A stretch of 64,000 nucleotides of DNA, taken from NCBI RefSeq assembly GCF_023701345.1, contig NZ_JAMPXE010000002.1:14109-78108 (forward strand). The letters are read 5' to 3'. Source of the DNA: Rhodoferax sp. Its GTDB lineage: Bacteria; Pseudomonadota; Gammaproteobacteria; Burkholderiales; Burkholderiaceae_C. The notes under the pieces are model-generated. The model had not been told where the DNA came from. It was given only the letters and a program-made list of their open reading frames with translations, and ran no database searches. A program made the position numbers and the translations under genes. Positions 1 through 64,000 of the stretch are shown one piece after another. The first letter of the stretch is position 1; the number at the start of each line of letters is the position of its first letter.

Positions 1-188
1 GCATCCGCCGTGATCTTTTCTTTCTTGAGCAAGCGGTCCAGGCTGCCAGACACGGTGGCGATGCCCTTGGCCACTGCGGCCTCTGAAATATCCACCATGA
101 CCACGTTGATGCCCGACACGGCGCAAGCCTGTGCAATGCCGTTACCCATGGTGCCCGCGCCAATGATGCCAACCGTTGTGATGCCCAT
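1..188 (-). CDS. 3-hydroxybutyryl-CoA / 3-hydroxyacyl-CoA dehydrogenase (N-terminal part; runs off the window edge)
   Basis: My translation of the minus strand from ATG 188: MGITTVGIIGAGTMGNGIAQACAVSGINVVMVDISEAAVAKG... with a GxGxMG Rossmann motif. GGAG RBS at 200-197. Not in the ORF track because it is truncated. Confidence 0.9.
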   Translation of the reverse strand, partial: MGITTVGIIGAGTMGNGIAQACAVSGINVVMVDISEAAVAKGIATVSGSLDRLLKKEKITAD

Positions 189-271
189 CTTGAAAACTCC
201 TGTTGATTTGATCTCTTGATGTTAACTGGCAAAAAATCGCCTCGTTTTGGCTGAATGTGTCAACCCCGGCT

Positions 272-349
272 GTCATTGCGAGCGTAGCGCGGCAATCCAG
301 AGTCCATAAATGCATGGATTGCCGCGTCGCTGGCGCTCCTCGCAATGAC
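272..349. repeat. REP-like palindromic intergenic element
   Basis: Outer inverted repeat GTCATTGCGAG (272-282) / CTCGCAATGAC (339-349), 11/11. Inner inverted repeat CGCGGCAATCCA (288-299) / TGGATTGCCGCG (315-326), 12/12. A degenerate copy lies at 41404-41499. Confidence 0.85.
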
Positions 350-397
350 GCACCCTAACGTGATAATGCGGGCACTTCAACCCAGGAGACGTTCCTC

Positions 398-2020
398 ATG
401 AATCTCACCGAACAACTGCTGACCGCGCTCAAAAAGCACGGTGCGCGGCAGATTTTTGGCATCCCCGGCGACTTTGCCCTGCCCTACTTCCGCATCATCG
501 AAGAGTCGCAGATTTTGCCGCTTTACACCCTGAGCCACGAGCCCGGCGTGGGTTTTGCGGCCGATGCCGCTGCCCGCATCAATGGCAGTCTGGGCGTGGC
601 GGCGGTCACCTACGGCGCGGGTGCCTTGAACATGATCAATTCGGTGGCCGCCGCCTTTGCCGAGAAATCGCCGCTGGTGGTGCTTTCGGGCGGGCCGGGC
701 AAGAACGAGTCACGCTCGGGCCTGCTGCTGCACCACCAGGCCAAGACGCTTGACAGCCAGTTTCAGATTTTCAAGGAAATCACCTGCGACCAGGTGCGCC
801 TGGACGACGCCGAACGCGCCCCGGCCGACATTGCCCGCGTGCTGGCCAACTGCCTGCGCCATTCCGAGCCGGTGTACATCGAGATTCCGCGCGACATGGT
901 GGCCGTGCCCTGCCTGGAGGTGGTGCCCGAAGCCGCGTTCCAGGTGGACCCCGACGCGCTCGATGCCTGTGTCGATGAAATCCTGGAGCGCCTCGCCAGT
1001 GCCAAATCGCCCGTTTTAATGGCCGGCGTGGAAGTGCGCCGCTATGGCCTGGAAGACAAGGTCGCCACCCTGTCGCGCCGCCTGGGGCTGCCGGTCGTCA
1101 CCAGCTTCATGGGCCGCGGTCTGCTGGCCGACCAGGACGCGCCGCTGATCGGCACCTACATGGGTGTGGCGGGGTTCCCGGAAGTGACGCAGCTTGTGGA
1201 AAGCTCCGACGGCCTGTTTCTGCTGGGCGAGATCATCTGCGACACCAACTTTGCCGTGTCCGAGACCAAGATCGACATGCGCAAGACCATCCAGGCCTTG
1301 AACGGCCAGGTCAACATCGGTTACCACACCTACGCCAAGCTGCCGCTGGCCGCCGTGGTCAACCGCATGTTGGAACGTGTGCCCGGGCCCGACAAGGCCT
1401 TCAGCGTGACGCCGCAAAGCTTTCCCACCGGCTTGGCCGAGGACGACCAAAGCATCACACCCACCGACATTGCCACGGCCGTGAACGACCTGATGGCCAG
1501 GCACGGCAAGATGCCAATGGCCTCCGACATGGGCGACTGCCTGTTCACCGCCATGGAAATCAGCCACACCGCGCTGGTGGCGCCCGGCTATTACGCCACC
1601 ATGGGTTTTGGCGTTCCCGCTGGCCTGGGCCTGCAAGCCGCCACCGGTGAACGCCCGCTGATTCTGGTCGGCGACGGCGCCTTCCAGATGACCGGCTGGG
1701 AGCTGGGCAACTGCAAGCGCTATGGCTGGGACCCGATCGTGCTGCTGTTCAACAACGCCAGCTGGGAAATGCTGCGCACCTTCCAGCCCGAGTCCGGCTT
1801 CAATGACCTGGGCCACTGGGGCTTTGCCGAAATAGCGGCCGGGCTGGGCGGCGACGGTGTGCGCGTGGGCACCCGGGCCGAACTCAAGGCGGCACTGGAC
1901 AAAGCCATGGCCACGCGCGGCAAGTTTCAGTTGATCGAAATCACCATTCCACGGGGCGTGCTCTCCAACACGCTGGCCCGTTTTGTGGCGGGGGTGAAGC
2001 GGCTCAACGCGGCCAAATAA
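398..2020 (+). CDS. ipdC: Indolepyruvate/phenylpyruvate decarboxylase (ThDP-dependent, Azospirillum type)
   Basis: N-terminal FGIPGDFALP, HEPGVGFAADA with the catalytic Glu, LLHHQ, and the ThDP motif GDGAFQMTG...NN. GGAG RBS. Confidence 0.9.
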   Translation: MNLTEQLLTALKKHGARQIFGIPGDFALPYFRIIEESQILPLYTLSHEPGVGFAADAAARINGSLGVAAVTYGAGALNMINSVAAAFAEKSPLVVLSGGPGKNESRSGLLLHHQAKTLDSQFQIFKEITCDQVRLDDAERAPADIARVLANCLRHSEPVYIEIPRDMVAVPCLEVVPEAAFQVDPDALDACVDEILERLASAKSPVLMAGVEVRRYGLEDKVATLSRRLGLPVVTSFMGRGLLADQDAPLIGTYMGVAGFPEVTQLVESSDGLFLLGEIICDTNFAVSETKIDMRKTIQALNGQVNIGYHTYAKLPLAAVVNRMLERVPGPDKAFSVTPQSFPTGLAEDDQSITPTDIATAVNDLMARHGKMPMASDMGDCLFTAMEISHTALVAPGYYATMGFGVPAGLGLQAATGERPLILVGDGAFQMTGWELGNCKRYGWDPIVLLFNNASWEMLRTFQPESGFNDLGHWGFAEIAAGLGGDGVRVGTRAELKAALDKAMATRGKFQLIEITIPRGVLSNTLARFVAGVKRLNAAK

Positions 2021-2032
2021 GGGCCGAGCGCC

Positions 2033-3403
2033 TCACACCCAGGCGCATTCACAAGTGAAGTGCCGCAAATACTGCGGCTGCTTGGTAATCTTCACACCGC
2101 GGATGCTGGCGGCTTTTTGCTTGACCTCATCAATCACCTCAGCCGCATAGTCGAAGTGGCTCTGCGTGTACATGCGCCGCGGAAAAGCCAACCGCACCAG
2201 CTCCATGCTGTGGTAGGTCTCGGTACCGTCAGGCAGGCGCTTGCCGAACATCACCGAGCCAATTTCCACACCGCGAATGCCGCCCTCCAGGTACAAAGCG
2301 TTGCACAGCGCCCAGGCCGGGTAATGCGCCACCGGCATGTCGGGCAGCACGGTGCGGGCGTCGATGTAAACCGCGTGGCCACCGGTGGGTTTGACAAAGC
2401 CCACACCCGCCGCGTCAAGGCGCTCGCCCAGGTATTCGGCGGTGCGCAGACGGTAGCGCAGGTAGTCTTCCTGCATGCCCTCCTCCAGCCCCACGGCCAG
2501 CGCCTCCAGGTCGCGCCCGGCCAGGCCGCCATAGGTGGGAAAGCCCTCGGTCATGATCAGCACGTTGCGCACCGCGTCCATCCACTCCTCGCTGCGCAGC
2601 ACGATGAAGCCGCCAATGTTGACCATGCCGTCTTTTTTGGCGCTCATGGTGGCGCCGTCGGCATAACTGAACATCTCTTGCACGATGGTTTTGATCGGCG
2701 TGTTCTCGTAGCCCGGTTCGCGCATCTTGATGAACATGGCGTTTTCGGAAAAGCGGCAAACGTCCATGATGAAGGGCTTGCCATGCGCCTTGAGTAGCTT
2801 GGCGTAGGCGCGGATGTTGGCCATCGACACCGGCTGGCCGCCGCCGGTGTTGTTGGTCACGGTGATCATGCCAAAAGGTATCTGGTCACCCCGCTCTTTC
2901 AGCAATGCCTCCGCCCGATCCAAGTCAATATTGCCCTTGAACGGATGGAGGGTGGCGGGCTGCAAGCCCTCGGCAATCACCAGATCGAGCGCCTCGACGC
3001 CCAGATATTCCAGATTGGCGCGGGTGGTATCAAAGTGGCAGTTGTTGGGCACCACGTCGCCTTTTTTACACACTGCGGTGAACAATACTTTTTCTGCGGC
3101 ACGGCCCTGGTGTGTTGGCACAAAGAACTGCATGCCGGTGATGTCTTGAATCACTTTCTCCAGCCGGTAAAAGCTGCGCGCCCCGGCGTAACTCTCGTCG
3201 CCTTCCATGATGGCGCCCCACTGGCGCGAAGACATGGCGCCAGTGCCGGAGTCGGTGAGCCAATCGATCAACACGTCTTCGGCGCGCAGCTTGAACACGT
3301 TGAGTTTGGCGGCTTCCAGCAGTTGCTCGCGCTCAGGCCGCGTGGTCATGCGGATGGGCTCGACACTTTTGATGCGAAACGGTTCGATCAGGGTTTTGGG
3401 CAT
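2033..3403 (-). CDS. tnaA: Tryptophanase (PLP-dependent beta-eliminating lyase)
   Basis: EPFRIKSVEPI, TDSGT, SAKKD (PLP Lys). It has the tryptophanase-type residues HFDTT (Asp), VEIG (Ile) and LRHFT (His), rather than the Thr/Arg/Phe of tyrosine phenol-lyase. Start moved to ATG 3403 (AAGGA RBS). Confidence 0.85.
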   Translation of the reverse strand: MPKTLIEPFRIKSVEPIRMTTRPEREQLLEAAKLNVFKLRAEDVLIDWLTDSGTGAMSSRQWGAIMEGDESYAGARSFYRLEKVIQDITGMQFFVPTHQGRAAEKVLFTAVCKKGDVVPNNCHFDTTRANLEYLGVEALDLVIAEGLQPATLHPFKGNIDLDRAEALLKERGDQIPFGMITVTNNTGGGQPVSMANIRAYAKLLKAHGKPFIMDVCRFSENAMFIKMREPGYENTPIKTIVQEMFSYADGATMSAKKDGMVNIGGFIVLRSEEWMDAVRNVLIMTEGFPTYGGLAGRDLEALAVGLEEGMQEDYLRYRLRTAEYLGERLDAAGVGFVKPTGGHAVYIDARTVLPDMPVAHYPAWALCNALYLEGGIRGVEIGSVMFGKRLPDGTETYHSMELVRLAFPRRMYTQSHFDYAAEVIDEVKQKAASIRGVKITKQPQYLRHFTCECAWV

Positions 3404-3468
3404 GGTGTTTCCTTGCAGGATTTCAAAAAAACCTGAAGGTAGCACCGCCCGAGGGACCGTGGTGTCGG

Positions 3469-3507
3469 TTATTTCCAACAGCGGCCATACGTTTTGTGCC
3501 AATACAT
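3469..3507 (-). CDS. Candidate leader peptide MYWHKTYGRCWK upstream of tnaA
   Basis: 12-aa mini-ORF with 2 Trp and 2 Tyr codons, followed by a small hairpin and a T7 run before the tnaA RBS. No clear SD. Confidence 0.35.
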   Translation of the reverse strand: MYWHKTYGRCWK

Positions 3508-3576
3508 GCGGCGAATGAAATCGCGCAGTCCTGACTTGAAAGGGGTGGATTTAACTTCGGTTGCGCAGCGGCAGGC

Positions 3577-3605
3577 ATTATCCGGATTCAGTTCGTGGGC
3601 AGCAA
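3577..3605 (-). promoter_or_regulatory. Putative sigma70 promoter for tnaA (TTGCTG-17 bp-GATAAT)
   Basis: -35 at 3605-3600, -10 at 3582-3577, 17-bp spacer. This implies a leader of about 165 nt. Confidence 0.4.
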
Positions 3606-3619
3606 ATCCTTGGCCATTC

Positions 3620-3647
3620 GGCAAGCCAGCAAAAACACCGGCTTGCC
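3620..3647 (-). terminator. Stem-loop just after the SDR gene
   Basis: GGCAAGCC / GGCTTGCC arms 13 nt downstream of the stop codon. No strong U-tract. Confidence 0.45.
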
Positions 3648-3660
3648 TCAAGATCGGAAA

Positions 3661-4437
3661 TCAGGGCATGTACTGACCACCATTGACATTGATGATCTGT
3701 CCCGTGATGTAGCCACTGCAGGCATGTGAAGCAAGGAACAAAAAGGTTGGTGCAATCTCTTGCGCGGTAGCAAAACGGCCCATCGGGATGGTGGCATTAA
3801 TCTGGGCGCGCACCGCATCGTTCTTATCGGCATGGAAAGCGGTATCCACGGTTCCTGGTGCCACGACATTAAAACGGACGCCGTCCTTGGTGTAAGACGT
3901 CACCCAATTTTTTTGGATGGTATGGATCCAGGCCTTGGCGGCAGCATAAAGCGAAGCGCCCGGACCACCGCCCATGTAACTCGCAAACGAGCCTACCAGA
4001 ATCACCGAGGATGTGGTACCGCTGGCCTGCGCCGAGGCCTTCAGATGAGGCATCGCGTACTTGGTGACCATGTGCGCCGACCGAGCATTCAGATCGAACA
4101 CCCGATCAAAAAATTCATCGTCAATTTCGCTGATCTGTTTGCGACCGACCAACCCGCCAACGTTGTTGATAACCACGTCAATTCCGCCAAATCGAGCGAC
4201 GAAACGCTCGATCAGATCCTTGCACTCCAGGGTATTACACAGATCGCCCTGAAAAAACTCGGCTTCGCCTCCGATTTGGTGCAAACCTTCAAGCGATTGC
4301 TGCACGCCATCGGTCATTGCCTGTGAGGTGATTCCTATTTTTGCGCCATAACGAGCAAAGGTCTGTGCAGTTGCCAGCCCGATGCCTGCTGTTGAACCGG
4401 TGATCAATACGCGTTTGTCTTTCAAGTCCTTGAACAT
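3661..4437 (-). CDS. Short-chain dehydrogenase/reductase resembling DEH (4-deoxy-L-erythro-5-hexoseulose uronate) reductase A1-R/A1-R'
   Basis: TGSTAGIG, NNVGG and YAAAK motifs. The blocks GGLVGRK, GGGPGA, KNWV, TKDGVRFN, PGTVDTAFHADK, IPMGRF and SGYITGQ match my recollection of the Sphingomonas A1 alginate DEH reductases. Confidence 0.75.
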   Translation of the reverse strand: MFKDLKDKRVLITGSTAGIGLATAQTFARYGAKIGITSQAMTDGVQQSLEGLHQIGGEAEFFQGDLCNTLECKDLIERFVARFGGIDVVINNVGGLVGRKQISEIDDEFFDRVFDLNARSAHMVTKYAMPHLKASAQASGTTSSVILVGSFASYMGGGPGASLYAAAKAWIHTIQKNWVTSYTKDGVRFNVVAPGTVDTAFHADKNDAVRAQINATIPMGRFATAQEIAPTFLFLASHACSGYITGQIINVNGGQYMP

Positions 4438-4473
4438 TCTCTTTTTCCTTGTGATGAAAATCAGCTGCTAAAT

Positions 4474-4505
4474 TGGGATAGTTCCCACTTAAATAGTCTC
4501 ACTAT
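4474..4505. promoter_or_regulatory. Two palindromes in the AT-rich SDR/IclR divergent promoter (candidate IclR operators)
   Basis: TGGGA-TAGT-TCCCA (4474-4487) and ATAGT-CTC-ACTAT (4493-4505). Confidence 0.4.
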
Positions 4506-4596
4506 ATGGACACATAAAAACTATTTGACACAATGGTACTTTAATCTTACTATTTGGTCAACAAACTAAGTATTTGAGACAAAGTTGAGGTGCCCA

Positions 4597-5421
4597 TTGA
4601 ACAGTCCAACCAAACCATCACTGCCGACCGAAACAAAAGACGCCCAGAAAGGCGGCGGTACGCAAACCCTGTTGCGCGGATTGGCCTTGCTTGAATGTGT
4701 GGCGCAGGGCATATCGGATGTGAAAGGCATCGCAACACATCTTGGAACGCCCCGCAGCACCACCCACCGCATGCTCAACAGTCTGGTCAACGAGGGTTAT
4801 CTGCACCACGTCCCATACGGTGGCTATACGCTCGGTTTCCGACTGATCTATCTGGGCGCCAAGGCAAGTGAGCAGCGCCCGCTAGGTGCACTGGCCCGGC
4901 CGTATCTTGAAGCACTGGCGGTACAGACCGGTGATACGGTGCATTTGGGCACGCGGGAAGAAAACCGGGTGTTTTACCTGGACAAGATTTCCGGAACCAA
5001 GGGCCTTGAAATGCGGTCCCGGGTCGGCCATCGCATGCCTCTGGCCTCCACTGGCGTGGGTAAGGCGCTGATGTTGGGATTGGCACCGGATGCCTGGCAG
5101 GCGCTGTACAACGAGGCTGTGGCCGAGAAGGTGAATGCAGGGGAGCGTGTCTTGCTGAGTCCGTGGCCGCAATACCAAGAGGACATGCTGCGTTACCGGG
5201 CGCAGGGGTGGGTCATGGATCTGGAGGAGAACGAACTCGGAATCCGCTGCGTGGCCGCACCGATCAGGGACGTCAGCGGTGCGGTGGTGGCGGCAGTCAG
5301 CGTCGCCAGCGCGGTGCCTTACATCCCAAAAGAAAGGCTGTTGGCTCTGGGCCCGACTGTTTATGCCGTAGCCCAAGACATATCTGAAAAGCTGGGACTG
5401 GAGCGAAACCGTCATGAATGA
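4597..5421 (+). CDS. IclR-family transcriptional regulator
   Basis: HTH (LLRGLALLE...TPRSTTHRMLNSL) and C-terminal GKALM, EENELGIRCVAAPI. Start set at TTG 4597 after GAGG; the ORF track starts at 4585. Confidence 0.9.
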   Translation: MNSPTKPSLPTETKDAQKGGGTQTLLRGLALLECVAQGISDVKGIATHLGTPRSTTHRMLNSLVNEGYLHHVPYGGYTLGFRLIYLGAKASEQRPLGALARPYLEALAVQTGDTVHLGTREENRVFYLDKISGTKGLEMRSRVGHRMPLASTGVGKALMLGLAPDAWQALYNEAVAEKVNAGERVLLSPWPQYQEDMLRYRAQGWVMDLEENELGIRCVAAPIRDVSGAVVAAVSVASAVPYIPKERLLALGPTVYAVAQDISEKLGLERNRHE

Positions 5422-6415
5422 CATCAACAAGCAGCATACCCCTGAACTGCTGGCGCTGGATTGGGGCACATCGAGTTTGCGCGCTTTTTTATTGGGCGGC
5501 GATGGGCAGGTGCTACAGACCCGCAGCACCTCCCAGGGTCTGCAATCGCTTCCCGTGCCAGGTGCAGCAGGTTTTGAAAAGGCTTTTGCTGACATTGCCG
5601 GTGACTGGCTGGCGAACTGGCCGCAGTTGCCAGTCGTTGCCGGGGGCATGATCGGCAGTATCCAGGGTTGGAAAGAAGCACCGTATGTGCGCTGTCCTGC
5701 TGACGTCGGTTCACTGGCTGCACACAGTGTGCGTATGCCAAGCGGAGCAGGTGTCGACGTGGTCATTGCGCCAGGTGTGCTGTTGGATGAAGTCGGCATG
5801 GCCCCTGATGTGATTCGTGGCGAGGAAATCCAGATTGCTGGGGCCCTGGCAGAAAACCCGGCGCTCGCCGAGCGCGCCACCATGGTGCTGCCCGGGACGC
5901 ATTCCAAATGGGTCCAGATCAGAAACGGGCGGATCACCCACTTTTCCAGCTACATGACCGGCGAAATTTTCTCCGTTCTGGTCAAGCATTCCATCCTAGG
6001 CCGACTGATGACCGACGAGACCTCTGCCGAGGCCGGAGCCGAAAAGGCCGCCTTCATGCAGGGTTTGCAGGCCGCGCGCGACAGCCAGCCTGGTGATTTC
6101 ACACACCAGATCTTTGCCTCCCGGACCCTTGGACTGACGGAGCGTTTGCCGTCCCACCTTCTCAAGAGCTACTTATCTGGGCTGTTGATCGGCCACGAAC
6201 TGGTTTCAGGCTTGGCCAAGTCGTCAACTGTCTTGCAGGCGCAAGGTCCGTTGTTGCTGATCGGTGAGGGCACCCTGTGCCAGCGTTATGCAAGTGCTTT
6301 TGCGGCAATGGGCGTGGCGGTGGCCGGAATTCTCGACAACCCGGCCCCCCGTGGCTTGTGGGAGTTTGCCAAGGCGCTTGGATTGCTCAAAAAACCGATG
6401 CACATACTGAACTGA
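5414..6415 (+). CDS. dgoK: 2-dehydro-3-deoxygalactonokinase
   Basis: LDWGTSSLRA, DVIRGEEIQIAG, LPGTHSKW, MTGEIF, YLSGLLIGHE. Confidence 0.9.
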   Translation: MNDINKQHTPELLALDWGTSSLRAFLLGGDGQVLQTRSTSQGLQSLPVPGAAGFEKAFADIAGDWLANWPQLPVVAGGMIGSIQGWKEAPYVRCPADVGSLAAHSVRMPSGAGVDVVIAPGVLLDEVGMAPDVIRGEEIQIAGALAENPALAERATMVLPGTHSKWVQIRNGRITHFSSYMTGEIFSVLVKHSILGRLMTDETSAEAGAEKAAFMQGLQAARDSQPGDFTHQIFASRTLGLTERLPSHLLKSYLSGLLIGHELVSGLAKSSTVLQAQGPLLLIGEGTLCQRYASAFAAMGVAVAGILDNPAPRGLWEFAKALGLLKKPMHILN

Positions 6416-6421
6416 GACCCC

Positions 6422-7072
6422 ATGATGACCCACGAAATTCATACCCGTTTTGAGATCGCGCTGCAGCATTTGCCCCTGGTGGCAATTCTTCGCGGCCTGA
6501 CCCCAGCCGAAGCTGAGCCTGTAGCCAAGACCTTGTACCAGGCGGGCTTTCGCCTGATCGAAGTCCCGCTGAACTCGCCAGACCCGTTCACCAGCATTGG
6601 CCGCATCCGTCAGTGTCTGCCAGAGGATGCCCTGGTGGGTGCCGGTACGGTGCTGGATACAGCCGATGTGACGCGCCTGAAAGACATCAGCGCCGATCTG
6701 GTGGTGATGCCACATGCTGATACCGATGTGATCAGCGCCGCCAAAGCCCATGGTCTGATCAGTCTGCCCGGCATCGTCACACCGACCGAGGCCTTTGCGG
6801 CACTTAAGGCCGGTGCCAATGCGCTGAAGCTGTTCCCGGCCGAACTGGTGTCACCCGCCATCATCAAGGCGATGCGTGCTGTATTACCCAAAGCAACGCG
6901 TCTGTTCCCGGTGGGGGGCATCACACCCACCAACATGTCACCTTACTTGGCCGCCGGCGTCAGCGGTTTCGGATTGGGTTCCGCCTTGTATTCGCCTGGA
7001 GTCTCGCTTGCGCAGTTGTCCAGGCAAGCCGAATGCTTTGTTGCTGCGTGGAAGACGCAGTGCGCGGCATAG
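6422..7072 (+). CDS. dgoA: 2-dehydro-3-deoxy-6-phosphogalactonate aldolase
   Basis: PLVAILRG, IEVPLNSP, GAGTV, LKLFPAE, PVGGITP. Adjacent to dgoK. Confidence 0.9.
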   Translation: MMTHEIHTRFEIALQHLPLVAILRGLTPAEAEPVAKTLYQAGFRLIEVPLNSPDPFTSIGRIRQCLPEDALVGAGTVLDTADVTRLKDISADLVVMPHADTDVISAAKAHGLISLPGIVTPTEAFAALKAGANALKLFPAELVSPAIIKAMRAVLPKATRLFPVGGITPTNMSPYLAAGVSGFGLGSALYSPGVSLAQLSRQAECFVAAWKTQCAA

Positions 7073-7153
7073 AGAGTTCCTGACCATCGCGTCGGGGACC
7101 TCATTTTGTGTAGTTTTTTCACCAACTGTACTAATTTTTAACAATCAGGAGAA

Positions 7154-8125
7154 ATGATGAAATCGAAAACAGTGATAGCGCGTTTGTTGACGGCGATGTG
7201 CGCCTCCACCCTTTTACTCAGTGCCCCGGTTCGGGCTGCCGACTACCCGACCAAGCCGATTGAAGTGGTGGTGCCTTATTCCGCTGGCGGTGGGACAGAC
7301 CTGGTGACCCGCGCCTTTGTGGACACGGCCAAGAAATATCTGCCCAAGGCCATCGGTGTGGTCAACAAGACCGGCGGCGGTGGTGCCGTGGGTTTGTCTG
7401 AAATCGCGATGACGCGTCCCGATGGCTACAAAATCGGTACCGGCACGGTGGAAATCGCCATGCTGCCGCATATGGGCTTGGTGCAGTTCGCGGCTGATGA
7501 TTTTGCGCCTATCGCCCGCCTGAACGCGGAGCCGGCGGCCATTTCGGTCAACGCGAGTGCGCCATGGAACACCTATGAAGAGTTCATGACCTATGCCAAG
7601 GCCAATCCGGGCAAGGTGCGCATCGGCAATTCAGGTACCGGCGCCATCTGGCATCTGGCAGCGGAAGCGTTGTCGGACAAGACCGGCGCCAAGTTCAACC
7701 ACATCCCGTATGACGGCGCCAACCCCGCTGTGACGGCCCTGCTCGGTGGTCACATCGAAGCCGTTACGGTCAGCCCCGCTGAAGTGGTGGGTCATGTCAC
7801 GGCTGGCAAGGTCAAGATCTTGGCCGTGATGGCCGATCAGCGCCTGCCTTCGTTTGACAAAGTGCCCACACTGAAGGAAAAGGGCGTGGACCTGAGCATC
7901 CTGACCTGGCGCGGCATTGTGGTCCCCAAGAAGACCCCGCAAGACGTTCAGGACGTGTTGCGCACCGCAGCCAAAAAGACCGTGGAAGACCCGGCTTTCA
8001 AGGATCAGTTGGCCAAGATGAACCTGACACACGCTTATCTTGATGCCCCGGCATTCAAAGCGGCCATTGACAAGGACAACCTGTTCTTCAAAACCCTGAT
8101 GACCAAACTCGGCATCGCCAAGTAA
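7154..8125 (+). CDS. Tripartite tricarboxylate transporter substrate-binding protein (TctC/Bug)
   Basis: Signal peptide, YPTKPIEVVVPYSAGGGTD, NKTGGGG, PDGY, PYDGANPAVTALLGGH. Confidence 0.92.
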   Translation: MMKSKTVIARLLTAMCASTLLLSAPVRAADYPTKPIEVVVPYSAGGGTDLVTRAFVDTAKKYLPKAIGVVNKTGGGGAVGLSEIAMTRPDGYKIGTGTVEIAMLPHMGLVQFAADDFAPIARLNAEPAAISVNASAPWNTYEEFMTYAKANPGKVRIGNSGTGAIWHLAAEALSDKTGAKFNHIPYDGANPAVTALLGGHIEAVTVSPAEVVGHVTAGKVKILAVMADQRLPSFDKVPTLKEKGVDLSILTWRGIVVPKKTPQDVQDVLRTAAKKTVEDPAFKDQLAKMNLTHAYLDAPAFKAAIDKDNLFFKTLMTKLGIAK

Positions 8126-8134
8126 AACCTGATG

Positions 8135-8155
8135 CTGCCCGGTGACAGCGGGCAG
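8135..8155 (+). other. Stem-loop after the SBP gene (likely an mRNA stabiliser or partial terminator)
   Basis: CTGCCCG-GTGACAG-CGGGCAG, a perfect 7-bp stem 9 nt after the stop. Confidence 0.4.
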
Positions 8156-8248
8156 ACCGGACGACATAGCAAGGTCAGCCAACGTTTCCCGGTGGGCTTC
8201 GTGCCCGGCCCGGGTGCTTTGTGCTGCCAACTCGTGAGGTTCTAAACC

Positions 8249-8770
8249 ATGACTACATCCCAAGCCTCCACCCCAACAGAGCTGAAATCTGCGGGTTGGA
8301 ACATGGACATCGTTATCGCCGGCATCGTTTCGATGTTGGCCGTCGCCGCGATATTCTTTTCGCGCAAATTCCCTACCACTGGCCTAGCCACAGATATCGG
8401 TTCGGCGCGGTTTCCTCAAATTTACGCAGTTGCACTGCTGGTGCTGTGCGCGATGCTGATCGGCCGCCATCTGATCAAAGGCAGGCCAACGCCGTCCGCA
8501 GTGCCTGAGGGCATGGTGATCAATGTGGAAGTCCGCAACTACCGCAAAACCTTTGTCGGCATCGTCAGTTCGGTGATTTGTCTCGCCGCCATGCCCTACC
8601 TCGGTTATGGATTGGTCACCGTCACCTATCTGTCGTTTCTGATGTGGCTGATGGGCATGCGGCACAAGGCCTGGAACCCGCTCCTTGCCCTCACGATCAC
8701 CGCAGTCCTTTACTTCACCTTTTCGACCGGACTGAATGTGCCTTTGCCGTTCGGCAGCCTGTTTGAATAA
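8249..8770 (+). CDS. TTT small membrane subunit (TctB)
   Basis: About four hydrophobic segments, ARFP motif, ends LNVPLPFG. Lies between tctC and tctA. Confidence 0.85.
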   Translation: MTTSQASTPTELKSAGWNMDIVIAGIVSMLAVAAIFFSRKFPTTGLATDIGSARFPQIYAVALLVLCAMLIGRHLIKGRPTPSAVPEGMVINVEVRNYRKTFVGIVSSVICLAAMPYLGYGLVTVTYLSFLMWLMGMRHKAWNPLLALTITAVLYFTFSTGLNVPLPFGSLFE

Positions 8771-8797
8771 AACGAACCACTTCGTTGGAGACTTGCC

Positions 8798-10312
8798 ATG
8801 CAAGAACTGAATTTGCTTTTGAACGGGTTTGCCGCCTTGGCGCACCAACCCATGGCACTGCTGCTGGCTGTGATCGGCGTTGCCGTGGGTATTGTGATCG
8901 GTGCCATGCCGGGTCTGACCGCGACCATGGGGGTAGCGATCCTGTTGCCCTTCACCTTTGGCATGGACCCGGTGTCGGGCCTGCTGATGATTTCCGGCGT
9001 GTATTTCGGCGGGGTGTATGGCGGTTCCATTACCGCCATCCTGCTGAAAATTCCAGGCACCCCCGCCGCGGCCGCCACGGCGATCGACGGTTTTGAGCTG
9101 ACCAAAAAGGGCATGGCCGGCATTGCGCTGGGCACAGCGACCCTTTCGTCGTTCATCGGCGGTACCCTGAGCGTTATCGTGCTGGTGTTCATGGCGCCCC
9201 TGCTGGCGGGTGTGGCCCTTGAATTCAGCGCGTCGGAGACCTTTGCACTGGCCGTCTTTGGTTTGAGCATCATCGCCAGCATCTCGGGCAAATCGCTGGT
9301 CAAGGGCCTGATTGCCGGTTTTGTCGGCCTGCTGATCTCCACCATCGGGCTTGATCCGATGGGCGGCTTCCCAAGGTTTACCGGCGGTTTTGTTGAGCTG
9401 ATGAGTGTGCCGTTCATCCCGGTGATGATCGGCCTGTTTGCCGCTGCTGAAGCCTTCAAGCAGATGGAAACCAGCGACATCGTCAAGAGGAAGGCCGCAG
9501 AACTGGGCCGCATCATTCCGCCCTGGTCGGTCTTCAAAGGCCTGATCTTCACGATTCTGCGTTCGGCGGGTCTGGGGATTTTCATCGGGGCGATCCCGGG
9601 TGCCGGTGCCGACATCGCGGCGTTTGTGGCCTACAACGAAGCCAAACGCTTCAGCAAGCACCCGGAGAACTTTGGCAAGGGTGAACTGTCCGCTGTTGCG
9701 GCCTGCGAATCCGGCGCCAATGGCTGTACCGGTGGCGCCATGTTGCCGATGCTGACACTGGGCATTCCGGGGGATGCCACCACCGCAGTGATGCTGGGGG
9801 CGCTGACGCTGCAAGGTTTGCAACCTGGCCCGCTGCTGTTCAAGGATCACAGCGATCTGGTGTTCACCCTGTTTGCGGGCATGTTGTTCTGTTACCTGGC
9901 CATGTTGGTGATTGGTTTGGGGTCGCTGCGTTTCATCGGCAAGATCCTGCAGATGCCCAAGTCGGTACTGACACCCACCATCCTGGCGCTGTGTGTGGTG
10001 GGCACCTACGCGATCAACAACAGCATGTTCGACATCGGCATCATGCTCGCTGCTGGCGTGCTGGGCTACTTCATGGAGAAGTGGGATTTCCCGCCCTCAC
10101 CCATCGTGCTGGCGCTGATCATGGGCCCGATGGCTGAGAGCAACTTCCGGCGCGCCTTGTCGTTGTCCAACGGCAGCTACGACTTCCTCTATACCCGCCC
10201 GATCACCGCCACCTTCCTGGTCATCGCCTTGCTGTCGCTGTTCTTTCCGGTGATCAGCAGATACCGGCATAAACGTCTGCTACGCCGACTTGCCAGCGCC
10301 AACGCGGCCTGA
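8798..10312 (+). CDS. TTT large permease (TctA)
   Basis: GAMPGLTATM, YGGSITAILLKIPGTP, LTLGIPGD. 504 aa. Confidence 0.93.
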   Translation: MQELNLLLNGFAALAHQPMALLLAVIGVAVGIVIGAMPGLTATMGVAILLPFTFGMDPVSGLLMISGVYFGGVYGGSITAILLKIPGTPAAAATAIDGFELTKKGMAGIALGTATLSSFIGGTLSVIVLVFMAPLLAGVALEFSASETFALAVFGLSIIASISGKSLVKGLIAGFVGLLISTIGLDPMGGFPRFTGGFVELMSVPFIPVMIGLFAAAEAFKQMETSDIVKRKAAELGRIIPPWSVFKGLIFTILRSAGLGIFIGAIPGAGADIAAFVAYNEAKRFSKHPENFGKGELSAVAACESGANGCTGGAMLPMLTLGIPGDATTAVMLGALTLQGLQPGPLLFKDHSDLVFTLFAGMLFCYLAMLVIGLGSLRFIGKILQMPKSVLTPTILALCVVGTYAINNSMFDIGIMLAAGVLGYFMEKWDFPPSPIVLALIMGPMAESNFRRALSLSNGSYDFLYTRPITATFLVIALLSLFFPVISRYRHKRLLRRLASANAA

Positions 10313-10339
10313 TCCAACCATTTTGCAAAGGACAATGTG

Positions 10340-11245
10340 ATGAAGATAACCACCCTGAGCGCGGATGCGCTGCTATGTCCTGAGGTACGTAACGCCGTTG
10401 GCGAAAGCCCGGTCTGGGATGTGAATTCGGCTTGCTGGTTGTGGATCGACCAGGCTGGCAAGGTATTCCGTCTGGACCCGGCCACCGGTGAAACCCGTCA
10501 CTGGTCGGTGACAGAGAAAATCGGCAGCATGGTGCTGCGTCCCGACGGTGGTCTGGTGTGTTGTTGCGAGACCGGCATTTTTGATGTGGAGTTGGGTGAG
10601 AGCGAGGCCGCCGGCATGACACGGCTGGCCTCAATCACCCACCCGAAGACCGGCATGCGCTTCAACGACGGACGTTGTGACCGGCAAGGGCGGCTCTGGG
10701 TGTCCACCATGGTGATGGACATTTCGCTGGGTGATGCGTCCGGAAGCTGGTTTCGCTACACCCGCCAGGAGGGGCTCATCGCCTCCGACTTTGGCGACTT
10801 TGTGATTCCGAACGGTTCGGCCTTCAGCCCGGATGGCAAGACCTTTTATTGCTCCGACACCCATCGCGATGTGCGCATGCTCTGGCAATTTGACTACGAC
10901 ACCGACGCCGGTGTTCCGAGCAACAAGCGCCCGTTTGTCGACCTGCGCGATGCGCCGGGACGCCCGGACGGCGCGGCGGTGGACGTGGATGGTTGCTACT
11001 GGATTTGCGGTCTGGATGAAGGCAGCATCATGCGCTTCACCCCGCAGGGCAAGCTTGATCACAAGTTCATGCTGCCGATGCAAAAACCGACCATGTGCTC
11101 CTTCGGTGGCGCCGATGGCCAAACCATGCTGGTGACGTCGCTGTGCCGAGGCGAGAAAGACCTGGAGACCGATCCACATGCCGGTCGGCTGCTGATGTTC
11201 AGGCCGGGTGCACAAGGGATTGTTGAACCACGGCTGCTGGCCTGA
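10340..11245 (+). CDS. SMP-30/gluconolactonase/LRE family beta-propeller
   Basis: GESPVWD, RFNDG, PNGSAFSPDG and PDGAAVD, with the E/N/N/D metal ligands intact. Confidence 0.9.
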   Translation: MKITTLSADALLCPEVRNAVGESPVWDVNSACWLWIDQAGKVFRLDPATGETRHWSVTEKIGSMVLRPDGGLVCCCETGIFDVELGESEAAGMTRLASITHPKTGMRFNDGRCDRQGRLWVSTMVMDISLGDASGSWFRYTRQEGLIASDFGDFVIPNGSAFSPDGKTFYCSDTHRDVRMLWQFDYDTDAGVPSNKRPFVDLRDAPGRPDGAAVDVDGCYWICGLDEGSIMRFTPQGKLDHKFMLPMQKPTMCSFGGADGQTMLVTSLCRGEKDLETDPHAGRLLMFRPGAQGIVEPRLLA

Positions 11246-11332
11246 CGTATACGCTGGCAAACTGGTTCCAAGCAGCGCAACTCGGGTTCGTCAAGCGTGA
11301 TCACAACTTGGCTCACGATGCCGCACCCAAGT

Positions 11333-12844
11333 TCAGTTGCCACTCGTAACCATCGTGATCCTGGGTTTTCTAAAAAACCTCAACAGGATCGGCAAACACC
11401 ACAAGGTCAGGGTAAACACGCCCAGCCCTCCCGCAATCGGACGCTCGAAAAAAGCCAGCATGGAACCATCGGACTTGATCAATGAGGTAGTCAGGCTGCG
11501 TTCGACCAGTCCACCCATCACGATGCCAAGGATGGTGGGAGCCACGGGGAACCCATTTTCCTCCATCATGTAGGCGATGACCCCCATCACCAGCATGATG
11601 ACGATGCCGGATGCCGATGCATCAATTGCATACGAGCCGACGATACAGAACACGAGGATCAGCGGTGCCAGGATCAGTTTCGGGACGACGAGTACCTTGG
11701 TCCCCACACGGATCGCCAACAGACCCAGCGGGATGATTAGCAGATTGGCCAGCAGGAACACCAGAAAAATCGCCATGACCTGCGGCGCGTTGTTAACAAA
11801 GATCATCGGACCGGGGTTGAGGCCTTTCATGTAGAGGACACCAATCACGATGGCCGTGATCGAGTCGCCGGGAATGCCAAAAACCAGAGCAGGCACATAC
11901 GCACCCGACAACGCGGCGTTGTTCGCTGAGCAGGCTTCAACCAAACCTTCATCGTGGCCTGTTCCGAACTTCTCTGGCGTCTTGGAGCGCATTTTTGCCG
12001 TCGCGTAGGCAATCCAGGAACCGATATCGGATCCTGCTCCCGGCAAGATACCAATGATGGTGCCAATCAGCGAGCCGCGCACTACGTTAAATCGATATTT
12101 GAATAATGAACCACCCAGACCATCAAAGATGGTTCGGAAGTTGCCGACACTCTTAGGTCTTTTTACCTGTGTTGCGCCGAGCAGCGTGCGTATGACCTCG
12201 GGAATGGCGAACATACCGATGAGTGCTGGTACAAAAGATACGCCACTGATCAGAGAAGGCTGGTCGAAGGTAAATCGAGGATAGCCAGAAGATGCATCTT
12301 GACCCACTGTCGCTATCAATAATCCAAGCGCCAATGAAAGCAGTCCTTTGATGACGGATCCGGTTCCCAGCATGACAGCGGCAGACAAGCCCAGAAGAGC
12401 CAGCCAGAAATACTCGAAGCTGGTGAAATTGATGGAAACTTCTGCCAGTTGCGGAGCTGCCAAGATGAGAATCAAGGTGCCAAATATCCCGCCGATGCAT
12501 GAACATATGACCGAAATGCCAAGTGCTCGTCCTGCACGTCCTTGCTTGGCGTATTCGTGCATTTCGTCCACATATGCTGCCGACGCTGCAGTTCCGGGAA
12601 TGCGTATAAGAGCCGCAGGTATATCAGAAGCGAAAATCGCCATGCATGCCGTCGTGACGATAGCGGCAATCGCCGTCACGGGTGGCATATAGAAGGTTAA
12701 AGGCACCAGCATGGCTGTTGCCATCGTGGCCGACAGTCCGGGTACCGCCCCGACGAACAGGCCAAAAGCCGCGCACGCCAGCATCGTTATCAGCGTCTGT
12801 GCATTGAAAACAAGCGGCAATGCAGCCGACATATGATCGAGCAT
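11333..12844 (-). CDS. TTT large permease (TctA), second system
   Basis: GAVPGLSATM, LIRIPGT, LVFGIPGD. Start placed at ATG 12844, which overlaps the tctB stop (TGATG); the ORF-track extension to 13171 overlaps tctB. Confidence 0.9.
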   Translation of the reverse strand: MLDHMSAALPLVFNAQTLITMLACAAFGLFVGAVPGLSATMATAMLVPLTFYMPPVTAIAAIVTTACMAIFASDIPAALIRIPGTAASAAYVDEMHEYAKQGRAGRALGISVICSCIGGIFGTLILILAAPQLAEVSINFTSFEYFWLALLGLSAAVMLGTGSVIKGLLSLALGLLIATVGQDASSGYPRFTFDQPSLISGVSFVPALIGMFAIPEVIRTLLGATQVKRPKSVGNFRTIFDGLGGSLFKYRFNVVRGSLIGTIIGILPGAGSDIGSWIAYATAKMRSKTPEKFGTGHDEGLVEACSANNAALSGAYVPALVFGIPGDSITAIVIGVLYMKGLNPGPMIFVNNAPQVMAIFLVFLLANLLIIPLGLLAIRVGTKVLVVPKLILAPLILVFCIVGSYAIDASASGIVIMLVMGVIAYMMEENGFPVAPTILGIVMGGLVERSLTTSLIKSDGSMLAFFERPIAGGLGVFTLTLWCLPILLRFFRKPRITMVTSGN

Positions 12845-13305
12845 CACAACCAGCTCCCCATTGGCAAAGGCACGTAAAGCATTCGGGTCATCACCAGAGC
12901 CACTATGGCAACGAAACCAGCCGCCATGACAAAAATCAACGGCTTGCGCAAGCCCGACAGCAGGTACATTCCCGTGCACATCACCAGCGCGCCAAGCGGA
13001 AAACCGATATCTTCGAACCAGATGGAGAGTACCAGGGTACCCAAGAGACAGAAAACCACGCTTGCCAGGTGGAGAGGCTGGTACCAACCAGGATCCAGCG
13101 TGACAAGCGCGCTCTTGCGCAAGCGTCTTAGCGACATTGCGGCAACGATTGCACCACCGATCATCATGCATGTCCCGATCAGGGTGGGAAAGGTCGATGG
13201 GCCAATTTCTTGCCCAGGCATCTGAGGGAAATGCCGTGCTATGAGCAGCACGGCAAGCCCCAATGCCATAAAGAAAAGACCACTAAACGCATCGTGAAGC
13301 CGCAT
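12844..13305 (-). CDS. TTT small membrane subunit (TctB), second system
   Basis: Hydrophobic, GPSTFP motif, ends LYVPLPMG. GGAG RBS before ATG 13305. Confidence 0.85.
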   Translation of the reverse strand: MRLHDAFSGLFFMALGLAVLLIARHFPQMPGQEIGPSTFPTLIGTCMMIGGAIVAAMSLRRLRKSALVTLDPGWYQPLHLASVVFCLLGTLVLSIWFEDIGFPLGALVMCTGMYLLSGLRKPLIFVMAAGFVAIVALVMTRMLYVPLPMGSWL

Positions 13306-13381
13306 ATAAACATCTCCATGTCTGACTGCGCCAAAACCGCAGTCAGACATATACAAAAATCACTACTTAAATCACCACTTA

Positions 13382-14371
13382 CTACTTGGTAATACCTACT
13401 GCACGCAGGGTCGATCCAACGTCCGCATCAGACTTTTTCATGAAGCTCACAAACTCATCGCCGGCATTCCACTGGGTTGCGTATCCGCGACTATTCATGA
13501 ACTTGAGGTATTCCGGATTCACAACGACCTTCGCCACAGCTTTTTGCAGAGTCGCCAGGATATTTGGAGGAGTACCCTTTGGCGCAACCAAGCCGCGCCA
13601 TGATCCCATGGACCAGGACTTTCCTGTAGCTTCGGTAAACGTTGGTAAATCCGATTTTGCAGCCGCGCGTTTGTCAGCGAAAATAGCAACGGGCCGGATG
13701 CGACCAGCATCCATCAAGGCTTGCGCCTCGGGCAGAGAGGCTACAGCGAACTGCACGCCGCCAGCCGCCAGATCCTGCAAACCAGGGGCTGCACCTTCTG
13801 ACGGAACCCAGGCCACGCGATCAGCTGGAATATCCGACGCCAACAACATGCCAGCCATTGCCAGGTGATTCACGCCACCTTGAGCCGAACCCGAGGCCTT
13901 AAAGGCGCGGTTCGCACTGGCGCGAATGGCACCTACCAAGTCATTGGCTGTCTTGTAGGGCGAGTCCATCCGCACGAATACCGCTGCCGGGTCAGAGTTG
14001 TAGATCCCGATCGGTGCGTAGGACTGATAGGTGAGAGTCGTCAGCCCCTGGTAGTGCATGCTGCCGATCTCCAGCGTAGCCACGCCGATGGTGTAACCAT
14101 CCGGCGCTGCCGAAGCGATTGCGCTATGGCCCACCACGCCTGACCCCCCCGTTCGATTGACAACCGGAACGGGTACACCAAGTTCCTTCTCCAACAACGT
14201 GCCGATCATGCGCGCGGTTGCATCTGTTCCACCACCGGCGCCCCAAGGTACGATCAGGGTTACCGGCTTGGCTGGCCAGTCGGCTGCCTGTACCGCAGTC
14301 GCAAAAGAGGTGCCCAAAACCAGGGCTGTTCCTGCCACCAGGGCGAAACGTCGGTTAAAACACGTAGCCAT
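13382..14371 (-). CDS. TTT substrate-binding protein (TctC/Bug), second system
   Basis: WPAKPVTLIVPWGAGGGTD, NRTGGSG, APDGYT. Confidence 0.92.
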   Translation of the reverse strand: MATCFNRRFALVAGTALVLGTSFATAVQAADWPAKPVTLIVPWGAGGGTDATARMIGTLLEKELGVPVPVVNRTGGSGVVGHSAIASAAPDGYTIGVATLEIGSMHYQGLTTLTYQSYAPIGIYNSDPAAVFVRMDSPYKTANDLVGAIRASANRAFKASGSAQGGVNHLAMAGMLLASDIPADRVAWVPSEGAAPGLQDLAAGGVQFAVASLPEAQALMDAGRIRPVAIFADKRAAAKSDLPTFTEATGKSWSMGSWRGLVAPKGTPPNILATLQKAVAKVVVNPEYLKFMNSRGYATQWNAGDEFVSFMKKSDADVGSTLRAVGITK

Positions 14372-14425
14372 CAGTCTATCTCCTTAAAAATTGCGGCAGC
14401 AAAATACCACCGACTTGGTTGAAAA

Positions 14426-15838
14426 TCAAACCACCTTGCCGGGATTGAGCAGGTTCTTTGGATCAAGTGCACCCTTCAGCGTGCGCATCAGTGCGATCTC
14501 TTCGGGCGTTCGGGCGTGCCCCAACCACCGTTGCTTCAACGTGCCGATCCCGTGCTCTGCTGAGACGGTGCCGTGATAAGCGCGCACCAGTTCATAAACC
14601 ACCTCCTCGACATCGTCTTTGGGTTGAGTGGCAACGCCGGGTAGGAAGGCCACAATATGCATGTTGCCGTCACCAATATGCCCGTAGAACACCGACAGGC
14701 ATCCCGGCACGCGTTCCGCCAGTTTTTCCTTGCAGCGGCGTGCATATTCATCCATAGCGGCAACCGGAAGTCCAATGTCAAAAGCCATGTGGCGCGGCCA
14801 TAAGGTATGCAGCTCGCCACAAGCATCGCGCACGCCCCAGAAGGCACCGGCGTCCGCCACCGACTGGGCAACTGCTGCATCGGGGATCACACCGTTCTCA
14901 AGCAAGCGCCCCAGCCACGCTTCGAAACGGGGGGCATCCAGGGTCGGGTCGGTACCAAGCGCTTCGATCAATACATAGGCCGCACGAGGAGGCGCATCAT
15001 GGCCAAATGGATTGCGAACACCAGGCGCTTGCGTCGTTGCAAAAGTCCAGTAGTCAGGCCACATCACTTCAAAGGCTGACAGCAGCGGTCCGAGCTCGCT
15101 GCGCGCCGACGACAGCAAACGAAGCACTGTTTCAAAATCATCGGCTGCGCAAATTGCCGTCATGGTTGACGCCGGCTTGGGAAACATCTTCAACACAATG
15201 CGCGTGATAATGCCAAGCGTTCCTTCACTGCCGATGAACAGGTGCTTTAGATCAAAGCCGGCATTGTTCTTGATCATTTTGTTCATGCTGGTAACCACGG
15301 TGCCATCGGCCAAGACCGCCTCGAGACCAAGAACCATCTCCCGTGCCATCCCGTATCGGATAACCCGGTTACCACCAGCGTTGGTCGAGAGATTGCCTCC
15401 TATGGCACAAGATCCGCGTGCACCCAGATCGAGTGGACAAAAGAAGCCCGCATCTGCCGCGGCCTGCTGCACTGTCTCCAACGGCGTTCCGGCCCGGACG
15501 GTCATGGTGGCCGAAGCTGGATCAATCTCTTCTATGCCGACCATTCTCTCCATCGAGAGTGCAATCTGGTCCTCTCCAGCTCGTGCACCGCCGCACAAGC
15601 CTGTCAATCCGCCTTGGGGAACCACCGCAATTCCATGCAGGTTACAAAGGCGCATCACGGTCGAAATCCCCTGGGTATCGGATGGACGAACCACTGCCAG
15701 CGGACGTGACGGCAACATGCCGCTGTAGTCATTGTGATTTCGAACCGGCAGATTGTTGCCTGTCAAAACGGCGGTGGGGCCGAGTTTTTCAAGAAGTTCC
15801 TGCAGTACAGTGGATTGGGCGGTGGCTGTCATAGTCAT
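14426..15838 (-). CDS. FAD-binding 2-hydroxyacid oxidoreductase (D-lactate/D-2-hydroxyglutarate dehydrogenase, GlcD-like)
   Basis: PQGGLTGLCGG, IGGNLSTNAGG, GSEGTLG, GHIGDGNMH, SAEHGIG, LDPKNLLNPGKV. Start (15838 or 15832) uncertain. Confidence 0.88.
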   Translation of the reverse strand: MTMTATAQSTVLQELLEKLGPTAVLTGNNLPVRNHNDYSGMLPSRPLAVVRPSDTQGISTVMRLCNLHGIAVVPQGGLTGLCGGARAGEDQIALSMERMVGIEEIDPASATMTVRAGTPLETVQQAAADAGFFCPLDLGARGSCAIGGNLSTNAGGNRVIRYGMAREMVLGLEAVLADGTVVTSMNKMIKNNAGFDLKHLFIGSEGTLGIITRIVLKMFPKPASTMTAICAADDFETVLRLLSSARSELGPLLSAFEVMWPDYWTFATTQAPGVRNPFGHDAPPRAAYVLIEALGTDPTLDAPRFEAWLGRLLENGVIPDAAVAQSVADAGAFWGVRDACGELHTLWPRHMAFDIGLPVAAMDEYARRCKEKLAERVPGCLSVFYGHIGDGNMHIVAFLPGVATQPKDDVEEVVYELVRAYHGTVSAEHGIGTLKQRWLGHARTPEEIALMRTLKGALDPKNLLNPGKVV

Positions 15839-15870
15839 GATGTCTGTGTGCTTCTCGTAAAAAGTTGAAC

Positions 15871-16743
15871 TCAATGCCCAAACTGGTCATCGAGATGTTT
15901 ATGAAATGGCAGACCTATGCGCTCCGAGAAGTCGGCATAGCTCACCATACCGCTGGCAGCAGCGGCTGGGGTTCCATCTACCTTCAATCGCAGGAGTGCA
16001 TCGCTTACCGCCTTGACTGCGGTAAAGAGCGTCGTAACGGCATAAAACACAACGGAGAACCCCATCTCCTGCAGGTCTGCGGCCGTGAGTGCGACCGTCT
16101 CGTTGCCATCGACGATTGACACAACTTTGGGCCCATTCACCGCCCTGGCAATAGCCTCGATCTCGGCGATTTTTTTAATGCCATCGACAAATACCAGGTC
16201 CACACCTGTGTCCTGGAAAAGCTTGGCCCTGCGAACCGCCTCGTCTATCCCCGCGGCAGGAAGTGCATCGGTGCGGCCGATGATTAACAGGTCATCATCA
16301 CCGCGCGACTGAACGGCGCAGCGTAAGCGCAGCGCAGCCTCGCCCGCATCCATCAAACGGATGCCCGCCATCTGGCCACAACGTTTGGGTGCCACCTGGT
16401 CCTCCAGATGTATGGCGGCAACACCTGCCTGCAAATACTCACGTACGGTGCGATGGATGTTGGAGGGGCCTCCATAGCCGGTGTCAGCATCGGCAATCAC
16501 CGGAATCTCAACCACGCGTACCATGTCCCTGGCGTGCGTTGTCATCTCGGTCTGCGTCATCAGTCCGATGTCCGGACATCCAAGGCGAGTGGCTGTTGCA
16601 CCGAATCCCGTCATGTAGATAGCAGGAAATCCTGCCTGCTGAATCAACCGTGCGGTCAACGCGTCTGGTGCGCCTGGCGCCATCACGATCTGACCCGACT
16701 GAAGCAGAGTCCGCAGCGCCCCTGCCTGTGTGAGCTTGTTCAT
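15871..16743 (-). CDS. Isocitrate lyase/PEP mutase superfamily enzyme with a variant active-site loop (KRCGQ)
   Basis: DALTA, YMTG, DADTGYG, IHLEDQ, KRCGQ, GRTDA. Confidence 0.88.
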   Translation of the reverse strand: MNKLTQAGALRTLLQSGQIVMAPGAPDALTARLIQQAGFPAIYMTGFGATATRLGCPDIGLMTQTEMTTHARDMVRVVEIPVIADADTGYGGPSNIHRTVREYLQAGVAAIHLEDQVAPKRCGQMAGIRLMDAGEAALRLRCAVQSRGDDDLLIIGRTDALPAAGIDEAVRRAKLFQDTGVDLVFVDGIKKIAEIEAIARAVNGPKVVSIVDGNETVALTAADLQEMGFSVVFYAVTTLFTAVKAVSDALLRLKVDGTPAAAASGMVSYADFSERIGLPFHKHLDDQFGH

Positions 16744-16931
16744 GGCGGCTATTTCCTGAAATGCTCAAGGGCCGCACCGCGCGCTGACAACCGCCCAACG
16801 CAAGGCGAACCTACTTGACTGAAAAAGTACAAACTCACCGATATTGCAAGAATGGCAACTTCGATAAAGGGTAAGGATGTCATCATGAAATTGGGTTGAT
16901 AGGGTTGTATATGCGCTTGATGTATTGTTGT

Positions 16932-16947
16932 ATGTAAGGCATTACAT
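16932..16947. promoter_or_regulatory. Candidate GntR operator
   Basis: Perfect inverted repeat ATGTAA-GGCA-TTACAT in the AT-rich divergent region. Further TGTA/TACA half-sites nearby (for example TTGTA-N7-TACAA, 16989-17005). Confidence 0.4.
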
Positions 16948-17046
16948 GTGAACTGGTGTTTACCCTATGTTGGCAATTTCCATCAAACTTGTACCTCACA
17001 TACAATGAGCAACCATCCCAACATGGACTACCCTGGAAGGAAAATT

Positions 17047-17751
17047 GTGAAACGATCGCTCAAGCTAGCGCCCACCAGTTCACTGGCCACCCTGGCAACC
17101 CAGCGCATCCGCGACGCCATCACCGATGGGGAATTTGCCCTTGGTGAAATGATTCCCGAAGAGTCCCTGGCGCAAGCCATGGGCATCAGCAGAACGCCCG
17201 TGCGAGAAGCTTTAAACCAATTGCAGCGTATCGGTCTCGTCGTGATCAAACCGCAACGTGGCAGTTATGTGTTCGAACCCAGCGAAGAAGATATTGACGC
17301 CATCTGTAGCTACCGCTACATGCTGGAAAGTCAGGCTGCCAGGATGGCCCATGCGCAAAATATGGAAGCAACACTGAACGCAATGTCTGACGCGGTGACT
17401 GCCATGGAGAAGGCGCGCGGAGATGGCGACCGTGTGGCTTACGGTCAGGCTGACACCCGTTTCCACGCAGCTTTTTTCGAAAACTGCGGCAATGACTACC
17501 TGCGAGCTGCCTATGACTTGGTCTCTGGCAAGATTGCTGCTTTGCGCACTCAGTTGACGGCGCCCTTTGATGCCTTGCGCAGCCAGTCTTTCGATGAACA
17601 CCGCGACTTCGTCGAGCTGTTTCGAGTGGGCGGTTTCACGCAGATCGATGCACTGATGCGCGAACACGTCAACCGCACAGGCGTCGTCTACTCACAGGCC
17701 TGGAAAGCACTGCAGAAGACCACTGCAGATCAGACTGACCGAAAAATCTGA
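17047..17751 (+). CDS. GntR-family (FCD domain) regulator
   Basis: wHTH EESLAQAMGISRTPVREAL; FCD-type FH...CGN.YL and EH. Start chosen at GTG 17047 after GGAAGG; ATG 17005 is also possible. Confidence 0.88.
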   Translation: MKRSLKLAPTSSLATLATQRIRDAITDGEFALGEMIPEESLAQAMGISRTPVREALNQLQRIGLVVIKPQRGSYVFEPSEEDIDAICSYRYMLESQAARMAHAQNMEATLNAMSDAVTAMEKARGDGDRVAYGQADTRFHAAFFENCGNDYLRAAYDLVSGKIAALRTQLTAPFDALRSQSFDEHRDFVELFRVGGFTQIDALMREHVNRTGVVYSQAWKALQKTTADQTDRKI

Positions 17752-17757
17752 ACTGTG

Positions 17758-18204
17758 ATGGACTGCAAATACTGCGATTTTCTAAAGCATGGCCACCTAC
17801 CCGATGGTATGCAACCGGTGGGGCGTGTCAACGGAGCGGATGCGCTTCTGTTGATCGATAGCAAACACCCCGGACGCTGTGTTCTGGTGTCACCTTGGCA
17901 TGTTCGCGATCTTTTCGACCTACTGCCAACGCAGCGAAGCGAGTTCCTCGAAGCCGTCAGCCGCCTTGCCAAGGTTGTGTCCACAGCCTGCGCTGCTGAC
18001 AAGGTGAACATCGCGTTTTATGGCGACCTGTCTGACCATCTGCATGCGCATGTGGTGCCCAAGTGGCGCGATGGCCCTTGTTGGGGTGACGCATTTAATC
18101 TGCAACCGACGATCGCTGAGGAACCAGGTGCAGGTCCATTTAGCAATCTGAGCTGGACAGACGTTAATGAAAACCTTAGGGGGCTCATTCGCACCGGCAA
18201 CTGA
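17758..18204 (+). CDS. HIT-family hydrolase
   Basis: N-terminal CxxC, PGR.VLV, and the histidine triad HLHAHVVP. Confidence 0.8.
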   Translation: MDCKYCDFLKHGHLPDGMQPVGRVNGADALLLIDSKHPGRCVLVSPWHVRDLFDLLPTQRSEFLEAVSRLAKVVSTACAADKVNIAFYGDLSDHLHAHVVPKWRDGPCWGDAFNLQPTIAEEPGAGPFSNLSWTDVNENLRGLIRTGN

Positions 18205-18453
18205 TCACTTGTGCATTTTGAAATGCCGTGCCAAATGCAGAAATGGGCGCAGACATGCAGGAAGTACGTTAATACATGCTACGAGCCGGTCAATCAGTTT
18301 AGTGTTGCATATACCGGTCCATGACGACCGACAGCAACTGGTCCTTCAAGAGTCATCCGCTGCATACCTGATGATGGCATGCCCCTATTCTTCCTCGTAT
18401 GCGCCAAGATACCACCAGCCAGCAGATGGTGAGTTGGGCTGACGGCCTATGGT

Positions 18454-20715
<2,262 letters not shown>

Positions 20716-20767
20716 AAATTTCCTTCAAATCAAAAAAACCTGGATTGCCACGCTGCGCAATGACACT

Positions 20768-21706
20768 TCAGGACGGGGACAGCTCAGGCCAATACAAGCG
20801 CATCGGGTTGGCCACCAGCAGCTGGTACTGCAGCGCTGCGGTGGGGGCGATGTGCGGAATAAAGTCGACCAGCAGGCCGTCGTCGGGCATGTGGTCCTTG
20901 AGGTTGGGGTGCGGCCAGTCGGTGCCCCAGAGCACGCGGTTCGGGAACTCTGCAACGATCGCCCGGGCAAACGGCACCACGTCGCGGTAAGCGTTCTGCT
21001 CGCCGTTCAGGGCTTTCGGGCCGGTCACGCTCAGGCGCTCGGGGCAGCTGACCTTGCTCCAGACGTTGGCGTGCTCGCGCATGAATTTCTGGAACAGGGC
21101 AAACTGCGGGCCGTCCACCGGCAGCGACACGTCGGGGCGGCCCATGTGATCGACCACCACGGTGGTGGGCAGCGCCGTAAAAAAATCCCACAGTTCGGGC
21201 AGATCCACCGCTTCAAAATAGATCACCACATGCCAGCCCCAGTGCTTGATGCGCGCGGCAATTTCCATCAGCTCGTCCTTGGGCGTGAAGTCCACCAGGC
21301 GCTTGACAAAGTTGAAGCGAACGCCGCGCACACCGGCGTCGTGCATGGCCTGCAGTTCGGTGTCGCTCACGCTGCGTTTCACGGTGGCCACGCCGCGCGC
21401 CCTGCCTTCTGAATGGATGAGCGCATCGACCAGCGCGCGGTTGTCGGCGCCATGGCAGGTGGCCTGCACAATCACGTTTTTGTCGAATCCGAGGTGGTCG
21501 CGCAGCGCAAACAGCTGCGCCTTGGAGGCATCACACGGCGTGTACTTGCGCTCGGGGGCATAGGGGAACTCGGCACCCGGGCCGAACACGTGGCAATGCG
21601 CGTCCACCGCACCGGCGGGCAATTTGAACGTGGGCTTGGCAGGACCGGCGTACCAGTCCATCCAGCCGGAGGTTTTGGTGAAATCACCTGTGGTGGCTTG
21701 GCTCAT
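20768..21706 (-). CDS. ligI: 2-pyrone-4,6-dicarboxylate hydrolase
   Basis: DAHCHVFGP, VQATCHG, RFNF, DHMGRP, WGTDWPHP. Confidence 0.93.
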   Translation of the reverse strand: MSQATTGDFTKTSGWMDWYAGPAKPTFKLPAGAVDAHCHVFGPGAEFPYAPERKYTPCDASKAQLFALRDHLGFDKNVIVQATCHGADNRALVDALIHSEGRARGVATVKRSVSDTELQAMHDAGVRGVRFNFVKRLVDFTPKDELMEIAARIKHWGWHVVIYFEAVDLPELWDFFTALPTTVVVDHMGRPDVSLPVDGPQFALFQKFMREHANVWSKVSCPERLSVTGPKALNGEQNAYRDVVPFARAIVAEFPNRVLWGTDWPHPNLKDHMPDDGLLVDFIPHIAPTAALQYQLLVANPMRLYWPELSPS

Positions 21707-22635
21707 CGTTCATTCCTTGGTTTGACCTGCGCGAGCATGCGGTCGGCCTCGACACGCCAGTCTGCGCTGCGGGCGAATTCAGGCGTGCCTTTGGGGCCGA
21801 ACACACCGCTGTCGGCCAGATCGGCCACCCAGGCCTGGCGCTCGGCGGTTCCCGACGCTGACCAGGGGGTCAGACCGGCATCACGCACGGTCTCGGCCAC
21901 TTCACGCACTTCTTCGCTGCGGCGTCGGCCATGCTCGATGACGCGTTGAAAGAAATAGGCGGCCTGTTTTTCCCAGTCGATGCCGGGGAAGGTCTCATAG
22001 AGTGAGGCCACCACCGCGTCTTCCACGCCGTAGTGGCGGGCTGTGGTGAAGCTCTCGATCACCATGGCCTCCAGCCCCTTGATCATGACGCTGCGGCACA
22101 TCTTGGTGGCACTGGCCACGCCCAATTGCTCGCTGGCAACCTTGGCGGCAAAGCCCATCGCATTGAGCAGCGGGCACAAGGCATTGGCGTGTGCTCCCCC
22201 CAGCAGCAACGGCACCTTGATGCGGTACGGCGGGATGCTGGTCATGACGGCACCTTCCACATAACGGCCACCGGCTGCGTCGATCGAGGCAGCAGCACGC
22301 TGCTTGGCACCCGGAGAAGCCGAGTTGAAGTCAAGGAAGAAGCTGCCTCGCCGGACTGAGTCGGCACAGGCCTCTGCCACCCGCACGGTCTGGCTGGCAG
22401 TGACCGCGCTGATGATCAGGTCAGCGCCCGCCGCCAATTCACCGCTGGCGCCGAGCAAAGCCACACCATGCTGTGCCGCATGGGTCTGCAGGGGCGCGGC
22501 GGTGTCCGCGTTGTCCAACTTGAGGTCATAGGCGCTGACGGCGATGCTCTGGGCGCGCAGGTCTTCTGCCAGAATGCGGCCCACCTCGCCGTAACCGACC
22601 AGGCCAACGCGCCATTGTTTGGGATCTGTTTGCAT
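21703..22635 (-). CDS. NAD(P)-dependent oxidoreductase (6PGD/3-hydroxyisobutyrate DH-like N-domain, DUF1932-like C-domain)
   Basis: GLVGYGEVG, DFNSASP, KMCRSVMIKGLEA, HGRRRSEE. Confidence 0.8.
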   Translation of the reverse strand: MQTDPKQWRVGLVGYGEVGRILAEDLRAQSIAVSAYDLKLDNADTAAPLQTHAAQHGVALLGASGELAAGADLIISAVTASQTVRVAEACADSVRRGSFFLDFNSASPGAKQRAAASIDAAGGRYVEGAVMTSIPPYRIKVPLLLGGAHANALCPLLNAMGFAAKVASEQLGVASATKMCRSVMIKGLEAMVIESFTTARHYGVEDAVVASLYETFPGIDWEKQAAYFFQRVIEHGRRRSEEVREVAETVRDAGLTPWSASGTAERQAWVADLADSGVFGPKGTPEFARSADWRVEADRMLAQVKPRNER

Positions 22636-22645
22636 GGGGAGGTGT

Positions 22646-23329
22646 TCAGTCGATGTATTTCAGACCGGCTTTCTCCAGGCCTTCGCGCATCTTGTAGTAG
22701 TCGAGCCCGAGCACACCCGAGGCAAAGATGGAGCGCTTGGCGCCTTCGTTGGCCTCGCGCGCCTCGGCTGCATCGGCGACCTGTTGCGCCAGGGCGGCGG
22801 GCACCACCACCACACCGTCGATGTCGGCAATGACGACATCGCCGGGGTTGACCTGGGCGCCGGCGCACACCACGGGCACGTTGACCGAGCCCAGCGTGGC
22901 CTTGATCGTGCCTTTGGCATGGATGGCCTTGCTGAACACGGGAAAGTTCATTTCGGTCAGGTCTTTCACGTCGCGCACGCCGCCGTCGATGACCAGACCG
23001 ACGGCACCACGGGCCTGGAAGGAGGTGGCCAGCAGGTCGCCAAAAAAGCCGTCCGCGTTGTCGGTGGTGCAGGCGGCCACCACCACGTCACCGGGCTGCA
23101 ACTGCTCGGCGGCCACGTGCATCATCCAGTTGTCGCCCGGCTGCAGCAGCACCGTCACCGCCGTGCCGCAAATCTTGGCTTCGTTGTAGATCGGGCGCAG
23201 GTAGGGTTTCATGAGGCCGACGCGGCCCATGGCCTCGTGGATGGTGGCGACACCAAAGCGTGACAGTTTTGCGACCGCTGCCTTGTCGGCGCGGGTAATG
23301 TTGCGTTTGACGATACCGAGCTGATTCAT
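22646..23329 (-). CDS. ligK: 4-carboxy-4-hydroxy-2-oxoadipate aldolase (HMG/CHA aldolase)
   Basis: [32 protein letters not shown]. Confidence 0.93.
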
Positions 23330-23341
23330 ACTTTCTCCTGT

Positions 23342-23893
23342 TCAGGTGGGGGACGGCGCCTGGGTGATGTGCCGCACATGCAGCGACAGGCCAAGCGCCG
23401 CCATGTGGTTGCTGTTGCGACTCAGGATGGTCTCGGACAGGGGCAAAAACTGGGCTTCTTCAAAAGTGGCGTGGGCCTGGTAATCGTTCACCAGTTGCTG
23501 CACGGCGGCGGCATCGAGCAAAGCGGTCTGCCCTTTGGCCATTTTTTTCAGCTGGGGTTCCAGTTTGGCCCACATGGCTTCAATCTGCCGGTGTTCACGG
23601 GTCAACCGGTCGGTGATGGCCTTGACGTGCGTCAGCTCGGCGCCGGGCTCGGCGCTGGCCAGAACGGCTTCAAACAGCACCCGCTCTTCTTCCTCATGGT
23701 GATTGAAGATGACGTCACGAAAGAAGTTGCGCGTGCTCTCGGCGGCCTGACGCGTCCGCTCGGCGGCCTGCGCCTGGGCCGGCAAATCTTCCATGACCGT
23801 CAGTTGCCGCAGGATGCCTTCGTGGCAATGCGAAAAGTTGCTGATGGGGGCGTTATCGGTCGCCATCGGGGGTGATTGGTTTGTGCTGGCCAT
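23342..23893 (-). CDS. Hemerythrin-like (HHE cation-binding) protein
   Basis: His/carboxylate pattern SHCH, HHEEEE, REH and HATFEE in a predicted four-helix bundle. Confidence 0.8.
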   Translation of the reverse strand: MASTNQSPPMATDNAPISNFSHCHEGILRQLTVMEDLPAQAQAAERTRQAAESTRNFFRDVIFNHHEEEERVLFEAVLASAEPGAELTHVKAITDRLTREHRQIEAMWAKLEPQLKKMAKGQTALLDAAAVQQLVNDYQAHATFEEAQFLPLSETILSRNSNHMAALGLSLHVRHITQAPSPT

Positions 23894-23932
23894 GGTGAAC
23901 TACCTGAAGAAGTTGGGTGGGGCTGGACCGGA

Positions 23933-24964
23933 TCAGTCGGCTTGCCGGCCGGCGAGCCGCGCATCCAGGCGCGGGAACACGCGCCGCGCATTGCCTTCAT
24001 AAATCTGCTGGCGATCGGCATCGCTCAGAAGGGTGCTGGCTTCGATGTAGCGCTTGGTGTCGTCATAGTAATGACCGGTCTCGGGGTCAATACCACGCAC
24101 CGCGCCAATCATTTCACTGGCGAACAGCACGTTTTTCACCGGGATCACGGTGGTGAGCAGATCAATGCCGGGCTGGTGGTAAACGCAGGTGTCAAAGAAG
24201 ATGTTGTTGAGCAGATGCTCTTGCAACAGCGGCTTCTTCAATTCCTGCGCCAAGCCACGGAAACGGCCCCAGTGGTAGGGCACGGCGCCACCGCCATGCG
24301 GGATCAAAAACTTGAGCGTCGGAAAATCCTTGAACAGGTCGCTGGTCAGGCACTGCATGAAGGCCGTGGTGTCGGCGTTGAGGTAATGCGCGCCGGTGGT
24401 GTGGAAACAGGCGTTGCAACTGGTGGACACATGGATCATGGCCGGCAGCTCGTATTCCACCATCTTCTCGTAAATCGGGTACCAATGCCGGTCGCTCAAA
24501 GGGGGCGAGGTCCAGTGGCCGCCGCTGGGGTCGGGGTTGAGGTTGATACCCACTGCGCCATAGTCACGCACACATTTTTCCAGCTCTGGGATGCACGTTG
24601 CCGGATCCACGCCGGGCGATTGCGGCAGCATGGCCACCGGCACAAAGCTGTCCGGAAACAGCTGGCTGACGCGGAAACACAATTCATTGCAAATGGCCGC
24701 CCAGGTGCTGGAGACATTGAAATCGCCGATGTGGTGCGCCATGAAACTGGCGCGCGGACTGAACAGTGTCAGGTCAGAACCCCTGCTGCGCATCAGGCGC
24801 AACTGGTTGGCCTCGATCGACTCGCGCAGTTCGTCGTCGCTGATGTGCAGGTCGGCCGCCTTCGGGCTAAGGGCGGGGTCCTTGATGCCGGCGATTTGCT
24901 GGTTGCGCCAGGTTTCCAGCGCTTTGGGTGCGGTGGTGTAGTGGCCGTGGCAGTCGATGATCAT
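23933..24964 (-). CDS. ligJ: 4-oxalomesaconate hydratase (amidohydrolase fold)
   Basis: MIIDCHGHYT, FSPRAS, HVSTS, HGGG, FASEMIGA. Confidence 0.93.
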   Translation of the reverse strand: MIIDCHGHYTTAPKALETWRNQQIAGIKDPALSPKAADLHISDDELRESIEANQLRLMRSRGSDLTLFSPRASFMAHHIGDFNVSSTWAAICNELCFRVSQLFPDSFVPVAMLPQSPGVDPATCIPELEKCVRDYGAVGINLNPDPSGGHWTSPPLSDRHWYPIYEKMVEYELPAMIHVSTSCNACFHTTGAHYLNADTTAFMQCLTSDLFKDFPTLKFLIPHGGGAVPYHWGRFRGLAQELKKPLLQEHLLNNIFFDTCVYHQPGIDLLTTVIPVKNVLFASEMIGAVRGIDPETGHYYDDTKRYIEASTLLSDADRQQIYEGNARRVFPRLDARLAGRQAD

Positions 24965-24993
24965 GGCGATGCTTTCTAAAAATCATGGGTCAA

Positions 24994-27532
<2,539 letters not shown>

Positions 27533-27536
<4 letters not shown>

Positions 27537-28084
27537 GACTTCACCCCGCTTTGCGCCGCGCTCATGCGCCAGTGAAAACTCACCATGTAGAAACCAGCCA
27601 GCGCCATCAGCAGAAACCCGGGCACCATCAACACCTGGGCAACCCAGATTGGCCAGCCCAGAATCATGCTGGTCTCACCCGCCTCCTTGATCGCCAACGC
27701 CCCCACGGCGGCGCGCCAGGTGATCAGCGCCCCGAACAAGCCCACCAGCAGCGAGCCAAAAGCATCAAGGCGATGCACCGTGGCCGGACTGGCCTTGGCG
27801 GTGAAGAAGTCCACCTTGACATCACCGCCATTGAGGTGGCAGTAAGAAAAAAAGCTGGCCGAGGCAAAAGCGGCCGCCATTTGCAGCATTTCGACATCGC
27901 CGGGCACCGGCGCGGCAAACAGCTTGCGCCCGACAATGCTGATGATGCTCATGACCACGATGGCCACGAACATCAGGCCGCCCATGATGGCCGACACTTT
28001 GGAGGCGCGAAACAAAATTTGGCCTATAGGACCAAAGGCAAGCGAAGCGGCACCAGGGTCGGCACCGGGAATGGGCTCATGCAT
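27533..28084 (-). CDS. TRAP transporter small permease (DctQ)
   Basis: About four TM segments, PVPGDVE, DVKVDFF. Start ATG 28084. Confidence 0.85.
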
Positions 28085-28187
28085 GAACACTCCTACTCTG
28101 ACGCTGCCATCCAGGGACGCATCAAATGGTTGAAATTGGGGGATGACCTGTGTGACGCACGCCACCCAGGTCGAGCCGACAGCTTGC

Positions 28188-29222
28188 TTACTTGACCGCG
28201 TACTTGCTGATCAAGGCGCGTGCGTTTTCCAGCAGCAACTTGCCGTTGGCACCTTTGGCGGTGACATCTGCCACCCAATCCGTGGTGATTTGCTCGCTCG
28301 CCTTTTTCCAGCTTTGGAGCTCTGAGGCAGGAATCACGTTGTGGGTGTTCTTTTCGGTCAGCTTCTTGCCAATGCCATCGGCCGCCAGAAAGGTCTTGCC
28401 GACCTGACCTGACAGGGCCTGGCCGCTGTTGGCGTCGATCACCTTTTTCAGGTCAGGCGGCAGGCTCTCGTATTTGGCCTTATTCATGGCAAAAACGAAC
28501 GTGGAGGTGTAAATGGCGGGCTCGGCCGGGTCGGTCTCGGAATGGAACTTGACCAGCTCCTGGATCTTGACCGAAGGCACCACTTCATAGGGCACCAGGG
28601 CGCCGTCGATCACCGACTTGGCCAGGGCCTCGCTCACGGCCGGCACCGGCATGGCCACGGGGGTGGCACCCAATGCGGCCAGCAGCTTGTTGGTCTGGCG
28701 GGTCGGGGCACGGACTTTCAGACCCTTCAGGTCAGCCATGGTTTTGATGGGTTTGTTGGTCATGTGAAACACGCCATCGCCATGGACGTGCAGCGCCAGC
28801 AGCTTGACATCCTTGAACTCGGCGGCCACGTTCGGATTGGTTTGAACAAAGTCCCACAGCGCCTTGCTGGTGCCCTCCGGGCTTTGCATCATGAAGGGAA
28901 GCTCGAACACTTCAGACAAGGGGAAGCGACCCGCCATGTAGCCGGGCAACACCCAGGTCACATCGACCACGCCGTCCTTGACCTGGTCAAACAGCTGCGG
29001 CGGTGTGCCACCGAGCTGCATGGACGGGTAGATCTGGCATTTCATTTTGTCGCCGGATTCCAGGGCGATCTTGTCGCACCAGGGCTTGATGAACATGGTC
29101 TGGGCGGCCGAGCCGGCCGGCAGGAAGTGGTGCACCTTGAGCGTGACCGTCTGCGCTGAGGCGCTGAGTGCGGCGCAAGCCAGCACTGAGAGTGCCGCGA
29201 AGGATTTAAATGATGCTTTCAT
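28188..29222 (-). CDS. TRAP transporter substrate-binding protein (DctP)
   Basis: Signal peptide, YPSMQLGG, DLKGLKVRAP, GATPVAMP. Confidence 0.92.
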   Translation of the reverse strand: MKASFKSFAALSVLACAALSASAQTVTLKVHHFLPAGSAAQTMFIKPWCDKIALESGDKMKCQIYPSMQLGGTPPQLFDQVKDGVVDVTWVLPGYMAGRFPLSEVFELPFMMQSPEGTSKALWDFVQTNPNVAAEFKDVKLLALHVHGDGVFHMTNKPIKTMADLKGLKVRAPTRQTNKLLAALGATPVAMPVPAVSEALAKSVIDGALVPYEVVPSVKIQELVKFHSETDPAEPAIYTSTFVFAMNKAKYESLPPDLKKVIDANSGQALSGQVGKTFLAADGIGKKLTEKNTHNVIPASELQSWKKASEQITTDWVADVTAKGANGKLLLENARALISKYAVK

Positions 29223-29280
29223 GTTGTCTCCTGTTGTAAAAATAAAACCAAGTTTTCCAGTTCAAATGGTAGCGGTTGTT

Positions 29281-30405
29281 TCAGCGCGCCGAGGCAGGGC
29301 CGGACCAGATCGTGGCGGGCACCATGACCTCGCCCCGCATGATCAGGCGTGCCGTGCGCAGCAAGGCCGCTTGCGTCACTTGCTGCGGGTCTTGCGGGTC
29401 CAGCCCCAGGGCCACGCTGAATTCTCCGGTGGGGTGCTCGACCGATACCGTGGGCGCGTTGCCCGGCTGCATCACGGCCACGCCGTCGCACACCGAGCCC
29501 TTGAGCACACAGGCGGTCCCCACCGTGACGGCGGCCAGCACGCCAATGGCGTCATGGCACACATGCGGAATAAAACTGCGGGTGTTGATGCTGCCACCGG
29601 CGCGAGGCGGCGCAATCAGCGTCATTTTGGGATAGTTCTTTTGCGCCACATCGCCCAGGCCCATCTTGCGCGAAATCTGCAAACGCAGCGCTTCCAGGCG
29701 GCGCTTCAGGTTGTCATCGGCATTGAGTTCGGCCACGCTCTCATAACCGGTGCGGCCCATGTCGGCAGCTTCGATCAGCACCAGCGGCATGCCGTTGTCA
29801 ATGCAGGTCACATCGAGCGTAAAGGGGGCAAAATTTTCGCCAGTGACCGTGATGGTGTCACGTACCTGCCCTGTCGGCAGCAAGCTGGAACACACCGAGC
29901 CGGCGGTATCCAGAAAATTGATGGTGACTGGCGCGGCACTACCTGGAACGCCGTCAATGCGGGCGTCGCCACCGTAATTCACCCGGCCGCCTTGCGTGGC
30001 CACCGTGATGTCGCACTGCATGCCGGTGTTGAGGGTCAGCACGCGCGCTGTGGTGGTGTCACCCTGCACGGGAACCAGGCCGCGCTCGATGGCAAAGGGC
30101 AGCACGGCAGCCAGCATGTTGCCGCAGTTGGGCGTGGTGTCCACGGTGTCGCGCTCGGGCTGCAACTGGGCAAACAAAAAGTCCACCGCCACACCGGGCG
30201 TTTGACTGGTGCTGACGATGCCGACCTTGCTGGTCAGCGGGTGCGCGCCGCCCAACCCGTCGATCTGGCGCCGGTCCGGCGAACCCATCACCGCCAGCAG
30301 CACCCGGTCCCGCGTGGCCACGTCAGCAGGCAAATCCGAGGCCAGAAAAAATGGCCCGCGTGAGGTGCCACCGCGCATGAAATAACAGGGAATGGGAGTT
30401 TGCAT
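29281..30405 (-). CDS. ligU: 4-oxalomesaconate tautomerase (PrpF/LigU/GalD family)
   Basis: MRGGTSRG, QIDGLGG, TSKV, NCGNM, CIDNG, HDAIG, EHPTG. Confidence 0.88.
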   Translation of the reverse strand: MQTPIPCYFMRGGTSRGPFFLASDLPADVATRDRVLLAVMGSPDRRQIDGLGGAHPLTSKVGIVSTSQTPGVAVDFLFAQLQPERDTVDTTPNCGNMLAAVLPFAIERGLVPVQGDTTTARVLTLNTGMQCDITVATQGGRVNYGGDARIDGVPGSAAPVTINFLDTAGSVCSSLLPTGQVRDTITVTGENFAPFTLDVTCIDNGMPLVLIEAADMGRTGYESVAELNADDNLKRRLEALRLQISRKMGLGDVAQKNYPKMTLIAPPRAGGSINTRSFIPHVCHDAIGVLAAVTVGTACVLKGSVCDGVAVMQPGNAPTVSVEHPTGEFSVALGLDPQDPQQVTQAALLRTARLIMRGEVMVPATIWSGPASAR

Positions 30406-30463
30406 GGGGCGGATTTTGACGATATCTGCCGACCTTCAAAAGCCAATCAAGCCACTACCAGAT

Positions 30464-30495
30464 ATAACAACTTGGCATAATTGGCATCTTGTTAT
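30464..30495. promoter_or_regulatory. Candidate LysR binding region
   Basis: T-N11-A at 30465-30477, inverted ATAACAA/TTGTTAT, and TTGGCAT repeated directly, between the divergent ligU and LysR genes. Confidence 0.4.
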
Positions 30496-30542
30496 GGTTA
30501 ACCCTTAATCCCACAACACAGACACTTCACCGACGACAGCCC

Positions 30543-31451
30543 ATGGACCTGAAACAACTCGAATACTTTGTGCGCGTGGCCGAGCTTGGCAGTTTTACCC
30601 GCGCCGCCATTGCCCTGAACGTGGCGCAACCGGCACTAAGCCGTCAGGTGCGCCTGCTGGAAGTGGAGCTGCGGCAAAACCTGCTGACGCGCAACGGCCG
30701 CGGCGCCTTGCCCACCGAGGCCGGCAAACTGCTGCTGGCGCATGGTCGCGGCATCCTGCACCAAGTGGCACGTGCACGTGAAGAGTTGGGCCGGGTGCGC
30801 GGCTCGCTGGCGGGCAGAGTGGCCGTGGGCCTGCCGACCAGCCTGGCGCGGGTGCTGACCGTACCGCTGATCCGGGCCCATCAAACCGAATTGCCCGATG
30901 CCACGCTGGCCATCAGCGAAGGCTTGTCGATGCCCATGCAGGAGTCGCTACTGGCCGGGCGGCTCGACATTGCGGTGCTCTACAACGCCCAGCCCAGTTC
31001 CGACATCGACATCACCCCGCTGCTCGAAGAAGACCTGCTGCTGGTGCAACGGCGCCCGCCCGGTCTGGCCGAAGAACCGCCACCCGGCCCCATCACACTG
31101 CGCGAACTGGCCCGCTTGCCGCTGGTCATCCCGACCCGGCCCAACGCCATCCGCATGCAGGTGGAGACCGAACTCGCCAACCTGGGTTGTCGCCTGAACA
31201 TGGCACTTGAAATTGATGGGGTATCCGCGATTCTGGATCTGGTGGCAGACGGAGCCGGCAGCGCCGTGCTGTCGCGCAACGCAGTGGCCAGTTCGATCCG
31301 GCCCTCCGCATTCACCGTGCGCACCATCACGGACCCGGTATTGCGCACCAAAATCTGCATGGCCACCAGCGCACTTAGGCCCACCACACTGACGCAGCAA
31401 GCCACGCTGGCGCTGCTGCAGCGCACGGTGCAGCAGGTTTTCAAGCTGTAA
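30543..31451 (+). CDS. LysR-family regulator of the lig cluster
   Basis: MDLKQLEYFVRVAELGSFTRAA...QPALSRQ. Divergent from ligU. Confidence 0.92.
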   Translation: MDLKQLEYFVRVAELGSFTRAAIALNVAQPALSRQVRLLEVELRQNLLTRNGRGALPTEAGKLLLAHGRGILHQVARAREELGRVRGSLAGRVAVGLPTSLARVLTVPLIRAHQTELPDATLAISEGLSMPMQESLLAGRLDIAVLYNAQPSSDIDITPLLEEDLLLVQRRPPGLAEEPPPGPITLRELARLPLVIPTRPNAIRMQVETELANLGCRLNMALEIDGVSAILDLVADGAGSAVLSRNAVASSIRPSAFTVRTITDPVLRTKICMATSALRPTTLTQQATLALLQRTVQQVFKL

Positions 31452-31464
31452 AAAGCCGGAAAAC

Positions 31465-33837
31465 CTATTCCACCCGCGTGATCGACACCGGCTTGAAACC
31501 GAGGTCAGCCACCTTGCCCTTGCGTGCCCGTGCCGCCCGGGCGTTGTTGAGGCTGCGGATTTCCAGTGTTTCATCACGCGCCTTGCCACCGCGGCCAATG
31601 CCTTCAATGCGCACGCTTCGGGTGTAGGCGGCCGCGCCGGCCAGCGTGTCCTTGGCCTCCAAGTCCAGCAGCATCAGGCCACGGCCGCCATTGGCTTGTG
31701 GCCTGAGTTCGCTGAGCTCGAAGGTCAGAATGCGCCCGCCCGTGGAGGCACAGGCGACATGGGTGGCTGGCGCGACAGCGGTTGCGGCATTGGCCACCAA
31801 GGAGGGCTGGCACAGGGTTTCGCCCTCGTTCACGGTGACAAAGGCCTTGCCCGCTTTTTGGCGCGAGACCATGTTGGCCACCGTGGCGGTAAATCCGTAA
31901 GCCCCGGAGCTGCTCAACAACAGCGTAGCCTCCATCGGACCGGCAAAATAAGACAGCAATTGGGTGCCTGCCTCCAGTTCAATCAGGCTGGTGATCGGCT
32001 GACCGTCGCCCCGGCCACCGGGCAGCAGCGCCACCGCCACCGAATAGACGCGGCCGTTGGCGCCAAAAGCCAGCAGGGTATCGACGGAGCGGCACTCGAA
32101 CGTGCCATACAGCGCATCGCCAGCCTTGAAGTTGTATTCGGGTGTTGGCGCGCCATTGAGCCGGTCACGCGCCCAGCCTTTTTGCGTGCGCACCCAGCCT
32201 TTCTGACTGACCACCACGGTCACAGACTCGTCCACCACCTTGACTTCGAGCACCACTTTTTTCTCGGTCTGGATCAGGGTGCGGCGAGGATCAGCGAAGG
32301 TCTTGGCGTCCGCCTCGATTTCTTTCACCATCAGGCGGCGCAGCGCCGCCGGGCTGCCCAGAATTTCTTCCAGCCTGTTCTGCTCCTCACGCAGACCGGC
32401 CAGCTCCTGCTCGATCTTGATGGCCTCCAGCCGCGCCAATTGGCGCAGGCGGATTTCGAGAATGTCCTCAGCCTGCCGCTCCGACAGATTGAAACGCGCG
32501 ATCAAGGCCGCCTTGGGTTCGTCGGCCTGGCGGATGATGGCGATCACCTCGTCAATGTTGAGCAACACCAGCGCCCGGCCTTCCAGGATGTGGATGCGGT
32601 CCAGCACCTTGGTCAGCCGGTGGCGGGTGCGCCGCTCGATGGTGGTCTGCCGGAACGCAATCCACTCGGTGACCATCTGGCGCAGCGACTTGAGTGTGGG
32701 CCGGCCATCGAGCCCGATCATGGTCAGGTTGATCGGGCTTGACGTTTCCAGGCTGGTATGCGCCAGCAGCGTATTGATGAGCTCCTGCTGGCCGATCTTG
32801 CTGGTCTTGGGCTCGCACACCAGGCGCACGGCCGCGTCCTTGCTGGACTCGTCGCGCACGCCGTCGAGCACCGACAGCACGGTGGCCTTGAGCTGGTTTT
32901 GCTCCAGCGACAGGGCTTTCTTGCCGGCCTTGATCTTGGGGTTGGTCAGCTCTTCAATTTCTTCGAGCACGCGCTGGGTGCTGACACCGGGCGGCAACTC
33001 GGTCACCACCAGTTGCCACTGGCCGCGCGCCAGTTCTTCGATCTTCCAGCGGGCCCGGCATTTCAAGGAACCGCGACCGCTGCGGTAGGCCTCGGCAATC
33101 TCGGCGGCGCTGCTGATGATCTGGCCGCCGCCGGGAAAGTCCGGGCCCGGCAGCAGGGCAAACAATTCATCGTCCAGCAGGTTCGGCGTCTTGATCAGCG
33201 CCACGCAGGCATCGGCCACCTCGCGCAGGTTGTGGCTCGGGATTTCGGTGGCCAGGCCCACGGCGATGCCGCTGGCGCCGTTGAGCAGGGCAAACGGCAG
33301 GCGCGCCGGCAGCTGCTTGGGCTCCTCGGTGGAGCCGTCGTAGTTGGGTGAAAAATCGACCGTGCCCTCGTCGATTTCGTCGAGCAATAGGCTGGTGATT
33401 TTGGCCAACCGCGCCTCGGTGTAACGCATGGCGGCAGCGCCGTCGCCGTCGCGACTGCCAAAGTTGCCCTGGCCGTCGATCAGCGGGTAACGCTGCGAAA
33501 AGTCTTGCGCCATACGCACCAGCGCGTCGTAGGCGGCACTGTCGCCGTGCGGGTGGTAACGGCCCAACACATCACCCACCACGCGCGCACATTTGACCGG
33601 TTTGGCCCCGGTGTTGCCATTGGCGCCACCAAAACCCAGGCCCATGCGGCTCATGGCATACAAAATGCGCCGCTGCACCGGTTTCTGACCGTCACACACA
33701 TCCGGCAAGGCGCGCCCCTTGACCACGCTAAGGGCGTATTCCAGATAGGCCTGCTGGGCATAAGTGGCCAGGTTCAGCGCGTCGTCACCCTCGGGCTGGG
33801 CCGGGGCCGGGGGTTCAAAAATGAGTTGATCAGTCAT
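31465..33837 (-). CDS. parC: DNA topoisomerase IV subunit A
   Basis: [24 protein letters not shown] (catalytic Tyr). Lies next to parE. Confidence 0.95.
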
Positions 33838-33894
33838 AAAACCAGTTTCAAAAATTCAAAAATCAAGTAGCCTCATCATTGCGCCAGGTAACCC

Positions 33895-33970
33895 GCGAGG
33901 CAGGCAGTCTGGGCAACTTCCTCATACTGGAGTACCAGAAATCGTCAGTCCCCCAGACTGCCCACCTCGC
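33895..33970 (-). other. Long intergenic stem-loop between parE and parC
   Basis: 19-nt arms (33895-33913 / 33952-33970) with 17 Watson-Crick pairs. The other two positions are G-U pairs on the minus (mRNA) strand only. Confidence 0.6.
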
Positions 33971-34018
33971 TAGACGCATCGATGAATCGAGCAGTAGCCA
34001 GCCCAATTTATCCGACAG

Positions 34019-35989
34019 TTAAACATCAATCTCCACCGAATCCCCGTGCAACTCCATCAACTCCCGGCGCGCCGCAGCCTCCCCCTTGCCCATCAGCTTG
34101 GTCATGAGTTCGGAGGTTTGCAGCACACTCAAGCTGCCCAAATGCACCGGCAGTAACCTGCGGGTGTCGGGATTCAGCGTGGTGTCCCACAACTGTTCGG
34201 CGTTCATCTCGCCCAGGCCCTTGAAGCGGCTGATGGTCCAGGTGCCTTCGCGCACGCCTTCCTTGCGCAGCTTGTCCAGAATGGCGGTGAGTTCGCCTTC
34301 ATCGAGGGCATAGGCCTTGGACGCGGGCTTTTTGCCGCGTGCCGGCGCATCCACCCGGAACAGCGGCGGGCGGGCCACAAAGACATGACCGGTGTCGATT
34401 AGCTTGGGAAAATGCTTGAAAAACAAGGTTAGCAACAGCACCTGGATGTGCGAACCGTCCACGTCAGCATCACTCAAAATGCAAATCTTGCCGTAGCGCA
34501 GGCCGCTCAGATCGGGGGCGTCATCGGGTCCGTGCGGATCGACGCCAATGGCCACGGCAATGTCGTGGATTTCGTTGTTGGCAAAAAGGCGGTCACGCTC
34601 GACTTCCCAGGTGTTCAGGACCTTGCCGCGCAAGGGCAGCACAGCCTGGCTTTCCTTGTTGCGCCCCATCTTGGCGCTGCCGCCCGCCGAGTCACCTTCG
34701 ACCAGAAAAACCTCGTTCTCGGCAATGTCGCGGCTCTCGCAGTCGGTGAGCTTGCCCGGCAACACCGCCACGCCCGAGCCCTTGCGCTTTTCAACCTTTT
34801 GGCCTGCCTTCTGGCGGCTTTGCGCGGCCTTGATGGCAATCTCGGCCAGCTTCTTGCCGTATTCCACATTCTGGTTCAGCCACAGCTCCAGCGCCGGCCG
34901 GACAAAGCTGGACACCAGCCGCACCGCATCACGCGAGTTCAGTCGCTCCTTGATCTGGCCCTGGAACTGCGGGTCGAGCACCTTGGTCGACAACACATAA
35001 CTGGCGCGCGCAAAGACGTCGTCGGGCAGCAGCTTGACGCCCTTGGGCAACAGCGAATGCATTTCCACAAAGCTTTTCACCGCCGTGTACAAACCATCGC
35101 GCAAGCCCGACTCGTGCGTGCCACCGGCGGGAGTCGGGATCAGGTTGACATAACTTTCGCGCACCGGCTGGCCGTCTTCGGTGAAGGCCACGCACCAGGC
35201 CGCGCCCTCGCCCTCGGCAAAACTGTCGTGCTGGGCGTCGGCAAAACCCTCGCCTTCAAACAGCGGAATGACCGGCTCACCGGTCAGGGTCTGCGTCAGG
35301 TAATCGCGCAAGCCTCCCTTGAACACCCAGGTCTGGGACTCTTTGGTTTTCTCCTGCACCAGCGTCACCGAAACGCCTGGCATCAACACCGCCTTGCTGC
35401 GCAACAGGTGCTCCAGATGCGCCATCGGCAGTACCATCGACTCAAAATATTTACCGTCGGGCCAGACCCGCACCGTGGTACCCGACTTGCGGTCGCCCTC
35501 GCCTGCCGGTCGCACGCTCAGGGGCTCGATCACGTTGCCACCGGCAAACACCAGGCGTGCCACCTGGCCTTCGCGGTAGGTAGTGGCCTCCAGGCGCAGC
35601 GACAAGGCATTGGTCACGCTCACACCCACGCCATGCAGGCCACCGGAAAAACTGTAGGCACCGCCCTGGCCCTTGTCAAATTTGCCACCGGCGTGCAACT
35701 GGGTAAATACCAGTTCGATCACCGGCGCATGCTCGGTGGGGTGCATGCCGAAGGGAATGCCACGGCCATCGTCTTCGACGGTGATCGATCCGTCGGCATG
35801 GACGATGGTCTTGATCTTTTTGCCGTGCCCGGCCAGCGCTTCGTCAGCGGCGTTATCCAGCACCTCCTGGATGACGTGCATCGGGTTGTCGGTGCGGGTG
35901 TACATGCCCGGACGCTGTTTGACCGGCTCCAGCCCTTTCAGGACGCGGATCGAGTTTTCGGAATATTCGGGGGTGGGTTTGCTTGCCAT
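34019..35989 (-). CDS. parE: DNA topoisomerase IV subunit B
   Basis: EVLDNAADE, DDGRGIP, GGLHGVG, EGDSAGG, PLRGK, DADVDG. Confidence 0.95.
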   Translation of the reverse strand: MASKPTPEYSENSIRVLKGLEPVKQRPGMYTRTDNPMHVIQEVLDNAADEALAGHGKKIKTIVHADGSITVEDDGRGIPFGMHPTEHAPVIELVFTQLHAGGKFDKGQGGAYSFSGGLHGVGVSVTNALSLRLEATTYREGQVARLVFAGGNVIEPLSVRPAGEGDRKSGTTVRVWPDGKYFESMVLPMAHLEHLLRSKAVLMPGVSVTLVQEKTKESQTWVFKGGLRDYLTQTLTGEPVIPLFEGEGFADAQHDSFAEGEGAAWCVAFTEDGQPVRESYVNLIPTPAGGTHESGLRDGLYTAVKSFVEMHSLLPKGVKLLPDDVFARASYVLSTKVLDPQFQGQIKERLNSRDAVRLVSSFVRPALELWLNQNVEYGKKLAEIAIKAAQSRQKAGQKVEKRKGSGVAVLPGKLTDCESRDIAENEVFLVEGDSAGGSAKMGRNKESQAVLPLRGKVLNTWEVERDRLFANNEIHDIAVAIGVDPHGPDDAPDLSGLRYGKICILSDADVDGSHIQVLLLTLFFKHFPKLIDTGHVFVARPPLFRVDAPARGKKPASKAYALDEGELTAILDKLRKEGVREGTWTISRFKGLGEMNAEQLWDTTLNPDTRRLLPVHLGSLSVLQTSELMTKLMGKGEAAARRELMELHGDSVEIDV

Positions 35990-36145
35990 AACAGCGCATT
36001 GTAATCAGCCGGTTTTTAAACAACTGGATGGATAACCAGTCTTCAAAATTCACCGCTTCACCGGCGTTGCCCATGCCATCGACTTGGCGCAGCCGCTGAC
36101 AGCAGAACCCGACATGGCAACAAACGGCCCGGGAGTAACATCGAC

Positions 36146-36177
36146 ACATCAGGGAAAACCCTGATGTTGCTTTTTTT
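36146..36177 (+). promoter_or_regulatory. Perfect palindrome ACATCAGGG-AAAA-CCCTGATGT followed by a T-run, upstream of the LivK-like gene
   Basis: 9-bp arms and T7 at 36171-36177. Either a terminator in a leader or a transcription-factor site. Confidence 0.5.
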
Positions 36178-36201
36178 CATTTGAAACTCTGATCACCGAC
36201 C

Positions 36202-37350
36202 ATGAAATTGACCTCTACCCATTACGTTTCACTTCGTCTCACTGCCCTTGCCGTGTTGGGACTCACCACTGTCTTCGCCAGCGCACAGGATGTGCAAACC
36301 GTGCGTATCGCCCACGCCGGCCCGACTTCGGGTGGCATTGCCCACATCGGCAAAGATACAGAAAACGGCGTGCGCATGGCCATTGACGAACTGAACACCC
36401 AGGCCATCGTCATTGGCGGCAAGAAAATCAAATTTGAACTGGCGGCCGAGGACGACGCCGGCGACCCGCGTCAGGCCACCGCAGTGGCACAAAAGCTGTG
36501 CGACTCCAAAGTGGCTGGCGTGGTCGGCCACTTGCAGTCGGGCACCACCATCCCGGCTTCATCCGTGTACAACAAATGCGATCTGCCCCACATCACGGTG
36601 GCAGCCACCAACCCCGACGTAACCAAGCGCGGCTACGCCACCACTTTCCGCCTGATTGCCGACGACAACGCGCTGGGTGCGGCGCTGGCCGTGTATGCCA
36701 GCGACAAGCTCAAACTCAAAACGGTTGCCGTCATTGATGACCGCACGGCCTATGGCCAGGGTTTGGCCAACGTCTTCAAGGCCACCGCCAAACAAAAGGG
36801 CATGCAGATCCTGGCCGAAGAGTTCACCACGGACAAGGCCACCGATTTCATGGCCATCCTGACCAACATCAAGAGCAAGAAACCAGATGCCATCTTTTAC
36901 GGCGGCCTCGACTCCCAGGCCGGCCCCATGCTGCGCCAGATGGCGCAGCTGGGCATGTCCAATGTGAAGTTCTTTGGCGGTGACGGCCTGTGCACCGAGA
37001 AGCTGGCTGAGCTTTCCAGCAAGGCGGCTGCACTCAAGGGCGTCACCTGCGCCACGGGCGGTGCTTCAGTGCAAAAAATGCAGGGCGGCGCGGCCTGGAA
37101 GAAAAAATACGATGCCCGTTTTCCTGGCCAGTTCCAGATTTACAGCCCCTACGCCTACGATGCCACCTATGTTTTGGTGGATGCCATGAAGCGCGCCCAG
37201 TCCGTCGATCCCGCGGTCTACACCCCGTTCATCGGCAAAACCAAGCTCAAGGGTATCACCGCCAACATCGCCTTCACCCCGAAAAACGAGTTGACCGTGC
37301 CCGCCGTGACGCTGTACTCTTACAAGGACAACGTGCGCGCAGAGCATTAA
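36202..37350 (+). CDS. Branched-chain amino acid ABC transporter substrate-binding protein (orphan, LivK-like)
   Basis: Signal peptide, GPTSGGIAHIGKD, EDDAGDP, GHLQSG, DDRTAYGQG. Confidence 0.88.
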   Translation: MKLTSTHYVSLRLTALAVLGLTTVFASAQDVQTVRIAHAGPTSGGIAHIGKDTENGVRMAIDELNTQAIVIGGKKIKFELAAEDDAGDPRQATAVAQKLCDSKVAGVVGHLQSGTTIPASSVYNKCDLPHITVAATNPDVTKRGYATTFRLIADDNALGAALAVYASDKLKLKTVAVIDDRTAYGQGLANVFKATAKQKGMQILAEEFTTDKATDFMAILTNIKSKKPDAIFYGGLDSQAGPMLRQMAQLGMSNVKFFGGDGLCTEKLAELSSKAAALKGVTCATGGASVQKMQGGAAWKKKYDARFPGQFQIYSPYAYDATYVLVDAMKRAQSVDPAVYTPFIGKTKLKGITANIAFTPKNELTVPAVTLYSYKDNVRAEH

Positions 37351-37402
37351 GGCTTAAAGACCTGGCGGGTGCGGGGCGGGCATAGTTCGGTATATTCCAC
37401 GC

Positions 37403-38623
37403 ATGTCGCATCCCGCCAAAACACTTTCCATGAACCAGGTCCTGCTATGCGGAGCCGCCATCGTCACGATTTCAATGGGCATCCGGCACGGCTTTGGGCT
37501 GTGGCTGCAGCCCATGACACAAGACCTGAACTGGAGCCGCGAAACCTTTGCCTTCGCCCTGGCCATCCAAAACCTGGTGTGGGGATTGACCGGCGTTTTG
37601 GCCGGCATGCTGGCCGATCGCTTTGGCGCTTTTCGCGTCATCGTGGGTGGCGCCCTGCTTTACGCCCTGGGGCTGCTGGGCATGGCCTATGCCACCACCG
37701 CGCTGCTGCTGTCGCTGAGTGCCGGGGTGCTGATAGGCATGGCGCAAGCGGGCACCACCTATGCCATCATTTACGGCGTGATTGGCCGCAACATCAGCGC
37801 CAGCAAACGCTCCTGGGCCATGGGCGTGGCGGCAGCGGCGGGCTCCTTTGGTCAGTTCCTGATGGTGCCGACCGAGGGTTTCCTGATTGACAGTCTGGGC
37901 TGGCAGCAGGCCCTGGTGGCGCTGGCGCTGGCGGCGCTGCTGATCATGCCACTGGCCTGGGGCCTGCGTGAGCCGGGGTTCAGGGGCGGCGCCGGGCATT
38001 TTCGCGAGCAGTCCATTATGCAGGCGCTGCGCGAGGCCTTTCAATACCGCAGCTTCCAGTTGCTGATGGCCGGTTATTTTGTCTGCGGCTTCCAGGTGGT
38101 GTTCATTGGTGTGCACATGCCGAGCTACCTGAAAGACCAGGGACTCGCGTCCAACGTGGCCAGCATCTCCCTGGCGCTGATTGGCCTGTTCAATGTGTTT
38201 GGCACCTACGCCGCAGGCGTGCTGGGCCAGCGCATGCAAAAGAAAAACATCCTGGCCTTCATTTATTTTGCGCGCGCTGTCGTCATCAGCATCTTTTTGC
38301 TGGTGCCGCTGTCGCCCATGAGCGTCTACGTGTTCTCGGCCGTGATGGGCCTGCTGTGGCTGTCCACCGTGCCGCCGACCAATGCCACCGTGGCGCAGAT
38401 TTTTGGTGTGGCGCATTTGTCCATGCTTGGAGGCTTTGTTTTCTTCAGCCACCAGATCGGCTCTTTCATGGGCGTCTGGCTGGGCGGCTATCTGTTTGAC
38501 CGCACCGGCAGCTACGACATCGTTTGGTACATCGCGATTGCACTGGGCGTGCTGGCAGCGCTGGTCAACCTGCCGATCAAGGAAGCCGCCATTGTGCGCA
38601 CACCGGTGCCCCAGGGGGCCTGA
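37403..38623 (+). CDS. MFS transporter
   Basis: GMLADRFG motif A and about 12 TM segments. Confidence 0.9.
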   Translation: MSHPAKTLSMNQVLLCGAAIVTISMGIRHGFGLWLQPMTQDLNWSRETFAFALAIQNLVWGLTGVLAGMLADRFGAFRVIVGGALLYALGLLGMAYATTALLLSLSAGVLIGMAQAGTTYAIIYGVIGRNISASKRSWAMGVAAAAGSFGQFLMVPTEGFLIDSLGWQQALVALALAALLIMPLAWGLREPGFRGGAGHFREQSIMQALREAFQYRSFQLLMAGYFVCGFQVVFIGVHMPSYLKDQGLASNVASISLALIGLFNVFGTYAAGVLGQRMQKKNILAFIYFARAVVISIFLLVPLSPMSVYVFSAVMGLLWLSTVPPTNATVAQIFGVAHLSMLGGFVFFSHQIGSFMGVWLGGYLFDRTGSYDIVWYIAIALGVLAALVNLPIKEAAIVRTPVPQGA

Positions 38624-38627
38624 CGCC

Positions 38628-38753
38628 ATGAAACCGGTCCAGAAAGTCCTGCTCTACACCGGCTTGGCTGTGGTGCTGGGGCTGGTGTTTGCCATGTACA
38701 CCCAGCCCGACTTTGTCATGACGCTGGCCAACCAGGTGTGGGGTTGCTTTTAG
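38628..38753 (+). CDS. Small single-TM membrane protein (41 aa)
   Basis: MKPVQKVLLYTGLAVVLGLVFAMYTQPDFVMTLANQVWGCF. Fills the gap between the MFS and the methyltransferase; its stop overlaps the next start. Confidence 0.6.
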   Translation: MKPVQKVLLYTGLAVVLGLVFAMYTQPDFVMTLANQVWGCF

Positions 38754-39328
38754 TGTCTGATCACAACTTGAGTGAGCCCTCTGACTGGGTGCAACACTGG
38801 CAGCATTTGATCCACCCCAACGCGCGCGTGCTGGACGTGGCTTGCGGCTCGGGTCGCCACATGGCATGGCTGAGCCAACGGGGCTGCAATTGCACCGGCA
38901 TCGACCGCTCGGCGGAGGCGCTGGCGCAAGCCGGCCGCTTCGGCGACACGGTCCAGGCGGACATCGAAGGCGGTCCCTGGCCCCTGATGCAGCACGGCCT
39001 GCCGCAACAATTTGACGTGGTGCTGGTCACCAATTACCTGTGGCGGCCGCTGTTTCCCGTATTGCTGCAAAGCCTGGCACCAGATGGCTTGCTGCTTTAT
39101 GAAACCTTTGCCCAGGGCAACGAAACCGTAGGCAAACCGGCCCGGCCCGATTTCTTGCTGCAAACCGGCGAATTGCTGCAACTCTGCCAGAGCCTGCGCA
39201 TAGTGGCGTTTGAGGATGGTTTCCTGCCGAACCCGGAGCGCTTTGTGCAGCGCATTGCGGCTTTCAGGCCCTTGCAAGCCTTTAACACGGCATCGTCACC
39301 CGCGCGTTACCCGCTCTCGCTAAAATGA
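38753..39328 (+). CDS. Class I SAM-dependent methyltransferase
   Basis: [29 protein letters not shown]. Confidence 0.85.
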
Positions 39329-39356
39329 TACGTTAATCCAATTACCAGAAGACAAG

Positions 39357-40250
39357 ATGTCAAACTCCACGCCCCAACTTACCGGCAGTATTGTTGCCCT
39401 GGTCACCCCCATGCATCCTGACGGCAGCGTGGACTACCCGGCGCTGCGCAAACTGATCGACTGGCACATTGCCGAGGGAACGGATTGCATTGGCGTGGTC
39501 GGCACCACCGGCGAGTCGCCCACCGTCAGTGTCGAAGAGCACCGTGAGATCATCCGTGTCGCCGTGGAACAGGCTGCCAGGCGCGTGCCTATCATGGCCG
39601 GCTGCGGTTCCAACTGCACCGCTGAAGCCATTGAACTGACCAAATTCGCCAAAAAAGTGGGCGCCGATTACCAGTTGCAGGTGGTGCCTTACTACAACAA
39701 GCCGACCCAGGAAGGCCAGTACCAGCACTTCAAGGCCATTGCCGAAGCCGTTGACCTGCCCATGGTGTTGTACAACGTGCCCGGGCGCACGGTGGCAGAC
39801 ATGACCATTGAAACGGCGCTGCGCCTGGCCCAGGTGCCCGGCATCGTGGGCATCAAGGAAGCCACCGGCAACATGGACCGTGCCCAATGGCTGATTCGCG
39901 AGGCCCCCAGGCACTTTGCCATTTATTCAGGTGACGACCCCACCGCAGTGGCGTTGATGCTGTGCGGTGGTCATGGCAACGTCAGCGTCACGGCCAATGT
40001 GGCCCCGCGCCTGATGCACGAACTGTGCATGGCAGCCATCGCCGGTGATGTCAAACGCGCCATGGAAATTCAATTCAAATTGATGCCACTGCATAAGAAC
40101 CTGTTTGTCGAAGCCAACCCGATCCCTGTGAAATGGGCCGTGGCACGCATGAACCTGTGTGGCGGAACGCTGCGTTTGCCCATGACGGAGCTGACCCCCG
40201 CCTACGTGCCGGTGGTAGAAGCCGCCTTGCGCGACGTTGGCCTGCTTTGA
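39357..40250 (+). CDS. dapA: 4-hydroxy-tetrahydrodipicolinate synthase
   Basis: [28 protein letters not shown]. Confidence 0.95.
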
Positions 40251-40306
40251 CGCCAGGCTGCTCCGCTGTCCCCCGCTGAACCGATCTTTGACCCAAAGGA
40301 ACCTTT

Positions 40307-41389
40307 GTGAACCCTATTTCCAGAATTGCACTCCTTGGCCTGACCCTGACCCTGGGCGCGTGCTCGGTGCTCGAGACCGACAAGGTGGACTACAAAAGTG
40401 CCGGCAAGGCGCCGACACTTGAAGTGCCACCTGACCTGACCCAGCTGTCGCGCGAAACACGTTATGCCGTACCTGGCGCAGCGGTCACCGCTTCCAGTTT
40501 TCAAATTGGCCAGCTTGCCACTCAAACCACGCCCACAGCGGCAACGTCCTTGGGTGATGTGCGCATCGAGCGCGCCGGCACCCAACGCTGGCTGGTCATC
40601 AGCCGCCCGGCCGACAAATTGTGGGAGCCGGTGAAAGACTTCTGGCTGGAAAACGGTTTTTTATTGGTGATGGACCAGGCCAACCTGGGCATCATGGAAA
40701 CCGACTGGGCAGAAAACCGGGCCAAAATCCCGCAGGACATCATCCGCAACACCATTGGCAAGGTGTTTGATTCGCTGTACTCCACCGGCGAACGTGACAA
40801 GTTTCGCACCCGTCTGGAACGCAACCCCAGCGGCGGCACCGACATTTTCATCAGCCACCGCGGCATGATCGAGGTCTATAGCTCGACCTCCAAAGACCAG
40901 ACCGTGTGGCAGCCCCGTGCCGCCGACCCCGAGCTCGAAACCGAATTTTTGCGCCGCCTGATGGTCAAGCTTGGCATCTCCGAGGTGCAATCCAAAGCCC
41001 TGGTCGCCGCCGGGCCGGGCAGCACAGGCGCCCAGATGGACACCGTCAACGGCCAGCCTGTGGTGCGCCTGAATGACGAATTTGACCGTGCCTGGCGCCG
41101 GGTGGGTCTGGCGCTGGACCGCACCAATTTCACCGTGGAAGACCGTGACCGCAGCAAAGGCATTTACTTTGTGCGTTATGTGGCGCCCAACGCCGACAAG
41201 GCCGAACCGGGCTTCTTTGGCAAACTCTTCGGCTCTTCCAAGCCCGACAGTGCACCGCAAAAATTCACCATCTCGGTACAGAGCCAGGGCAACACCAGCA
41301 CGGTGTCGGTGCAAAACGCGAATGGCAGTCAAGCGGCGATGGCTGACGCGCAGCGCATCGTCAAAGTGTTGGCGGACGACCTCAAGTAA
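40307..41389 (+). CDS. bamC: Outer membrane protein assembly lipoprotein
   Basis: Lipobox LGAC, LEVPPDL, METDWAENRA, RDKFRTRLER. Follows dapA as usual. Confidence 0.9.
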   Translation: MNPISRIALLGLTLTLGACSVLETDKVDYKSAGKAPTLEVPPDLTQLSRETRYAVPGAAVTASSFQIGQLATQTTPTAATSLGDVRIERAGTQRWLVISRPADKLWEPVKDFWLENGFLLVMDQANLGIMETDWAENRAKIPQDIIRNTIGKVFDSLYSTGERDKFRTRLERNPSGGTDIFISHRGMIEVYSSTSKDQTVWQPRAADPELETEFLRRLMVKLGISEVQSKALVAAGPGSTGAQMDTVNGQPVVRLNDEFDRAWRRVGLALDRTNFTVEDRDRSKGIYFVRYVAPNADKAEPGFFGKLFGSSKPDSAPQKFTISVQSQGNTSTVSVQNANGSQAAMADAQRIVKVLADDLK

Positions 41390-41403
41390 GAAAAAAGAAA
41401 ACC

Positions 41404-41499
41404 GTCACTGCGAGCCCTTCGGCGGGCTCAGGACAGGCGGTAGCGCGGCAGTCGATGCCGTCGGAAGTCATGGTTTGCTTCACTTGCGCTCGCAATGTC
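41404..41499. repeat. Degenerate copy of the 272-349 element, with a 24-nt insert
   Basis: GTCACTGCGAGC-[CCTTCGGCGGGCTCAGGACAGGCG]-GTAGCGCGGCAGTC ... CATGGTTTGC ... CTCGCAATGTC. Lies between convergent genes. Confidence 0.7.
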
Positions 41500-41508
41500 G
41501 TCGCTGAT

Positions 41509-42234
41509 TCAGTCCAGCCAGCGGGTGAACTCTGACACCGCTTCACGCGGAGTGCGGAAGCTGTTCACCAACTGCTCCGTATCCGCGTAACCCAGGGCCA
41601 TGCCGCACACCAGCATTTCGTCCGGGCCGGCGCCAATGTGCGGCAGGATCAGACTGGCATAGCCGTTCCACGCCGCCTGCGGGCAGGTATGCAAGCCACG
41701 GGCGCGCGCCGCCACCATGATGTTCTGCAGAAACATGCCGTAATCGAGCAAGGAGCCGCGCCCCATGATCCGGTTGATGGTGAACATCAGGCCCACCGGG
41801 GCGTCAAAAAACTTGTAGTTGCGCTGGTGCTGCGCATGCATTTTGTCCTTGTCACCCTTGCCAATGCCGAGCAAGTTGTACAGGCCCCAGCCATTTTCTC
41901 GGCGCCGGTCAATGTAGGGGCTGACCCACTTTTCAGGGTAATAGTCATATTCTTCGCAGTACGCGGCGGCCAGCGCCGGGTTGGCACGCAGCGCATCATG
42001 GGCGGCACAGACCTTGTCCACCAGACTGTTGCGGCTATTGCCTTGCAGCACATAGACCTTCCAGGGTTGGGTGTTGGTGCCCGACGGGGCCCGGCTTGCC
42101 ACCTGCAGGATGTCGTGCAGGGCCTGCTGCGTTACCGCCCGTTGGGTAAAGGCGCGGGCAGACATGCGCGAGGTGATGGCGGTGTCCACGGTGGCTGCGT
42201 TCAGTTCTGAATCAGACAATTTTTCTGGGGTCAA
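41509..42234 (-). CDS. Nitroreductase-family protein
   Basis: SRMSARAF, APSGTNTQPW, FFDAP, ARGLHTCPQ. TTG start. Confidence 0.88.
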   Translation of the reverse strand: MTPEKLSDSELNAATVDTAITSRMSARAFTQRAVTQQALHDILQVASRAPSGTNTQPWKVYVLQGNSRNSLVDKVCAAHDALRANPALAAAYCEEYDYYPEKWVSPYIDRRRENGWGLYNLLGIGKGDKDKMHAQHQRNYKFFDAPVGLMFTINRIMGRGSLLDYGMFLQNIMVAARARGLHTCPQAAWNGYASLILPHIGAGPDEMLVCGMALGYADTEQLVNSFRTPREAVSEFTRWLD

Positions 42235-42662
42235 ACGAGTTTCTCCAGGACAGTTTTGAGGGGTTCGGGCAAGGGGGTGGGCCGGCGCGTTGCACGGTCC
42301 ACATAGACATGGATGAAGTGGCCCTTGGCGGCGGTCAAGGGGGCATCTTGCGCAAACAGCCCGACCTCAAAGCGCACACTGGAATTACCCAGGCGCGCCA
42401 GGCGAATGCCGGCCTCGACGGTTTGTGGAAACGCCAGCGGCTCGAAATAATTGCACTGGGTTTCGATCACCAGCCCAATGGTCTGACCGTGTTCGATGTC
42501 GAGCACGCCCTGCTCGATCAGGTAGGCGTTCACCGCCGTGTCAAACCAGCTGTAGTAAACGACATTGTTGACGTGACCATAGGCATCGTTGTCCATCCAG
42601 CGGGTGCTGATGGCGCGAAACACCTTGTAGGCGCTGCGCGGTTCAGGTTGTGGCTTGTGCAT
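42231..42662 (-). CDS. Acyl-CoA thioesterase (hotdog fold)
   Basis: RWMDNDAYGHVNNVVYYSWFD. Confidence 0.88.
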   Translation of the reverse strand: MHKPQPEPRSAYKVFRAISTRWMDNDAYGHVNNVVYYSWFDTAVNAYLIEQGVLDIEHGQTIGLVIETQCNYFEPLAFPQTVEAGIRLARLGNSSVRFEVGLFAQDAPLTAAKGHFIHVYVDRATRRPTPLPEPLKTVLEKLV

Positions 42663-42665
42663 GGG

Positions 42666-44105
42666 TCAGGATTTTCGGTCCTTTTCCTTGAGCAGGTCGC
42701 GCAGGCGCCTGGGAGCGGGTACCAGCGGCGTGCGGCTGCGCGTCCAGGCGCCCTGGTCGGACGGTGACAGGGCGCGGCCCCGGCTCATGAACCAGGATGC
42801 CAGCTTGTACAGGCCCGAGCGGCCATACACCTGGGCCCAGACATTCCAGACCGCTGTACTGGCTGCGGTGCGCCCGGCGCCGCTGCCGCGCAAGGTGGCC
42901 TCGTCGCTGTCAGGCTTGGCTTGCGAGGCATTGCGCAAGCGCACCAGGATATCGGTGATCGGTATCTTGACCGGGCAGACCTCAACGCAGGCCCCGCACA
43001 GGGTCGAGGCAAAGGCCAGCGGGTAAGTGGCATCCAGCCCCAGCATGTGCGGCGAGATGATGGCGCCGATCGGGCCCGGGTAAGTGGTGCCATAGGCGTG
43101 GCCGCCGATGCGCGCATACACCGGGCAATGGTTCATGCAGGCGCCGCAGCGGATGCATTTGAGGGTTTCGCGCAGTTCTTCATCGGCATAGGCCTGGGTG
43201 CGGCCGTTGTCGAGCAGGATCAGGTGCACTTCTTCGGGGCCGTCTTTTTCACCGGGCTGGCGCGGGCCGCTGATCAAATTGAAATAGGTGGTGACCGCCT
43301 GGCCGGTGGCCGAGCGCGACAGCAGGCTGTACAGCGGCGGCACATGCTCCAGCTTTTCCACCACTTTTTCAATGCCGGTGATGGCGATATGCACCTTGGG
43401 CACGGTGGTGCACATGCGACCGTTGCCTTCGTTTTCCACCAGGCACAGGGTGCCGGTTTCGGCCACGCAAAAGTTCACGCCCGACAAGCCGATGTCGGCA
43501 TCGGCAAACTTGCGCCGCAGCACCTTGCGACCAATGCGAATCAGGGCATCAACGTCTTCGGTATAGGCCACGCCCGGAATTTCTTCGGCAAACAGCTTGG
43601 CAATCGCCTGTTTGGTCTTGTGGATGGCCGGCATGATGATATGCGACGGCGCCTCGCCGGCGAGCTGCACGATGTACTCACCCATGTCGGATTCCAGCGC
43701 CTCGATACCGGCTGCCTCCATGGCGTGGTTAAAACCCACCTCTTCGCTCACCATCGACTTGCCCTTGATGATGCGTTTGGCCTTGACCCGCTGGGCAATA
43801 CCGAGGGCAATGGCGTTGGCCTCATCGGGGTTTTGCGCCCAGTGCACCTGGATGCCGTTGGCGGTGAGCCGGGCCTCAAGCTGCTCCAGCAGGCGCGGCA
43901 GGTTGGCCAAACTGTAGCGGCGAATTTGTGAACCCAGTTCGCGCAGACCCTGCAACTCTTGCTCATCGGGAAACTGGGCGCGCCGTTTGGCCTGCAGGAA
44001 GTCCATGGCGCCGCGAAAATTCTTGCGCTGACCCGGATCATTGAGCACACTGCGGCTGCGCTCCTTGAAGTCTTCCATCGGGTGGATCTTGATGACCTGG
44101 CTCAT
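42666..44105 (-). CDS. lutB: L-lactate utilization Fe-S protein (LutB/LldF)
   Basis: KGKSM, ESDMGEYIVQ, PSHIIMPAIH, CIRCGACMNHCP, CGACVEVCP. Start ATG 44105. Confidence 0.92.
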   Translation of the reverse strand: MSQVIKIHPMEDFKERSRSVLNDPGQRKNFRGAMDFLQAKRRAQFPDEQELQGLRELGSQIRRYSLANLPRLLEQLEARLTANGIQVHWAQNPDEANAIALGIAQRVKAKRIIKGKSMVSEEVGFNHAMEAAGIEALESDMGEYIVQLAGEAPSHIIMPAIHKTKQAIAKLFAEEIPGVAYTEDVDALIRIGRKVLRRKFADADIGLSGVNFCVAETGTLCLVENEGNGRMCTTVPKVHIAITGIEKVVEKLEHVPPLYSLLSRSATGQAVTTYFNLISGPRQPGEKDGPEEVHLILLDNGRTQAYADEELRETLKCIRCGACMNHCPVYARIGGHAYGTTYPGPIGAIISPHMLGLDATYPLAFASTLCGACVEVCPVKIPITDILVRLRNASQAKPDSDEATLRGSGAGRTAASTAVWNVWAQVYGRSGLYKLASWFMSRGRALSPSDQGAWTRSRTPLVPAPRRLRDLLKEKDRKS

Positions 44106-44824
44106 GCGGCTGCTCCTGGTTGGGCGGGGGCTGCGTGACGCAACAGCACCACCAGTTCGCGCGGGCCATGCGCACCGTAGGCCAGCGTTTGCTGGATGTC
44201 GGCGGTCTTGGACGGGCCGCAAATCAACAGCGCGTTGGTCGGCAAACTGTCCTTCCAGCCCTCGGTTGCCACCGCCGAATGAAAATCGGCATGGATGGTG
44301 GCCACATCCAGCAGCACAAAGTGCACCGACGGCACCAGCGACATCAGGCGCGGTTCGGCGGGCGTGGGCCACACAATCAGGCTGCCAATCTCGGCAATGG
44401 CGCTTTTGGCCAGCGTCAGCGAGGCATCGACCTCGTCAAACAGCACATCGCGCCAGGAATCAATGGACTCGGCATAACGTTTGAGTTCCAGGTTGGCGGG
44501 TTGACGCGCCTCCAATGCGGCACCGTGCGGCGTGTCAGTGCCAATGAGCAGATTGCGCAGGCCCTTGGCGGCGACCAGGCGCAACAAGAGATCGGGCCAA
44601 TCGGCAGCCGTGGTGTCGTGCACCTCGGTTTTGACGGCTTCCAGCGCGGCGCGCAGGCGGCTCACGCGCTGGGCGCTGTCTTCACTGCGCTGGTGCGCTT
44701 CAAACCAGGCCTTGACATCTGGCAAGGGCAGCGGCTCCGGCGTGGCCGTGGCGCGCAATCGGCCCAGGATGCTGCTGCGCGCGTTCGCTTCAGCCGCGCC
44801 GGTGGGGTTCAAGGTCGCGTTCAT
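44102..44824 (-). CDS. lutC: L-lactate utilization protein (LutC/LldG, LUD domain)
   Basis: IAEIGS, SLVPSVH, GPSKTADIQQTLAYGAHGP. Confidence 0.9.
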   Translation of the reverse strand: MNATLNPTGAAEANARSSILGRLRATATPEPLPLPDVKAWFEAHQRSEDSAQRVSRLRAALEAVKTEVHDTTAADWPDLLLRLVAAKGLRNLLIGTDTPHGAALEARQPANLELKRYAESIDSWRDVLFDEVDASLTLAKSAIAEIGSLIVWPTPAEPRLMSLVPSVHFVLLDVATIHADFHSAVATEGWKDSLPTNALLICGPSKTADIQQTLAYGAHGPRELVVLLRHAAPAQPGAAA

Positions 44825-45639
44825 GCGGCGTCTCCGGTGGCGGCTTGTTCAGCCGTTCGACGCCACAAAAAACTGGCCAGGTGTTCACCCGGCAACGTGG
44901 GCTGGGGCAAGCCAGCCAATTCGTCCTGCCTGGCAGCGCGACCGGTAATGTTGAGCAGGCAACCGCAGTCGGCGCTGACCACCAAGCCAGCCCCCGTGTC
45001 GCGGATGGCGGCCACCTTGTCGCTGACGATGGCCTCGGAAATATCGGGATAACGCATGGCAAAGGTACCGCCAAAGCCGCAGCACTCCTCAATGCGTACC
45101 TGTTCCTTCACGGTCACCTGCGCCATGCTGTCAAGCAGCGCCACACTGGTCTCATGCACGCCCATTTCGCGGCGCGCGTGGCACGAGGTGTGCAGCGCGA
45201 TGGTGCATGGCGCGCCCAGGTCTGGCTGGCTGAAATTGACCACATGCACCAGGAATTCACTGAGTTCATAGACCCGCTCCGACAGGTCCACCGCCTTGGC
45301 GTGCAACACCGGGTCGCCGGCAAACAGATGCGGGTAATGCTTGCGGATCATGCCGCCGCAAGAGCCCGATGGAATCACCACCGGCCAGGGCTCGACAAAC
45401 AGATTCAATTGCTGCAAGGCCACGGCACGTGCCTCCTCCGGAAAACCGCTGCTGTGGGCGGGCTGGCCGCAGCAGGTTTGCGCTTCCAGGTAATGCACCC
45501 GAATGCCTTCGCGCTCCAGCAGGCGTACCGTGTCCAGACCCGCCTCGGGCGCGAACTGGTCAATCAGACAGGTGGCAAACAGGTAGACATCGGTCGGTTT
45601 TGGCGGGTAGGTTCGCGCTTCAAAGGTGCTTAAGGTCAT
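44821..45639 (-). CDS. lutA: L-lactate utilization Fe-S oxidoreductase (LutA/LldE, CCG domains)
   Basis: FATCLID, QTCCGQP, PSGSC, HTSCH, CCGFGG, ADCGCL. Confidence 0.92.
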   Translation of the reverse strand: MTLSTFEARTYPPKPTDVYLFATCLIDQFAPEAGLDTVRLLEREGIRVHYLEAQTCCGQPAHSSGFPEEARAVALQQLNLFVEPWPVVIPSGSCGGMIRKHYPHLFAGDPVLHAKAVDLSERVYELSEFLVHVVNFSQPDLGAPCTIALHTSCHARREMGVHETSVALLDSMAQVTVKEQVRIEECCGFGGTFAMRYPDISEAIVSDKVAAIRDTGAGLVVSADCGCLLNITGRAARQDELAGLPQPTLPGEHLASFLWRRTAEQAATGDAA

Positions 45640-45746
45640 CTATCTTGTCTCCTCGTTGTGGCACGCGTTTGGCGCGCATGGCTGGATTGTGAAACATTTA
45701 GCCGTCTTGTTCTTGTGATATTCGCACGGGAGAGTTTTCAATAATT

Positions 45747-46697
45747 TCAAACGTCCAGACCGGCCTGTTGACCTGGATGCTGCTGCCAGCGCTGTGCATA
45801 AGACAGCCCCAGGCGAAAGGTGCGGCGTTGAATCCGGACGGTCTCTTCAATCTGCCTGCCATAGCCACCCGCCATCACGAACGCCACCGGAATCCGGCGC
45901 TCATGACACCAGTCAAACACGCGCCGATCCCGCGCCTCCAACCCGTCCTCGGTCAAGGCCAGGCGACCCAGGCGGTCACCCCGGTAGGGATCGGCACCGG
46001 CCAGGTACAGCACCAAGCCGGGCTCAAAGCGCTGGCTCAGCTCGAGCAGCGCCTGCTCCAGCGCGGCCAGGTACTCCGTATCGCCACAGCCATCAGGCAG
46101 CGCCACGTCCAGGTCGCTGGCCTCCTTGCGAAACGGAAAATTCTTGTCGCCATGCAGTGACAGCGTGAACACGCTGTCGTCTTGTTGAAAAATATGCGCC
46201 GTGCCATTGCCCTGATGCACATCCAGGTCGATCACCGCCACCTTCAGGGGCTGACGGTGTTGCCGCTGCCACTCTGCTTGCGCCAGACGTGCCGCCACCG
46301 CCACATCATTGAAAACACAAAATCCGCCGCCCTTGTCGGCGTAAGCATGGTGCGTGCCGCCTGCCAGATTGGCCGCCACGCCGGTTTGCAGTGCCGAGCG
46401 CACCGCCGCGACCGTGGCACCTACCGAGCGTCGCGCCCGCGCCACCATGAATTCGCTCCAGGGGAAGCCAATCTCGCGCATGGCAGCGGCACTGATCTGG
46501 CCGCTCACCAGGGTTTCGATGTACCCGGGCGTGTGCACCAGGGCCAATTGGCCGTCGCTGGCAGCGGGCGCCTCCAACAACGTCACCGCCGGCAGATGCT
46601 GCGCGATGGCTTCGCGCAGCATGGCGTATTTGGCCATCGGAAAACGATGTCCCGGCGGCAAGGGCAAGACAAAATGATCTGAATAAAAAGCCTGCAT
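45747..46697 (-). CDS. Histone deacetylase-family protein
   Basis: HRFPMAKY, GGTHHA, GFCVFND, DLDVHQGNG, AGAD, GGY. Confidence 0.9.
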   Translation of the reverse strand: MQAFYSDHFVLPLPPGHRFPMAKYAMLREAIAQHLPAVTLLEAPAASDGQLALVHTPGYIETLVSGQISAAAMREIGFPWSEFMVARARRSVGATVAAVRSALQTGVAANLAGGTHHAYADKGGGFCVFNDVAVAARLAQAEWQRQHRQPLKVAVIDLDVHQGNGTAHIFQQDDSVFTLSLHGDKNFPFRKEASDLDVALPDGCGDTEYLAALEQALLELSQRFEPGLVLYLAGADPYRGDRLGRLALTEDGLEARDRRVFDWCHERRIPVAFVMAGGYGRQIEETVRIQRRTFRLGLSYAQRWQQHPGQQAGLDV

Positions 46698-46806
46698 GGC
46701 GTTATTTTGGCTTGATGACAAAACTGGCATTTTGAGACTTTGCGGGTCAGACCACCCGCACAGCGACGTGCTCTGACCCCAGATGATTAGGAATTAGTCT
46801 CTAATT

Positions 46807-46880
46807 TGCTGCAATGCAACAAAAAAAGCTTGCGCAGACTTGGGATCCCCCTATAATTCAAACCATGCTGCACTGCAACA
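46807..46880 (+). promoter_or_regulatory. Phasin promoter flanked by two PhaR-type TGC-rich boxes
   Basis: TGCTGCAATGCAACA (46807-21) and TGCTGCACTGCAACA (46866-80), 14/15 identical, flank TTGCGC (46830-35)-16 bp-TATAAT (46852-57). Confidence 0.65.
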
Positions 46881-46942
46881 TAAACCGGGTTCACTCAGTT
46901 TCGGCGCAGATACCTTTTTACTAAACCTCTGGAGAATTGATT

Positions 46943-47479
46943 ATGCTGACCGTAGAACAAGTGATGGCCTCACAAAAAGCCAATGTTGAAACCCTGTTGG
47001 GCCTGACTTCCAAAGCCTTTGAAGGCGTGGAAAAGATTGTTGAACTCAACCTGAGCGCGTCCAAAGCTGCTTTGGCTGAAACCGGTGACGCCGCCAAGGC
47101 CATGTTGAGCGTCAAAGATGCCCAGGAATTGCTGGCACTGCAATCCGGCCTGCTGCAACCCCTGGCTGAAAAGACCGCTGCTTACAGCCGTCACCTGTAC
47201 GAAATCGCGACCGGCGCTTCCAGCGAGTTCACCAAGGCTTTTGAAAGCCAGGCTGCTGAAGCCCAGCAACAATTTGCCGGTATGGTTGAAGCCGCCGCCA
47301 AAAACGCACCTGCCGGTTCTGAAACCGCAGTGGCGGTGATGAAGAGCTCGGTGGCTGCTGCTACCAGTGCCCTGGAGTCCGTGCAAAAAGCGGTCAAGCA
47401 AGCCACTGACGTGGCCGAAGCCAACTTCAATGCCGTGGCGGCCACCGCTACCACCAAACCTGCTGCTAAAAAGCGTTAA
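46943..47479 (+). CDS. phaP: Phasin (PHA granule protein)
   Basis: [50 protein letters not shown]. Confidence 0.9.
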
Positions 47480-47571
47480 TGTTTGAGTCCGGCAAGTCAA
47501 ACATCAAATTAATTTAAGAATTTGACTTTAAAACCAAGGGGAAACCCTGGCTTGCTTGGTATCATTTGGAA

Positions 47572-47675
47572 TATCGAAAACGAAAGTTTTCCAACCGTTG
47601 TCTCCTCGGGTCCTTTCGAAACCTTCAGGTTCAGGGACTCCTTAAGGGTTGGTCGCAAGACCAACCCTTTTTTTT
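47572..47675 (+). ncRNA. Candidate small RNA with an anti-SD GUUGUCUCCUC seed (resembles betaproteobacterial 'toxic sRNA' architecture)
   Basis: 5' hairpin GAAAAC-GAAA-GTTTTC (47576-91), seed at 47597-47607, second stem, then a strong terminator. TATCAT -10-like hexamer at 47560-65. Confidence 0.6.
47644..47675 (+). terminator. Rho-independent terminator
   Basis: AAGGGTTGGTC-GCAA-GACCAACCCTT, a perfect 11-bp stem running into a T-tract. Confidence 0.9.
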
Positions 47676-47687
47676 GCTCTGTTCAGA

Positions 47688-48623
47688 TCAGGTCGGTGCA
47701 TCCGTCATGGTTCCCGTCAGGGTACCACCGAGCAGTTCAGGCAGGCGATCGATCGGCATCTTGAATCCACTGGCCTGGGCATGGCCACCCCCACCCATGC
47801 TGGCCGCCAGGGGAATGCAATTGAAATCAGACCTGGAGCGCAGGCCGCACTTGACCACCCCTTTTTTGTCGACACTCCAGAGCAAGGCAAAGGTGCCGGA
47901 TTTCCGACACAGCAAATCACCCACCAGACTGTGAAAGACACCGGGTGCATTGACCATCAGTCCAGCCACGCCATTGAAGACCACGGGGCTCGCCGCATCA
48001 GCGATCAATTCGGCCAGCTTTGAAAACTTCTCGTCCATGGCGTGGCCACGTTCGATGAAGGCCGCCAGTTGCACGGCATCCATTTGTGCAATGTACTGCC
48101 AGCGCGCAAAGTCAAACGGCTCCATGTCGAGGGCCGCCAGAAAACTGGCACTTTCAGGATATTGCCAGACCCAGATGTCACGGTCTTCGACAAACCGGAC
48201 CAGATCCGGCACTGGATGTGCCGGATGGAAAAACTCCCAGGCCAATCGGGCGCCCGACTTCTTCATGTCGAAGTGCACCACACCGCAGCAACACACAAAA
48301 CCGGTCAGTTTCTCCGCCGCGCTCAGGTGATGGTCCAGCATGACCAGCTTGGCGGCGCGTTCTTCAATGGCGCGCAAAATAGCTTCACCAAAGGAAAAGT
48401 CCAAAATGTACACGGCGCGCCCGGCCAGCGCCGGCAAGTCATCCACCGACCGGACATCCCCATGGTCGAGGGCCAAAAATTCGGCCTTGCCATGGTAATA
48501 CGTCCAGGCCGCCAGCGCTGCAGCAAAGCCGTCCGGGCAGGTGTGGCCATGGTAAATGATGAGGGGCTGAGGGTCGTTTGGGTCGGGCTTGACCAGCAAG
48601 CTCAGTGGCAATATGGATTTCAT
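47688..48623 (-). CDS. DHH/DHHA1-family phosphoesterase
   Basis: YHG..CPDG, ILDF, LDHH, GGGGHAQASG. Confidence 0.85.
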   Translation of the reverse strand: MKSILPLSLLVKPDPNDPQPLIIYHGHTCPDGFAAALAAWTYYHGKAEFLALDHGDVRSVDDLPALAGRAVYILDFSFGEAILRAIEERAAKLVMLDHHLSAAEKLTGFVCCCGVVHFDMKKSGARLAWEFFHPAHPVPDLVRFVEDRDIWVWQYPESASFLAALDMEPFDFARWQYIAQMDAVQLAAFIERGHAMDEKFSKLAELIADAASPVVFNGVAGLMVNAPGVFHSLVGDLLCRKSGTFALLWSVDKKGVVKCGLRSRSDFNCIPLAASMGGGGHAQASGFKMPIDRLPELLGGTLTGTMTDAPT

Positions 48624-48643
48624 TGGCTAAATATAATTGATCG

Positions 48644-48940
48644 ATGAGTGTAGACAAGAACCCGACAATTTTCACTGGCTTCGCCGAACCCGATGCCCGC
48701 CAGTTTGATGCCTGGTCGCATCAGCCGCTGCTGATGTCAATGGAACAAGGTGGTATCGACTGGCCAAGCTCCTGCCGCAACGGCACCTGCCGCACCTGTT
48801 TCAGCAAGCTGGACAGTGGTCAGGTGCACTACCAGATCGAGTGGCCGGGTTTGAGCGCCGAAGAAAAAGACGACGGCTACGTGCTGCCCTGTGTGGCCTA
48901 CCCCTGCTCGGACGTGGTGCTGCGGCACGAAGCTTTTTGA
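48644..48940 (+). CDS. 2Fe-2S ferredoxin-like protein
   Basis: SSCRNGTCRTC ... LPCVA (C-x4-C-x2-C-x29-C type). Confidence 0.85.
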   Translation: MSVDKNPTIFTGFAEPDARQFDAWSHQPLLMSMEQGGIDWPSSCRNGTCRTCFSKLDSGQVHYQIEWPGLSAEEKDDGYVLPCVAYPCSDVVLRHEAF

Positions 48941-48942
48941 AA

Positions 48943-49902
48943 TCAGCGTGATGAGCGTAAATCCGGGCGCGGGACTTTTTTGAACCTGATTTTTCGGTCC
49001 AGTTCGATCGCATCCTTTTTCACCTGACGCTGGGCATCCAGCGTTTTCCCCACAGCCAGCCACTGGGCAAATTCTTCGGGTGTCTCCAGCGTCATGCGAC
49101 CGATCACGCCCGAGCGAAAGTCGTAGATCGCAATCTCGGCGGCCTTTTGCAGATTAACCTTTTTGCCACCCTGCAAAGCGCCGCGCTGGCGACCAATCGC
49201 TTCCAGCAACAGCTCATCTGTCATGGCGGCCACACCCGTGAGCTTGAAGCGGGCCTCCAGCAGCGCCGGGTAATGCGTTTTTAAATAATCCAGCAGTTCC
49301 AGCGCCGCTTCTTCTTCATCAAAGGCATTGCGACCAATGGCGCCACTGGCGGCCAGGTTGTAGCCACTCTTGGCCACAATGATGCGCGGCCACAACATGC
49401 CCGGCGTGTCGTACAGATAAAAGTCGTCGGCCAGGCTGATGCGCTGCTCCAGCTTGGTGATGCCGGCTTCATCGCCAGTCTTGGCAGCGCGCTTGGCGGT
49501 GAGCGTATTGATCAGGGTCGATTTGCCCACGTTGGGAATGCCGCAGATCAGCACCCGCATCGGCTTGACCATGCCACCGCGGTTGGGCGCCAGCTCAAAA
49601 CAGGCTTTGACCAGTGCCTTGGCGGGCGCCGCCATGCTGGCGTCCAGCCCGATGGCGCGGGTGCCGCTCTGGCTGTTGTAATGCGCCAGCCACTGCACGG
49701 TGCGCTCCGGGTCGGCCAGGTCCTGCTTATTCAGGACCTTGAGTGTCGGTTTGCCCTGCGTCAGCTCAGCCAGCATCGGGTTGGCGCTGGATCCGGGCAG
49801 GCGGGCGTCGAGCAATTCGATCACGACATCGATGTTTTTGACGCGTTCGGCTATCGCCTTTTGCGTCAGGTGCATGTGGCCGGGAAACCATTGAATTGCC
49901 AT
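48943..49902 (-). CDS. rbgA: Ribosome biogenesis GTPase
   Basis: IQWFPGHM, LDARLP, NKQDL, GIPNVGKST, DTPG. Confidence 0.93.
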   Translation of the reverse strand: MAIQWFPGHMHLTQKAIAERVKNIDVVIELLDARLPGSSANPMLAELTQGKPTLKVLNKQDLADPERTVQWLAHYNSQSGTRAIGLDASMAAPAKALVKACFELAPNRGGMVKPMRVLICGIPNVGKSTLINTLTAKRAAKTGDEAGITKLEQRISLADDFYLYDTPGMLWPRIIVAKSGYNLAASGAIGRNAFDEEEAALELLDYLKTHYPALLEARFKLTGVAAMTDELLLEAIGRQRGALQGGKKVNLQKAAEIAIYDFRSGVIGRMTLETPEEFAQWLAVGKTLDAQRQVKKDAIELDRKIRFKKVPRPDLRSSR

Positions 49903-49933
49903 GTTTTATAAATCCAGTTTGAACCGCAGCCCA

Positions 49934-50353
49934 TCAATGCTCATGCAGAACCCGGGCACGCGTGGCCTTGACCTCGGAGCGCTGTGTCTTGGCCTGGCGC
50001 ACCCGCCTGACTGAGGCGCGCGTCGGTTTGGTGGGTTTGCGCGTTTTGGGCGGCTGCGCCACGCTGTTGACCAGTTCGTGCAGGCGAATCAACGCGTCAA
50101 AACGGTTCATCTCCTGGGTGCGGTGCTGCTGCGCCTTGAGCACCAGAATGCCGTCCTTGGTAATGCGACTGTCATGCAGCGCCAGCAAACGCTCCTTGAC
50201 GTCGTCGGGCAGGCTCGATGCAGCTATGTCAAAACGCAAATGGATCGCGCTGGATACCTTGTTGACGTTTTGCCCGCCCGCGCCCTGCGCCCGGATGGCC
50301 GAGAGTTCAACCTCGTCCTCGCGCACATGTAAAGGCTCTGCATTCACGGTCAT
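49934..50353 (-). CDS. arfB: Alternative ribosome rescue peptidyl-tRNA hydrolase
   Basis: AQGAGGQNVNK (GGQ motif) and a basic C-terminal tail. Confidence 0.92.
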   Translation of the reverse strand: MTVNAEPLHVREDEVELSAIRAQGAGGQNVNKVSSAIHLRFDIAASSLPDDVKERLLALHDSRITKDGILVLKAQQHRTQEMNRFDALIRLHELVNSVAQPPKTRKPTKPTRASVRRVRQAKTQRSEVKATRARVLHEH

Positions 50354-50358
50354 CCCAG

Positions 50359-51759
50359 TCACACCAACGAAGCGGTAGGATTTGTCTCTGGCGCATGCAC
50401 ATAACGCGCCACAAACGCACCCACGGCAGTTTCCGGCAGCGGCAACCACACGGTGTGGCCACTGCCTGGCGCCACCGCCACGGCGCTGCCGTCAGCGCTT
50501 TCCATGCGGTTGATCTGCACATCAAAATTGCCATCCGGGTGGATGATCTCGAGCCAGTCGTTCACGGCAAATCGGTTGCGCACGTTCACCTGCATCAGGC
50601 CGCGCGCGGCGTCAAACGCCACGGCATCGCCCACGTACAAGCTGCGACCCGACTCCGAGTAACCGCGCAAATAATTTTGCGTGGCTTCGGGACTGTGGCG
50701 CTGGAAAAAACCCGAGGTGTAGCCGCGGTTGGCCAGCCCTTCGAGCTGCCCCAACAGCGCCGGGTCCAGTTCGCGTCCGGCCACCGCGTCGTCTATCGCG
50801 CGGCGATAGCTTTGCACCGTGCGCGCCACGTAATACGGGCTCTTGGTGCGGCCCTCGATCTTGAGCGAATCGACACCAATTTCCACCAGCCGCTTGACGT
50901 GCTCGATGGCGCGCAGGTCCTTGGAATTCATCACGTAGGTGCCGTGCTCGTCTTCCTCGATCGGCATGTAACTGCCCTCGCGCTGGCTTTCCTCAAGCAT
51001 GTAGACCTGGTCGGCTTCGGGCGCACGTTCAATGTGACCCTGCCCTGGCAACACGCCACCGCCGGTTCGCTCGTCCTGTTCGCGTTCACGCGCCATCGCC
51101 GCCTGGCGTGTCAGCACGTCGCCCGAGGCATCGACCACGCCTTTTTGCGTCTTGTAGTCCCAGCGGCAGGAATTGGTGCAACTGCCCTGGTTGGCGTCGC
51201 GGTGGTTGAAGTAGCCCGACAGCAGGCAGCGGCCCGAATAGGCAATACACAAGGCGCCGTGCACAAACACTTCGAGTTCGGTGTCCGGGCAATCCTGGCG
51301 AATCTGCGCCACCTGGTCCAGCGACAACTCGCGCGACAGGATGACCCGGCTGATGCCGACGGTTTTCCAAAACCTGACAGCGGCGGAATTCACCGTGTTG
51401 GCCTGCACCGACAGATGGATTTCCATCTCGGGCCAGGTTTCGCGCACCATCATGATGAGGCCGGGGTCGGACATGATCATGGCATCGGGCTTCAAGGCAA
51501 TCACCGGCGCCATGTTGTCGATGTAGCTCCTGATCTTGTTGCCGTGCGGGAAGATGTTGGACACCAGGAAAAATTTGGCGCCTTTGGCATGGGCCGTGTC
51601 AATGCCCTGCTTCAAGACCTCAATGGCACCGAAGTCGTTGTTGCGCACGCGCAGGGAATAGCGCGGCTGGCCTGCATAAATGGCCGTGGCGCCAAAGGCC
51701 AGCGCCGTTTCCAGCATGGCCAAGGAGCCTGCCGGGGCCAACAGTTCAGGGGTTTTCAT
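50359..51759 (-). CDS. trhP: tRNA 5-hydroxyuridine modification protein (peptidase U32 family, YegQ)
   Basis: PELLAPAG, YSLRVRNN, HLSVQAN, HGALCIAYSGRCLLSGY, CTNSCRW, KIEGRTKS. Confidence 0.88.
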   Translation of the reverse strand: MKTPELLAPAGSLAMLETALAFGATAIYAGQPRYSLRVRNNDFGAIEVLKQGIDTAHAKGAKFFLVSNIFPHGNKIRSYIDNMAPVIALKPDAMIMSDPGLIMMVRETWPEMEIHLSVQANTVNSAAVRFWKTVGISRVILSRELSLDQVAQIRQDCPDTELEVFVHGALCIAYSGRCLLSGYFNHRDANQGSCTNSCRWDYKTQKGVVDASGDVLTRQAAMAREREQDERTGGGVLPGQGHIERAPEADQVYMLEESQREGSYMPIEEDEHGTYVMNSKDLRAIEHVKRLVEIGVDSLKIEGRTKSPYYVARTVQSYRRAIDDAVAGRELDPALLGQLEGLANRGYTSGFFQRHSPEATQNYLRGYSESGRSLYVGDAVAFDAARGLMQVNVRNRFAVNDWLEIIHPDGNFDVQINRMESADGSAVAVAPGSGHTVWLPLPETAVGAFVARYVHAPETNPTASLV

Positions 51760-51772
51760 GGCGTGTATCAAT

Positions 51773-52867
51773 TCAGGCCTGGGCGGCAATAGGCGCCAGC
51801 ACAGGCTGCACATCGCCACACTGGGCGCGCTGGCGCAACGCGTGCTCCATCACCACCAGCGCCAGCATGGCTTCCAGGATGGGCGTGGCGCGAATGCCCA
51901 CGCAAGGGTCGTGGCGGCCTTTGGTGACCACTTCGGTGGGCTGGCCCGCCATGTCGATCGAGGTGCGCGGCGTCAGGATCGAGCTGGTCGGCTTGACCGC
52001 CACCGACACTTCCAGGTCCTGCCCTGAGGTGATGCCACCCAGCGTGCCGCCCGCGTTGTTGCCCATGAAGCCCTGAGGGGTCAGCGCGTCGCCATGCCTG
52101 CTGCCACGCTGTGCCACGCAGGCAAAACCGGCGCCAATTTCCACGCCCTTGACAGCATTGACGCCCATCATGGCGTAGGCAATGTCAGCGTCCATTTTGT
52201 CGAACAGCGGCTCACCCAGGCCCACCGGCACATTCGATGCCGACACGCGCAAGCGCGCACCACAGGAGTCGCCGCCCTTGCGCAGCTCGCTCAAGTAGCT
52301 TTCCAGCGCAGACACATCGGCCACCGGCGCAAAAAACGGGTTGTTCGGCACATGCTGCCACGACTCGAAGGCAATCGGCAGTTCGCCAATTTGAGTCATG
52401 CAGCCGCGAAACACCGTGCCATATTTCTCAAACAGCCATTTTTTGGCCACCGCGCCGGCCGCCACCATCGGCGCCGTCAAACGCGCGCTGGAACGGCCAC
52501 CGCCGCGCGGGTCGCGAATGCCGTATTTCTGGAAATAGCTGTAATCAGCATGGCCGGGGCGAAAGGTTTGAACGATGTTGCCGTAGTCCTTGCTGCGCTG
52601 GTCGGTGTTTTTGATCAACAGGCAAATCGGCGTGCCGGTGGTTTTGCCATCAAACACGCCCGACAAAATTTCTACCGCATCGGGCTCGTTGCGCTGGGTG
52701 ACAAACTTGCTGGTGCCTGGCCGACGCCGGTCCAGATCGGGCTGAATGTCAGCCTCGGACAGCGACAGCCCGGGCGGGCAGCCGTCGATCACGCAGCCAA
52801 TGGCCGGGCCGTGGGATTCACCAAAGTTGGTGACTGCGAATAAATTTCCAAAGGTATTGCCGCTCAT
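51773..52867 (-). CDS. aroC: Chorismate synthase
   Basis: FGESHG, RPGHAD, GGRSSAR, KPTSSI, GRHDPCV. Confidence 0.96.
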
Positions 52868-52916
52868 GGGGCGCGATTATCCCAGAGCGGGCCGCCCTGT
52901 GGGCGAAGCCTTGAAA

Positions 52917-53381
52917 CTAGAGCTTGGGCGCGTCTGCCGGTTCCTGGCCTTCGGGCCAGTCATGGATGTAGGCCTTGAGCATCTTGTTCTCAAAGTTCTG
53001 ACTGTCCACCACGGCGCGGGCCACGTCGTGAAAGCTGATCACGCCCATCAGCACTTTTTTGTTCATGACCGGCATGTAGCGCGCATGGCGCTCCAGCATC
53101 ATGCGCCGCACTTCGTCCATGTCGGTCTCGGTAGTGCAGGTCAGCGGCGAATCGTCCATGGCAGTGCGCACAACGGTGCTACTGATGCTGCCACCGGTTT
53201 TGACCAGGACCTTGGTGAGCTCGCGAACCGTGAGCATGCCCACCAGTTCGCCGTGCTCCATGACCACCAGTGAACCTATATCACGGTCATCCATCAACTT
53301 GAGTGCGTTTATCAGAAGCTCGTCGGGTGAGACTGTAAACAGCGTGCCGCCTTTGATGCGCAAAATATCACTGACTTTCAT
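52917..53381 (-). CDS. CBS-domain pair protein
   Basis: IGSLVVM..GELVGMLT and MPV..KKVLMGVIS..D. Confidence 0.85.
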   Translation of the reverse strand: MKVSDILRIKGGTLFTVSPDELLINALKLMDDRDIGSLVVMEHGELVGMLTVRELTKVLVKTGGSISSTVVRTAMDDSPLTCTTETDMDEVRRMMLERHARYMPVMNKKVLMGVISFHDVARAVVDSQNFENKMLKAYIHDWPEGQEPADAPKL

Positions 53382-53536
53382 AGTGCTCCTCGTGTTGAAT
53401 CAGTCAAAGATGACCGAATAAGTAATCCGAAATATAGCCCACAATCAGCTCGTCTTGATCAGTGATTTCCATCAGCTTGCTGCTAATTGTTTAAAAATAT
53501 TGATCTCACGCACCTTATTCAACCCGAAAGTCCCCC

Positions 53537-54835
53537 ATGCCCGGCTACTCCGACCCCGGTTTTGACACCCTTGCCTTGCACGCGGGCGCCGCGCCCGACC
53601 CCGCCACAGGTGCCCGTGCACTTCCCATCTACCTGACCACCTCGTTCGTTTTCGAGTCCAGCGACCACGCCCAGTCGCTGTTCAACCTGGAACGCGCCGG
53701 CCATGTGTACAGCCGCATCAGCAATCCGACCAACGCGGTGCTGGAGCAGCGCATCGCGGCGCTGGAAGGTGGCATTGGCGCGATTGCGGTGGCCAGCGGC
53801 CAGGCCGCGCTGCACCTGAGCATTGCCACGCTGATGGGCGCCGGCAGCCACATCGTGGCCAGCACCGCGCTCTATGGTGGCAGCCAGAACCTGTTGCACT
53901 ACACGCTGCGCCGCTTTGGCATCGACACCACGTTTGTCAAGCCCGGCGACATCGACGGCTGGCGCGCGGCAGTGCGGCCCAACACCCGGCTTTTTTTTGG
54001 TGAAACTGTCGGCAACCCTGGGCTCGACGTGCTGGACATTCCGACCATAAGCGACATCGCCCACGAGGCCGGCGTGCCGCTGCTGGTGGACTCGACCCTG
54101 ACCACGCCCTGGCTGATGAAGCCGTTCGAGCATGGTGCCGACCTGGTCTACCACTCGGCCACCAAGTTCCTGAGCGGCCACGGCACGGTGATCGGCGGGC
54201 TGGTGGTGGATGGCGGCAGTTTTGACTGGGAGGCCGCGGGGCGCTTCCCCGAGCTGTGCCAGCCCTACGACGGTTTTCACAACATGGTGTTCTCCGAAGA
54301 ATCCACCGTCGGCGCGTTTTTGCTGCGGGCCCGCCGTGAAGGCCTGCGCGACTTTGGCGCGGCCTTGAGCCCCCACTCGGCCTGGCTCATTTTGCAGGGC
54401 ATGGAAACGCTGCCGCTGCGCATGGCGCGGCACATGAGCAACACCCAGCGTGTGGTCGAATTCCTGGCCAGCCAGCCCTTTGTGGCGCGGGTCGGCCACC
54501 CCATGCTGGACAGCCACCCCAGCCATGCGCTGGCGCAAAAACTGCTGCCACGCGGCGCGGGATCGGTCTTCAGTTTCGACCTGAAAGGCAGCCGCGCCCA
54601 GGGCAAGGCCTTTGTCGAAAACCTCAAGCTGTTCAGCCACCTGGCCAATGTGGGCGACTGCCGCAGCCTGGTGATCCACCCGGCCAGCACCACCCACTTC
54701 CGCATGGATAACGCAGCCCTGATCGCGGCCGGCATCACCCAGGGAACGATCCGCCTGAGCATCGGACTGGAAGATCCGGATGATCTGATCGACGACCTGA
54801 AACGGGCTTTGAAAGCCGCGGAGAAAGCAGCATGA
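53537..54835 (+). CDS. metY: O-acetylhomoserine aminocarboxypropyltransferase (PLP)
   Basis: YSRISNPT, ASGQAA, VDST, HSATKFLSGH, HLANVGD, IRLSIGLE. Confidence 0.85.
   Translation: MPGYSDPGFDTLALHAGAAPDPATGARALPIYLTTSFVFESSDHAQSLFNLERAGHVYSRISNPTNAVLEQRIAALEGGIGAIAVASGQAALHLSIATLMGAGSHIVASTALYGGSQNLLHYTLRRFGIDTTFVKPGDIDGWRAAVRPNTRLFFGETVGNPGLDVLDIPTISDIAHEAGVPLLVDSTLTTPWLMKPFEHGADLVYHSATKFLSGHGTVIGGLVVDGGSFDWEAAGRFPELCQPYDGFHNMVFSEESTVGAFLLRARREGLRDFGAALSPHSAWLILQGMETLPLRMARHMSNTQRVVEFLASQPFVARVGHPMLDSHPSHALAQKLLPRGAGSVFSFDLKGSRAQGKAFVENLKLFSHLANVGDCRSLVIHPASTTHFRMDNAALIAAGITQGTIRLSIGLEDPDDLIDDLKRALKAAEKAA
53553..53571. repeat. 19-bp direct repeat, copy 1 (metY codons 6-12)
   Basis: ACCCCGGTTTTGACACCCT, identical to 55681-55699. 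Confidence 0.9.
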
Positions 54836-55656
54836 TTTTCACTGTCAACGGCGCACCAACTTATTGCTACACCGGCGGCAAACCCTTCGATGCCGCCCAG
54901 CCCACCGCGATCTTCATCCACGGTGTGCTGGGCGACCACAGCGTCTGGATTTTGCAGACGCGCTACCTGGCGCACCACGGCTGGAACGTGCTGGCGATTG
55001 ATTTGCCCGGCCACTGCCGCAGCGGCGGCGAGCCGCCCGCCACAGTAGAAGAGGCGGCCGACTTTGTACTGGCGTTGATGGCTGCGGCAGGGCTCAAGCA
55101 GGCCGCCTTGGTGGGCCACAGCCTTGGCTCGCTGATTGCACTGGAAGCCGCGGCCCGCGCACCTGAACGCATCAGTCAACTGGTGCTGGTCGGCACCGCG
55201 TTTCCCATGCGCGTCTCCCCGGCCCTGTTACGGGCGTCAGTGACGGAGCCGATGAAGGCACTGGCCATGGTCAACGTATTTTCCCGCGCCACGCTGGCCC
55301 CGCCGCCCTCAGCTTTGGGGCCGGGCACCTGGGTCTATGGCGCGTCGATGGCGCTGGGCCGCCGGGTGCTGGCCAGCAATCAAAAAGTGAACGTGTTTTA
55401 CACCGGCTTCAAGGCCTGCGACAGCTACCAGAACGGCCTGCAAGCCATGGCCCGGGTCACTTGCCCGGTGCTGTTTGTGCTGGGCAAGGTGGACCAGATG
55501 ACGCCGCCCAAGGCAGCGCAGGAACTGATCAAGGGGGCAAGGAATGCCCAGGTGGTTTATTTGCCCGGTGGGCACCAGCAGATGAATGAAACGCCTGAGG
55601 AGATGCTGGCGGCATTGAGCGGTTTTTTGACCATCAACAAAATGGTATTGCGCTGA
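54832..55656 (+). CDS. Alpha/beta-fold hydrolase
   Basis: FIHG, DLPGHC, GHSLG nucleophile elbow, DQMTP, GGH. Overlaps the metY stop. Confidence 0.88.
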   Translation: MIFTVNGAPTYCYTGGKPFDAAQPTAIFIHGVLGDHSVWILQTRYLAHHGWNVLAIDLPGHCRSGGEPPATVEEAADFVLALMAAAGLKQAALVGHSLGSLIALEAAARAPERISQLVLVGTAFPMRVSPALLRASVTEPMKALAMVNVFSRATLAPPPSALGPGTWVYGASMALGRRVLASNQKVNVFYTGFKACDSYQNGLQAMARVTCPVLFVLGKVDQMTPPKAAQELIKGARNAQVVYLPGGHQQMNETPEEMLAALSGFLTINKMVLR

Positions 55657-55680
55657 AGTAACTCGGTGTCGCTTGAAGAC

Positions 55681-55699
55681 ACCCCGGTTTTGACACCCT
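55681..55699. repeat. 19-bp direct repeat, copy 2 (intergenic, at the edge of the nif block)
   Basis: Exact match to 53553-53571. Confidence 0.9.
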
Positions 55700-55719
55700 C
55701 ACTGGCTTGGGACAACTTA

Positions 55720-55818
55720 TTCCGTTTCCAAATCATTTGTGTCTAGGCGCGAAGCCGCAGGCAGTGCTGTAGCACGACAAGGCGAAGCAACAACGACACG
55801 GATGATTTAGAAATGGAA
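55720..55818. repeat. Hairpin / MITE-like intergenic element with 24-nt terminal inverted repeats
   Basis: 55720-55743 versus 55795-55818: 20/24 Watson-Crick pairs plus 3 G-T. Sits 6 bp past the fdxB stop, between convergent operons. Confidence 0.7.
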
Positions 55819-55824
55819 TTACGT

Positions 55825-56136
55825 TCACACAAGGGCTGCAGCGTGGGTATAGCACTTCTTCGGGCAAATCTTGGCGCACGCAGTGCAACCGATGCACAGT
55901 TCCTGGTGCGCAATCGTCATCACTTTCTTTTCGTATTCCTCATCATCGTCGTCATCGTCGATATCGACAGTAATCCGCTCGCCCTCTTCGGTCAAGCCAA
56001 CCAGTTCCAATACACCGCGCGGACAGACCTTGAAACAACGTCCGCAGCCGATGCATTTTTGATCGTCCAATGCCGCGACAAAAGTGGGGGTCCACACCGC
56101 ACCACTGGGCAGGGTGACGTTGAATGTCGCGCTCAT
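55825..56136 (-). CDS. fdxB: Ferredoxin III, nif-specific (2x[4Fe-4S])
   Basis: CIGCGRCFKVCP, acidic insert, CIGCTACAKICP. Confidence 0.92.
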   Translation of the reverse strand: MSATFNVTLPSGAVWTPTFVAALDDQKCIGCGRCFKVCPRGVLELVGLTEEGERITVDIDDDDDDEEYEKKVMTIAHQELCIGCTACAKICPKKCYTHAAALV

Positions 56137-56327
56137 AACGCAGCCGCCGCCTTGCGTGCGTCCATCAGCATGGCATGAGCTTCGTGACAGCGCTGCGCCA
56201 CCTGCAAAATCATTTCCCAGTTGGTTGGCAGTTCTTCCGACAGGTCGTGCAGGTCCATTTTGGCCTGCGTGGCGCGGGCGTTGAGTTTTTTCAGCCGCGC
56301 CTTGAGTTCTTCAGCATCCGTGCTCAT
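56133..56327 (-). CDS. Small nif-associated protein (DUF683 / CCE_0567 type)
   Basis: LKARLKKLNARATQAKMDLHDLSEELP.NW, in its usual place after nifX. Confidence 0.85.
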   Translation of the reverse strand: MSTDAEELKARLKKLNARATQAKMDLHDLSEELPTNWEMILQVAQRCHEAHAMLMDARKAAAAL

Positions 56328-56329
56328 GA

Positions 56330-56821
56330 TCAGGCTCCGTATTGCGCCACAGCGGGATAAGTGCGGATCATGCTGACCGCTTCATCAAAAAACTTGCCCC
56401 CGGCCTGCGCCAGTTTGGCCAGTGACGGGAAGCCAAAGCGATGCACGTCGCGCAACTGCTTGTTGACCACGACCAATCGACCGGCAATCAACACCATGCG
56501 GCCAAAGCCTTCGTGGCTCATTTTCATCATCGGCGACACCATCTGACCGGTTTCGCGCTCAATCGCCACGGCAATCGCGTTGTAGAAAATTTCCAGATGC
56601 CACAAGGTTTCGGGATCCGGATCACCCAGGATCGGCAGGGCACGGCGTTCTTCAGCCGTGTGAATATAGGGCTTGAGCAACTGCAGGTCGCTCTTGTTGT
56701 CCCAGGTGCCGTTGGTGTCCTGCGCGCGCAGTTGCTTGATGAGCTGCTGCACAAACGGTGTCGAGAGATACGCCTCGTCATTGACGGGGGCAAGCGTCTC
56801 AAGGGTTTCAGATTCTGTCAT
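56330..56821 (-). CDS. NifX-associated nitrogen fixation protein (DUF269)
   Basis: [35 protein letters not shown]. Confidence 0.88.
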
Positions 56822-57228
56822 TGGGTTACCTCATCGTCTTCAAAGTCAAATGTGCGCTCGCCGTCTTTGGCCAGTGCCTTGCGCAGCCAGGGTGGCGGCG
56901 TGCCCTGCAGCACCAGCTGAAGCTTGTCCAGAATTTCGGCAATCGATTCAGGCTGGGACACCTTGATGGGATGGATCTTCATGGCCACGACACGCGCCGC
57001 ACCGGAGCCACCAATGGCGGCCACGTAGACGATGGCGCAGTCCTTGATGGCTTCCAGCTTGGGGGCCAGCTTGTCTTCGTCGCCGTCTTCTTCAAGCGTG
57101 TCGCCAAACTCAAAACTCTCGACAAAGTGATGCCCCTCGGGCGACACGTCATACACAACAATGCTTTTGGCCCAGCCAAAATGCGCGTCAACGCGCGCTT
57201 TGTCCTGGGTGGCGAAGGCAATTTTCAT
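56818..57228 (-). CDS. nifX: FeMo-cofactor biosynthesis protein NifX
   Basis: [29 protein letters not shown]. Confidence 0.92.
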
Positions 57229-57264
57229 AAGGCACTCCTGGTTTTGGGTTGAGGTTTCAAGGGG

Positions 57265-58683
57265 TCAGGCACTGGCAGCCGCCACGGTTTCCTGATAACG
57301 CGCTGAGTCCTGCAGCTTGTCCGGTCTCGCTCGCACCACTGCCGCTGCTGCGCGCAAGGCCTCGGGCGTGAGCGGCCAGTCGGTAGCGTGGTGATGACCG
57401 ATCTGTTCAATCATCAGGTTGGCAATGTCAAAAATCAGGGCCATCGTGCCGCGGTAACCCACCTGGCAACGGTGTGCGTTGCCAATGCGGTCAAACACCG
57501 GAAAACCAATGCGCAACAGGGGCTTGCCCAACCGCTCTGCCGCCTGGCGACCATGTGAATGGGTGACCAGCAAGTCGCAATCTACGGCACCTTTTTCCAG
57601 GTCTTCCAGGTCACCCAGAATCACTGTCTCAGCCGGCAGCAATGCGTGCGAAGCCGACTTGGTGGTGCTAACGCAGCAGCGCAATTCGGCCCCCATTTCA
57701 TGCAGCAGGCTGCCCACCGCCAGCAGCAAGTCGGGTTCGGCCGCAATCGCCACCTTGATGCCACCAGTGTAAAAATGGCCGTCCAGCATGGCATCAAGCA
57801 ACTGGCTGCGCTGGCTGCGGTATTTGGCGGGCACCGGCCGCCCGGAAACCTGTGCCAGACGTTGCAGAAATCGGTCGTTGACTTCCAGCCCGGTCAACCG
57901 GTCAAAAATTTCCAGCGGTGTCCCGGCAATGCCTTGCAACGCTTCGGCCGGCTCACGGGTTTGTTCACCCACGCCGATGGTCAGCGCAGAAGCCCCGGCG
58001 GCCCGAATCTGTTCCAACGTGGTGCCACCCAAGGTGGTGCCACGCCAATCGGGGGCAATGTGACCGTCGAGCGAGCCTGAAATGTCTGGCAGGACGATGA
58101 CCGAGAGGCCAAAAGCTTCAATGATGTCGCGCAGTTCGTCAATGTCGGCCGGCGCCAGATGGCTGCCGGGCAACAAGGTCACTTGCTGGGTGTTGACCGG
58201 CAGCGGTTTAACCAGTGTCTTGACGATGGCGGTTACCGCATGGCTGTAGCCATCTTCAAACCCACCCACGTAATCGGGGGTAGATACATAGATGATCTCG
58301 GTGTCATCCAGCTCGGGCTTGCGTTTGCGCACGGTCACGATGTAGCCGTCCACATCATCCCCTTTTGTTTCCGTCAGGCCGGTGGAGCAGATGGCAATCA
58401 CTTTGGGTGCGGCGCGTTTGCGGATGTTCAGCAGAGCCGCTTCGATGTTGTCGTAGCCCCCCAGGATGGAGGTCACCTCGTTCATGGCTGTAGTCTGCAG
58501 CGGAATGGCTTCCTTGAAATGCCGCACCAGCAGCACCAGACCGAACGAGGTGCAACCTTGTGAGCCGTGCATCACCGGCATACAGGCGTCCAGCCCCAGA
58601 AAGGCAAAACTGGCACCCAGCGGCTGGCTCATCTTGAGCGGGTTCACCGCGCAGGCTTTTTTGGATTCAACAACGCTGGCCAT
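57265..58683 (-). CDS. nifN: Nitrogenase FeMo-co scaffold beta subunit
   Basis: NPLKMSQPLGA, HGSQGC, RHFKE.IPLQTT, GFPVFDRIG. Confidence 0.95.
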   Translation of the reverse strand: MASVVESKKACAVNPLKMSQPLGASFAFLGLDACMPVMHGSQGCTSFGLVLLVRHFKEAIPLQTTAMNEVTSILGGYDNIEAALLNIRKRAAPKVIAICSTGLTETKGDDVDGYIVTVRKRKPELDDTEIIYVSTPDYVGGFEDGYSHAVTAIVKTLVKPLPVNTQQVTLLPGSHLAPADIDELRDIIEAFGLSVIVLPDISGSLDGHIAPDWRGTTLGGTTLEQIRAAGASALTIGVGEQTREPAEALQGIAGTPLEIFDRLTGLEVNDRFLQRLAQVSGRPVPAKYRSQRSQLLDAMLDGHFYTGGIKVAIAAEPDLLLAVGSLLHEMGAELRCCVSTTKSASHALLPAETVILGDLEDLEKGAVDCDLLVTHSHGRQAAERLGKPLLRIGFPVFDRIGNAHRCQVGYRGTMALIFDIANLMIEQIGHHHATDWPLTPEALRAAAAVVRARPDKLQDSARYQETVAAASA

Positions 58684-58715
58684 GTTGGATTACTCGGGTT
58701 AGGGGTTGTGTGGGG

Positions 58716-60206
58716 TCAACTCGGCACTTCTTCGGGGGCCAGGCCCATGGACTTGGCGGCCACTTCGGTCAGGTAAGCCATGGGCTGCGCGCTGGGCAAC
58801 ACGGCACCCAGGGTTTCGCCGTCATCACCCCAGGGGGCCGGGATCCGCACCTGCTGCCAGACCGGGTTGTGGATGGCGCGGTCTATCTCGCGCACCAGTT
58901 CCACCATGCCTTCATAGCCGCCATAAGGGTGATAACGCTCCTGGTTGATGTCCAGCCAGGGCATACGCGCTTTCAGCGCGACAAACTGCGAACGCCCGCC
59001 GGAGAGCATGATGTCAGCCCGCGCCTCACGCAGCATGTTGTACATCTCGCGCGGGGTCATGTCGTCGATCATGTGGGCGTCGTCACCCATGATCTCCTTG
59101 ATCTTTTCCTTGTCTTCCTTGGTGGACTTTTTCACGCTGGTGCCCACAATCTCCATGCCACCTTCCTGCAGCGCTGCCACCACCGACCAGGATTTGACAC
59201 CGCCGGTGATCAGCAGCACCCGCTTGCCCTGCAGCCGCTGCTTGTATTCGGCAATGCGCTGCCAGGCGCGTGCCTCTTCGACTTCGATCAGGCGCTCGGT
59301 ACGGTCCAGCAAATCATCAGGGGCACCCTGCTGCACCAGCAGTTTGGCGATCTGGCGCAAGGTGTCGCTCATGTCGCCAATGCCGTAGAACGAACCTTCA
59401 AAATACGGAATGCCCCAGCGCTGCTCCATCTTGGTGGCAATGTTGATCATCGACTTGGAGCACACCATCATGTTCACCTTGGCCCGGTGCGCGCTGGCCA
59501 CCTCCTTGTAACGTCCGTCGCCCGAGATACACGACAGGATCCGGATGCCCAGCGCATCCAGCAGCGGCTTGACCTGCCACAACTCGCCCACCAGGTTGTA
59601 TTCACCAATGATGTTGATGTCATAGGGCGTGGTGAATTCGGGTTCTACCGTGCCGATCACGTAGTCCAGCAAAGCCTCGGCACCCAGTTTGTTGCCCAGG
59701 TTCTTGGGGCCGGCAAAACCGGGGGCGTTAACCGGAATGATGGGTTTGCCAAATTTCTCGGTGGCGCGCTGGCACACGGCCTCGATGTCGTCGCCCACCA
59801 GGGCAGTCACGCAGGTCTGGTAGACAAACACAGCCGGTGGATCGTACTTCTCAATGATCTCGCGAATCGACTTGAACAGGCGTTTTTCACCGCCGTAGAT
59901 CACGTCCAGCTCGTTGATGTCGGTGGTGAACCCGGTGCGATAGATTTGCGGGCCGGACGAGCCACTGTGCCGGTTGTCCCAGGAGTTGCCCTCGCAGGCA
60001 ATCGGCCCGTGCACCAGGTGCGCCACGTCGGCAATGGGTTGCAGCGCAATCTTGGCGCCGTCAAAAGCGCAACCACCGGCGGCCGCGCCGGGCGAGAGCT
60101 GCTTGGTGCAGCCCTTCTTGCGTTCCTTCTCGCTCTTGCCCTGATTCTTGTCGCAACCAGGCTCTTCGAACACTTCGGCAATTTTGGCCTTGAGCGCAAC
60201 TGACAT
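58716..60206 (-). CDS. nifE: Nitrogenase FeMo-co scaffold alpha subunit
   Basis: GGCAFDGA, HGPIAC, YQTCV, TGGVKSWS, INQER. Confidence 0.95.
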   Translation of the reverse strand: MSVALKAKIAEVFEEPGCDKNQGKSEKERKKGCTKQLSPGAAAGGCAFDGAKIALQPIADVAHLVHGPIACEGNSWDNRHSGSSGPQIYRTGFTTDINELDVIYGGEKRLFKSIREIIEKYDPPAVFVYQTCVTALVGDDIEAVCQRATEKFGKPIIPVNAPGFAGPKNLGNKLGAEALLDYVIGTVEPEFTTPYDINIIGEYNLVGELWQVKPLLDALGIRILSCISGDGRYKEVASAHRAKVNMMVCSKSMINIATKMEQRWGIPYFEGSFYGIGDMSDTLRQIAKLLVQQGAPDDLLDRTERLIEVEEARAWQRIAEYKQRLQGKRVLLITGGVKSWSVVAALQEGGMEIVGTSVKKSTKEDKEKIKEIMGDDAHMIDDMTPREMYNMLREARADIMLSGGRSQFVALKARMPWLDINQERYHPYGGYEGMVELVREIDRAIHNPVWQQVRIPAPWGDDGETLGAVLPSAQPMAYLTEVAAKSMGLAPEEVPS

Positions 60207-60240
60207 GGAAGACTCCTGATGGGGTGGGTAGTCTTCTCAT

Positions 60241-60257
60241 TGCATTTTTGGTGCCAG
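60241..60257 (-). promoter_or_regulatory. Sigma54 (-24/-12) promoter of nifENX
   Basis: The minus strand reads CTGGCACCAAAAATGCA: GG-N10-GC with TGGCAC, 35 bp upstream of the nifE ATG. Confidence 0.85.
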
Positions 60258-60326
60258 GATAAAACCCGACTTTTTCAGTGATTACGACGGGATATCGCTA
60301 CCGGCGACGCCGCGCTTTAGCCGGTT

Positions 60327-60342
60327 TGTAGGGATTACGACA
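60327..60342. promoter_or_regulatory. NifA upstream activator sequence
   Basis: TGT-AGGGATTACG-ACA (TGT-N10-ACA) inside the extended palindrome CCGGTTTGT...ACAAACGG, about 70-85 bp upstream of the -24 box. Confidence 0.8.
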
Positions 60343-60464
60343 AACGGTTTGCGACAGAACGGCGGCTGGTTTGCTGGCTTCACGATCCAGTGGATCAATC
60401 ATCCAGGTTGGAGTATCAACATTCACCCGTTTCTGCGCCTGCAACACACGCTTTGCCTTGGTAC

Positions 60465-60866
60465 TCATAGGTGGCGAAAGAATGCCGGTGCGCTTTGCCA
60501 TTTGTCATGCAGCCCGTCAACATAGGTGATGGGGACTTTTGAAAGCTCCTCGTCTGTAACATCGGAGAGACACCCAAGATTGACGCCATACATTTTGCCG
60601 ATGGGCGTTTCATTGCCGATGCCAAAGCAGCGAACGCCGCAGCGCTTGCAGAAATAGTGATGATTTTTCTTTGTGTTGAACAAATACTGCGTCAGCTCGG
60701 ATTCGCCAGTAAGTAAACGGAAGTTTTCAGGCCTGGCTACAGTCGGCCAGAAGCGAGTGCGCCGACATATGGAGCAGTTGCAACGGAATGAGCTTTGGGT
60801 GAGGTCAAGGTCGGCCTCGAAAGTTACAGCACCGCAATGACAACTGCCTTGATATGTTTTTAGCAT
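60465..60866 (-). CDS. GFA / CENP-V family zinc-binding protein
   Basis: GSCHCG, CNCSIC, FCKRCG. Confidence 0.88.
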   Translation of the reverse strand: MLKTYQGSCHCGAVTFEADLDLTQSSFRCNCSICRRTRFWPTVARPENFRLLTGESELTQYLFNTKKNHHYFCKRCGVRCFGIGNETPIGKMYGVNLGCLSDVTDEELSKVPITYVDGLHDKWQSAPAFFRHL

Positions 60867-60914
60867 GATGCATTCTCCTCAATACCTGAGAGCGGGCTTT
60901 TTCAAGCCCAACGA

Positions 60915-61238
60915 TTAGCGCTTATCCTCTAGCCATGCAGGAATGTCACGTTGCCCACGCAAAACGCGCCAGACATCAATGCTATCTTCACACTCGATGA
61001 AGAACACCAGATACGGGTAGCGGTTGAGTGACCGGGAGCGTAGGCCGGGAATGTTCAGCGCGTGGGCGTAGCGTGGTGAGCCGGTGGCGGGATGGCGCGC
61101 GATATGGGCGTAGGCCTGCTCAAGGGCATCGACAAACCCCAAGGCTGCTCGCTCGGCGCTTTCGCTCAGATAGTGATCAATCGCGTCGTCCACGTCCCGG
61201 TTGGCCTCACTGCGCGGGCCAATGGACTTGGCCTTCAT
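60915..61238 (-). CDS. ParE/RelE-family type II toxin
   Basis: A.RDVDDAIDHY, RHPATGSPRYA, PGLRS, YPYLVF, DVWRVL..QRDIP. Confidence 0.88.
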   Translation of the reverse strand: MKAKSIGPRSEANRDVDDAIDHYLSESAERAALGFVDALEQAYAHIARHPATGSPRYAHALNIPGLRSRSLNRYPYLVFFIECEDSIDVWRVLRGQRDIPAWLEDKR

Positions 61239-61474
61239 CCCGGAGCGCGATTTTGCACACGCTCACGCAATGTCGAAAAGTAACTGGCATCGACGGGCGC
61301 CGCAGGCGTTGATGCTGCGCCCTTGAGCAGCAGGCCACGCAGGTGCAAAAGATCCGCGTCTTTGCGAATCAATTCGCGCACGTACTCGCTGCTGGTGCCG
61401 TAACCGCGTTGTGCGACCTGTTCGTCCACAAAGGATTTGAGCGAATCAGGCAGGGAGATGTTCATTGTGCTCAT
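61235..61474 (-). CDS. Ribbon-helix-helix ParD-type antitoxin
   Basis: MSTMNISLPDSLKSFVDEQV..RGYGTSSEYVRELIR. 4-nt overlap with the toxin. Confidence 0.9.
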   Translation of the reverse strand: MSTMNISLPDSLKSFVDEQVAQRGYGTSSEYVRELIRKDADLLHLRGLLLKGAASTPAAPVDASYFSTLRERVQNRAPG

Positions 61475-61477
61475 GGC

Positions 61478-64000: not shown

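Follow-up and report, generated by a model that had tools for sequence, protein, structure and literature searches.

The alginate monomer pathway of Sphingomonas sp. A1 and Vibrio, which proceeds via DehR or A1-R, KdgK and Eda, and the De Ley-Doudoroff pathway, encoded in E. coli by dgoRKADT, are among the known systems closest to the gene cluster described here. In the former, the reduction of an aldehyde is followed by phosphorylation at C6 and class I aldol cleavage, and the two characterised members of its reductase family, A1-R and A1-R', convert the aldehyde of DEH into the C6 hydroxyl of KDG, with A1-R' strongly favouring the erythro configuration (D-galactonate, 0.2% and D-talonate, 3% of KDG). 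The latter combines DgoK and DgoA with an acid importer in a repressor-controlled operon, and E. coli DgoA favours KDPGal about 200-fold by the values in Table 1 of the source. The window analysed in this study, a stretch of 64 kb from a groundwater metagenome bin of Rhodoferax sp., contains a cluster related to both. It would share the logic of the alginate pathway, with a reductase of the same family at about 60% identity and an importer related to the TTT system of Vibrio sp. C42, but it lacks alginate lyases and KdgF, its kinase is DgoK (ASKHA fold, PF05035) instead of a PfkB-type KdgK, its aldolase is of the KDPGal type instead of Eda, SMP-30 is an additional component, its reductase contains Tyr154 in place of Arg or His, and its hosts inhabit soil and groundwater. 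With the E. coli operon it has in common an orthodox DgoK/DgoA pair, repressor-type control and an acid importer, whereas DgoD is missing, the regulator is of the IclR and not the GntR type of DgoR, the importer is a TTT system and not the MFS protein DgoT, and a DEH-reductase-type SDR and SMP-30 are added. Full-text literature searches retrieved no publication of this configuration, in line with the initial annotation, which had regarded it as new.

Gene content and control region

Open reading frame calls and Pfam searches verified eight genes between positions 3661 and 11245, with a divergent SDR gene followed by genes for IclR, DgoK, DgoA, TctC, TctB, TctA and SMP-30, and the proposed cluster of SDR, DgoK/DgoA, TTT importer and SMP-30 is thus present in full. 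The spacing between genes on the plus strand, which ranges from -8 to 123 bp, is consistent with a single operon.

Table. Coordinates and assignments of the cluster's features in the window.
Feature	Position	Strand	Assignment
SDR	3661..4437	-	A1-R/A1-R'-type short-chain reductase, DEH-reductase family, Tyr154 subtype, NADH-type cofactor loops
Control region	4438..4584	.	Shared and divergent; overlapping sigma-70-like promoters (promoter scan)
IclR	4585..5421	+	IclR-family regulator (HTH_IclR and IclR_C)
DgoK	5414..6415	+	2-keto-3-deoxygalactonate kinase family (PF05035, 2e-88)
DgoA	6422..7072	+	KDPGal-type class I aldolase (NCBIfam NF006600, 289 bits, cut-off 207)
TctC	7154..8125	+	Periplasmic binding protein of TTT importer (PF03401)
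TctB	8249..8770	+	Small membrane subunit (PF07331)
TctA	8798..10312	+	Large membrane subunit (PF01970, 8e-152)
SMP-30	10337..11245	+	SMP-30/gluconolactonase-type six-bladed propeller hydrolase, SMP-30/SGL (PF08450, 2e-68)

The control region harbours two exact ACTATWTGGWCA repeats at positions 4501 and 4549, bracketed by GTCTCA/TGAGAC, which are the only exact copies of this motif in the window and constitute a putative operator. Blocks of the intergenic region between the SDR and iclR are conserved across four genomes. The regulator, for which an alternative start is located 12 nt downstream and which is called with a length of 274 aa on an identical contig, did not reach the cut-off of any NCBIfam equivalog. 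The binding protein TctC is 51.5% identical to the apo-structure 4X9T. Its second-closest relative in the PDB is the TTT-C of Vibrio sp. C42 (25hk, 41.7% identity), a binder of unsaturated alginate oligosaccharides, whose 11 contact residues comprise six that are identical in TctC and a seventh where Phe is exchanged for Tyr, while the protein of the window carries its own conserved pocket signature Asn164-Pro165-Ala183. In SMP-30, equivalents of the regucalcin residues Glu18, Asn154 and Asp204 and of Arg101 and Asn103 are conserved, leaving the metal site intact.

The cluster had also been described as devoid of a dehydratase and a lyase, which is borne out by tblastn, where queries with DgoD of E. 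coli, with one Edd, UxuA and UxaC each and with lyases of three types gave no match in the 64 kb, and by Pfam scans covering the flanking genes together with other large open reading frames (about 44), where neither enzyme class was detected.

Conservation of the unit in other genomes

The unit is found in 31 of 80 fetched SDR loci, in Rhodoferax, Azospirillum, Stutzerimonas, Photobacterium and others, and although the linkage in these loci is partly a matter of ascertainment, since all 80 were retrieved via the SDR, its recurrence in other genomes reflects a non-chance association and supports the proposal that the eight-gene set is a functional unit. SDR, DgoK and DgoA are kept together across alpha-, beta- and gamma-proteobacteria, although the order of the genes takes at least four forms. 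The smallest units consist of SDR, IclR, DgoK and DgoA alone, as in S. stutzeri, where the order is IclR-DgoK-DgoA-SDR, and on a sediment contig with unrelated flanks (SDR/IclR-DgoK-DgoA). The latter was retrieved via DgoK and not via the SDR; a DgoK-based scan contributed only eight loci of its own, and the SDR is present in both of the two close-relative contigs found in this way that have sufficient flanking sequence. SMP-30 is missing in nine of the 31 loci, which marks it as an accessory member. The operon of Photobacterium pectinilyticum extends into genes for a DhuD-like protein and DhuI, which convert unsaturated uronates to KDG, and DgoK and DgoA are its sole kinase and aldolase. Finally, IclR-TTT-SDR modules without DgoK/DgoA nearby occur in Propionivibrio, in Azospirillum sp. 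TSO35-2 and in a third locus (L028), and no KdgK was found beside these TTT-only variants.

Homologues of DgoD, Edd or UxuA were found in or beside the unit in none of the 31 loci, the sole match within 10 kb being a UxuA-like open reading frame of 39% identity that one locus contains at a distance of about 9 kb to the SDR, and no dgoD is located within 10 kb in any of them or within the window. Its absence does not by itself constitute an anomaly, as the De Ley-Doudoroff genes are distributed over separate loci in Burkholderia and Rhizobiaceae; Shinella and Sinorhizobium contain dgoD-SDR-AraFGH without dgoK and dgoA.

The reductase and its kinase and aldolase partners

The likeness of the SDR to alginate DEH reductases, as initially noted, turned out to be strong. 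Its best matches in the PDB are A1-R (3afm) and A1-R' (4tkl), which align over their full length with E-values of 1e-103 to 1e-101 and about 60% identity to both crystallised enzymes, and the next match is far weaker (5e-34, ~1e-34). In neighbour-joining trees, which were calculated without support values, the SDR is placed within the DEH-reductase family and not outside, and the Dgo-linked SDRs, with a mean identity to A1-R of 67%, are as near to this protein as any other group and interleave with proven DEH reductases. Family loci in Vibrio and Enterobacterales encode PL17/PL5-type alginate lyases, SSS symporters and KdgM porins. The TGxxxGxG motif and the catalytic triad Ser150/Tyr164/Lys168 are invariant in our alignment. 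Following beta-2, residues 35-39 read G-I-T-S-Q and Arg39/Lys40 of A1-R are missing, in agreement with the earlier remark on the lack of a basic residue; the cofactor, which had been left open on these grounds, can be narrowed down, since the specificity loops (T16-A17 and T37-S38-Q39) resemble in their sequence those of the NADH-type A1-R' (TE and NSH) and not those of the NADPH-type A1-R (SQ and HGRK). A further distinction concerns Tyr154 in the loop GSFASYMGGG after the catalytic Ser, which is common to the Dgo-linked SDRs of four separate clades, at a position where characterised DEH reductases carry His or Arg. The same loop contains Arg-Glu in lyase-linked SDRs and His-Thr in A1-R and in Uxu- or Edd-linked SDRs, and Tyr154 is also found in seven loci counted as non-Dgo.

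DgoK and DgoA are 34% and 45% identical to their E. coli counterparts. DgoA carries equivalents of Glu37, Lys126, Ala11-Ile12 and Val154, and both stereo-determinants of the KDPGal type are present in all 31 loci. On other contigs, orthologues of 60-65% identity to the window's proteins (60-61% for DgoK in L092, L093 and L095) accompany a TRAP transporter as well as a DgoD that is 76-80% identical to the E. coli enzyme. Because these DgoD-paired proteins nest among the SDR-linked ones, again in trees without support values, they point to one lower module with alternative upper enzymes. The proximity of such close relatives to a genuine DgoD conveys an orthodox appearance instead of a shift towards KDG and, together with the determinants, disfavours the earlier suggestion that DgoK and DgoA are paralogues taking KDG.

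Proposed route, alternatives and comparison with known systems

The conserved operon points to an uncharacterised sugar-acid route. Its gene families, their synteny, the sequence motifs and the position in the trees are direct observations, whereas all reactions, the substrate and the regulation are our inferences. We tentatively propose that the kinase substrate is supplied by the SDR, which would hold the place of DgoD in canonical dgo operons, and that it arises by reduction of an imported 6-aldehydo keto-deoxy acid. An upper branch, with both divergent promoters under the control of IclR, would feed an ordinary DgoK/DgoA pathway without a dehydratase. The TTT system would import an acidic keto-deoxy sugar aldehyde, a DEH-type 4-deoxy-5-keto-uronate, whose terminal aldehyde the reductase would convert, probably with NADH, into the C6 hydroxymethyl group of a 2-keto-3-deoxy-hexonate for phosphorylation of this hydroxyl by DgoK, and SMP-30 may be an accessory hydrolase for ring opening, acting on the substrate as a lactone or in a cyclic form. 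The orthodox look of DgoK and DgoA makes KDGal the most likely hexonate, and the SDR would then act on the D-threo isomer of DEH. The production of KDGal from another aldehydo acid is thus the better fit of the two options raised initially, yet it comes without a known natural substrate: we know of no natural source of a D-threo 4-deoxy-5-keto-uronate, and the common uronates GlcA, GalA, ManA, GulA and IdoA, by our own stereochemical derivation, all give L-threo or L-erythro products leading to 4S acids. The erythro preference of A1-R', the interleaving of Dgo-linked SDRs with proven DEH reductases and the non-Dgo loci with Tyr154 also speak against this route.

The erythro preference of A1-R' would suit a cell that scavenges DEH or unsaturated mannuronate or guluronate released by the alginate lyases of other organisms, with the SDR generating KDG and DgoK/DgoA processing KDG and KDPG. 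The closeness to A1-R and A1-R', the lyases in family loci elsewhere, the oligosaccharides bound by a related TTT protein and the KDG-forming enzymes in the P. pectinilyticum operon all agree with such scavenging, which we nevertheless consider unlikely, given the KDPGal-type determinants throughout the 31 loci, the preference of E. coli DgoA, the finding that DgoK/DgoA form no diverged paralogue group, with equally similar proteins adjoining a genuine DgoD, and the groundwater origin. Several hosts should already possess Eda, as expected from Entner-Doudoroff use in these genera, and with KDPG as the product there would thus be no need for a dedicated aldolase. Slightly less improbable is the ordinary use of galactonate or galactonolactone with a dehydratase encoded elsewhere, where the TTT system would import D-galactonate, SMP-30 would be a galactonolactonase, DgoK/DgoA would be canonical and the SDR would share the regulator in a side role. 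In its favour are the orthodox DgoK/DgoA, the SMP-30 protein with its intact metal site, since oxidative sugar pathways typically include such lactonases, and the precedent of split loci in Burkholderia, Shinella and Sinorhizobium. It is at odds with an SDR that is not of the sugar 1-dehydrogenase type and that is retained in minimal units that lost TTT and SMP-30 and in both judgeable contigs found via DgoK, with the loss of SMP-30 in nine loci, and with the lack of a nearby dgoD. We regard as quite improbable that two separate functions are merely co-regulated, the SDR and TTT making KDG for KdgK and Eda encoded elsewhere and DgoK/DgoA, with or without SMP-30, taking KDGal from another source under a shared IclR sensing 2-keto-3-deoxy acids. 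Although the modules without DgoK/DgoA and the precedent of enterobacterial KdgR, an IclR-family protein that senses KDG, would be compatible with this arrangement, the SDR stays beside DgoK/DgoA despite repeated reshuffling, even in transporter-free four-gene units, and the TTT-only variants have no adjacent KdgK.

A dehydratase-free feed into a KDGal kinase and KDPGal aldolase, as in our preferred reading of the SDR as supplier of KDGal, is reportedly also found in the DauA-D route for 3,6-anhydro-D-galactose from carrageenan in Zobellia, which is said to use an aldehyde dehydrogenase and an enolase-superfamily cycloisomerase; both are absent from the window's cluster. The DgoK-DgoA-AraFGH-SDR cluster of Burkholderia has a similar layout of kinase, aldolase, transporter and SDR, likewise without a dehydratase, but it differs in its sugar ABC transporter and in an XylB-like sugar 1-dehydrogenase with 27% identity to the window's SDR. 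The alginate locus of Vibrio sp. C42 (AEM 2026, PMC13390454) resembles the window in placing a TctCBA importer beside a DehR-family reductase and, unlike it, encodes lyases, a porin, an SSS symporter, KdgF, KdgK and Eda. Between the binding proteins of the two systems, Gly24, Thr25, Asp26, Pro104, Thr225 and Arg227 are conserved, whereas Ser20, Asn164, Pro165 and Ala183 of TctC replace Gly, Ser, Glu and Gly in the Vibrio protein, which suggests that their ligands are probably related but not identical.

Composition of the cluster and its surroundings

The eight genes of the cluster, listed in the table together with other features of the window and of related loci, consist of an SDR and a divergently transcribed operon, in which neighbouring genes overlap by at most 8 bp or lie at most 123 bp apart. 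The SDR-iclR spacer is conserved in four genomes and contains overlapping divergent sigma-70-like promoters. ACTATWTGGWCA occurs there in two exact copies at a spacing of 48 bp and in a degenerate third one between them, and the set is bracketed by GTCTCA/TGAGAC. The repeats constitute a putative IclR operator; the window contains no other exact ACTATWTGGWCA copy, and no second operator copy is found before another gene. The neighbours on both sides are unrelated to the cluster: genes for an indolepyruvate decarboxylase and for a tryptophanase-like lyase lie upstream, and a second, convergent TTT operon that also encodes a GlcD-like oxidase and a PrpB-like lyase lies downstream.

Coordinates of features in the window and in related loci from other genomes or metagenomes (L numbers)
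Sequence	Positions	Orientation	Content
Window	398-3502		indolepyruvate/phenylpyruvate decarboxylase (TIGR03394, 895 bits) adjoining a beta-eliminating lyase of the tryptophanase family (NF009709, 667 bits); the pair may form an aromatic amino-acid or indole unit
Window	3600-17800		cluster included; G+C 0.54-0.59, against 0.60-0.63 in most of the window; third-position G+C also lower
Window	3661-11245		cluster of eight genes
Window, SDR		minus strand	classical SDR, 258 aa
Window, operon		divergent from SDR, 147-bp spacer	iclR, dgoK, dgoA, tctC, tctB, tctA, SMP-30/gluconolactonase-type gene
Window	11333-17751	convergent on cluster	second acid-catabolic unit: TctA with N-terminal extension, TctC, GlcD-like FAD oxidase, PrpB/methylisocitrate-lyase-like enzyme, GntR/FCD regulator
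Window	11333-13171		612-aa ORF, the second TctA
Window	18454-31451		gene set like that of the lower lig pathway (protocatechuate 4,5-cleavage), with a GFO/OxRdtase_C dehydrogenase, a pair of Amidohydro_2 proteins, RraA-like aldolase, PrpF, TRAP transporter, LysR regulator
Window	57265-60206		adjacent pair of nitrogenase-component-1-type (PF00148) genes; NifEN/NifDK-like or DPOR-like both possible
L004 (soil MAG CTSoil_114)	8408-10000		about 1.4 kb extra between iclR and SDR, adjoining the conserved spacer; second IclR gene (65% identical) after SDR
L033 (Rhodocyclales)	7984-19261		SDR between edd and tandem pectate-lyase genes (two to five here and in L042)
L050 (JASGKX010000001.1)	9911-10777		SDR; neighbours aspartyl-tRNA synthetase and LacI-type regulator
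L060	6467-10774		UxuA-UxuB-UxaC-SDR (L060 and L079: Uliginosibacterium sp. H1, a Moraxellaceae bin)

The initial annotation had described a sugar-acid cluster with no dehydratase and no lyase, an account that proved right wherever it could be checked, down to the G-I-T-S-Q sequence following beta-2 of the SDR. In tblastn searches, the 64 kb gave no match to DgoD of E. coli, to Edd, UxuA or UxaC queries or to lyases of three types, and no PL5-, PL17- or PL1-like sequence turned up. When the flanking genes and other large ORFs of the window were scanned against Pfam, neither a sugar-acid dehydratase nor a polysaccharide lyase was identified. The 612-aa ORF downstream, which we had considered as a candidate IlvD-type dehydratase, was ruled out as such, being a second TctA. 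In 31 related loci, too, no galactonate dehydratase homologue resides inside or beside the unit, and the sole dehydratase-type match within 10 kb is a 39% identical UxuA-like ORF about 9 kb from the SDR of one locus (L051).

Family relationships of the reductase and distribution of the unit

The closest structures of the SDR in the PDB are the DEH reductases A1-R (3afm/3afn) and A1-R' (4tkl/4tkm) from Sphingomonas sp. A1, which align over all 258 residues with 60-61% identity (E 1e-103 to 1e-101, compared to 5e-34 for the following entry) and with which the protein is interleaved in a neighbour-joining tree. The glycine motif TGxxxGxG is present (T13-G14-S-T-A-G18-I-G20), and S150, Y164 and K168, which correspond to the catalytic Ser150/Tyr164/Lys168 of DEH reductases named in a review, are invariant (alignment A1). 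As judged from these alignments, the SDR is a member of the DEH reductase clade of classical SDRs comprising A1-R, A1-R' and DehR, a clade whose characterized members reduce DEH to KDG with NAD(P)H. The coenzyme is set by a short loop (residues 13-17) and a long loop (37-43), with the sequences TGSSQ/HGRKAPA in the NADPH-dependent A1-R and TGSTE/NSHVDPA in the NADH-dependent A1-R'. The equivalent TGSTA/TSQAMTD of the SDR is closer to the NADH type, since Thr16 is present and Arg39/Lys40 are absent, and we thus predict that the enzyme uses NADH. The protein does not pass any model of the NCBI family library, and its Azospirillum orthologue is labelled in RefSeq merely as 'SDR family NAD(P)-dependent oxidoreductase'. 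We also observed that the A1-R' protein (PDB 4tkl, 'Sphingomonas sp. A1') is 100% identical to the SDR of L050, whose contig of 2.77 Mb is labelled 'MAG: Rhodocyclaceae bacterium 5N065'; one of these two taxonomic assignments is questionable.

In a scan of one genome per species, the best 80 of 582 SDR relatives, the nearest of which are found in Rhodoferax spp. (88-89%), distribute into four genomic contexts. In Vibrio and Enterobacterales, the SDR belongs to genuine alginate loci, where it is accompanied by alginate lyases resembling PL17 and PL5, an SSS symporter, GntR and KdgM porins. In several Rhodocyclales the gene adjoins edd and tandem pectate lyases, and in Uliginosibacterium and a Moraxellaceae bin it is part of UxuA-UxuB-UxaC-SDR; both contexts suggest roles of the family beyond alginate, such as mannuronate or guluronate reduction. 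The fourth group contains the 31 loci with DgoK and DgoA. These Dgo-type units occur in Rhodoferax, many Azospirillum species (on chromids), Skermanella, Caldimonas, an Acetobacteraceae strain, Stutzerimonas stutzeri and Photobacterium pectinilyticum, and in groundwater and sediment metagenomes; the sequencing runs containing the window sequence, DNA runs only, are likewise groundwater and sediment metagenomes. Together with the low G+C of the region, this distribution across classes fits horizontal acquisition. At least four gene arrangements are found, with the SDR divergent from iclR, with the SDR last on the same strand (as on plasmid p2 of A. brasilense Sp7, where the SDR is AMK58_RS22765 and the unit lies between clpB and hypothetical genes), with the SDR after tctA and no SMP-30, or with iclR-SDR first. 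The unit of S. stutzeri (L031) does not contain a TTT. Beside TTT-only variants of the SDR module, we found no KdgK that would point to an interchange with DgoK, the neighbours being LysR, MlaD, NnrS and similar genes. As a check against bias of the SDR-based search, we ran a second search of metagenome contigs with DgoK as the starting point, in which one contig (L091) carries a bare SDR/IclR-DgoK-DgoA set amid unrelated neighbours, with SDR and DgoK being 90% and 81% identical to those of the window. The finding is real and conserved.

The Dgo-linked SDRs share a sequence feature, as members from four separate clades, including the protein of the window, all carry Tyr154, which follows the catalytic Ser by four positions. 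This differs from both characterized enzymes, the region carrying Arg-Glu in lyase-linked SDRs including A1-R' and His-Thr in A1-R and the Uxu- and Edd-linked proteins.

Stereochemistry of the reductase and the kinase-aldolase pair

DgoK is matched over its full length by PF05035 (2e-88), and DgoA exceeds the cut-off of the NCBIfam KDPGal-aldolase model NF006600 (288.9 bits versus 207) and contains the motifs LIEVP and ALKLFP with Glu37 and the Schiff-base Lys126. The stereo-determinants of KDPGal-type aldolases, Ala11-Ile12 instead of Pro-Val in beta-1 and Val154 instead of Thr in beta-7, were experimentally shown to set 4R selectivity (PMC4915726). DgoA of the window and of all 31 related loci has both of them (LPLVAILRG and FPVGG). 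Three contigs from the DgoK-based search (L092, L093 and L095) encode TRAP-DgoD-DgoK-DgoA, with a DgoD that is 76-80% identical to the E. coli enzyme. Their DgoK (60-61%) and DgoA (64-65%) are as close to the proteins of the window as the SDR-linked ones of Azospirillum, and they nest among SDR-linked sequences in neighbour-joining trees. This intermixing defines one orthologous kinase-aldolase module, paired with either DgoD or an A1-R-type SDR, and together with the stereo-determinants it rules out a diverged paralogue group specialized for KDG. The DgoK-like paralogues of pSymA and pAt, with MR_MLE and DHDPS genes as neighbours, were uninformative. The dgoK locus of S. meliloti is reportedly arranged as IclR-dgoK-dgoA-SMP-30.

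A1-R and A1-R' both convert DEH to KDG (4S), and A1-R' strongly disfavours threo-configured acids, with D-galactonate and D-talonate reaching 0.2% and 3% of KDG. By our own stereochemical derivation, the C3 hydroxyl of GlcA, GalA, ManA, GulA and IdoA is located on the side that becomes 4S, and keto-uronates derived from alginate or pectin thus give KDG or L-KDGal, never D-KDGal (4R). The sequence evidence in this way sets up a conflict between a reductase family yielding 4S acids and an aldolase that appears built for 4R acids. By the same derivation, pectin-derived DKI was rejected as substrate, as its reduction would lead to L-KDGal (4S,5S), which is mismatched to a 4R aldolase and whose cleavage would yield L-glyceraldehyde-3-P. 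Saturated uronates, with L-guluronate giving D-gluconate and D-mannuronate giving D-mannonate, were rejected since a dehydratase would still be required.

Transporter, SMP-30 and interpretation of the unit

The three consecutive transporter genes match PF03401, PF07331 and PF01970 and thus encode TctC, TctB and TctA. TctC is 51.5% identical to a ligand-free Polaromonas structure (4X9T) and 41.7% to PDB 25hk, which is the TTT-C of Vibrio sp. C42, as the published residue numbers agree exactly. Latter protein binds unsaturated alginate oligosaccharides and is required for growth on alginate. Of its 11 contact residues (F G G T D P S E G T R, compared to Y S G T D P N P A T R in the window), six are identical and a seventh is changed from Phe to Tyr; of the three residues proposed to set specificity, the window protein retains Gly24 and Thr225 and has Ala in place of Gly183. 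The signature Asn164-Pro165-Ala183 is conserved among Dgo-type loci, suggesting a ligand that is probably related, not identical, to that of the Vibrio protein. The SMP-30 protein contains a six-bladed propeller domain (PF08450, 2e-68) with the motifs GESP, RFNDG, IPNG and PDG aligning with regucalcin. It keeps the metal ligands Glu18, Asn154 and Asp204 and the pair Arg101/Asn103 (human SMP30 numbering), and should therefore be an active hydrolase. Its absence from 9/31 Dgo-type loci makes it an accessory member.

Our best reading, held with less than even confidence, is that the SDR would take over from DgoD, its substrate being a 6-aldehydo keto-deoxy acid that is imported and then reduced. 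In a more specific and doubtful version, the Tyr154-subtype SDR would reduce a natural, so far undescribed D-threo 6-aldehydo-2-keto-3-deoxy acid to KDGal, or SMP-30 would be the missing catalyst (lyase, eliminase or epimerase) acting on an imported uronate or oligo-uronate to give that compound. Tyr154 is one lead in favour of the second option of the initial annotation, that the SDR makes KDGal from another acid. The first option, that the DgoK/DgoA paralogues take KDG, is weakened by the KDPGal-type determinants and by the orthology of both proteins to DgoD-linked ones, and the corresponding scavenging of DEH via KDG appears unlikely. The best single argument in its favour is the operon of P. 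pectinilyticum, which is extended by genes for a DhuD-like SDR and for an orthologue of DhuI (4u8e, E 1e-75) and thereby ties the unit to unsaturated-uronate metabolism. An ordinary galactonate locus with dgoD elsewhere would match the orthodox kinase and aldolase; we regard it as rather unlikely. Two co-regulated but separate functions appear very improbable for a set of genes kept together in several arrangements.

The unit is widespread, yet its key enzyme is labelled by annotation pipelines only as 'SDR family oxidoreductase'. The contradiction between a 4S reductase and a 4R aldolase is clean and testable. It could be resolved by a natural keto-uronate not recognized so far together with a route to KDGal that needs no dehydratase, by a relaxed stereospecificity of DgoK/DgoA or by a hidden catalytic role of SMP-30. 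The D-threo substrate, if true, would define a new dehydratase-independent entry to the galactonate lower pathway and an unrecognized environmental sugar acid. A resolution would also provide a ligand for a TTT subfamily whose nearest structure, 4X9T, is an orphan, and it bears on how lyase-less rhizosphere and groundwater bacteria share in the breakdown of uronate polymers.

Full-text searches of the literature returned no description of a unit combining DgoK/DgoA with an A1-R-type SDR, TTT and SMP-30. In the canonical De Ley-Doudoroff locus KDGal is supplied by DgoD or an IlvD-type dehydratase, neither of which is found in the cluster or the 64-kb window, and alginate-utilization loci combine alginate lyases, KdgF, KdgK and Eda with DehR, a set not found here, where kinase and aldolase are of the Dgo type. 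The absence of dgoD is by itself unremarkable, since Burkholderia, Shinella and Sinorhizobium split the De Ley-Doudoroff genes over separate loci; what stands out is that an aldehyde reductase of the alginate type is consistently paired with KDGal enzymes that look orthodox.

What the first reader, a model, noticed from the sequence alone, without database searches (positions are those of the whole stretch)
11333..16743. Orphan catabolic operon: variant ICL/PEP-mutase enzyme, FAD 2-hydroxyacid oxidoreductase and TTT
Seen: the lyase-type loop reads KRCGQ (codon CAG) rather than the KRCGH of methylisocitrate lyase, dimethylmalate lyase and oxaloacetate hydrolase. The position of PrpB's 'FPEA' Glu reads FVDG, and the 'ANMTE' strand reads VSIVD. 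Three active-site changes with Cys retained point to a C-C lyase with new specificity. It is co-oriented with a D-2-hydroxyacid dehydrogenase-like gene and a carboxylate importer, under a divergent GntR. Inference: ICL-type cleavage of a 2,3-dihydroxy or hydroxy-polycarboxylate (tartrate, hydroxycitrate or dimethyltartrate-like) would release a 2-oxo acid plus a 2-hydroxy acid, which the flavoprotein then oxidises. An alternative is oxidation of phosphono- or sulfo-lactate followed by hydrolysis, but known phosphonopyruvate hydrolases lack the loop Cys.
Basis: partly seen in the sequence, partly recalled or inferred. Interest (0 to 1): 0.7.

Follow-up and report, generated by a model that had tools for sequence, protein, structure and literature searches.

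The report
Uncharacterised lyase-family enzyme with dehydrogenase partner
The operon encodes an intact but unstudied variant of the isocitrate-lyase/PEP-mutase enzyme family that is paired in many soil and water bacteria with a D-2-hydroxy-acid dehydrogenase, a carboxylate importer and a GntR repressor, so it marks a widespread catabolic step whose substrate is unknown.

Summary
The 290-aa protein (15871-16743, minus strand) reads KRCGQ (codon CAG), FVDG and VSIVD where methylisocitrate lyases read KRCGH, FPEA and ANMTE. I also found Arg241 replaced by Phe. This is not a private mutation: 120 of 120 close homologues and 78 of 80 genome loci carry it, across Beta-, Alpha- and Deltaproteobacteria and Streptomyces. 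The Mg2+ ligands, Lys, Arg and the catalytic Cys are invariant, and the model superposes on solved lyases (TM about 0.85).

The operon is not orphan. In 49 of 64 complete loci the enzyme sits with a D-2-hydroxy-acid dehydrogenase of one of three different kinds. It also sits with a TTT, TRAP or MFS importer and an FCD-GntR regulator. Minimal operons like this window's hold nothing else.

Accessory genes recur: sorbitol-dehydrogenase-like SDRs, pyruvate aldolases, and a genuine 3-dehydroshikimate dehydratase.

My best reading is oxidise-then-cleave catabolism of a polyhydroxy monocarboxylate. The substrate is unassigned, and no paper was found that assigns it. I class it as a new variant of a known kind.

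The parts
15871..16743 (-). ICL/PEP-mutase-family enzyme, 290 aa, 'KRCGQ clade'. It keeps the Mg2+ ligands (D58, D85, D87, E114), K120, catalytic C122 and R157. The leaving-group pocket is changed: Q124, D187, S209, V211, D212, F240.
   Evidence: PF13714 E=4e-49. It scores below every NCBIfam equivalog cut-off, for example PrpB 241 against 354 bits. Alignments to 1zlp, 3fa3, 4iqd, 3lye and 3eoo. Invariant columns. AlphaFold pLDDT 84.6 and Foldseek TM 0.82-0.85 to MICL, PDP, DMML and OAH.
16372..16386 (-). Codons for K120-R121-C122-G123-Q124 (AAA CGT TGT GGC CAG), in the flexible gating loop.
   Evidence: Sequence read directly. Residues 120-125 have pLDDT below 50 in the model, consistent with a mobile loop.
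14426..15874 (-). FAD-linked D-2-hydroxy-acid dehydrogenase. The start is either TTG at 15874, overlapping the upstream stop by 4 nt, or an ATG about 36 nt downstream.
   Evidence: PF01565 + PF02913. Best solved relatives are 3pm9 and human D2HGDH. R386, Y432, H434, H441, E475 and H476 are kept, while T390 is Gly, K401 is Ala and N443 is Val. All 36-38 orthologues show the same loss. Start region read.
13382..14371 (-). TctC periplasmic receptor of a tripartite tricarboxylate transporter, with an RR-type signal peptide.
   Evidence: PF03401 E=6e-43. Orthologues at 64-77% identity lie next to the enzyme in L015, L020, L033, L047 and L068. No solved homologue with a known ligand is close.
12844..13356 (-). 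TctB small membrane subunit.
   Evidence: PF07331.
11333..12850 (-). TctA large membrane subunit. The start is approximate because the ORF runs further upstream.
   Evidence: PF01970 E=9e-132.
17005..17751 (+). Divergent GntR/FCD regulator. The ORF is listed from 16948; the ATG at 17005 is the likely start.
   Evidence: PF00392 + PF07729. Homologues are present in 59 of 80 related loci. Intergenic sequence read.
16933..16946 (.). Palindrome TGTAAGGCATTACA in the GntR/enzyme intergenic region; candidate GntR operator.
   Evidence: It occurs once in 64 kb, with 0 expected. TGTA-N(4-8)-TACA occurs 14 times in about 1.2 Mb of related loci, and 8 of those lie in promoter regions of the cluster operons.
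17755..18204 (+). HIT-family protein directly after GntR. It is a recurrent neighbour of unknown role.
   Evidence: PF01230. Homologues sit beside the enzyme in L003, L006, L007, L018 and L033.
14394..14412 (-). Hairpin plus T-run between the dehydrogenase and tctC; possible attenuator or partial terminator.
   Evidence: Consensus scan only. The number of such hits in the region is no higher than in shuffled sequence.

Best explanation
The window holds a self-contained catabolic unit: TTT importer, D-2-hydroxy-acid dehydrogenase, Cys-retaining ICL/PEPM-family enzyme and FCD-GntR repressor.

**Shown**
- The enzyme has the complete lyase-branch catalytic apparatus.
- It belongs to a tight, widely transferred clade with a remodelled leaving-group pocket.
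- Its constant partner is a D-2-hydroxy-acid dehydrogenase built for a monocarboxylate.

**Inferred mechanism (oxidise, then cleave)**
1. A polyhydroxy D-2-hydroxy monocarboxylate, of the sugar-acid or cyclitol-acid type, is imported.
2. The dehydrogenase oxidises it to the 2-oxo acid.
3. The ICL-like enzyme binds the 2-oxo-carboxylate on Mg2+ and breaks the C3-C4 bond by a retro-aldol reaction. This is the chemistry used by ketopantoate hydroxymethyltransferase in the same superfamily.
4. Cys122 protonates C3 of the (hydroxy)pyruvate enolate. The products are (hydroxy)pyruvate and an aldehyde.

Gln124, Asp187 and Ser209 replace the His, Glu and Asn that surround the departing carboxylate in known lyases, because the leaving group here is neutral.

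In other genomes extra modules extend the pathway: SDRs, pyruvate aldolases, and 3-dehydroshikimate dehydratase. The substrate itself is not identified.
For: **The enzyme looks active**
- D58, D85, D87, E114, K120, C122 and R157 are invariant across 21 sequences down to 57% identity. These are the residues found essential in ICL by QM/MM and mutagenesis: Asp108, Glu182, Cys191 and Arg228. The loop His is not among them (PMC7609661).
- The fold matches solved lyases.

**The partner is constant**
- 49 of 64 loci with at least 4 kb of flank on each side carry a D-2-hydroxy-acid dehydrogenase of one of three kinds: the orthologue of the window's, a GlcD-like paralogue, or an NAD 2-Hacid_dh. In 22 loci it lies directly downstream.
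- Minimal operons in Alpha-, Beta- and Deltaproteobacteria contain only importer, GntR, enzyme and dehydrogenase.

**The substrate is probably a monocarboxylate**
- The flavoprotein keeps the 2-hydroxy-acid and Zn site but loses the distal-carboxylate binders.
- The TRAP receptors of the cluster are closest to 4p47 (ligand-free) and to binders of sugar acids, 2-keto-3-deoxygluconate, erythronate and pantoate. They are far from C4-dicarboxylate DctP.
- The MFS importers belong to the galactonate/HpaX family.

**'Dehydrogenase first' is the older logic**
- The 59% outgroup pairs the enzyme with a Zn-alcohol dehydrogenase.
- The 51% sister pairs it with an SDR similar to SDR-A and a TRAP system.
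- SDR-A or SDR-B flanks it in 46 of 80 loci.

**Regulation**
- A conserved TGTA-N-TACA palindrome lies at the operon promoters.
Against: - No experiment or expression data exist. Only DNA metagenome runs hold this sequence.
- The order of the two enzymes is inferred, not shown.
- If the enzyme is itself a 2-oxo-acid aldolase, the DHDPS-like and HpcH aldolases in 22 of 64 loci look redundant.
- Eight or nine loci have an SDR but no D-2-hydroxy-acid dehydrogenase.
- The recurrent 3-dehydroshikimate dehydratase, AroE-like and dehydroquinase genes have no role in this scheme.
- The roles I give to His125, Glu188 and Asn210 in known lyases come from memory of the structural literature. I could not retrieve those papers.
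Confidence: 0.38

Rival explanations
1. Lyase first. A 2,3-dihydroxy-dicarboxylate or -tricarboxylate, such as a tartrate isomer, methyltartrate, or hydroxycitrate cleaved towards oxaloacetate, is split by an ICL-type reaction into a 2-oxo acid plus glycolate or D-lactate. The dehydrogenase then oxidises that product irreversibly.
For: - The enzyme's closest characterised relatives are 2-alkylmalate-type lyases and OAH.
- The two-enzyme operon with a TTT importer would be self-sufficient.
- For all three dehydrogenase kinds, a top-two NCBIfam match is a glycolate/glyoxylate enzyme: GlcD at 255 and 335 bits, glyoxylate reductase at 228 bits second to PGDH at 257.
- Glycolate or lactate would fit a flavoprotein built for a monocarboxylate.
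- Removing a product by oxidation would pull a reversible lyase reaction forward.
Against: - The TRAP receptors resemble binders of monocarboxylic sugar acids, not dicarboxylate binders.
- The model gives no role to the SDRs directly upstream in 46 of 80 loci, to the aldolases, or to the dehydroshikimate dehydratase.
- The NAD 2-Hacid_dh variant would have to run in the unfavourable direction on glycolate.
- The outgroups pair the enzyme with alcohol dehydrogenases, which points to activation of the substrate before cleavage.
Confidence: 0.2
2. Hydroaromatic role. The enzyme acts on 3-dehydroquinate, a tertiary alpha-hydroxy acid whose beta-carbanion is stabilised by the ring ketone. It would either open the ring by retro-aldol cleavage to 4,5-dihydroxy-2,6-dioxoheptanoate, or act as a non-homologous dehydroquinase feeding 3-dehydroshikimate dehydratase.
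For: - A QuiC1-type dehydratase lies in 13 of 80 loci across four different operon architectures. These include the tight Streptomyces operon SDR-MFS-enzyme-2Hacid_dh-DSD-GntR.
- The L046 copy keeps all ten QuiC1 active-site residues.
- None of these 13 loci has a canonical dehydroquinase.
- Operons of the form MFS-SDR-enzyme-DSD map exactly onto quinate to protocatechuate.
- Other shikimate-pathway genes lie nearby: AroE-like genes in 3 loci, DHquinase_II near the enzyme in L003 and in the sister locus L084, and an SDR resembling hydroxycyclohexanecarboxylate dehydrogenase beside the DSD.
- In the window the operon abuts a protocatechuate 4,5-cleavage/pobA cluster.
- The Glu-to-Asp, Asn-to-Ser and His-to-Gln changes fit a ketone replacing a carboxylate as the carbanion-stabilising group.
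Against: - The most constant partner, a D-2-hydroxy-acid dehydrogenase, has no substrate in quinate chemistry, because quinate C1 carries no hydrogen.
- Minimal operons, including this window's, have neither an SDR to make dehydroquinate nor a DSD.
- Aldolase and DSD co-occur in L048, so they are not simple alternatives.
- Part of the association may be supra-operonic clustering of genes for plant-acid catabolism.
Confidence: 0.13
3. Acylpyruvate-type hydrolase. An SDR oxidises C4 of a 2-keto-3-deoxy sugar acid. The enzyme hydrolyses the resulting 2,4-diketo acid to pyruvate plus glycolate, D-lactate or D-glycerate. The D-2-hydroxy-acid dehydrogenase then oxidises that hydroxy acid. This would be a non-homologous replacement of the FAH-family hydrolase of the known non-phosphorylative pentose and 6-deoxyhexose route (that route is recalled from my own knowledge).
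For: - It gives a role to the SDR, the enzyme, a monocarboxylate-specific dehydrogenase, TRAP receptors of the sugar-acid/KDG type, the aldolases and the pfkB kinase together.
- The Cys would protonate the pyruvate enolate.
- A 2-keto-3-deoxygalactonate operon lies next door in the window.
Against: - Minimal operons, including this window's, lack the SDR, so no 2,4-diketo acid would be made.
- The clusters contain no aldonate dehydratase.
- It does not explain the dehydroshikimate dehydratase.
Confidence: 0.1
4. C-P or C-S hydrolase. Phosphonolactate or (R)-sulfolactate is oxidised to phosphono- or sulfopyruvate, and the enzyme hydrolyses that to pyruvate plus phosphate or sulfite.
For: - The superfamily contains phosphonopyruvate hydrolase.
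- The GntR's best NCBIfam match is a phosphonate-utilisation regulator, although at 108 bits against a cut-off of 271.
- The NAD dehydrogenase's best match is 3-phosphoglycerate dehydrogenase.
- The two-gene operon would be self-sufficient.
Against: - The protein scores 110 bits against a 374-bit cut-off for phosphonopyruvate hydrolase.
- The pocket keeps an acidic Asp187 and gains no cationic residue.
- No sulfite exporter or oxidase and no phn genes are found in 80 loci.
- The sugar-acid-like receptors, SDRs and aldolases are unexplained.
Confidence: 0.04
5. Ordinary or dead enzyme: a divergent methylisocitrate or dimethylmalate lyase, or an inactive paralogue.
For: The best NCBIfam match is PrpB. 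Some databases name homologues '2,3-dimethylmalate lyase'.
Against: - It scores 241 bits against a 354-bit cut-off.
- The residues that bind the distal carboxylate of methylisocitrate are replaced.
- No prpC, prpD or acnD neighbours appear in 80 loci.
- 65-82% identity is maintained from Streptomyces to Comamonadaceae with invariant catalytic residues, which indicates strong purifying selection.
Confidence: 0.03

Closest known systems
Petal death protein (carnation, PDB 1zlp) and fungal 2,3-dimethylmalate lyase (3fa3) / oxaloacetate acetylhydrolase (3lye)
   Same: - They are the best sequence matches (E=5e-56 to 2e-49) and have the same fold (TM 0.82-0.84).
- They share the YMTGxG, DADTGYGG, EDQ and KRCG motifs and the catalytic Cys.
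- They also lack the MICL Arg that binds a distal carboxylate.
   Different: They read KRCGH, Glu and Asn where this clade reads Gln, Asp and Ser. They are not paired with a D-2-hydroxy-acid dehydrogenase. Identity is only 32-37%.
2-Methylisocitrate lyase PrpB (1mum, 3eoo, 9hgk)
   Same: It is the best NCBIfam model (241 bits) and the best structural match (TM 0.85). It uses the same Mg2+/Cys mechanism.
   Different: The protein scores below the 354-bit cut-off. Asn210, Thr212 and Arg241 are replaced by Ser, Val and Phe. There is no methylcitrate-cycle context.
Ketopantoate hydroxymethyltransferase (PanB) and PA4872 oxaloacetate decarboxylase (3b8i)
   Same: They are superfamily members that form a Mg2+-bound 2-oxo-acid enolate by breaking or making the C3-C4 bond. 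That is the chemistry I favour here.
   Different: Their sequences are distant (3b8i E=5e-31). By my recollection they have no KRCG Cys loop. The comparison is mechanistic only.
D-2-hydroxyglutarate dehydrogenase (human 6lpn; R. palustris 3pm9), compared with the flavoprotein partner
   Same: Same two-domain FAD fold. The Zn and 2-hydroxy-acid site is kept: R386, H434, H441, E475 and H476.
   Different: Lys401, Asn443 and Thr390, which hold the C5 carboxylate, are replaced by Ala/Ser, Val and Gly/Ala/Ser in every orthologue. 3pm9 keeps Lys and Asn.
Quinate/shikimate catabolic clusters (qsuABCD, quiBCXA)
   Same: A QuiC1/QsuB-type 3-dehydroshikimate dehydratase, dehydrogenases, an importer and a regulator are co-transcribed with the enzyme in several lineages.
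   Different: These loci have no AroD/AroQ dehydroquinase, and they add the ICL-like enzyme and a 2-hydroxy-acid dehydrogenase. The window itself has no dehydratase gene.

Membership tests
ICL/PEP-mutase superfamily (PF13714) | Sequence profile and (beta/alpha)8 fold | tested here: met
   PF13714 at 167.7 bits against a cut-off of 31.5. Foldseek TM 0.82-0.85 to MICL, PDP, DMML and OAH.
ICL/PEP-mutase superfamily, lyase branch | Mg2+ ligands (Asp58, Asp85, Asp87, Glu115), Lys121, Arg158 and the general-acid Cys123 on the gating loop | tested here: met
   All are present and invariant in the alignment. Their roles are taken from PMC7609661.
Isocitrate lyase family signature K-[KR]-C-G-H-[LMQR] (recalled from PROSITE) | His two residues after the Cys | tested here: not met
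   Gln (CAG) in the window and in all 120 close homologues.
2-Methylisocitrate lyase PrpB | NCBIfam equivalog score | tested here: not met
   TIGR02317 at 241.2 against 354.4 bits; NF008455 at 191.8 against 353 bits.
2-Methylisocitrate lyase PrpB | Residues for the distal carboxylate (Asn210, Thr212, Arg241) and a methylcitrate-cycle neighbourhood | tested here: not met
   Ser, Val and Phe at the aligned positions. No prp genes in 80 loci. The residue roles are recalled from the literature.
PEP mutase / phosphonopyruvate hydrolase / CPEP mutase | NCBIfam equivalog scores | tested here: not met
   114.3 against 319.6, 110 against 374.4 and 205.6 against 420 bits.
Oxaloacetate acetylhydrolase | Marker Ser after strand 7 (recalled from Joosten et al. 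2008), plus KRCGH | tested here: not met
   Ala235 aligns with the OAH Ser in 'ifSfa'. The loop has Gln, not His.
D-2-hydroxyglutarate / D-malate dehydrogenase (the flavoprotein) | Lys401, Asn443, Thr390 and Tyr432 binding the distal carboxylate | tested here: not met
   Only Tyr432 is kept.
Glycolate oxidase subunit GlcD (the flavoprotein) | NCBIfam equivalog score and GlcE/GlcF partners | tested here: not met
   255 against 568 bits. No glcE or glcF lies beside it.
Tripartite tricarboxylate transporter | TctC, TctB and TctA genes together | tested here: met
   PF03401, PF07331 and PF01970.
GntR family, FadR/FCD subfamily | Winged-helix GntR domain plus FCD domain, and a palindromic GT-N-AC operator | tested here: met
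   PF00392 + PF07729. TGTAAGGCATTACA occurs once in the window, and palindromes of the same type lie at related promoters. Binding is not shown.
Quinate/shikimate catabolic cluster | Dehydroquinase plus dehydroshikimate dehydratase plus quinate/shikimate dehydrogenase in the locus | tested here: not met
   None of these is in the window's operon. The dehydratase is present in 13 of 80 related loci, and a dehydroquinase only in L003 and the sister locus L084.

The most novel reading that the evidence does not exclude
The enzyme acts on 3-dehydroquinate. It either opens the ring by retro-aldol cleavage, which would give an oxygen-independent, non-aromatic route for the very abundant plant acids quinate and shikimate, or it replaces dehydroquinase non-homologously. 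The His-to-Gln, Glu-to-Asp and Asn-to-Ser changes would then adapt an aci-carboxylate pocket to a ketone enolate.
Probability: 0.13. Interest if true: 0.85.

Novelty: new variant of a known kind. Interest (0 to 1): 0.55.

Why it matters
The ICL/PEP-mutase superfamily is a classic case of one scaffold evolving many C-C and C-P chemistries, yet most of its bacterial branches have no assigned function.

This clade is abundant in soil, rhizosphere and groundwater bacteria, and it has clearly been exchanged between phyla: about 70% identity between Streptomyces and Comamonadaceae.

It comes with a ready-made experimental handle. There is a constant dehydrogenase partner, three kinds of binding-protein-dependent or MFS importers for ligand screening, and a regulator with a recognisable operator.

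Finding the substrate would do three things:
- add a catabolic step to metabolic reconstructions;
- correct thousands of 'methylisocitrate lyase-like' and 'carboxyvinyl-carboxyphosphonate phosphorylmutase' annotations;
- possibly reveal a new link between sugar-acid and quinate/shikimate catabolism.

Tried and rejected
**Gene calling in the related loci**
- Picking the longest ORFs failed in these GC-rich loci because antisense ORFs won.
- A GC3 rule missed the window's own low-GC3 genes.
- I replaced both with a codon log-odds caller. Its starts are often too short, and one cluster merged DctP with an SDR (resolved by Pfam).

**Searches that added little**
- A metagenome scan for the 51% sister clade returned mostly distant PrpB-like genes. 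Only L087 was useful.
- The neighbourhoods of other variant clades (P0125, P0128, P0144) were unrelated or uninformative.
- Ten literature searches found no paper that assigns a function or links the family to quinate, tartrate or sugar acids.
- The classic structural papers (DMML, OAH, PA4872) and the TRAP-screen paper are not in the library.
- Only DNA metagenome runs hold the sequence, so there are no expression data.

**Ideas considered and rejected or down-weighted**
- D-malate to oxaloacetate followed by decarboxylation, and any C5-dicarboxylate substrate such as pentarate or 2,4-dihydroxyglutarate, because the flavoprotein lacks the distal-carboxylate site.
- Aromatic 2-hydroxy acids such as mandelate and aryl-lactates, because this fold has no plausible cleavage chemistry on aryl 2-oxo acids.
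- Piscidic and eucomic acid.
- Pantoate, by two routes: via ketopantoate to 2-oxoisovalerate + formaldehyde, or via 3,3-dimethylmalate. This remains chemically attractive but has no specific support.
- Chorismate-type enolpyruvyl-ether hydrolysis.
- A reverse, cyclising role that makes dehydroquinate from a linear 7-deoxy acid. It fits the gene content, but I know of no natural substrate.

Full report
**1. Observation**

The minus strand carries five co-oriented genes:
- an ICL/PEP-mutase-family protein, 15871-16743, 290 aa;
- a two-domain FAD-linked oxidase, 14426-15874;
- tctC 13382-14371, tctB 12844-13356 and tctA 11333 to about 12850.

A GntR/FCD regulator (likely start 17005, end 17751) and a HIT protein (17755-18204) are transcribed divergently.

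The loop codons are AAA CGT TGT GGC CAG, which is KRCGQ. Alignments to solved structures show three things:
- FVDG aligns with FPEA/FVEA/FLEG, so Glu becomes Asp.
- VSIVD aligns with ANMTE/ANLTE/LNMVE, so Asn becomes Ser, Thr/Val becomes Val and Glu becomes Asp.
- The MICL Arg in 'yRa' is Phe here.

The enzyme's stop overlaps a possible TTG start of the oxidase by 4 nt. An ATG lies about 36 nt further on.

**2. Is it more than chance?**

All 120 best homologues (74-100% identity) read KRCGQ. Of 80 loci from a one-genome-per-species collection, at 65-82% identity, 78 read KRCGQ / F[VI]DG / VS[IL]VD.

The taxa include Comamonadaceae (Variovorax, Hydrogenophaga, Rhodoferax, Polaromonas, Pseudorhodoferax), Rhizobiales, Acetobacteraceae, Azospirillum, a Geopsychrobacteraceae MAG, and at least 14 Streptomyces.

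In a library of 50%-identity representatives the clade is isolated. The next full-length relatives are 51% and 47% identical.

Across the wider family the His position varies (H, Q, Y, F, A, L, M, W), and FVDG also occurs together with KRCGH. An outgroup clade at about 59% identity, from Verrucomicrobia-type freshwater bacteria, reads KRCGH/FVDA/ISIVEG. The Asp and Ser changes are therefore older, and His to Gln is the step that defines this clade.

**3. The enzyme looks active**

D58, D85, D87, E114, K120, R121, C122, G123 and R157 are invariant in an alignment reaching down to 57% identity. QM/MM work and mutagenesis on M. tuberculosis ICL single out the equivalents of D58, E114, C122 and R157 plus a Mg-bound water. 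That work does not single out the loop His (PMC7609661).

The AlphaFold model has a mean pLDDT of 84.6, with low confidence only in loop residues 120-125. It superposes on MICL, PDP, DMML and OAH at TM 0.82-0.85.

The protein scores below every curated equivalog cut-off: PrpB 241/354, CPEP mutase 206/420, PEP mutase 114/320 and phosphonopyruvate hydrolase 110/374 bits.

**4. Neighbourhoods**

I called genes in the 80 loci with a home-made codon model and clustered them. I named the clusters with Pfam, NCBIfam and PDB searches.

Among the 64 loci with at least 4 kb of flank on each side:
- 49 carry a D-2-hydroxy-acid dehydrogenase;
- 39 carry SDR-A or SDR-B;
- 44 carry an orthologous TTT, TRAP or MFS importer;
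- 22 carry a DHDPS-like or HpcH aldolase;
- 12 carry a 3-dehydroshikimate dehydratase;
- only 8 carry neither a D-2-hydroxy-acid dehydrogenase nor an SDR.

Across all 80 loci the dehydrogenase is of three kinds: the window's orthologue at 60-77% identity (36 loci), a GlcD-like paralogue (6) and an NAD 2-Hacid_dh (12). GntR homologues are present in 59 of 80 loci.

The recurrent operon architectures are:
- (A) GntR | FADox-DctQMP-SDR-SDR-enzyme-DHDPS-like-(pfkB), in Variovorax and Pseudorhodoferax;
- (B) DctQMP-SDR-GntR-enzyme-FADox-SDR-[split DSD], in Hydrogenophaga;
- (C) GntR-enzyme-SDR-DctQMP-FADox-HpcH, in Rhizobiales;
- (D) SDR-MFS-enzyme-2Hacid_dh-DSD-GntR, in Streptomyces, with intergenic gaps of 9-52 bp;
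- (E) GntR | MFS | SDR-enzyme(-DSD);
- (F) TctCBA-GntR-enzyme-2Hacid_dh-SDR-DSD;
- (G/H) minimal units holding only importer, GntR, enzyme and dehydrogenase.

The minimal units are the window, L002, L003, L018, L021, L033, L047/L068 and Azospirillum. The window's closest complete relatives, L002 and L003, are of this minimal type.

**5. The partner dehydrogenase**

Against human D2HGDH the flavoprotein keeps R386, Y432, H434, H441, E475 and H476. It has Gly, Ala and Val at T390, K401 and N443. Those three residues, together with Y432, bind the distal carboxylate of D-2-hydroxyglutarate and D-malate, and the K401 mutant is dead (PMC7801405).

All orthologues have Ala or Ser at 401 and Val at 443. 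The R. palustris homologue 3pm9 keeps Lys and Asn. The substrate is therefore a D-2-hydroxy acid without a D-malate- or 2-hydroxyglutarate-like second carboxylate.

**6. Transporters and regulator**

The cluster's DctP is closest to 4p47 (ligand-free) and to CxaP/7bbr (sugar acids, 2-keto-3-deoxygluconate). Next come erythronate and pantoate binders at E=1e-55 to 1e-61. C4-dicarboxylate DctP lies at about 1e-35.

The MFS importers fall in the galactonate/HpaX family. The window's TctC has no informative solved relative.

The palindrome TGTAAGGCATTACA occurs once in the window, in the GntR/enzyme spacer. Of the 14 TGTA-N(4-8)-TACA sites in about 1.2 Mb of related loci, 8 sit at promoters of the cluster. 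The identical TGTACGGTACCTTACA lies upstream of the importer genes in both a Hydrogenophaga and a Geopsychrobacteraceae locus.

**7. The hydroaromatic thread**

The 626-aa neighbour matches P. putida QuiC1 (5hmq) at E=1e-146 over its full length. It keeps all ten published DSD active-site residues (PMC7442255; alignment).

Other links to the shikimate pathway:
- None of the 13 DSD-containing loci has a canonical dehydroquinase.
- Three Hydrogenophaga loci add an AroE-like gene.
- L003 has one full and one partial DHquinase_II gene within 7 kb of the enzyme.
- The 51% sister locus L084 reads SDR-TRAP | enzyme | IclR-GFO-DSD-DHquinase_II.
- The SDR beside the DSD resembles cis-4-hydroxycyclohexanecarboxylate dehydrogenase.

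In the window the operon is flanked on the right by LigC/B/A, two Amidohydro_2 proteins (LigI- and LigJ-like), LigK and PobA. On the left is an IclR-DgoK-KDPGal aldolase-TctCBA-lactonase operon.

**8. Interpretation**

The most general regularity is 'a secondary-alcohol dehydrogenase plus the ICL-like enzyme':
- a Zn-ADH in the 59% outgroup;
- a sorbitol-dehydrogenase-like SDR in the sister and in much of the clade;
- a D-2-hydroxy-acid dehydrogenase in the KRCGQ clade.

The simplest reading is that the dehydrogenase installs the carbonyl that makes the C-C bond cleavable. With a 2-hydroxy-acid dehydrogenase as partner, that carbonyl is C2. The enzyme would then bind a 2-oxo acid on Mg2+ and release a (hydroxy)pyruvate enolate that Cys122 protonates. 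Gln, Asp and Ser would line a pocket for a neutral leaving group.

This accounts for the self-sufficient two-enzyme operons, the monocarboxylate-type flavoprotein and the sugar-acid-like receptors. It does not account for the aldolases or the shikimate genes.

The rivals each explain a different subset of the evidence: tartrate-type lyase first, dehydroquinate lyase or dehydroquinase, diketo-acid hydrolase, and C-P/C-S hydrolase. I therefore give the favoured model only 0.38 and treat the substrate as open.

**9. Novelty**

I found no paper assigning a function. Public names for homologues are generic or inherited: 'isocitrate lyase/PEP mutase family protein', '2,3-dimethylmalate lyase' and 'carboxyvinyl-carboxyphosphonate phosphorylmutase'.

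The enzyme is a new functional variant inside a known superfamily. It is neither categorically new nor an ordinary member.

Noticed in passing
window 3661-11245: This looks like a sugar-acid operon served by a second TTT system. It comprises a divergent SDR (3661-4437, minus strand), then IclR (4585-5421), 2-keto-3-deoxygalactonate kinase DgoK (5414-6415), a KDPG/KDPGal-type aldolase (6422-7072), TctC/B/A (7154-10312) and an SMP-30/gluconolactonase (10337-11245). No galactonate dehydratase is in the operon. A TTT importer in a De Ley-Doudoroff-type pathway is unusual.
   Followed up: partly
window 18454-26208 (minus strand): This is a protocatechuate 4,5-cleavage cluster with pobA. It comprises a LigC-like GFO oxidoreductase, LigB, LigA, two Amidohydro_2 proteins (LigI- and LigJ-like), a DUF1932/NAD-binding protein, LigK aldolase, a hemerythrin-domain protein (23342-23893) embedded in the cluster, and 4-hydroxybenzoate 3-monooxygenase.
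   Followed up: partly
window 11333-18204 compared with its flanks: The operon has a lower third-codon-position GC (about 0.58-0.63) than its neighbours (0.74-0.87), and lower overall GC (0.54-0.57 against about 0.60). Together with about 70% identity between phyla, this suggests horizontal acquisition.
   Followed up: partly
window 2033-3502 (minus strand): A tryptophanase / tyrosine phenol-lyase family gene (NF009709, 667 bits).
   Followed up: no
window about 26238-29153 (minus strand): TRAP transporter genes (DctM- and DctP-like tblastn matches) lie just beyond pobA. They may import an aromatic acid.
   Followed up: no
window 17755-18204; L003, L006, L007, L018, L033: A small HIT-family protein recurs beside the enzyme or GntR in three different operon layouts and three proteobacterial classes. 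The pathway as I understand it gives it no role.
   Followed up: partly
L004, L005, L014, L022 (for example L005 11260-13109): In Hydrogenophaga the two-domain QuiC1-type dehydroshikimate dehydratase is split into two adjacent ORFs in reversed order: the HPPD-like half comes first and the TIM-barrel half second.
   Followed up: no
L034, L040, L056 (about 7569-7949): In Azospirillum a 126-aa ABM-domain protein sits directly before the enzyme in a GntR | GlcD-like-DctP-DctQM-ABM-enzyme operon.
   Followed up: no
L033 4178 and L005 3372 / L013 3399: The same or nearly the same 16-nt palindrome, TGTAC(G/C)GTACCTTACA, lies upstream of the importer genes in a Geopsychrobacteraceae (Deltaproteobacteria) locus and in Hydrogenophaga (Betaproteobacteria). 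The regulator and its operator appear to have moved together with the genes.
   Followed up: partly

Follow-up and report, generated by a model that had tools for sequence, protein, structure and literature searches.

An accessory DUF1932-type dehydrogenase gene linked to ligK in protocatechuate 4,5-cleavage operons

The protocatechuate (PCA) 4,5-cleavage pathway is usually treated as fully assigned, with LigAB, C, I, U, J and K, and the CHMS dehydrogenase LigC (PmdC), a Gfo/Idh/MocA protein, is its only accepted NAD(P)-dependent step. What, then, is a further dehydrogenase gene doing between ligK and ligI in an operon that already encodes LigC? The question is raised by a 64,000-nucleotide stretch of DNA from Rhodoferax sp. 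(hereafter the window), in which the operon order is ligU-dctPQM-pobA-ligJ-hemerythrin-ligK-dehydrogenase-ligI-ligAB-ligC:

30489..31451, plus strand: divergent LysR-type regulator (PF00126, PF03466)
29281..30405, minus strand: ligU / PrpF-type OMA isomerase, first gene of the strand block (PF04303, 343 bits)
26205-29222, minus strand: TRAP transporter dctM/dctQ/dctP, upstream in the same strand block (PF06808, PF04290, PF03480)
24994-26208, minus strand: pobA (TIGR02360, 665.9 bits)
23933..24964, minus strand: ligJ-type OMA hydratase (Amidohydro_2, 343 aa; PF04909, 182 bits)
23342..23893, minus strand: hemerythrin-like gene between ligJ and ligK (PF01814, 58 bits)
22646..23329, minus strand: ligK, CHA aldolase / oxaloacetate decarboxylase (TIGR02798, 411.9 bits, cut-off 304.5)
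21703..22635, minus strand: DUF1932-type NAD-binding dehydrogenase, 310 aa (ORF listing, PF09130 and PF03446, dN/dS)
20768..21706, minus strand: ligI-type PDC hydrolase (Amidohydro_2; PF04909, 187.5 bits)
20272-20715, minus strand: ligA, PCA 4,5-dioxygenase subunit (PF07746)
19404-20270, minus strand: ligB, PCA 4,5-dioxygenase subunit (PF02900; NF009903, 578 bits)
about 18454-19400 (start approximate), minus strand: ligC, CHMS dehydrogenase (Gfo/Idh/MocA and OxRdtase_C; PF01408; PF19858, 310 bits)

The window ligI and ligC are 81-93% and 76-93% identical to the genes at the same positions in related clusters, and ligJ is 81-92% identical to the ligJ-position gene in other clusters. Given its structure and the LysR gene transcribed divergently from it, the operon may be expected to be induced by pathway substrates through this regulator.

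According to the ORF listing of the window, the dehydrogenase ORF starts with ATG. Reading the junctions, the TGA stop of ligK is followed by a 10-nt spacer and the ATG of the dehydrogenase, whose own TGA is shared with the ligI ATG as ATGA, with an AAGGAA Shine-Dalgarno sequence close upstream; no promoter-like or terminator-like site was found inside or adjoining the gene. A dN/dS of 0.14-0.20, obtained with five orthologues at 75-80% identity, marks the ORF as a real gene kept under purifying selection. Its product matches more than 100 database clusters at 78-93% identity, and the AlphaFold (AF2) model has a mean pLDDT of 95.6. A recent passenger in Rhodoferax was ruled out by this low dN/dS and by orthologues 74-91% identical across Burkholderiales and Bradyrhizobium.

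The protein belongs to the DUF1932 family (PF09130; 65 bits, cut-off 25, residues 199-270) of NAD_binding_2 proteins (PF03446; 35.3 bits, cut-off 21, residues 9-128). The earlier note had placed a member of the 6PGDH/3-hydroxyisobutyrate-dehydrogenase superfamily between ligK and ligI, overlapping ligI, within a complete PCA 4,5-cleavage operon, and the junctions, the Pfam matches and the neighbour profiles all bear this out. In an alignment of 20 sequences (42-80% identity), the G14-Y-G16-E17-V-G19 motif of the GxGxxG dinucleotide fold is invariant, and the AF2 model begins beta-alpha-beta. Asp37, at the end of beta-2, is likewise invariant (20/20), which suggests NAD rather than NADP as cofactor. 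Compared by eye with the consensus of the beta-hydroxyacid dehydrogenase catalytic motif, G-x-G-x-x-x-K-x-x-x-N, the segment G172-V-A-S-A-T-K178-M-C-R181-S182 keeps the catalytic-type lysine, Lys178 (invariant), and has Arg181 and Ser182 at the Asn positions, while the D-A-P-V-S-G-G substrate-binding motif is replaced by V-E-G-A-V-M-T. The gene encodes a soluble oxidoreductase that belongs to the DUF1932 clade of the beta-hydroxyacid-dehydrogenase superfamily and is probably specific for NAD(H).

Within this superfamily, the closest characterised folds are 3-hydroxyisobutyrate (5Y8G), tartronate-semialdehyde (1VPD) and 2-(hydroxymethyl)glutarate (3CKY) dehydrogenases, which have in common with the window protein a Rossmann N-domain, a helical C-domain and, as far as the comparison by eye goes, a putative catalytic Lys in a G-x5-K motif, at 14-20% identity. 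They differ from it by their C-domain, NAD_binding_11 instead of DUF1932 (no PF14833 match was obtained in the window protein), by their intact Ser-Gly-Gly motif and by the Asn after the Lys. The protein also lies far below the NCBIfam equivalog cut-offs (TIGR01692, 34.8 vs 291.6; NF008592, 32.4 vs 397; TIGR01505, 23.8 vs 340.75). Its best PDB matches, 4EZB (Sinorhizobium meliloti), 3QSG (Alicyclobacillus acidocaldarius) and 1I36 (MTH1747), have the same two-domain DUF1932 fold (phmmer E-values of 1.9e-49, 2.4e-33 and 1.3e-20; Foldseek TM 0.69-0.83), and the K-M-x-R-S and E-H-x-x-R-R motifs are common to the alignments with 4EZB and 3QSG. All three come from structural genomics and carry no substrate assignment; a full-text literature search on them, PF09130 and DUF1932 returned no functional paper, the matches for DUF1932 being two papers on unrelated subjects, and relatives in the ESM Atlas were found only as 'NAD(P)-dependent oxidoreductase' clusters. 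LigC, encoded in the same operon, is of an unrelated fold family (PF01408/PF19858 vs PF03446/PF09130, with neither LigC domain matched in the dehydrogenase), so that a LigC-like activity could be proposed by analogy only. Moreover, LigC prefers NADP, in contrast with the NAD-type Asp of the window protein.

How constant is the association with the pathway? Among 401 Pseudomonadota genomes, 52 encode LigK and 26 a homologue of the dehydrogenase. The absence of conserved linkage, named by the earlier note as the observation that would speak against its proposal, is clearly not what was found: LigK occurs in 25 of these 26 genomes and lies within 10 kb of the dehydrogenase in 22 (22/52 LigK genes, about 40%), as it does in 14/22 cases of an order-level sample. 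The linkage to ligK/ligJ/ligI-type genes, annotated plasmid examples included, is kept across several classes and five cluster architectures down to 34-40% identity; the clusters with a homologue are of LigAB/LigC, gallate (GalA), VOC-dioxygenase and dioxygenase-free type. In 4/26 genomes, either no LigK is encoded or it is not linked to the gene, Bradyrhizobium sp. ma5 being without a true LigK. The 'missing step' also considered in the earlier note found no support here: the pathway runs without the gene in the Comamonas-type clusters sampled and in the same operon of a genus-mate (G179 and G339 vs G032). The Sphingobium SYK-6 cluster, from its layout in the literature, also appears to be without it. 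As candidate substrates, the earlier note named HMG, CHA, an OMA tautomer, oxaloacetate and pyruvate. The gene is therefore a dispensable part of the PCA 4,5-cleavage operon, and its product probably serves the protocatechuate/gallate meta-cleavage route as a facultative accessory enzyme.

Genes of this kind have been noticed before. In Novosphingobium aromaticivorans DSM 12444, the LigR-activated SARO_RS14280-ligJA1B1C operon begins with SARO_RS14280, listed as 'function unknown'. In a LigR mutant, PCA, vanillate, syringate and 4-coumarate all fail to induce the transcripts of this operon, and the expression of the genes flanking SARO_RS14280 is approximately 10- to 20-fold lower (PMC12710314, 2025). 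We found no other report on this gene. Its layout (ligK / ligR - oxidoreductase - ligJ) is that of loci with DUF1932 homologues (L144, L165; N. resinovorum pSA2), and by synteny it would be a DUF1932 protein. It differs from the window gene in preceding ligJ-ligAB-ligC instead of standing between ligK and ligI, and the homologues sampled from loci so arranged share only about 38-40% identity with the window dehydrogenase. Similarly, a 'NAD-binding dehydrogenase' of pmd cluster 1, in the phn island of Delftia sp. Cs1-4, was listed as 'function unknown' (PMC3318190, 2012) and, from the described layout, is presumably the equivalent of the window gene.

Dispensability could mean that the gene contributes nothing to pathway chemistry, being either a passenger or one that encodes a non-catalytic NAD-sensing partner. 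The genus-mate's operon and the ligK-ligI junction, which also accepts TctC and pobA insertions in other loci, are in line with this reading. We regard it as highly improbable in view of the linkage kept at low identity across classes and architectures, the dN/dS values, the invariant Rossmann and putative catalytic-Lys motifs, repeated independent fusions to pathway enzymes and the LigR-dependent transcripts of the homologue's operon (PMC12710314).

The fusions observed are DH-LigI, VOC-DH, AKR-DH, LigK-DH and LigU-DH (DH, dehydrogenase). DH(N)-LigI(C) is the commonest: it makes up at least 10 clusters, with lengths of 590-611 aa, and in one of them five proteins of 596 aa each come from five contigs. 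The VOC dioxygenase(N)-DH(C) fusion measures 550 aa and was seen on 3 contigs. A metagenome scan with one fusion protein (P0127) as query returned unfused relatives only. The VOC-DH and DH-LigI fusions follow the reaction order, which suggests a function at the CHMS/PDC/OMA node.

Gene order adds to this picture. In sphingomonad-type loci (L135, L144, L152, L154, L156, L161-L163, L165, L166), the gene heads a DH-ligJ-ligA-ligB-ligC operon or directly precedes ligC or ligAB, and is thus found with ligAB-ligC rather than with ligK-ligU-ligI. Clusters combining VOC, tautomerase, GalB and aldolase genes contain the dehydrogenase in 6/6 sampled cases, and five complete genomes with such a cluster gave no LigC homologue at E<=1e-20. 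In the metagenome locus L215, a ligJ-ligK-DH-ligI-VOC run is followed by a convergent MFS gene that ends the strand block; the downstream side of the VOC gene, the one accessible on a contig beginning inside ligJ, has no ligAB or ligC. Taken together, the fusions to LigI and VOC, the co-operon placement with ligAB-ligC in sphingomonads and the constant presence in LigC-free VOC clusters suggest the CHMS/PDC/OMA node at least as much as the products of LigK. Recurring lactonase partners also count for the node: the DH-ligI overlap in the window, the amidohydrolase-DH overlap on Roseomonas plasmids, and the TctC-DH-LigI and AH2...DH arrangements of Bradyrhizobium. A 289-aa Bradyrhizobium neighbour, considered as a transporter binding protein, was rejected as such: it has no signal peptide and matches the 4,5-dihydroxyphthalate decarboxylase 9JP7.

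Our best guess, with a probability of about 0.35, is hence that the dehydrogenase works alongside LigC and uses NAD+ to oxidise a substrate at the CHMS/PDC/OMA node. For substrate, reaction direction and cofactor, we infer the following. The enzyme would act where ring-fission products reach the PDC/OMA oxidation level, on a substrate two electrons more reduced (the CHMS lactol, or else a di- or tricarboxylate of similar hydroxy or lactol type), and would yield a pyrone or oxo-acid consumed by LigI and the lower pathway. In the window operon, it would provide a second, NAD-linked entry running in parallel with the NADP-preferring LigC; in VOC-dioxygenase clusters without LigC, it would be the only dehydrogenase. 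Two substitutions were ruled out. Replacement of LigC is incompatible with the 20 of 42 full clusters (LigB-type, LigC and lactonase loci) that contain both enzymes; the dehydrogenase is accordingly not complementary to LigC, and a role at the node would be redundant in the window. Replacement of the LigU/GalD tautomerase fails likewise, since the window, like most VOC and gallate clusters, encodes both enzymes.

Several observations count against the node. True gallate clusters carry the gene (Ralstonia, P. oryzihabitans, L140), and no aldehyde or lactol is formed there; dioxygenase-free clusters of Bradyrhizobium and Azospirillum carry it as well, including a bare ligK-DH pair in Azospirillum lipoferum. 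A linked lactonase is missing in 5/6 VOC clusters, and 2 of those genomes are without any LigI-like gene, so that, if the product were PDC, something else must open it. Furthermore, another residue stands where the usual substrate-binding motif has its serine (EGAVM), and we know of no beta-hydroxyacid dehydrogenase that oxidises lactols. A broader version of the node reading, which we consider rather unlikely, is a non-orthologous NAD+-dependent route from the ring-fission semialdehyde/lactol to PDC/OMA, the enzyme being the sole dehydrogenase of undescribed VOC-dioxygenase pathways and, in the dioxygenase-free Bradyrhizobium clusters, the entry enzyme by which non-aromatic lactol or hydroxy-carboxylates, once imported, reach the OMA-CHA pathway.

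These same contexts lend themselves to the main rival, a 2-oxo-acid / 2-hydroxy-acid oxidoreductase at the OMA / CHA / oxaloacetate level, which we hold to be possible but doubtful. It could reduce oxaloacetate to malate, taking this LigK product before LigK decarboxylates it; it could serve metabolite repair, re-oxidising OMA or CHA that stray reductases have turned into 2-hydroxy forms; or it could feed imported non-aromatic hydroxy-tricarboxylates into the OMA pathway. Indeed, nearly all contexts (LigAB, GalA, VOC and dioxygenase-free) have OMA, CHA and the LigK products in common, LigK is the most constant partner, the ligK-DH pair stands alone in A. lipoferum, and LigK-DH and LigU-DH fusions exist. 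The frequent co-transcription with carboxylate transporters (DctA-like, TRAP, TctC, ABC) suits a feeder, dispensability fits a repair or pull role, and the invariant Arg181 near the putative catalytic Lys, together with an H-G-x-R-R motif, could bind extra carboxylates. However, LigABC, I, U, J and K have sufficed to describe the pathway, no host is without a malate dehydrogenase of its own, and the oxidation of 2-hydroxy acids with NAD+ is thermodynamically uphill. Moreover, LigI and not LigK is the commonest fusion partner, the sphingomonad gene is grouped with ligAB-ligC, and the 4/26 genomes with the gene unlinked or LigK missing do not fit.

The dioxygenase-free clusters also weigh on a third possibility, improbable in our view: a carbonyl or quinone reductase that, with the recurring aldo/keto reductase, keeps gallate and protocatechuate, catecholic substrates prone to oxidation, in the reduced state or renders a reactive carbonyl by-product harmless. 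An accessory, dispensable gene found beside every type of ring-cleaving dioxygenase would suit such a function, as would the VOC-DH and AKR-DH fusions. An aldo/keto reductase gene follows ligC on a Diaphorobacter plasmid, and pcmF, fldC and pcaG are described in PMC8431788. Clusters devoid of any dioxygenase and the predominance of LigI as fusion partner argue against it. To our knowledge, there is also no quinone reductase in this fold class.

A gene located within 10 kb of 22 of 52 LigK genes, with a regulator-switched homologue and with fusions to LigI, dioxygenase and AKR, is unlikely to be idle. Its conserved linkage to ligK and the two 'function unknown' listings (PMC3318190, PMC12710314) define a gap in a lignin-degradation pathway. 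Once the reaction is known, flux and cofactor models for PDC production might have to change, and it could become clear how VOC-type clusters manage without LigC and whether the lower pathway also accepts non-aromatic acids; if the entry role proposed for the Bradyrhizobium clusters is true, the OMA-CHA pathway would be a hub for more than aromatic carbon. The reaction would also be the first function for Pfam DUF1932, a family with three solved, unannotated structures.

The dehydrogenase gene is embedded in a minus-strand lig block, which is laid out below in its order of transcription together with the divergent LysR gene.

Dehydrogenase gene and lig block in the window
30489-31451, plus strand: LysR gene, divergent from the lig block
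29281-30405, minus strand: LigU/PrpF, first in transcription order of the block
between LigU/PrpF and PobA, minus strand: DctP, DctQ and DctM, in that transcription order
between DctM and LigJ, minus strand: PobA
23933-24964, minus strand: LigJ
23342-23893, minus strand: hemerythrin-like gene, between ligJ and ligK
22646-23329, minus strand: LigK (TIGR02798 at 412 bits)
21703-22635, minus strand: dehydrogenase, an ORF with an ATG start and 310 residues; 6PGDH-type NAD-binding domain at residues 9-128 (Pfam PF03446), DUF1932 domain at residues 199-270 (Pfam PF09130, 65 bits, cut-off 25)
20768-21706, minus strand: LigI, directly after the dehydrogenase
after LigI, minus strand: LigA, LigB and LigC, in that transcription order

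In the window sequence, 10 nt separate the ligK stop from the dehydrogenase ATG, while the ligI ATG overlaps the dehydrogenase TGA (ATGA) and this overlap is preceded by an AAGGAA Shine-Dalgarno sequence; promoter- or terminator-like sites were not seen there inside or adjoining the gene. The ORF, the Pfam and NCBIfam searches and the junction sequence bear out the earlier note, which had placed the dehydrogenase between ligK and ligI. The hemerythrin-like gene is missing from most related clusters, loci L004 and L006 having one and L005 and others being without.

Regarding its family, more than 100 database clusters share 78-93% identity with the dehydrogenase (Rhodoferax, Polaromonas, Derxia, Aquabacterium, Azohydromonas, Sphaerotilus, Ideonella), labelled, if at all, "NAD(P)-dependent oxidoreductase" or "DUF1932 domain-containing protein". 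NCBIfam similarity is weak and far below threshold (3-hydroxyisobutyrate dehydrogenase, 34.8 versus 291.6; tartronate-semialdehyde reductase, 32.4 versus 397), and five orthologues of 75-80% identity give dN/dS values of 0.14-0.20. Confidence in the AlphaFold model is high (pLDDT 95.6, pTM 0.89); its top structural matches are uncharacterised structural-genomics proteins (4EZB, 3QSG, 1I36), followed by beta-hydroxyacid dehydrogenases (3-hydroxyisobutyrate, tartronate-semialdehyde, 2-(hydroxymethyl)glutarate, gamma-hydroxybutyrate and L-serine dehydrogenases). When residue conservation was scored in an alignment of 20 homologues (42-80% identity), the GxGExG fingerprint, Asp37 at the end of strand beta-2, the D-x-N-S-x-S-P...K111 stretch, Lys178 within G-x-x-S-A-x-K-M-C-R-S and the R-V-x-x-H-G-x-R-R-x-x-E motif of the DUF1932 domain were all invariant. 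In the beta-hydroxyacid dehydrogenase superfamily, NAD enzymes are told from NADP enzymes by an Asp that closes beta-2, and Asp37 thus makes NAD the probable cofactor; the conserved Lys is presumably the catalytic residue of the superfamily. However, textbook members carry a Ser-Gly-Gly substrate motif and an Asn after the Lys, whereas the window protein has E-G-A-V-M and Arg181/Ser182 at these places, and substrate binding would therefore differ.

The linkage to LigK is strongly conserved. Of 401 evenly sampled Pseudomonadota genomes (homologues at E<=1e-40, LigK above the TIGR02798 cut-off), 26 encode a dehydrogenase homologue and 25 of these also have LigK, compared with 52/401 overall; the distance between them is at most 10 kb in 22/26 and at most 4 kb in 21/26, which answers the proposal of the earlier note to measure co-occurrence with ligK across genomes. 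Among 401 genomes sampled from the order to which the window belongs, the dehydrogenase occurs in 22 and LigK in 42, with both within 10 kb in 14 of the 22. The link extends down to identities of 34-40%, and of 81 LigK-centred loci surveyed by tblastn, 32 have the dehydrogenase no more than 9 kb from the aldolase. The gene is nonetheless dispensable: it is missing from six sampled pmd clusters of the Comamonas type, and within one genus the operons of genomes G032, G179 and G339 differ only in that G032 reads ligK-dehydrogenase-ligI whereas the other two have ligI straight after ligK. Accessory genes have a hot spot at the ligK-ligI junction (window 21703-22645; loci L134, L210, L217, L226, L242, L241, L246, L248), where related Comamonadaceae-type clusters have either TctC solute-receptor genes (one or two), or the dehydrogenase with a pobA-like gene behind it, or no extra gene.

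Six cluster architectures were found to contain the dehydrogenase.

Cluster architectures with the dehydrogenase (DH)
1: ligJ-ligK-DH-ligI-ligAB-ligC, the window type; many Burkholderiales, some Bradyrhizobium and Rhodopseudomonas (74-78% identity), a 28-kb IS-flanked Diaphorobacter plasmid and Acidovorax carolinensis plasmids
2: DH-ligJ-ligA-ligB-ligC, divergent from ligR and ligK-ligU-ligI; alternatively, DH immediately ahead of ligC/ligAB; sphingomonad-type and other alphaproteobacterial genomes (annotated examples, Novosphingobium resinovorum pSA2 and Sphingobium TomTYG72)
3: gallate clusters with GalA and DH; Ralstonia solanacearum, Pseudomonas oryzihabitans, locus L140
4: VOC-family dioxygenase, GalB-type hydratase, aldolase, tautomerase and DH; Rhizobium Q54, Agrobacterium pAt, Pantoea and six sampled genomes (DH in 6/6 sampled)
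5: lactonase-like Amidohydro_2, DctA-like symporter, GalB-like, LigK, cytosolic 4,5-dihydroxyphthalate decarboxylase homologue and DH, without dioxygenase; very common in Bradyrhizobium
6: minimal sets, ligK-DH (Azospirillum lipoferum) and TctC-DH-LigI (Bradyrhizobium, where the single DH copy is unlinked to the LigK-like gene)

Between Burkholderiales and Bradyrhizobium/Rhodopseudomonas, the lig cluster and the dehydrogenase within it share 74-90% identity, which implies horizontal transfer. On the plasmid of Diaphorobacter sp. MNS-0 (L124, NZ_CP080763.1, 28 kb), the whole cluster (5391-14172) adjoins IS1595 and IS91 transposases; among its genes are the dehydrogenase, a LysR substrate-domain gene that is truncated and, at the end, an aldo/keto reductase. 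The A. carolinensis plasmids carry the same dehydrogenase sequence. In the common Bradyrhizobium cluster, a 289-aa cytosolic protein (L022:7135-8004, Bradyrhizobium shewense) homologous to 4,5-dihydroxyphthalate decarboxylase (PDB 9JP7, E 1e-26) lies between the LigK aldolase and the dehydrogenase; searches of it for a signal peptide, a Pfam match and an NCBIfam match found none, and counterparts occur at L025:6979-7995, L145, L151 and on a Roseomonas plasmid (L126:4216-5064). PrpF tautomerase and dioxygenase are both absent from this cluster, which has the lactonase, GalB-type hydratase and DctA-like symporter. After LigK and the PhtD-like gene, the last gene of the Bradyrhizobium-family cluster is either a VOC-family dioxygenase (L159, L160, L164) or the DUF1932 dehydrogenase (L145, L151), and in 2/3 genomes with the VOC variant no DUF1932 homologue reaches E<=1e-40.

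The ORF is not new to the literature. A gene of this sort was recorded as unexplained in pmd cluster 1 of Delftia sp. (Hickey et al., 2012; PMC3318190), and a second such record (PMC12710314) agrees with the "unassigned" label of the earlier note. In the latter, LigR binds the promoter of SARO_RS14280, SARO_RS14280-ligJA1B1C transcripts are no longer induced in a LigR mutant, in which flanking-gene expression is ~10- to 20-fold lower, and the ligR-flanked layout occurs in 82/152 genomes of known aromatic-metabolising bacteria, all 82 Sphingomonadales (PMC12710314). Because its layout, ligK / ligR - oxidoreductase - ligJ, matches the sampled loci, we take SARO_RS14280 to be a DUF1932 homologue, on synteny rather than on its own sequence.

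Natural fusions were sought among longer proteins matching the dehydrogenase. At least 10 clusters (590-611 aa) join it N-terminally to LigI at a junction common to all, one of them with five 596-aa members on five contigs (P0127). It forms the C-terminal part of a 648-aa aldo/keto reductase fusion on more than 10 contigs (P0138) and of a 550-aa VOC dioxygenase fusion on three contigs (P0142). P0138, P0142 and P0127 are reproducible, each having constant length on several independent contigs; LigK-dehydrogenase and LigU-dehydrogenase fusions are represented by one example each. When fusion P0127 served as the query of a metagenome scan, all relatives returned were unfused, the two genes being divided by an in-frame stop.

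Taken from sequence and gene context, the dehydrogenase is probably (roughly 0.6-0.7) a functional accessory oxidoreductase whose substrates are ring-fission intermediates of this pathway; the missing step or metabolite-repair role proposed in the earlier note is hypothetical. Its site of action can be proposed only tentatively as the ring-fission node (CHMS, PDC, OMA). In favour of this node, the VOC-dehydrogenase and dehydrogenase-LigI fusions are colinear with dioxygenase, dehydrogenase and lactonase, the gene is co-operonic with ligAB-ligC in sphingomonads and constant in VOC clusters, and it repeatedly adjoins lactonase-type genes. Five complete genomes with VOC clusters have no LigC homologue at E<=1e-20, three of them having an unlinked LigI-like gene. 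Locus L215, whose contig starts inside ligJ, reads ligJ-ligK-dehydrogenase-ligI-VOC, with no ligAB- or ligC-like gene from VOC to the convergent transporter gene. In genome G755, which has no LigC homologue and a VOC, GalB, aldolase, tautomerase and DUF1932 cluster, a stand-alone LigI-like gene (G755:C19:50006-50863; L262:8998-9933), 60% identical to that of the window, is surrounded by housekeeping genes (ATP synthase, PRPP synthetase-like). Against the ring-fission node, however, the dehydrogenase accompanies LigC in 20/42 complete LigAB/LigC/LigI clusters, it occurs in gallate clusters, where no aldehyde forms, and most VOC clusters are without lactonase. LigC prefers NADP, and in the window the dehydrogenase would then be a second, probably NAD-linked, route beside it.

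A role in the common lower pathway (OMA, CHA, oxaloacetate) is the main alternative and only slightly less likely: it is compatible with every cluster context, with the LigK statistics and with the carboxylate transporters to which the gene is often coupled, but would leave the dehydrogenase without a necessary reaction. The evidence fits a protective carbonyl or quinone reductase, or a passenger gene, worse than either the ring-fission node or the lower pathway. Its broad association and its natural fusions make the dehydrogenase a well-defined target, one that enzymology could address within a few days.

Follow-up and report, generated by a model that had tools for sequence, protein, structure and literature searches.

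What does a small hemerythrin-like protein contribute to a protocatechuate 4,5-cleavage operon in which every pathway step is already encoded by other genes? The question is raised by a 64,000-nt window of Rhodoferax sp. (GCF_023701345.1, contig NZ_JAMPXE010000002.1, positions 14,109–78,108 of the forward strand), which is the whole stretch of DNA that was analyzed and in which a hemerythrin-like HHE gene, here called Hr, lies between ligJ and ligK. Genes of this type have been known from benzoate (ben/box) and phthalate clusters since the early 2000s, so far with no demonstrated function. The present locus is tractable: a single small gene is flanked by the genes of two enzymes that are well understood, and the pathway is easily assayed. 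None of the literature searched described the gene order ligJ-Hr-ligK, and where hemerythrin was mentioned in connection with protocatechuate, ligK, gentisate or an extradiol dioxygenase, this was in passing and never as part of a functional study. New here are the FNR-type promoters on stand-alone relatives of Hr, a single capture of the gene by lig operons and an independent capture by gentisate operons.

The hemerythrin-like gene and its operon

Hr (23342..23893, minus strand) encodes a protein of 183 residues, from an ATG start to a TGA stop. The first-pass annotation, made from the sequence alone, had proposed a hemerythrin-like protein for exactly this reading frame, and the assignment was borne out by a Pfam search: PF01814 ('Hemerythrin HHE cation binding domain') matched with E=1.4e-15 and 58.3 bits against a cut-off of 25.3, covering residues 16–152 and profile positions 2–126 of 127. 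Invariant alignment columns and the AF2 model agree with this assignment. PF01814 is the only domain of the protein and is preceded by 15 non-conserved residues. The AF2 model is all helical (pLDDT 86; helices 25–34, 37–80, 85–119 and 128–157); Foldseek returned no informative structural match, and no NCBIfam model, RIC included, matched Hr at E≤0.1. The GC content at the three codon positions (0.65/0.42/0.77) resembles that of ligJ and ligK, and a 168-aa open reading frame on the plus strand opposite Hr was set aside as a shadow ORF. Given the 790 homologues found and a ligJ-Hr-ligK order kept in 14 genomes, the gene is real and reflects more than chance. A tblastn search of plasmids with Hr gave one weak match (28% identity).

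The genes around Hr all lie on the minus strand and make up a complete lig set. The unit starts with a ligU-type isomerase of the PrpF family (29281..30405; PF04303 on the orthologue in locus L013), which is followed by TRAP transporter genes (26205..29222), namely dctP (28188–29222), dctQ (27533–28165, start perhaps at 28084) and dctM (26205–27536), assigned from their ORFs and from the Pfam matches DctP, DctQ and DctM on the orthologous locus. Next come pobA, for an O2-consuming flavoprotein of the 4-hydroxybenzoate 3-monooxygenase type (24994..26208; FAD_binding_3, 1.2e-94), and ligJ, for the amidohydrolase-type 4-oxalomesaconate hydratase (23933..24964; PF04909, Amidohydro_2, 2.6e-53, and its position in the conserved lig cluster). 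Downstream of Hr are ligK, for 4-carboxy-4-hydroxy-2-oxoadipate aldolase/oxaloacetate decarboxylase (22646..23329; TIGR02798 equivalog, 6e-124, 411.9 bits versus 304.5), and a second accessory gene for an oxidoreductase-like protein (21703..22635; DUF1932, 6e-18, and NAD_binding_2, 1.5e-8). The block ligI-ligA-ligB-ligC (18454..21706, start codons refined) completes the set: the hydrolase gene ligI (20768–21706; Amidohydro_2, 6e-55), the genes ligA (20272–20715) and ligB (19404–20270) for LigAB, the Fe(II) extradiol dioxygenase, whose assignment relies on where the ORFs lie and on orthologous loci with Pfam annotation (LigA and LigB on the orthologues in L013), and the dehydrogenase gene ligC (18454–19407; GFO_IDH_MocA on the L013 orthologue). 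A divergent LysR-type regulator gene is found at 30489..31451 on the plus strand (HTH_1 and LysR_substrate on the orthologue), and the intergenic region 30406–30488 is likely the operon promoter region. The PobA, LigJ and LigK neighbors named in the first-pass annotation are thus confirmed by these profile matches.

Hr is closely built into this unit, as had been proposed. The distance from the ligJ stop to the Hr ATG is 39 nt; the sequence from the Hr stop to the ligK start reads TGA ACAGGAGAAAGT ATG, leaving a 12-nt spacer (23330..23341, minus strand). This confirms the spacing given earlier and corrects one detail: the ligK Shine-Dalgarno element, AGGAGA, does not overlap the end of Hr and sits within the spacer just past the stop. 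From pobA to ligK no promoter- or terminator-like sites were seen, and in the 14 genomes with the ligJ-Hr-ligK order the three genes are on the same strand with gaps of about 9–120 nt. Hr is therefore presumably co-transcribed with the lig genes. Hr itself has a weak ribosome site (AGGT), not one that would point to an abundant protein. The genome also carries nifH, split across two contig ends, one of which is 2.7 kb outside the window; the nitrogenase mentioned in the first-pass annotation is thus present, and adds nothing specific to the interpretation of Hr.

Occurrence and origin of the lig-linked copies

Since LigAB, LigC, LigI, LigU, LigJ and LigK are all encoded besides Hr, the latter is not a core component of protocatechuate 4,5-cleavage, and the idea that it supplies a missing pathway enzyme was rejected. 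Its distribution agrees with the earlier remark that it is no standard lig/pmd component. In a sample of 301 genomes of the taxonomic family, ligK was present in 179, and Hr adjoined ligK in one of these, the genome studied here; within the genus this was the case for 3 of 9 ligK genomes. In another genome of the genus (G020), ligJ and ligK overlap and Hr is absent between them. The lig-linked copies form one clade in the tree (SH-aLRT 100), so the gene was captured once. Within this clade Hr proteins are 59–90% identical, compared to 84–96% for LigJ. The sister clade contains members that are located directly behind narGHJI-ppiC.

The Hr family is compact and belongs to the Burkholderiales and the Azoarcus/Thauera group. 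Apart from the lig operons, its members are found at the ends of gentisate operons, behind narGHJI (narGHJI-ppiC-Hr), alone beside purL, and in a coaD context. The gentisate clusters comprise an FAD hydroxylase, a Cupin_2 dioxygenase, an FAA hydrolase, a GST, DctPQM and Hr, and occur in this genome, Thauera, Aromatoleum, Azoarcus and an Oxalobacteraceae MAG. The copies in the lig and gentisate dioxygenase operons fall on separate branches of the family; the capture into gentisate operons is independent of that into lig operons. Most family members are away from oxygenases, that is, beside purL, behind narGHJI or in other non-oxygenase settings, and a role specific for LigAB is accordingly not borne out. 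A function as TRAP-transporter accessory was considered since copies follow dctM in the gentisate clusters and TRAP genes are part of the lig unit. It was rejected as a general explanation because no TRAP genes are near the nar- or coaD-context copies; among the purL-context loci only one (L018) has a TRAP system nearby (TAXI-TRAP, 2 kb away).

FNR-type promoters of the relatives

A TTGAY-N4-RTCAA box is conserved in front of the stand-alone and most nar-linked copies, 21 nt upstream of a TAGACT -10 element. The exact box, TTGAYNNNNRTCAA, precedes 32 of 32 purL-context and 6 of 9 nar-context members and none of the 25 lig and gentisate copies; all 32 purL-context loci have TAGACT 21 nt downstream of it. 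The box stands out as a conserved island, and its distance to TAGACT places its center near −41. The sites in front of these members account for 46 of the 51 such boxes in 1.17 Mb of loci. In the genome studied here the box also precedes a COX1 (ccoN-like) gene and a DcuA/DcuB (dcuB-like) gene. The layout of box and -10 element corresponds to the class II type of FNR promoter, and the stand-alone relatives of Hr are predicted to be FNR-activated low-oxygen genes. The window's own copy is not a member of such a regulon by this measure: no FNR-type box (TTGAT-N4-ATCAA-like, near −41.5) was found within 220 nt upstream of Hr or in the operon promoter region (30406–30488).

Predicted metal ligands and C-terminal tail

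The first-pass annotation described a ligand set of the form H...HxxEE...H...HxxxEE, and these motifs are present as described: H24 in SHCHEG, H65-H66-E67-E68-E69-E70 (HxxEE), H101 in EHRQIE105 and H141-A-T-F-E145-E146 (HxxxEE). Residues H24, H65, H66, E69, E70, H101, E105, H141, E145 and E146 are invariant in alignments of 55 family members. Together, the 55 sequences and the AF2 helices show the arrangement typical of PF01814, in which the conserved His and Glu ligands are spread over four helices (H; HxxxE; H/HxxxE; HxxxE). From the invariant columns the metal ligands are predicted to be H24, H65/H66, E69/E70, H101, E105, H141 and E145, which gives the pattern H / HxxxE / HxxxE / HxxxE, or four His and three Glu. 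Hr is a hemerythrin-like protein with a predicted two-metal, probably di-iron, site. Residues 149–175 form a family-specific tail (FLPLSxxILSRNSNHMAALGLSLHxRH), which in the alignments is as conserved as the ligand motifs, with about half of its positions invariant.

The sole solved structure that is detectable by sequence is that of NMB1532 from Neisseria meningitidis (PDB 2P0N, 172 aa), a structural genomics target of uncharacterized function. It matched Hr with E=1.7e-7 in profile searches (query 8–148, chain 10–147) and with 2.5e-5 in single-sequence searches; its length is similar, and all four ligand motifs align (CH, HHE-EE, the helix-3 H and the helix-4 HxxxEE). It was deposited with metal ions, modeled as Mn (PMC2954221) and not Fe. 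Unlike the Hr family, NMB1532 is without the conserved C-terminal tail and has no known link to catabolic operons.

Possible function of Hr

The reading that we favor, and consider quite possible while keeping it tentative, is that Hr is a low-oxygen-response di-iron accessory that keeps the labile Fe(II) of LigAB working and is not itself a pathway enzyme. Hr would be a cytoplasmic four-helix HHE protein with a two-metal, probably di-iron, site, made from a LysR-controlled transcript ligU-dctPQM-pobA-ligJ-Hr-ligK-(DUF1932)-ligIABC. A single Rhodoferax lineage acquired a copy between ligJ and ligK, and in other lineages copies came to lie at the ends of gentisate operons. Both moves would have cost the gene its FNR promoter and made its expression dependent on the substrate, together with that of a flavin hydroxylase and a ring-cleavage dioxygenase of the Fe(II) type. 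Under scarce or fluctuating O2, with nitrate respired in parallel, Hr may sustain the LigAB Fe(II) center, its di-iron site either reacting with small oxidants and ligands (O2-derived species, NO, nitrite) or re-reducing or re-supplying the iron of LigAB; this protective or reactivating chemistry is conjectural. The link to O2-dependent iron enzymes made in the first-pass annotation is plausible in view of the family branches in lig and gentisate operons and the FNR-type promoters of the relatives. The narGHJI-ppiC-Hr layout also speaks for the favored reading, and precedents for it are the chemistry of the YtfE di-iron site with nitrite and NO (PMC9052748) and a hemerythrin under Anr control in microoxia (bioRxiv 10.1101/802934). 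Several observations count against a helper role: the pathway runs without an Hr gene in nearly all relatives, most members of the family are away from oxygenases, one Hr paralogue of this genome is located in a CoA-dependent cluster without an oxygenase, and the ribosome site of Hr is weak.

A model for such an accessory exists in a different fold. XylT-type [2Fe-2S] ferredoxins reactivate catechol 2,3-dioxygenase, as was reportedly described by Polissi & Harayama (1993) and Hugo et al. (1998). In line with the role proposed for Hr, XylT is encoded in the operon of an Fe(II) extradiol dioxygenase pathway, catalyzes none of its steps and is dispensable for the chemistry, yet restores oxidized enzyme iron; Hr may be its functional counterpart. 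The likeness is an analogy only: XylT is a plant-type ferredoxin with four Cys, whereas Hr is an all-helical HHE protein with one conserved Cys (C23) and has no ferredoxin fold.

Closer in gene context are the small HHE proteins in other oxygenase-dependent aromatic clusters of facultative Betaproteobacteria, including Rhodoferax ferrireducens. These are the COG3945 hemerythrin genes of ben/box clusters (Suvorova & Gelfand 2019, PMC6449761, citing Gescher 2002) and the HHE gene 'ophH', which Comamonas and Delftia carry in phthalate clusters (PMC5031561, PMC3318190). What these proteins do is described as unclear; storage or scavenging of O2 and protection have been suggested. The pathways differ from that of Hr in employing a benzoyl-CoA epoxidase or a Rieske dioxygenase instead of extradiol cleavage by LigAB. 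Genome G020 encodes a likely ben-cluster-type protein, about 33% identical to Hr, beside genes that by eye resemble 2-oxoacid:ferredoxin oxidoreductase; it appears to represent a subfamily separate from Hr and presumably corresponds to the published ben-cluster protein.

Of the options raised in the first-pass annotation, plain O2 delivery has become less likely. A reversible O2 store or shuttle would bind O2 at the di-iron site and buffer it or pass it to PobA and LigAB in microoxia, as bacteriohemerythrins have been proposed to do for pMMO (McHr) or for Pseudomonas aeruginosa. McHr and Mhr of Pseudomonas aeruginosa are, like Hr, single-domain proteins; they are under low-oxygen control of the FNR/Anr type and have been proposed to aid O2-requiring processes in microoxia, and the Anr-regulated, O2-binding Mhr (bioRxiv 10.1101/802934) provides a precedent. 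The class II FNR-type promoters of the stand-alone relatives, which would bring about induction at low O2, fit an O2 store, as does the presence of copies in two kinds of operon that each encode two O2-consuming enzymes. The metal site points the other way. PMC9388753 gives five His, one Glu and one Asp as the set of all known O2-binding hemerythrins. Mhr and McHr have this canonical set (H...HxxxE...HxxxH...HxxxxD); in the Hr family helix 3 has HxxxE (H101-R-Q-I-E105) in place of HxxxH and helix 4 HxxxE (H141-A-T-F-E145) in place of HxxxxD, so that four His and three Glu differ from the known reversible O2-carrier set. Furthermore, the polar and charged invariant residues that neighbor the ligands in sequence (C23, E100, R102, Y138 and E146) do not suggest a purely hydrophobic pocket, a store would have to be abundant yet the ribosome site is weak, and O2 supply leaves the position behind narGHJI unexplained. 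We therefore regard an O2 store as unlikely.

Alternatively, Hr could primarily handle nitrite or NO, like YtfE or NorA, by removing or converting the cytoplasmic nitrite or NO that arises in nitrate respiration; in the lig operon it would then shield the NO-avid Fe(II) of LigAB. YtfE/RIC has a non-canonical hemerythrin-like di-iron domain, as Hr does, and is tied to nitrate/nitrite respiration and to iron-enzyme damage; its di-iron site reduces nitrite and binds NO (PMC9052748), and it proved a poor iron donor. The sister clade directly behind narGHJI-ppiC is consistent with such a role, the boxes of the relatives also fit NO-responsive regulators of the Dnr/NnrR type, and the family is confined to denitrifier-rich lineages such as Rhodoferax, Hydrogenophaga, Thauera, Aromatoleum and Azoarcus. 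In addition, narG tends to accompany the lig-embedded copy (10/15 versus 1/5), a trend only, as it is not significant (Fisher p=0.13) and comes from genomes that are related to one another; for these reasons it was also set aside as support for the reading that we favor. On the other hand, YtfE receives electrons through the Cys pair of an N-terminal ScdA_N domain, whereas Hr is a single domain without it and matches no RIC model; the copies linked to nar seem to be driven by a promoter of their own and not to be operon members, and the purL-context copies have no nitrogen-oxide genes as neighbors. A primary role in nitrite or NO handling is thus doubtful.

The conserved tail suggests a conserved interaction surface, and according to PMC9388753 many bacterial hemerythrin domains are sensors. 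Hr might thus be a sensor or regulatory partner whose di-iron site responds to O2, redox state or iron while the tail binds and modulates a LysR or MarR regulator or an enzyme. This is quite improbable: Hr has one domain and lacks an output domain, no partner gene is common to the lig, gentisate, nar, purL and coaD contexts, and the regulators vary with the context (LysR, MarR or none). A last possibility is that a low-oxygen gene was duplicated and inserted between ligJ and ligK, where linkage keeps it as a neutral passenger with no contribution to the pathway. This would agree with its absence from nearly all lig clusters and its faster evolution than its neighbors but is very improbable, because the gene is intact with all ligands invariant in 14 species-level genomes although Hr identity drops to 59%, and because the independent placement of other branches in gentisate operons argues for selection.

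The accessory role in maintaining the Fe(II) of LigAB can be extended to the family as a whole, with a confidence that is low. In facultative anaerobes the Hr family, as an FNR-controlled di-iron factor, might be dedicated to the maintenance of oxygenases with a labile mononuclear Fe(II). It would protect or reactivate LigAB and gentisate dioxygenase when conditions are microoxic and denitrifying, and so be a counterpart of XylT that is not a ferredoxin. If this is true, it explains the recurrence of hemerythrin-like genes in aromatic clusters of Betaproteobacteria, a puzzle since the box cluster was described. If Hr has no effect of this kind, it is an ordinary lineage-specific accessory gene. 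If it does protect or reactivate ring-cleavage dioxygenases of the Fe(II) type when O2 is low or NO is present, the finding bears on the stabilization of LigAB-type enzymes in engineered lignin-valorization strains and on the degradation of lignin-derived aromatics by facultative anaerobes at oxic-anoxic interfaces.

Position of Hr in the lig operon

The hemerythrin-like gene between ligJ and ligK (Hr; 23342–23893, minus strand) encodes a product of 183 aa, which matched PF01814 (Hemerythrin HHE cation-binding domain) in Pfam far over the gathering score (E=1.4e-15), confirming the ORF of the first-pass annotation. Its third-position GC of 0.77 resembles that of ligJ (0.79) and ligK (0.83), and an overlapping plus-strand ORF was rejected as a shadow. 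The minus-strand unit has the order ligU(PrpF)-dctP-dctQ-dctM-pobA-ligJ-Hr-ligK-DUF1932 oxidoreductase-ligI-ligA-ligB-ligC, with a divergent LysR gene; all steps of protocatechuate 4,5-cleavage are thus encoded without Hr. Between the ligJ stop and the Hr start are 39 nt, and between the Hr stop and the ligK ATG, as first annotated, 12 nt. The ligK ribosome site, which had been said to overlap the end of Hr, lies within the spacer (ACAGGAGAAAGT), as judged from its sequence. The same strand from pobA to ligK showed no sigma-70-like promoter and no intrinsic-terminator-like site, and Hr is probably co-transcribed with the lig operon.

The DUF1932/NAD-binding oxidoreductase-like gene (21703–22635, minus strand) between ligK and ligI adds a second accessory gene to the operon. 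It is kept in most loci of the lig-linked clade and missing from two (L013 and L023), where ligK is directly followed by ligI. The nifH gene of this genome is broken over two contig ends (C73:7–597 and C36:80808–81161), one of them 2.7 kb past the end of the window.

Distribution of Hr

A search of 5.8 billion proteins yielded 790 Hr homologues, the named ones being 'hemerythrin domain-containing protein' from Rhodoferax and other Burkholderiales. Nine same-genus genomes besides our own carry ligK, and Hr adjoins it in only three (G000, G003 and G006); in the complete genome G020, ligJ overlaps ligK and there is no intervening gene. An even family sample of 301 genomes from 166 genera contained ligK in 179 and the Hr family in 45, with the two adjacent in our own genome only (1 of the 179), in agreement with the earlier remark that Hr is not a standard lig component. 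The ligJ-Hr-ligK position is kept across 14 genomes. Identities among the lig-linked sets were 59–90% for Hr, 84–96% for LigJ and mostly 92–96% for LigK, which fits an accessory gene that evolves faster, rather than a core lig enzyme.

The lig locus of G020 (L107, G020:C1:2362000-2381999) has ∼5 kb of unrelated short ORFs between the DUF1932 gene and ligI, two of them resembling a toxin-antitoxin pair. Two loci carry odd labels, probably through binning or labelling errors: a MAG labelled 'Thiomonas arsenitoxydans' (L016, GCA_028710795.1), whose lig-linked Hr protein is identical to that of a Rhodoferax MAG, and a 'Synechococcus sp. UW140' MAG contig (L061, CALRVR020000010.1) with a Hydrogenophaga-type purL-DUF808-Hr locus.

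Genomic contexts and phylogeny

Scanning one genome per species gave 346 Hr relatives, of which the best 80 loci were examined; context assignment relied on an in-house GC3 gene picker, clustering and a tblastn panel, with Pfam used for key neighbours only. The ligJ-Hr-ligK arrangement accounted for 14 of the 86 tree rows (Rhodoferax, one 'Polaromonas' MAG and one Thiomonas-labelled MAG). In 12/86 Hr was the last gene of gentisate-type clusters (FAD hydroxylase, Cupin_2 dioxygenase, FAA hydrolase, GST, DctPQM, Hr), found in our own genome (contig C152), Thauera, Aromatoleum evansii, Azoarcus and an Oxalobacteraceae MAG. The largest group (32/86, mostly Hydrogenophaga) was stand-alone, between purL-DUF808 and a U32 peptidase gene. 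Nine rows (Rhodoferax and relatives) lay 3' of narGHJI and a PpiC-type rotamase gene (in several Rhodoferax genomes; L070:9075-10552 and eight loci like it), and five near coaD (Ottowia, Rubrivivax and other Burkholderiales). One was a divergent paralogue in our own genome, and the further 13 were on short contigs or in unclassified contexts.

All lig-linked copies formed one clade in the maximum-likelihood tree (SH-aLRT 100), beside the nar-linked clade (support 88), and the gentisate-linked copies were placed elsewhere, intermixed with purL-type copies. Hr was therefore captured into the lig operon once, and the gentisate link arose independently: branches of this family have repeatedly been placed in operons with a flavin hydroxylase and an Fe(II) ring-cleavage dioxygenase.

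The gentisate-linked paralogue of our own genome (L020:1247-8540) is 54% identical to Hr; its cluster is MarR-controlled and the GST is the isomerase. The divergent paralogue (contig C59, L021:3418-16456; 44% identical) belongs to an uncharacterised CoA-dependent acid catabolic cluster of TRAP and beta-oxidation-like genes with no oxygenase (small VOC protein, DctP, fused DctQM, NAD-epimerase, SDR, Hr, acyl-CoA dehydrogenase, ECH/3HCDH and thiolase, with a CoA-transferase on the opposite strand). A further cluster type (L103, G020:C1:196000-215999, and L106, G003:C19) combines a gentisate-dioxygenase-like cupin, DctPQM, Hr, a family III CoA-transferase, an HMG-CoA-lyase-like gene and aconitase-family large and small subunits (the small one identified by eye), and would appear to be a so far undescribed pathway for a product of ring cleavage.

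FNR-type promoters

An exact FNR-type palindrome, TTGAYNNNNRTCAA, was found 52–174 nt upstream of the Hr match in 32/32 purL-type, 6/9 nar-type and 8/13 unclassified loci, and in 0/13 lig and 0/12 gentisate loci; most of the narGHJI-rotamase-Hr loci thus have a box of their own for Hr, and the lig promoter region has none. The 1.17 Mb of loci contained 51 exact boxes, 46 of them at these sites. An alignment of 14 upstream regions that do not otherwise align (35% mean identity) showed conservation in a few short islands only, those 5' of the ribosome site and ATG being the box and, 21 nt downstream, cTAGACTg. In all 32 purL-context loci (L042-L102, e.g. L049:9821-10030) the layout is TTGAC-N4-GTCAA, 21 nt, cTAGACTg, GGAGAC, ATG. 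This spacing puts the box centre ∼41 nt upstream of the likely transcription start, which is the geometry of class II FNR-dependent promoters. Our own genome has 27 exact boxes in 3.4 Mb. Two hallmarks of FNR regulons have an intergenic box in front of them: a COX1-family (ccoN-like) oxidase gene, at a distance of 52 nt, and a gene for a DcuA/DcuB anaerobic dicarboxylate transporter, at 74 nt. The stand-alone members thus have FNR-type promoters and are predicted to belong to a low-oxygen (FNR, or Dnr/NnrR-type) regulon; for the copies in lig and gentisate operons, a swap of this control for substrate-induced co-expression with oxygenases is predicted.

Metal ligands and structure

The Hr family is compact (mean column identity 55% over 55 sequences). 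The putative ligand residues, those of the first-pass annotation among them, are H24, H65-H66-E-E-E69-E70, H101...E105 and H141-xxx-E145-E146. Invariant positions include H24, H65, H66, E69, E70, H101, R102, E105, Y138, H141, E145 and E146, and C23 is nearly so. A conserved tail past the Pfam domain (FLPLSxxILSRNSNHMAALGLSLHxRH) contains the invariant H163 and H172. The AlphaFold model is all-helical and confident (pLDDT 86); Foldseek gave no informative match to it, and no NCBIfam model matched Hr. The only solved relative by sequence, NMB1532 of Neisseria (2P0N), a protein without known function, aligns over all four ligand motifs and was deposited with bound metal (PMC2954221). The family consists of conserved di-metal HHE proteins, with iron the probable metal. 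The pattern is H / HxxxE / HxxxE / HxxxE, whereas canonical O2 carriers have HxxxH and HxxxxD on helices 3 and 4; the N-terminal domain of RIC/YtfE was not found in Hr.

Possible role of Hr

Hemerythrin/HHE genes have been noticed before in aromatic clusters of Betaproteobacteria: COG3945 genes in ben/box clusters, including Rhodoferax ferrireducens, with a role stated to be unclear (PMC6449761), and 'ophH' in phthalate clusters (PMC5031561, PMC3318190). A likely ben-type protein from a same-genus genome is ∼33% identical to Hr and was therefore treated as a different subfamily. Our literature search found no hemerythrin-like gene described for a protocatechuate 4,5-cleavage operon and no description of FNR-type promoters for the Hr family.

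Our preferred reading is that Hr protects or reactivates the iron centre of LigAB, the Fe(II) extradiol dioxygenase of the operon, by analogy with XylT ferredoxins. The di-iron site would react with O2-derived oxidants, NO or nitrite; alternatively, Hr would re-reduce the LigAB iron. The first-pass annotation's interpretation is partly supported: its view of Hr as a hemerythrin-like protein of the lig operon stands, but O2 delivery, one of the roles that it proposed, is less attractive in the sense of a classical carrier, since the ligand set is non-canonical and close relatives sit 3' of narGHJI. Precedents cut both ways: YtfE has a di-iron site that deals with nitrite and NO and donates iron poorly (PMC9052748), and P. 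aeruginosa has an Anr-regulated hemerythrin of the canonical type that supports its fitness in microoxia (bioRxiv 10.1101/802934). Co-occurrence of narG with lig-embedded Hr was 10/15 versus 1/5, a trend that is not significant.

Overall, Hr comes from an uncharacterised low-oxygen-response HHE family and is an accessory gene specific to its lineage, and ligJ-Hr-ligK is a new form of lig operon organisation. Under scarce or fluctuating oxygen with active nitrate respiration, Hr may help Fe(II) enzymes that depend on O2; its chemistry is putative, and the locus is well suited to experiments on a long-standing loose end.
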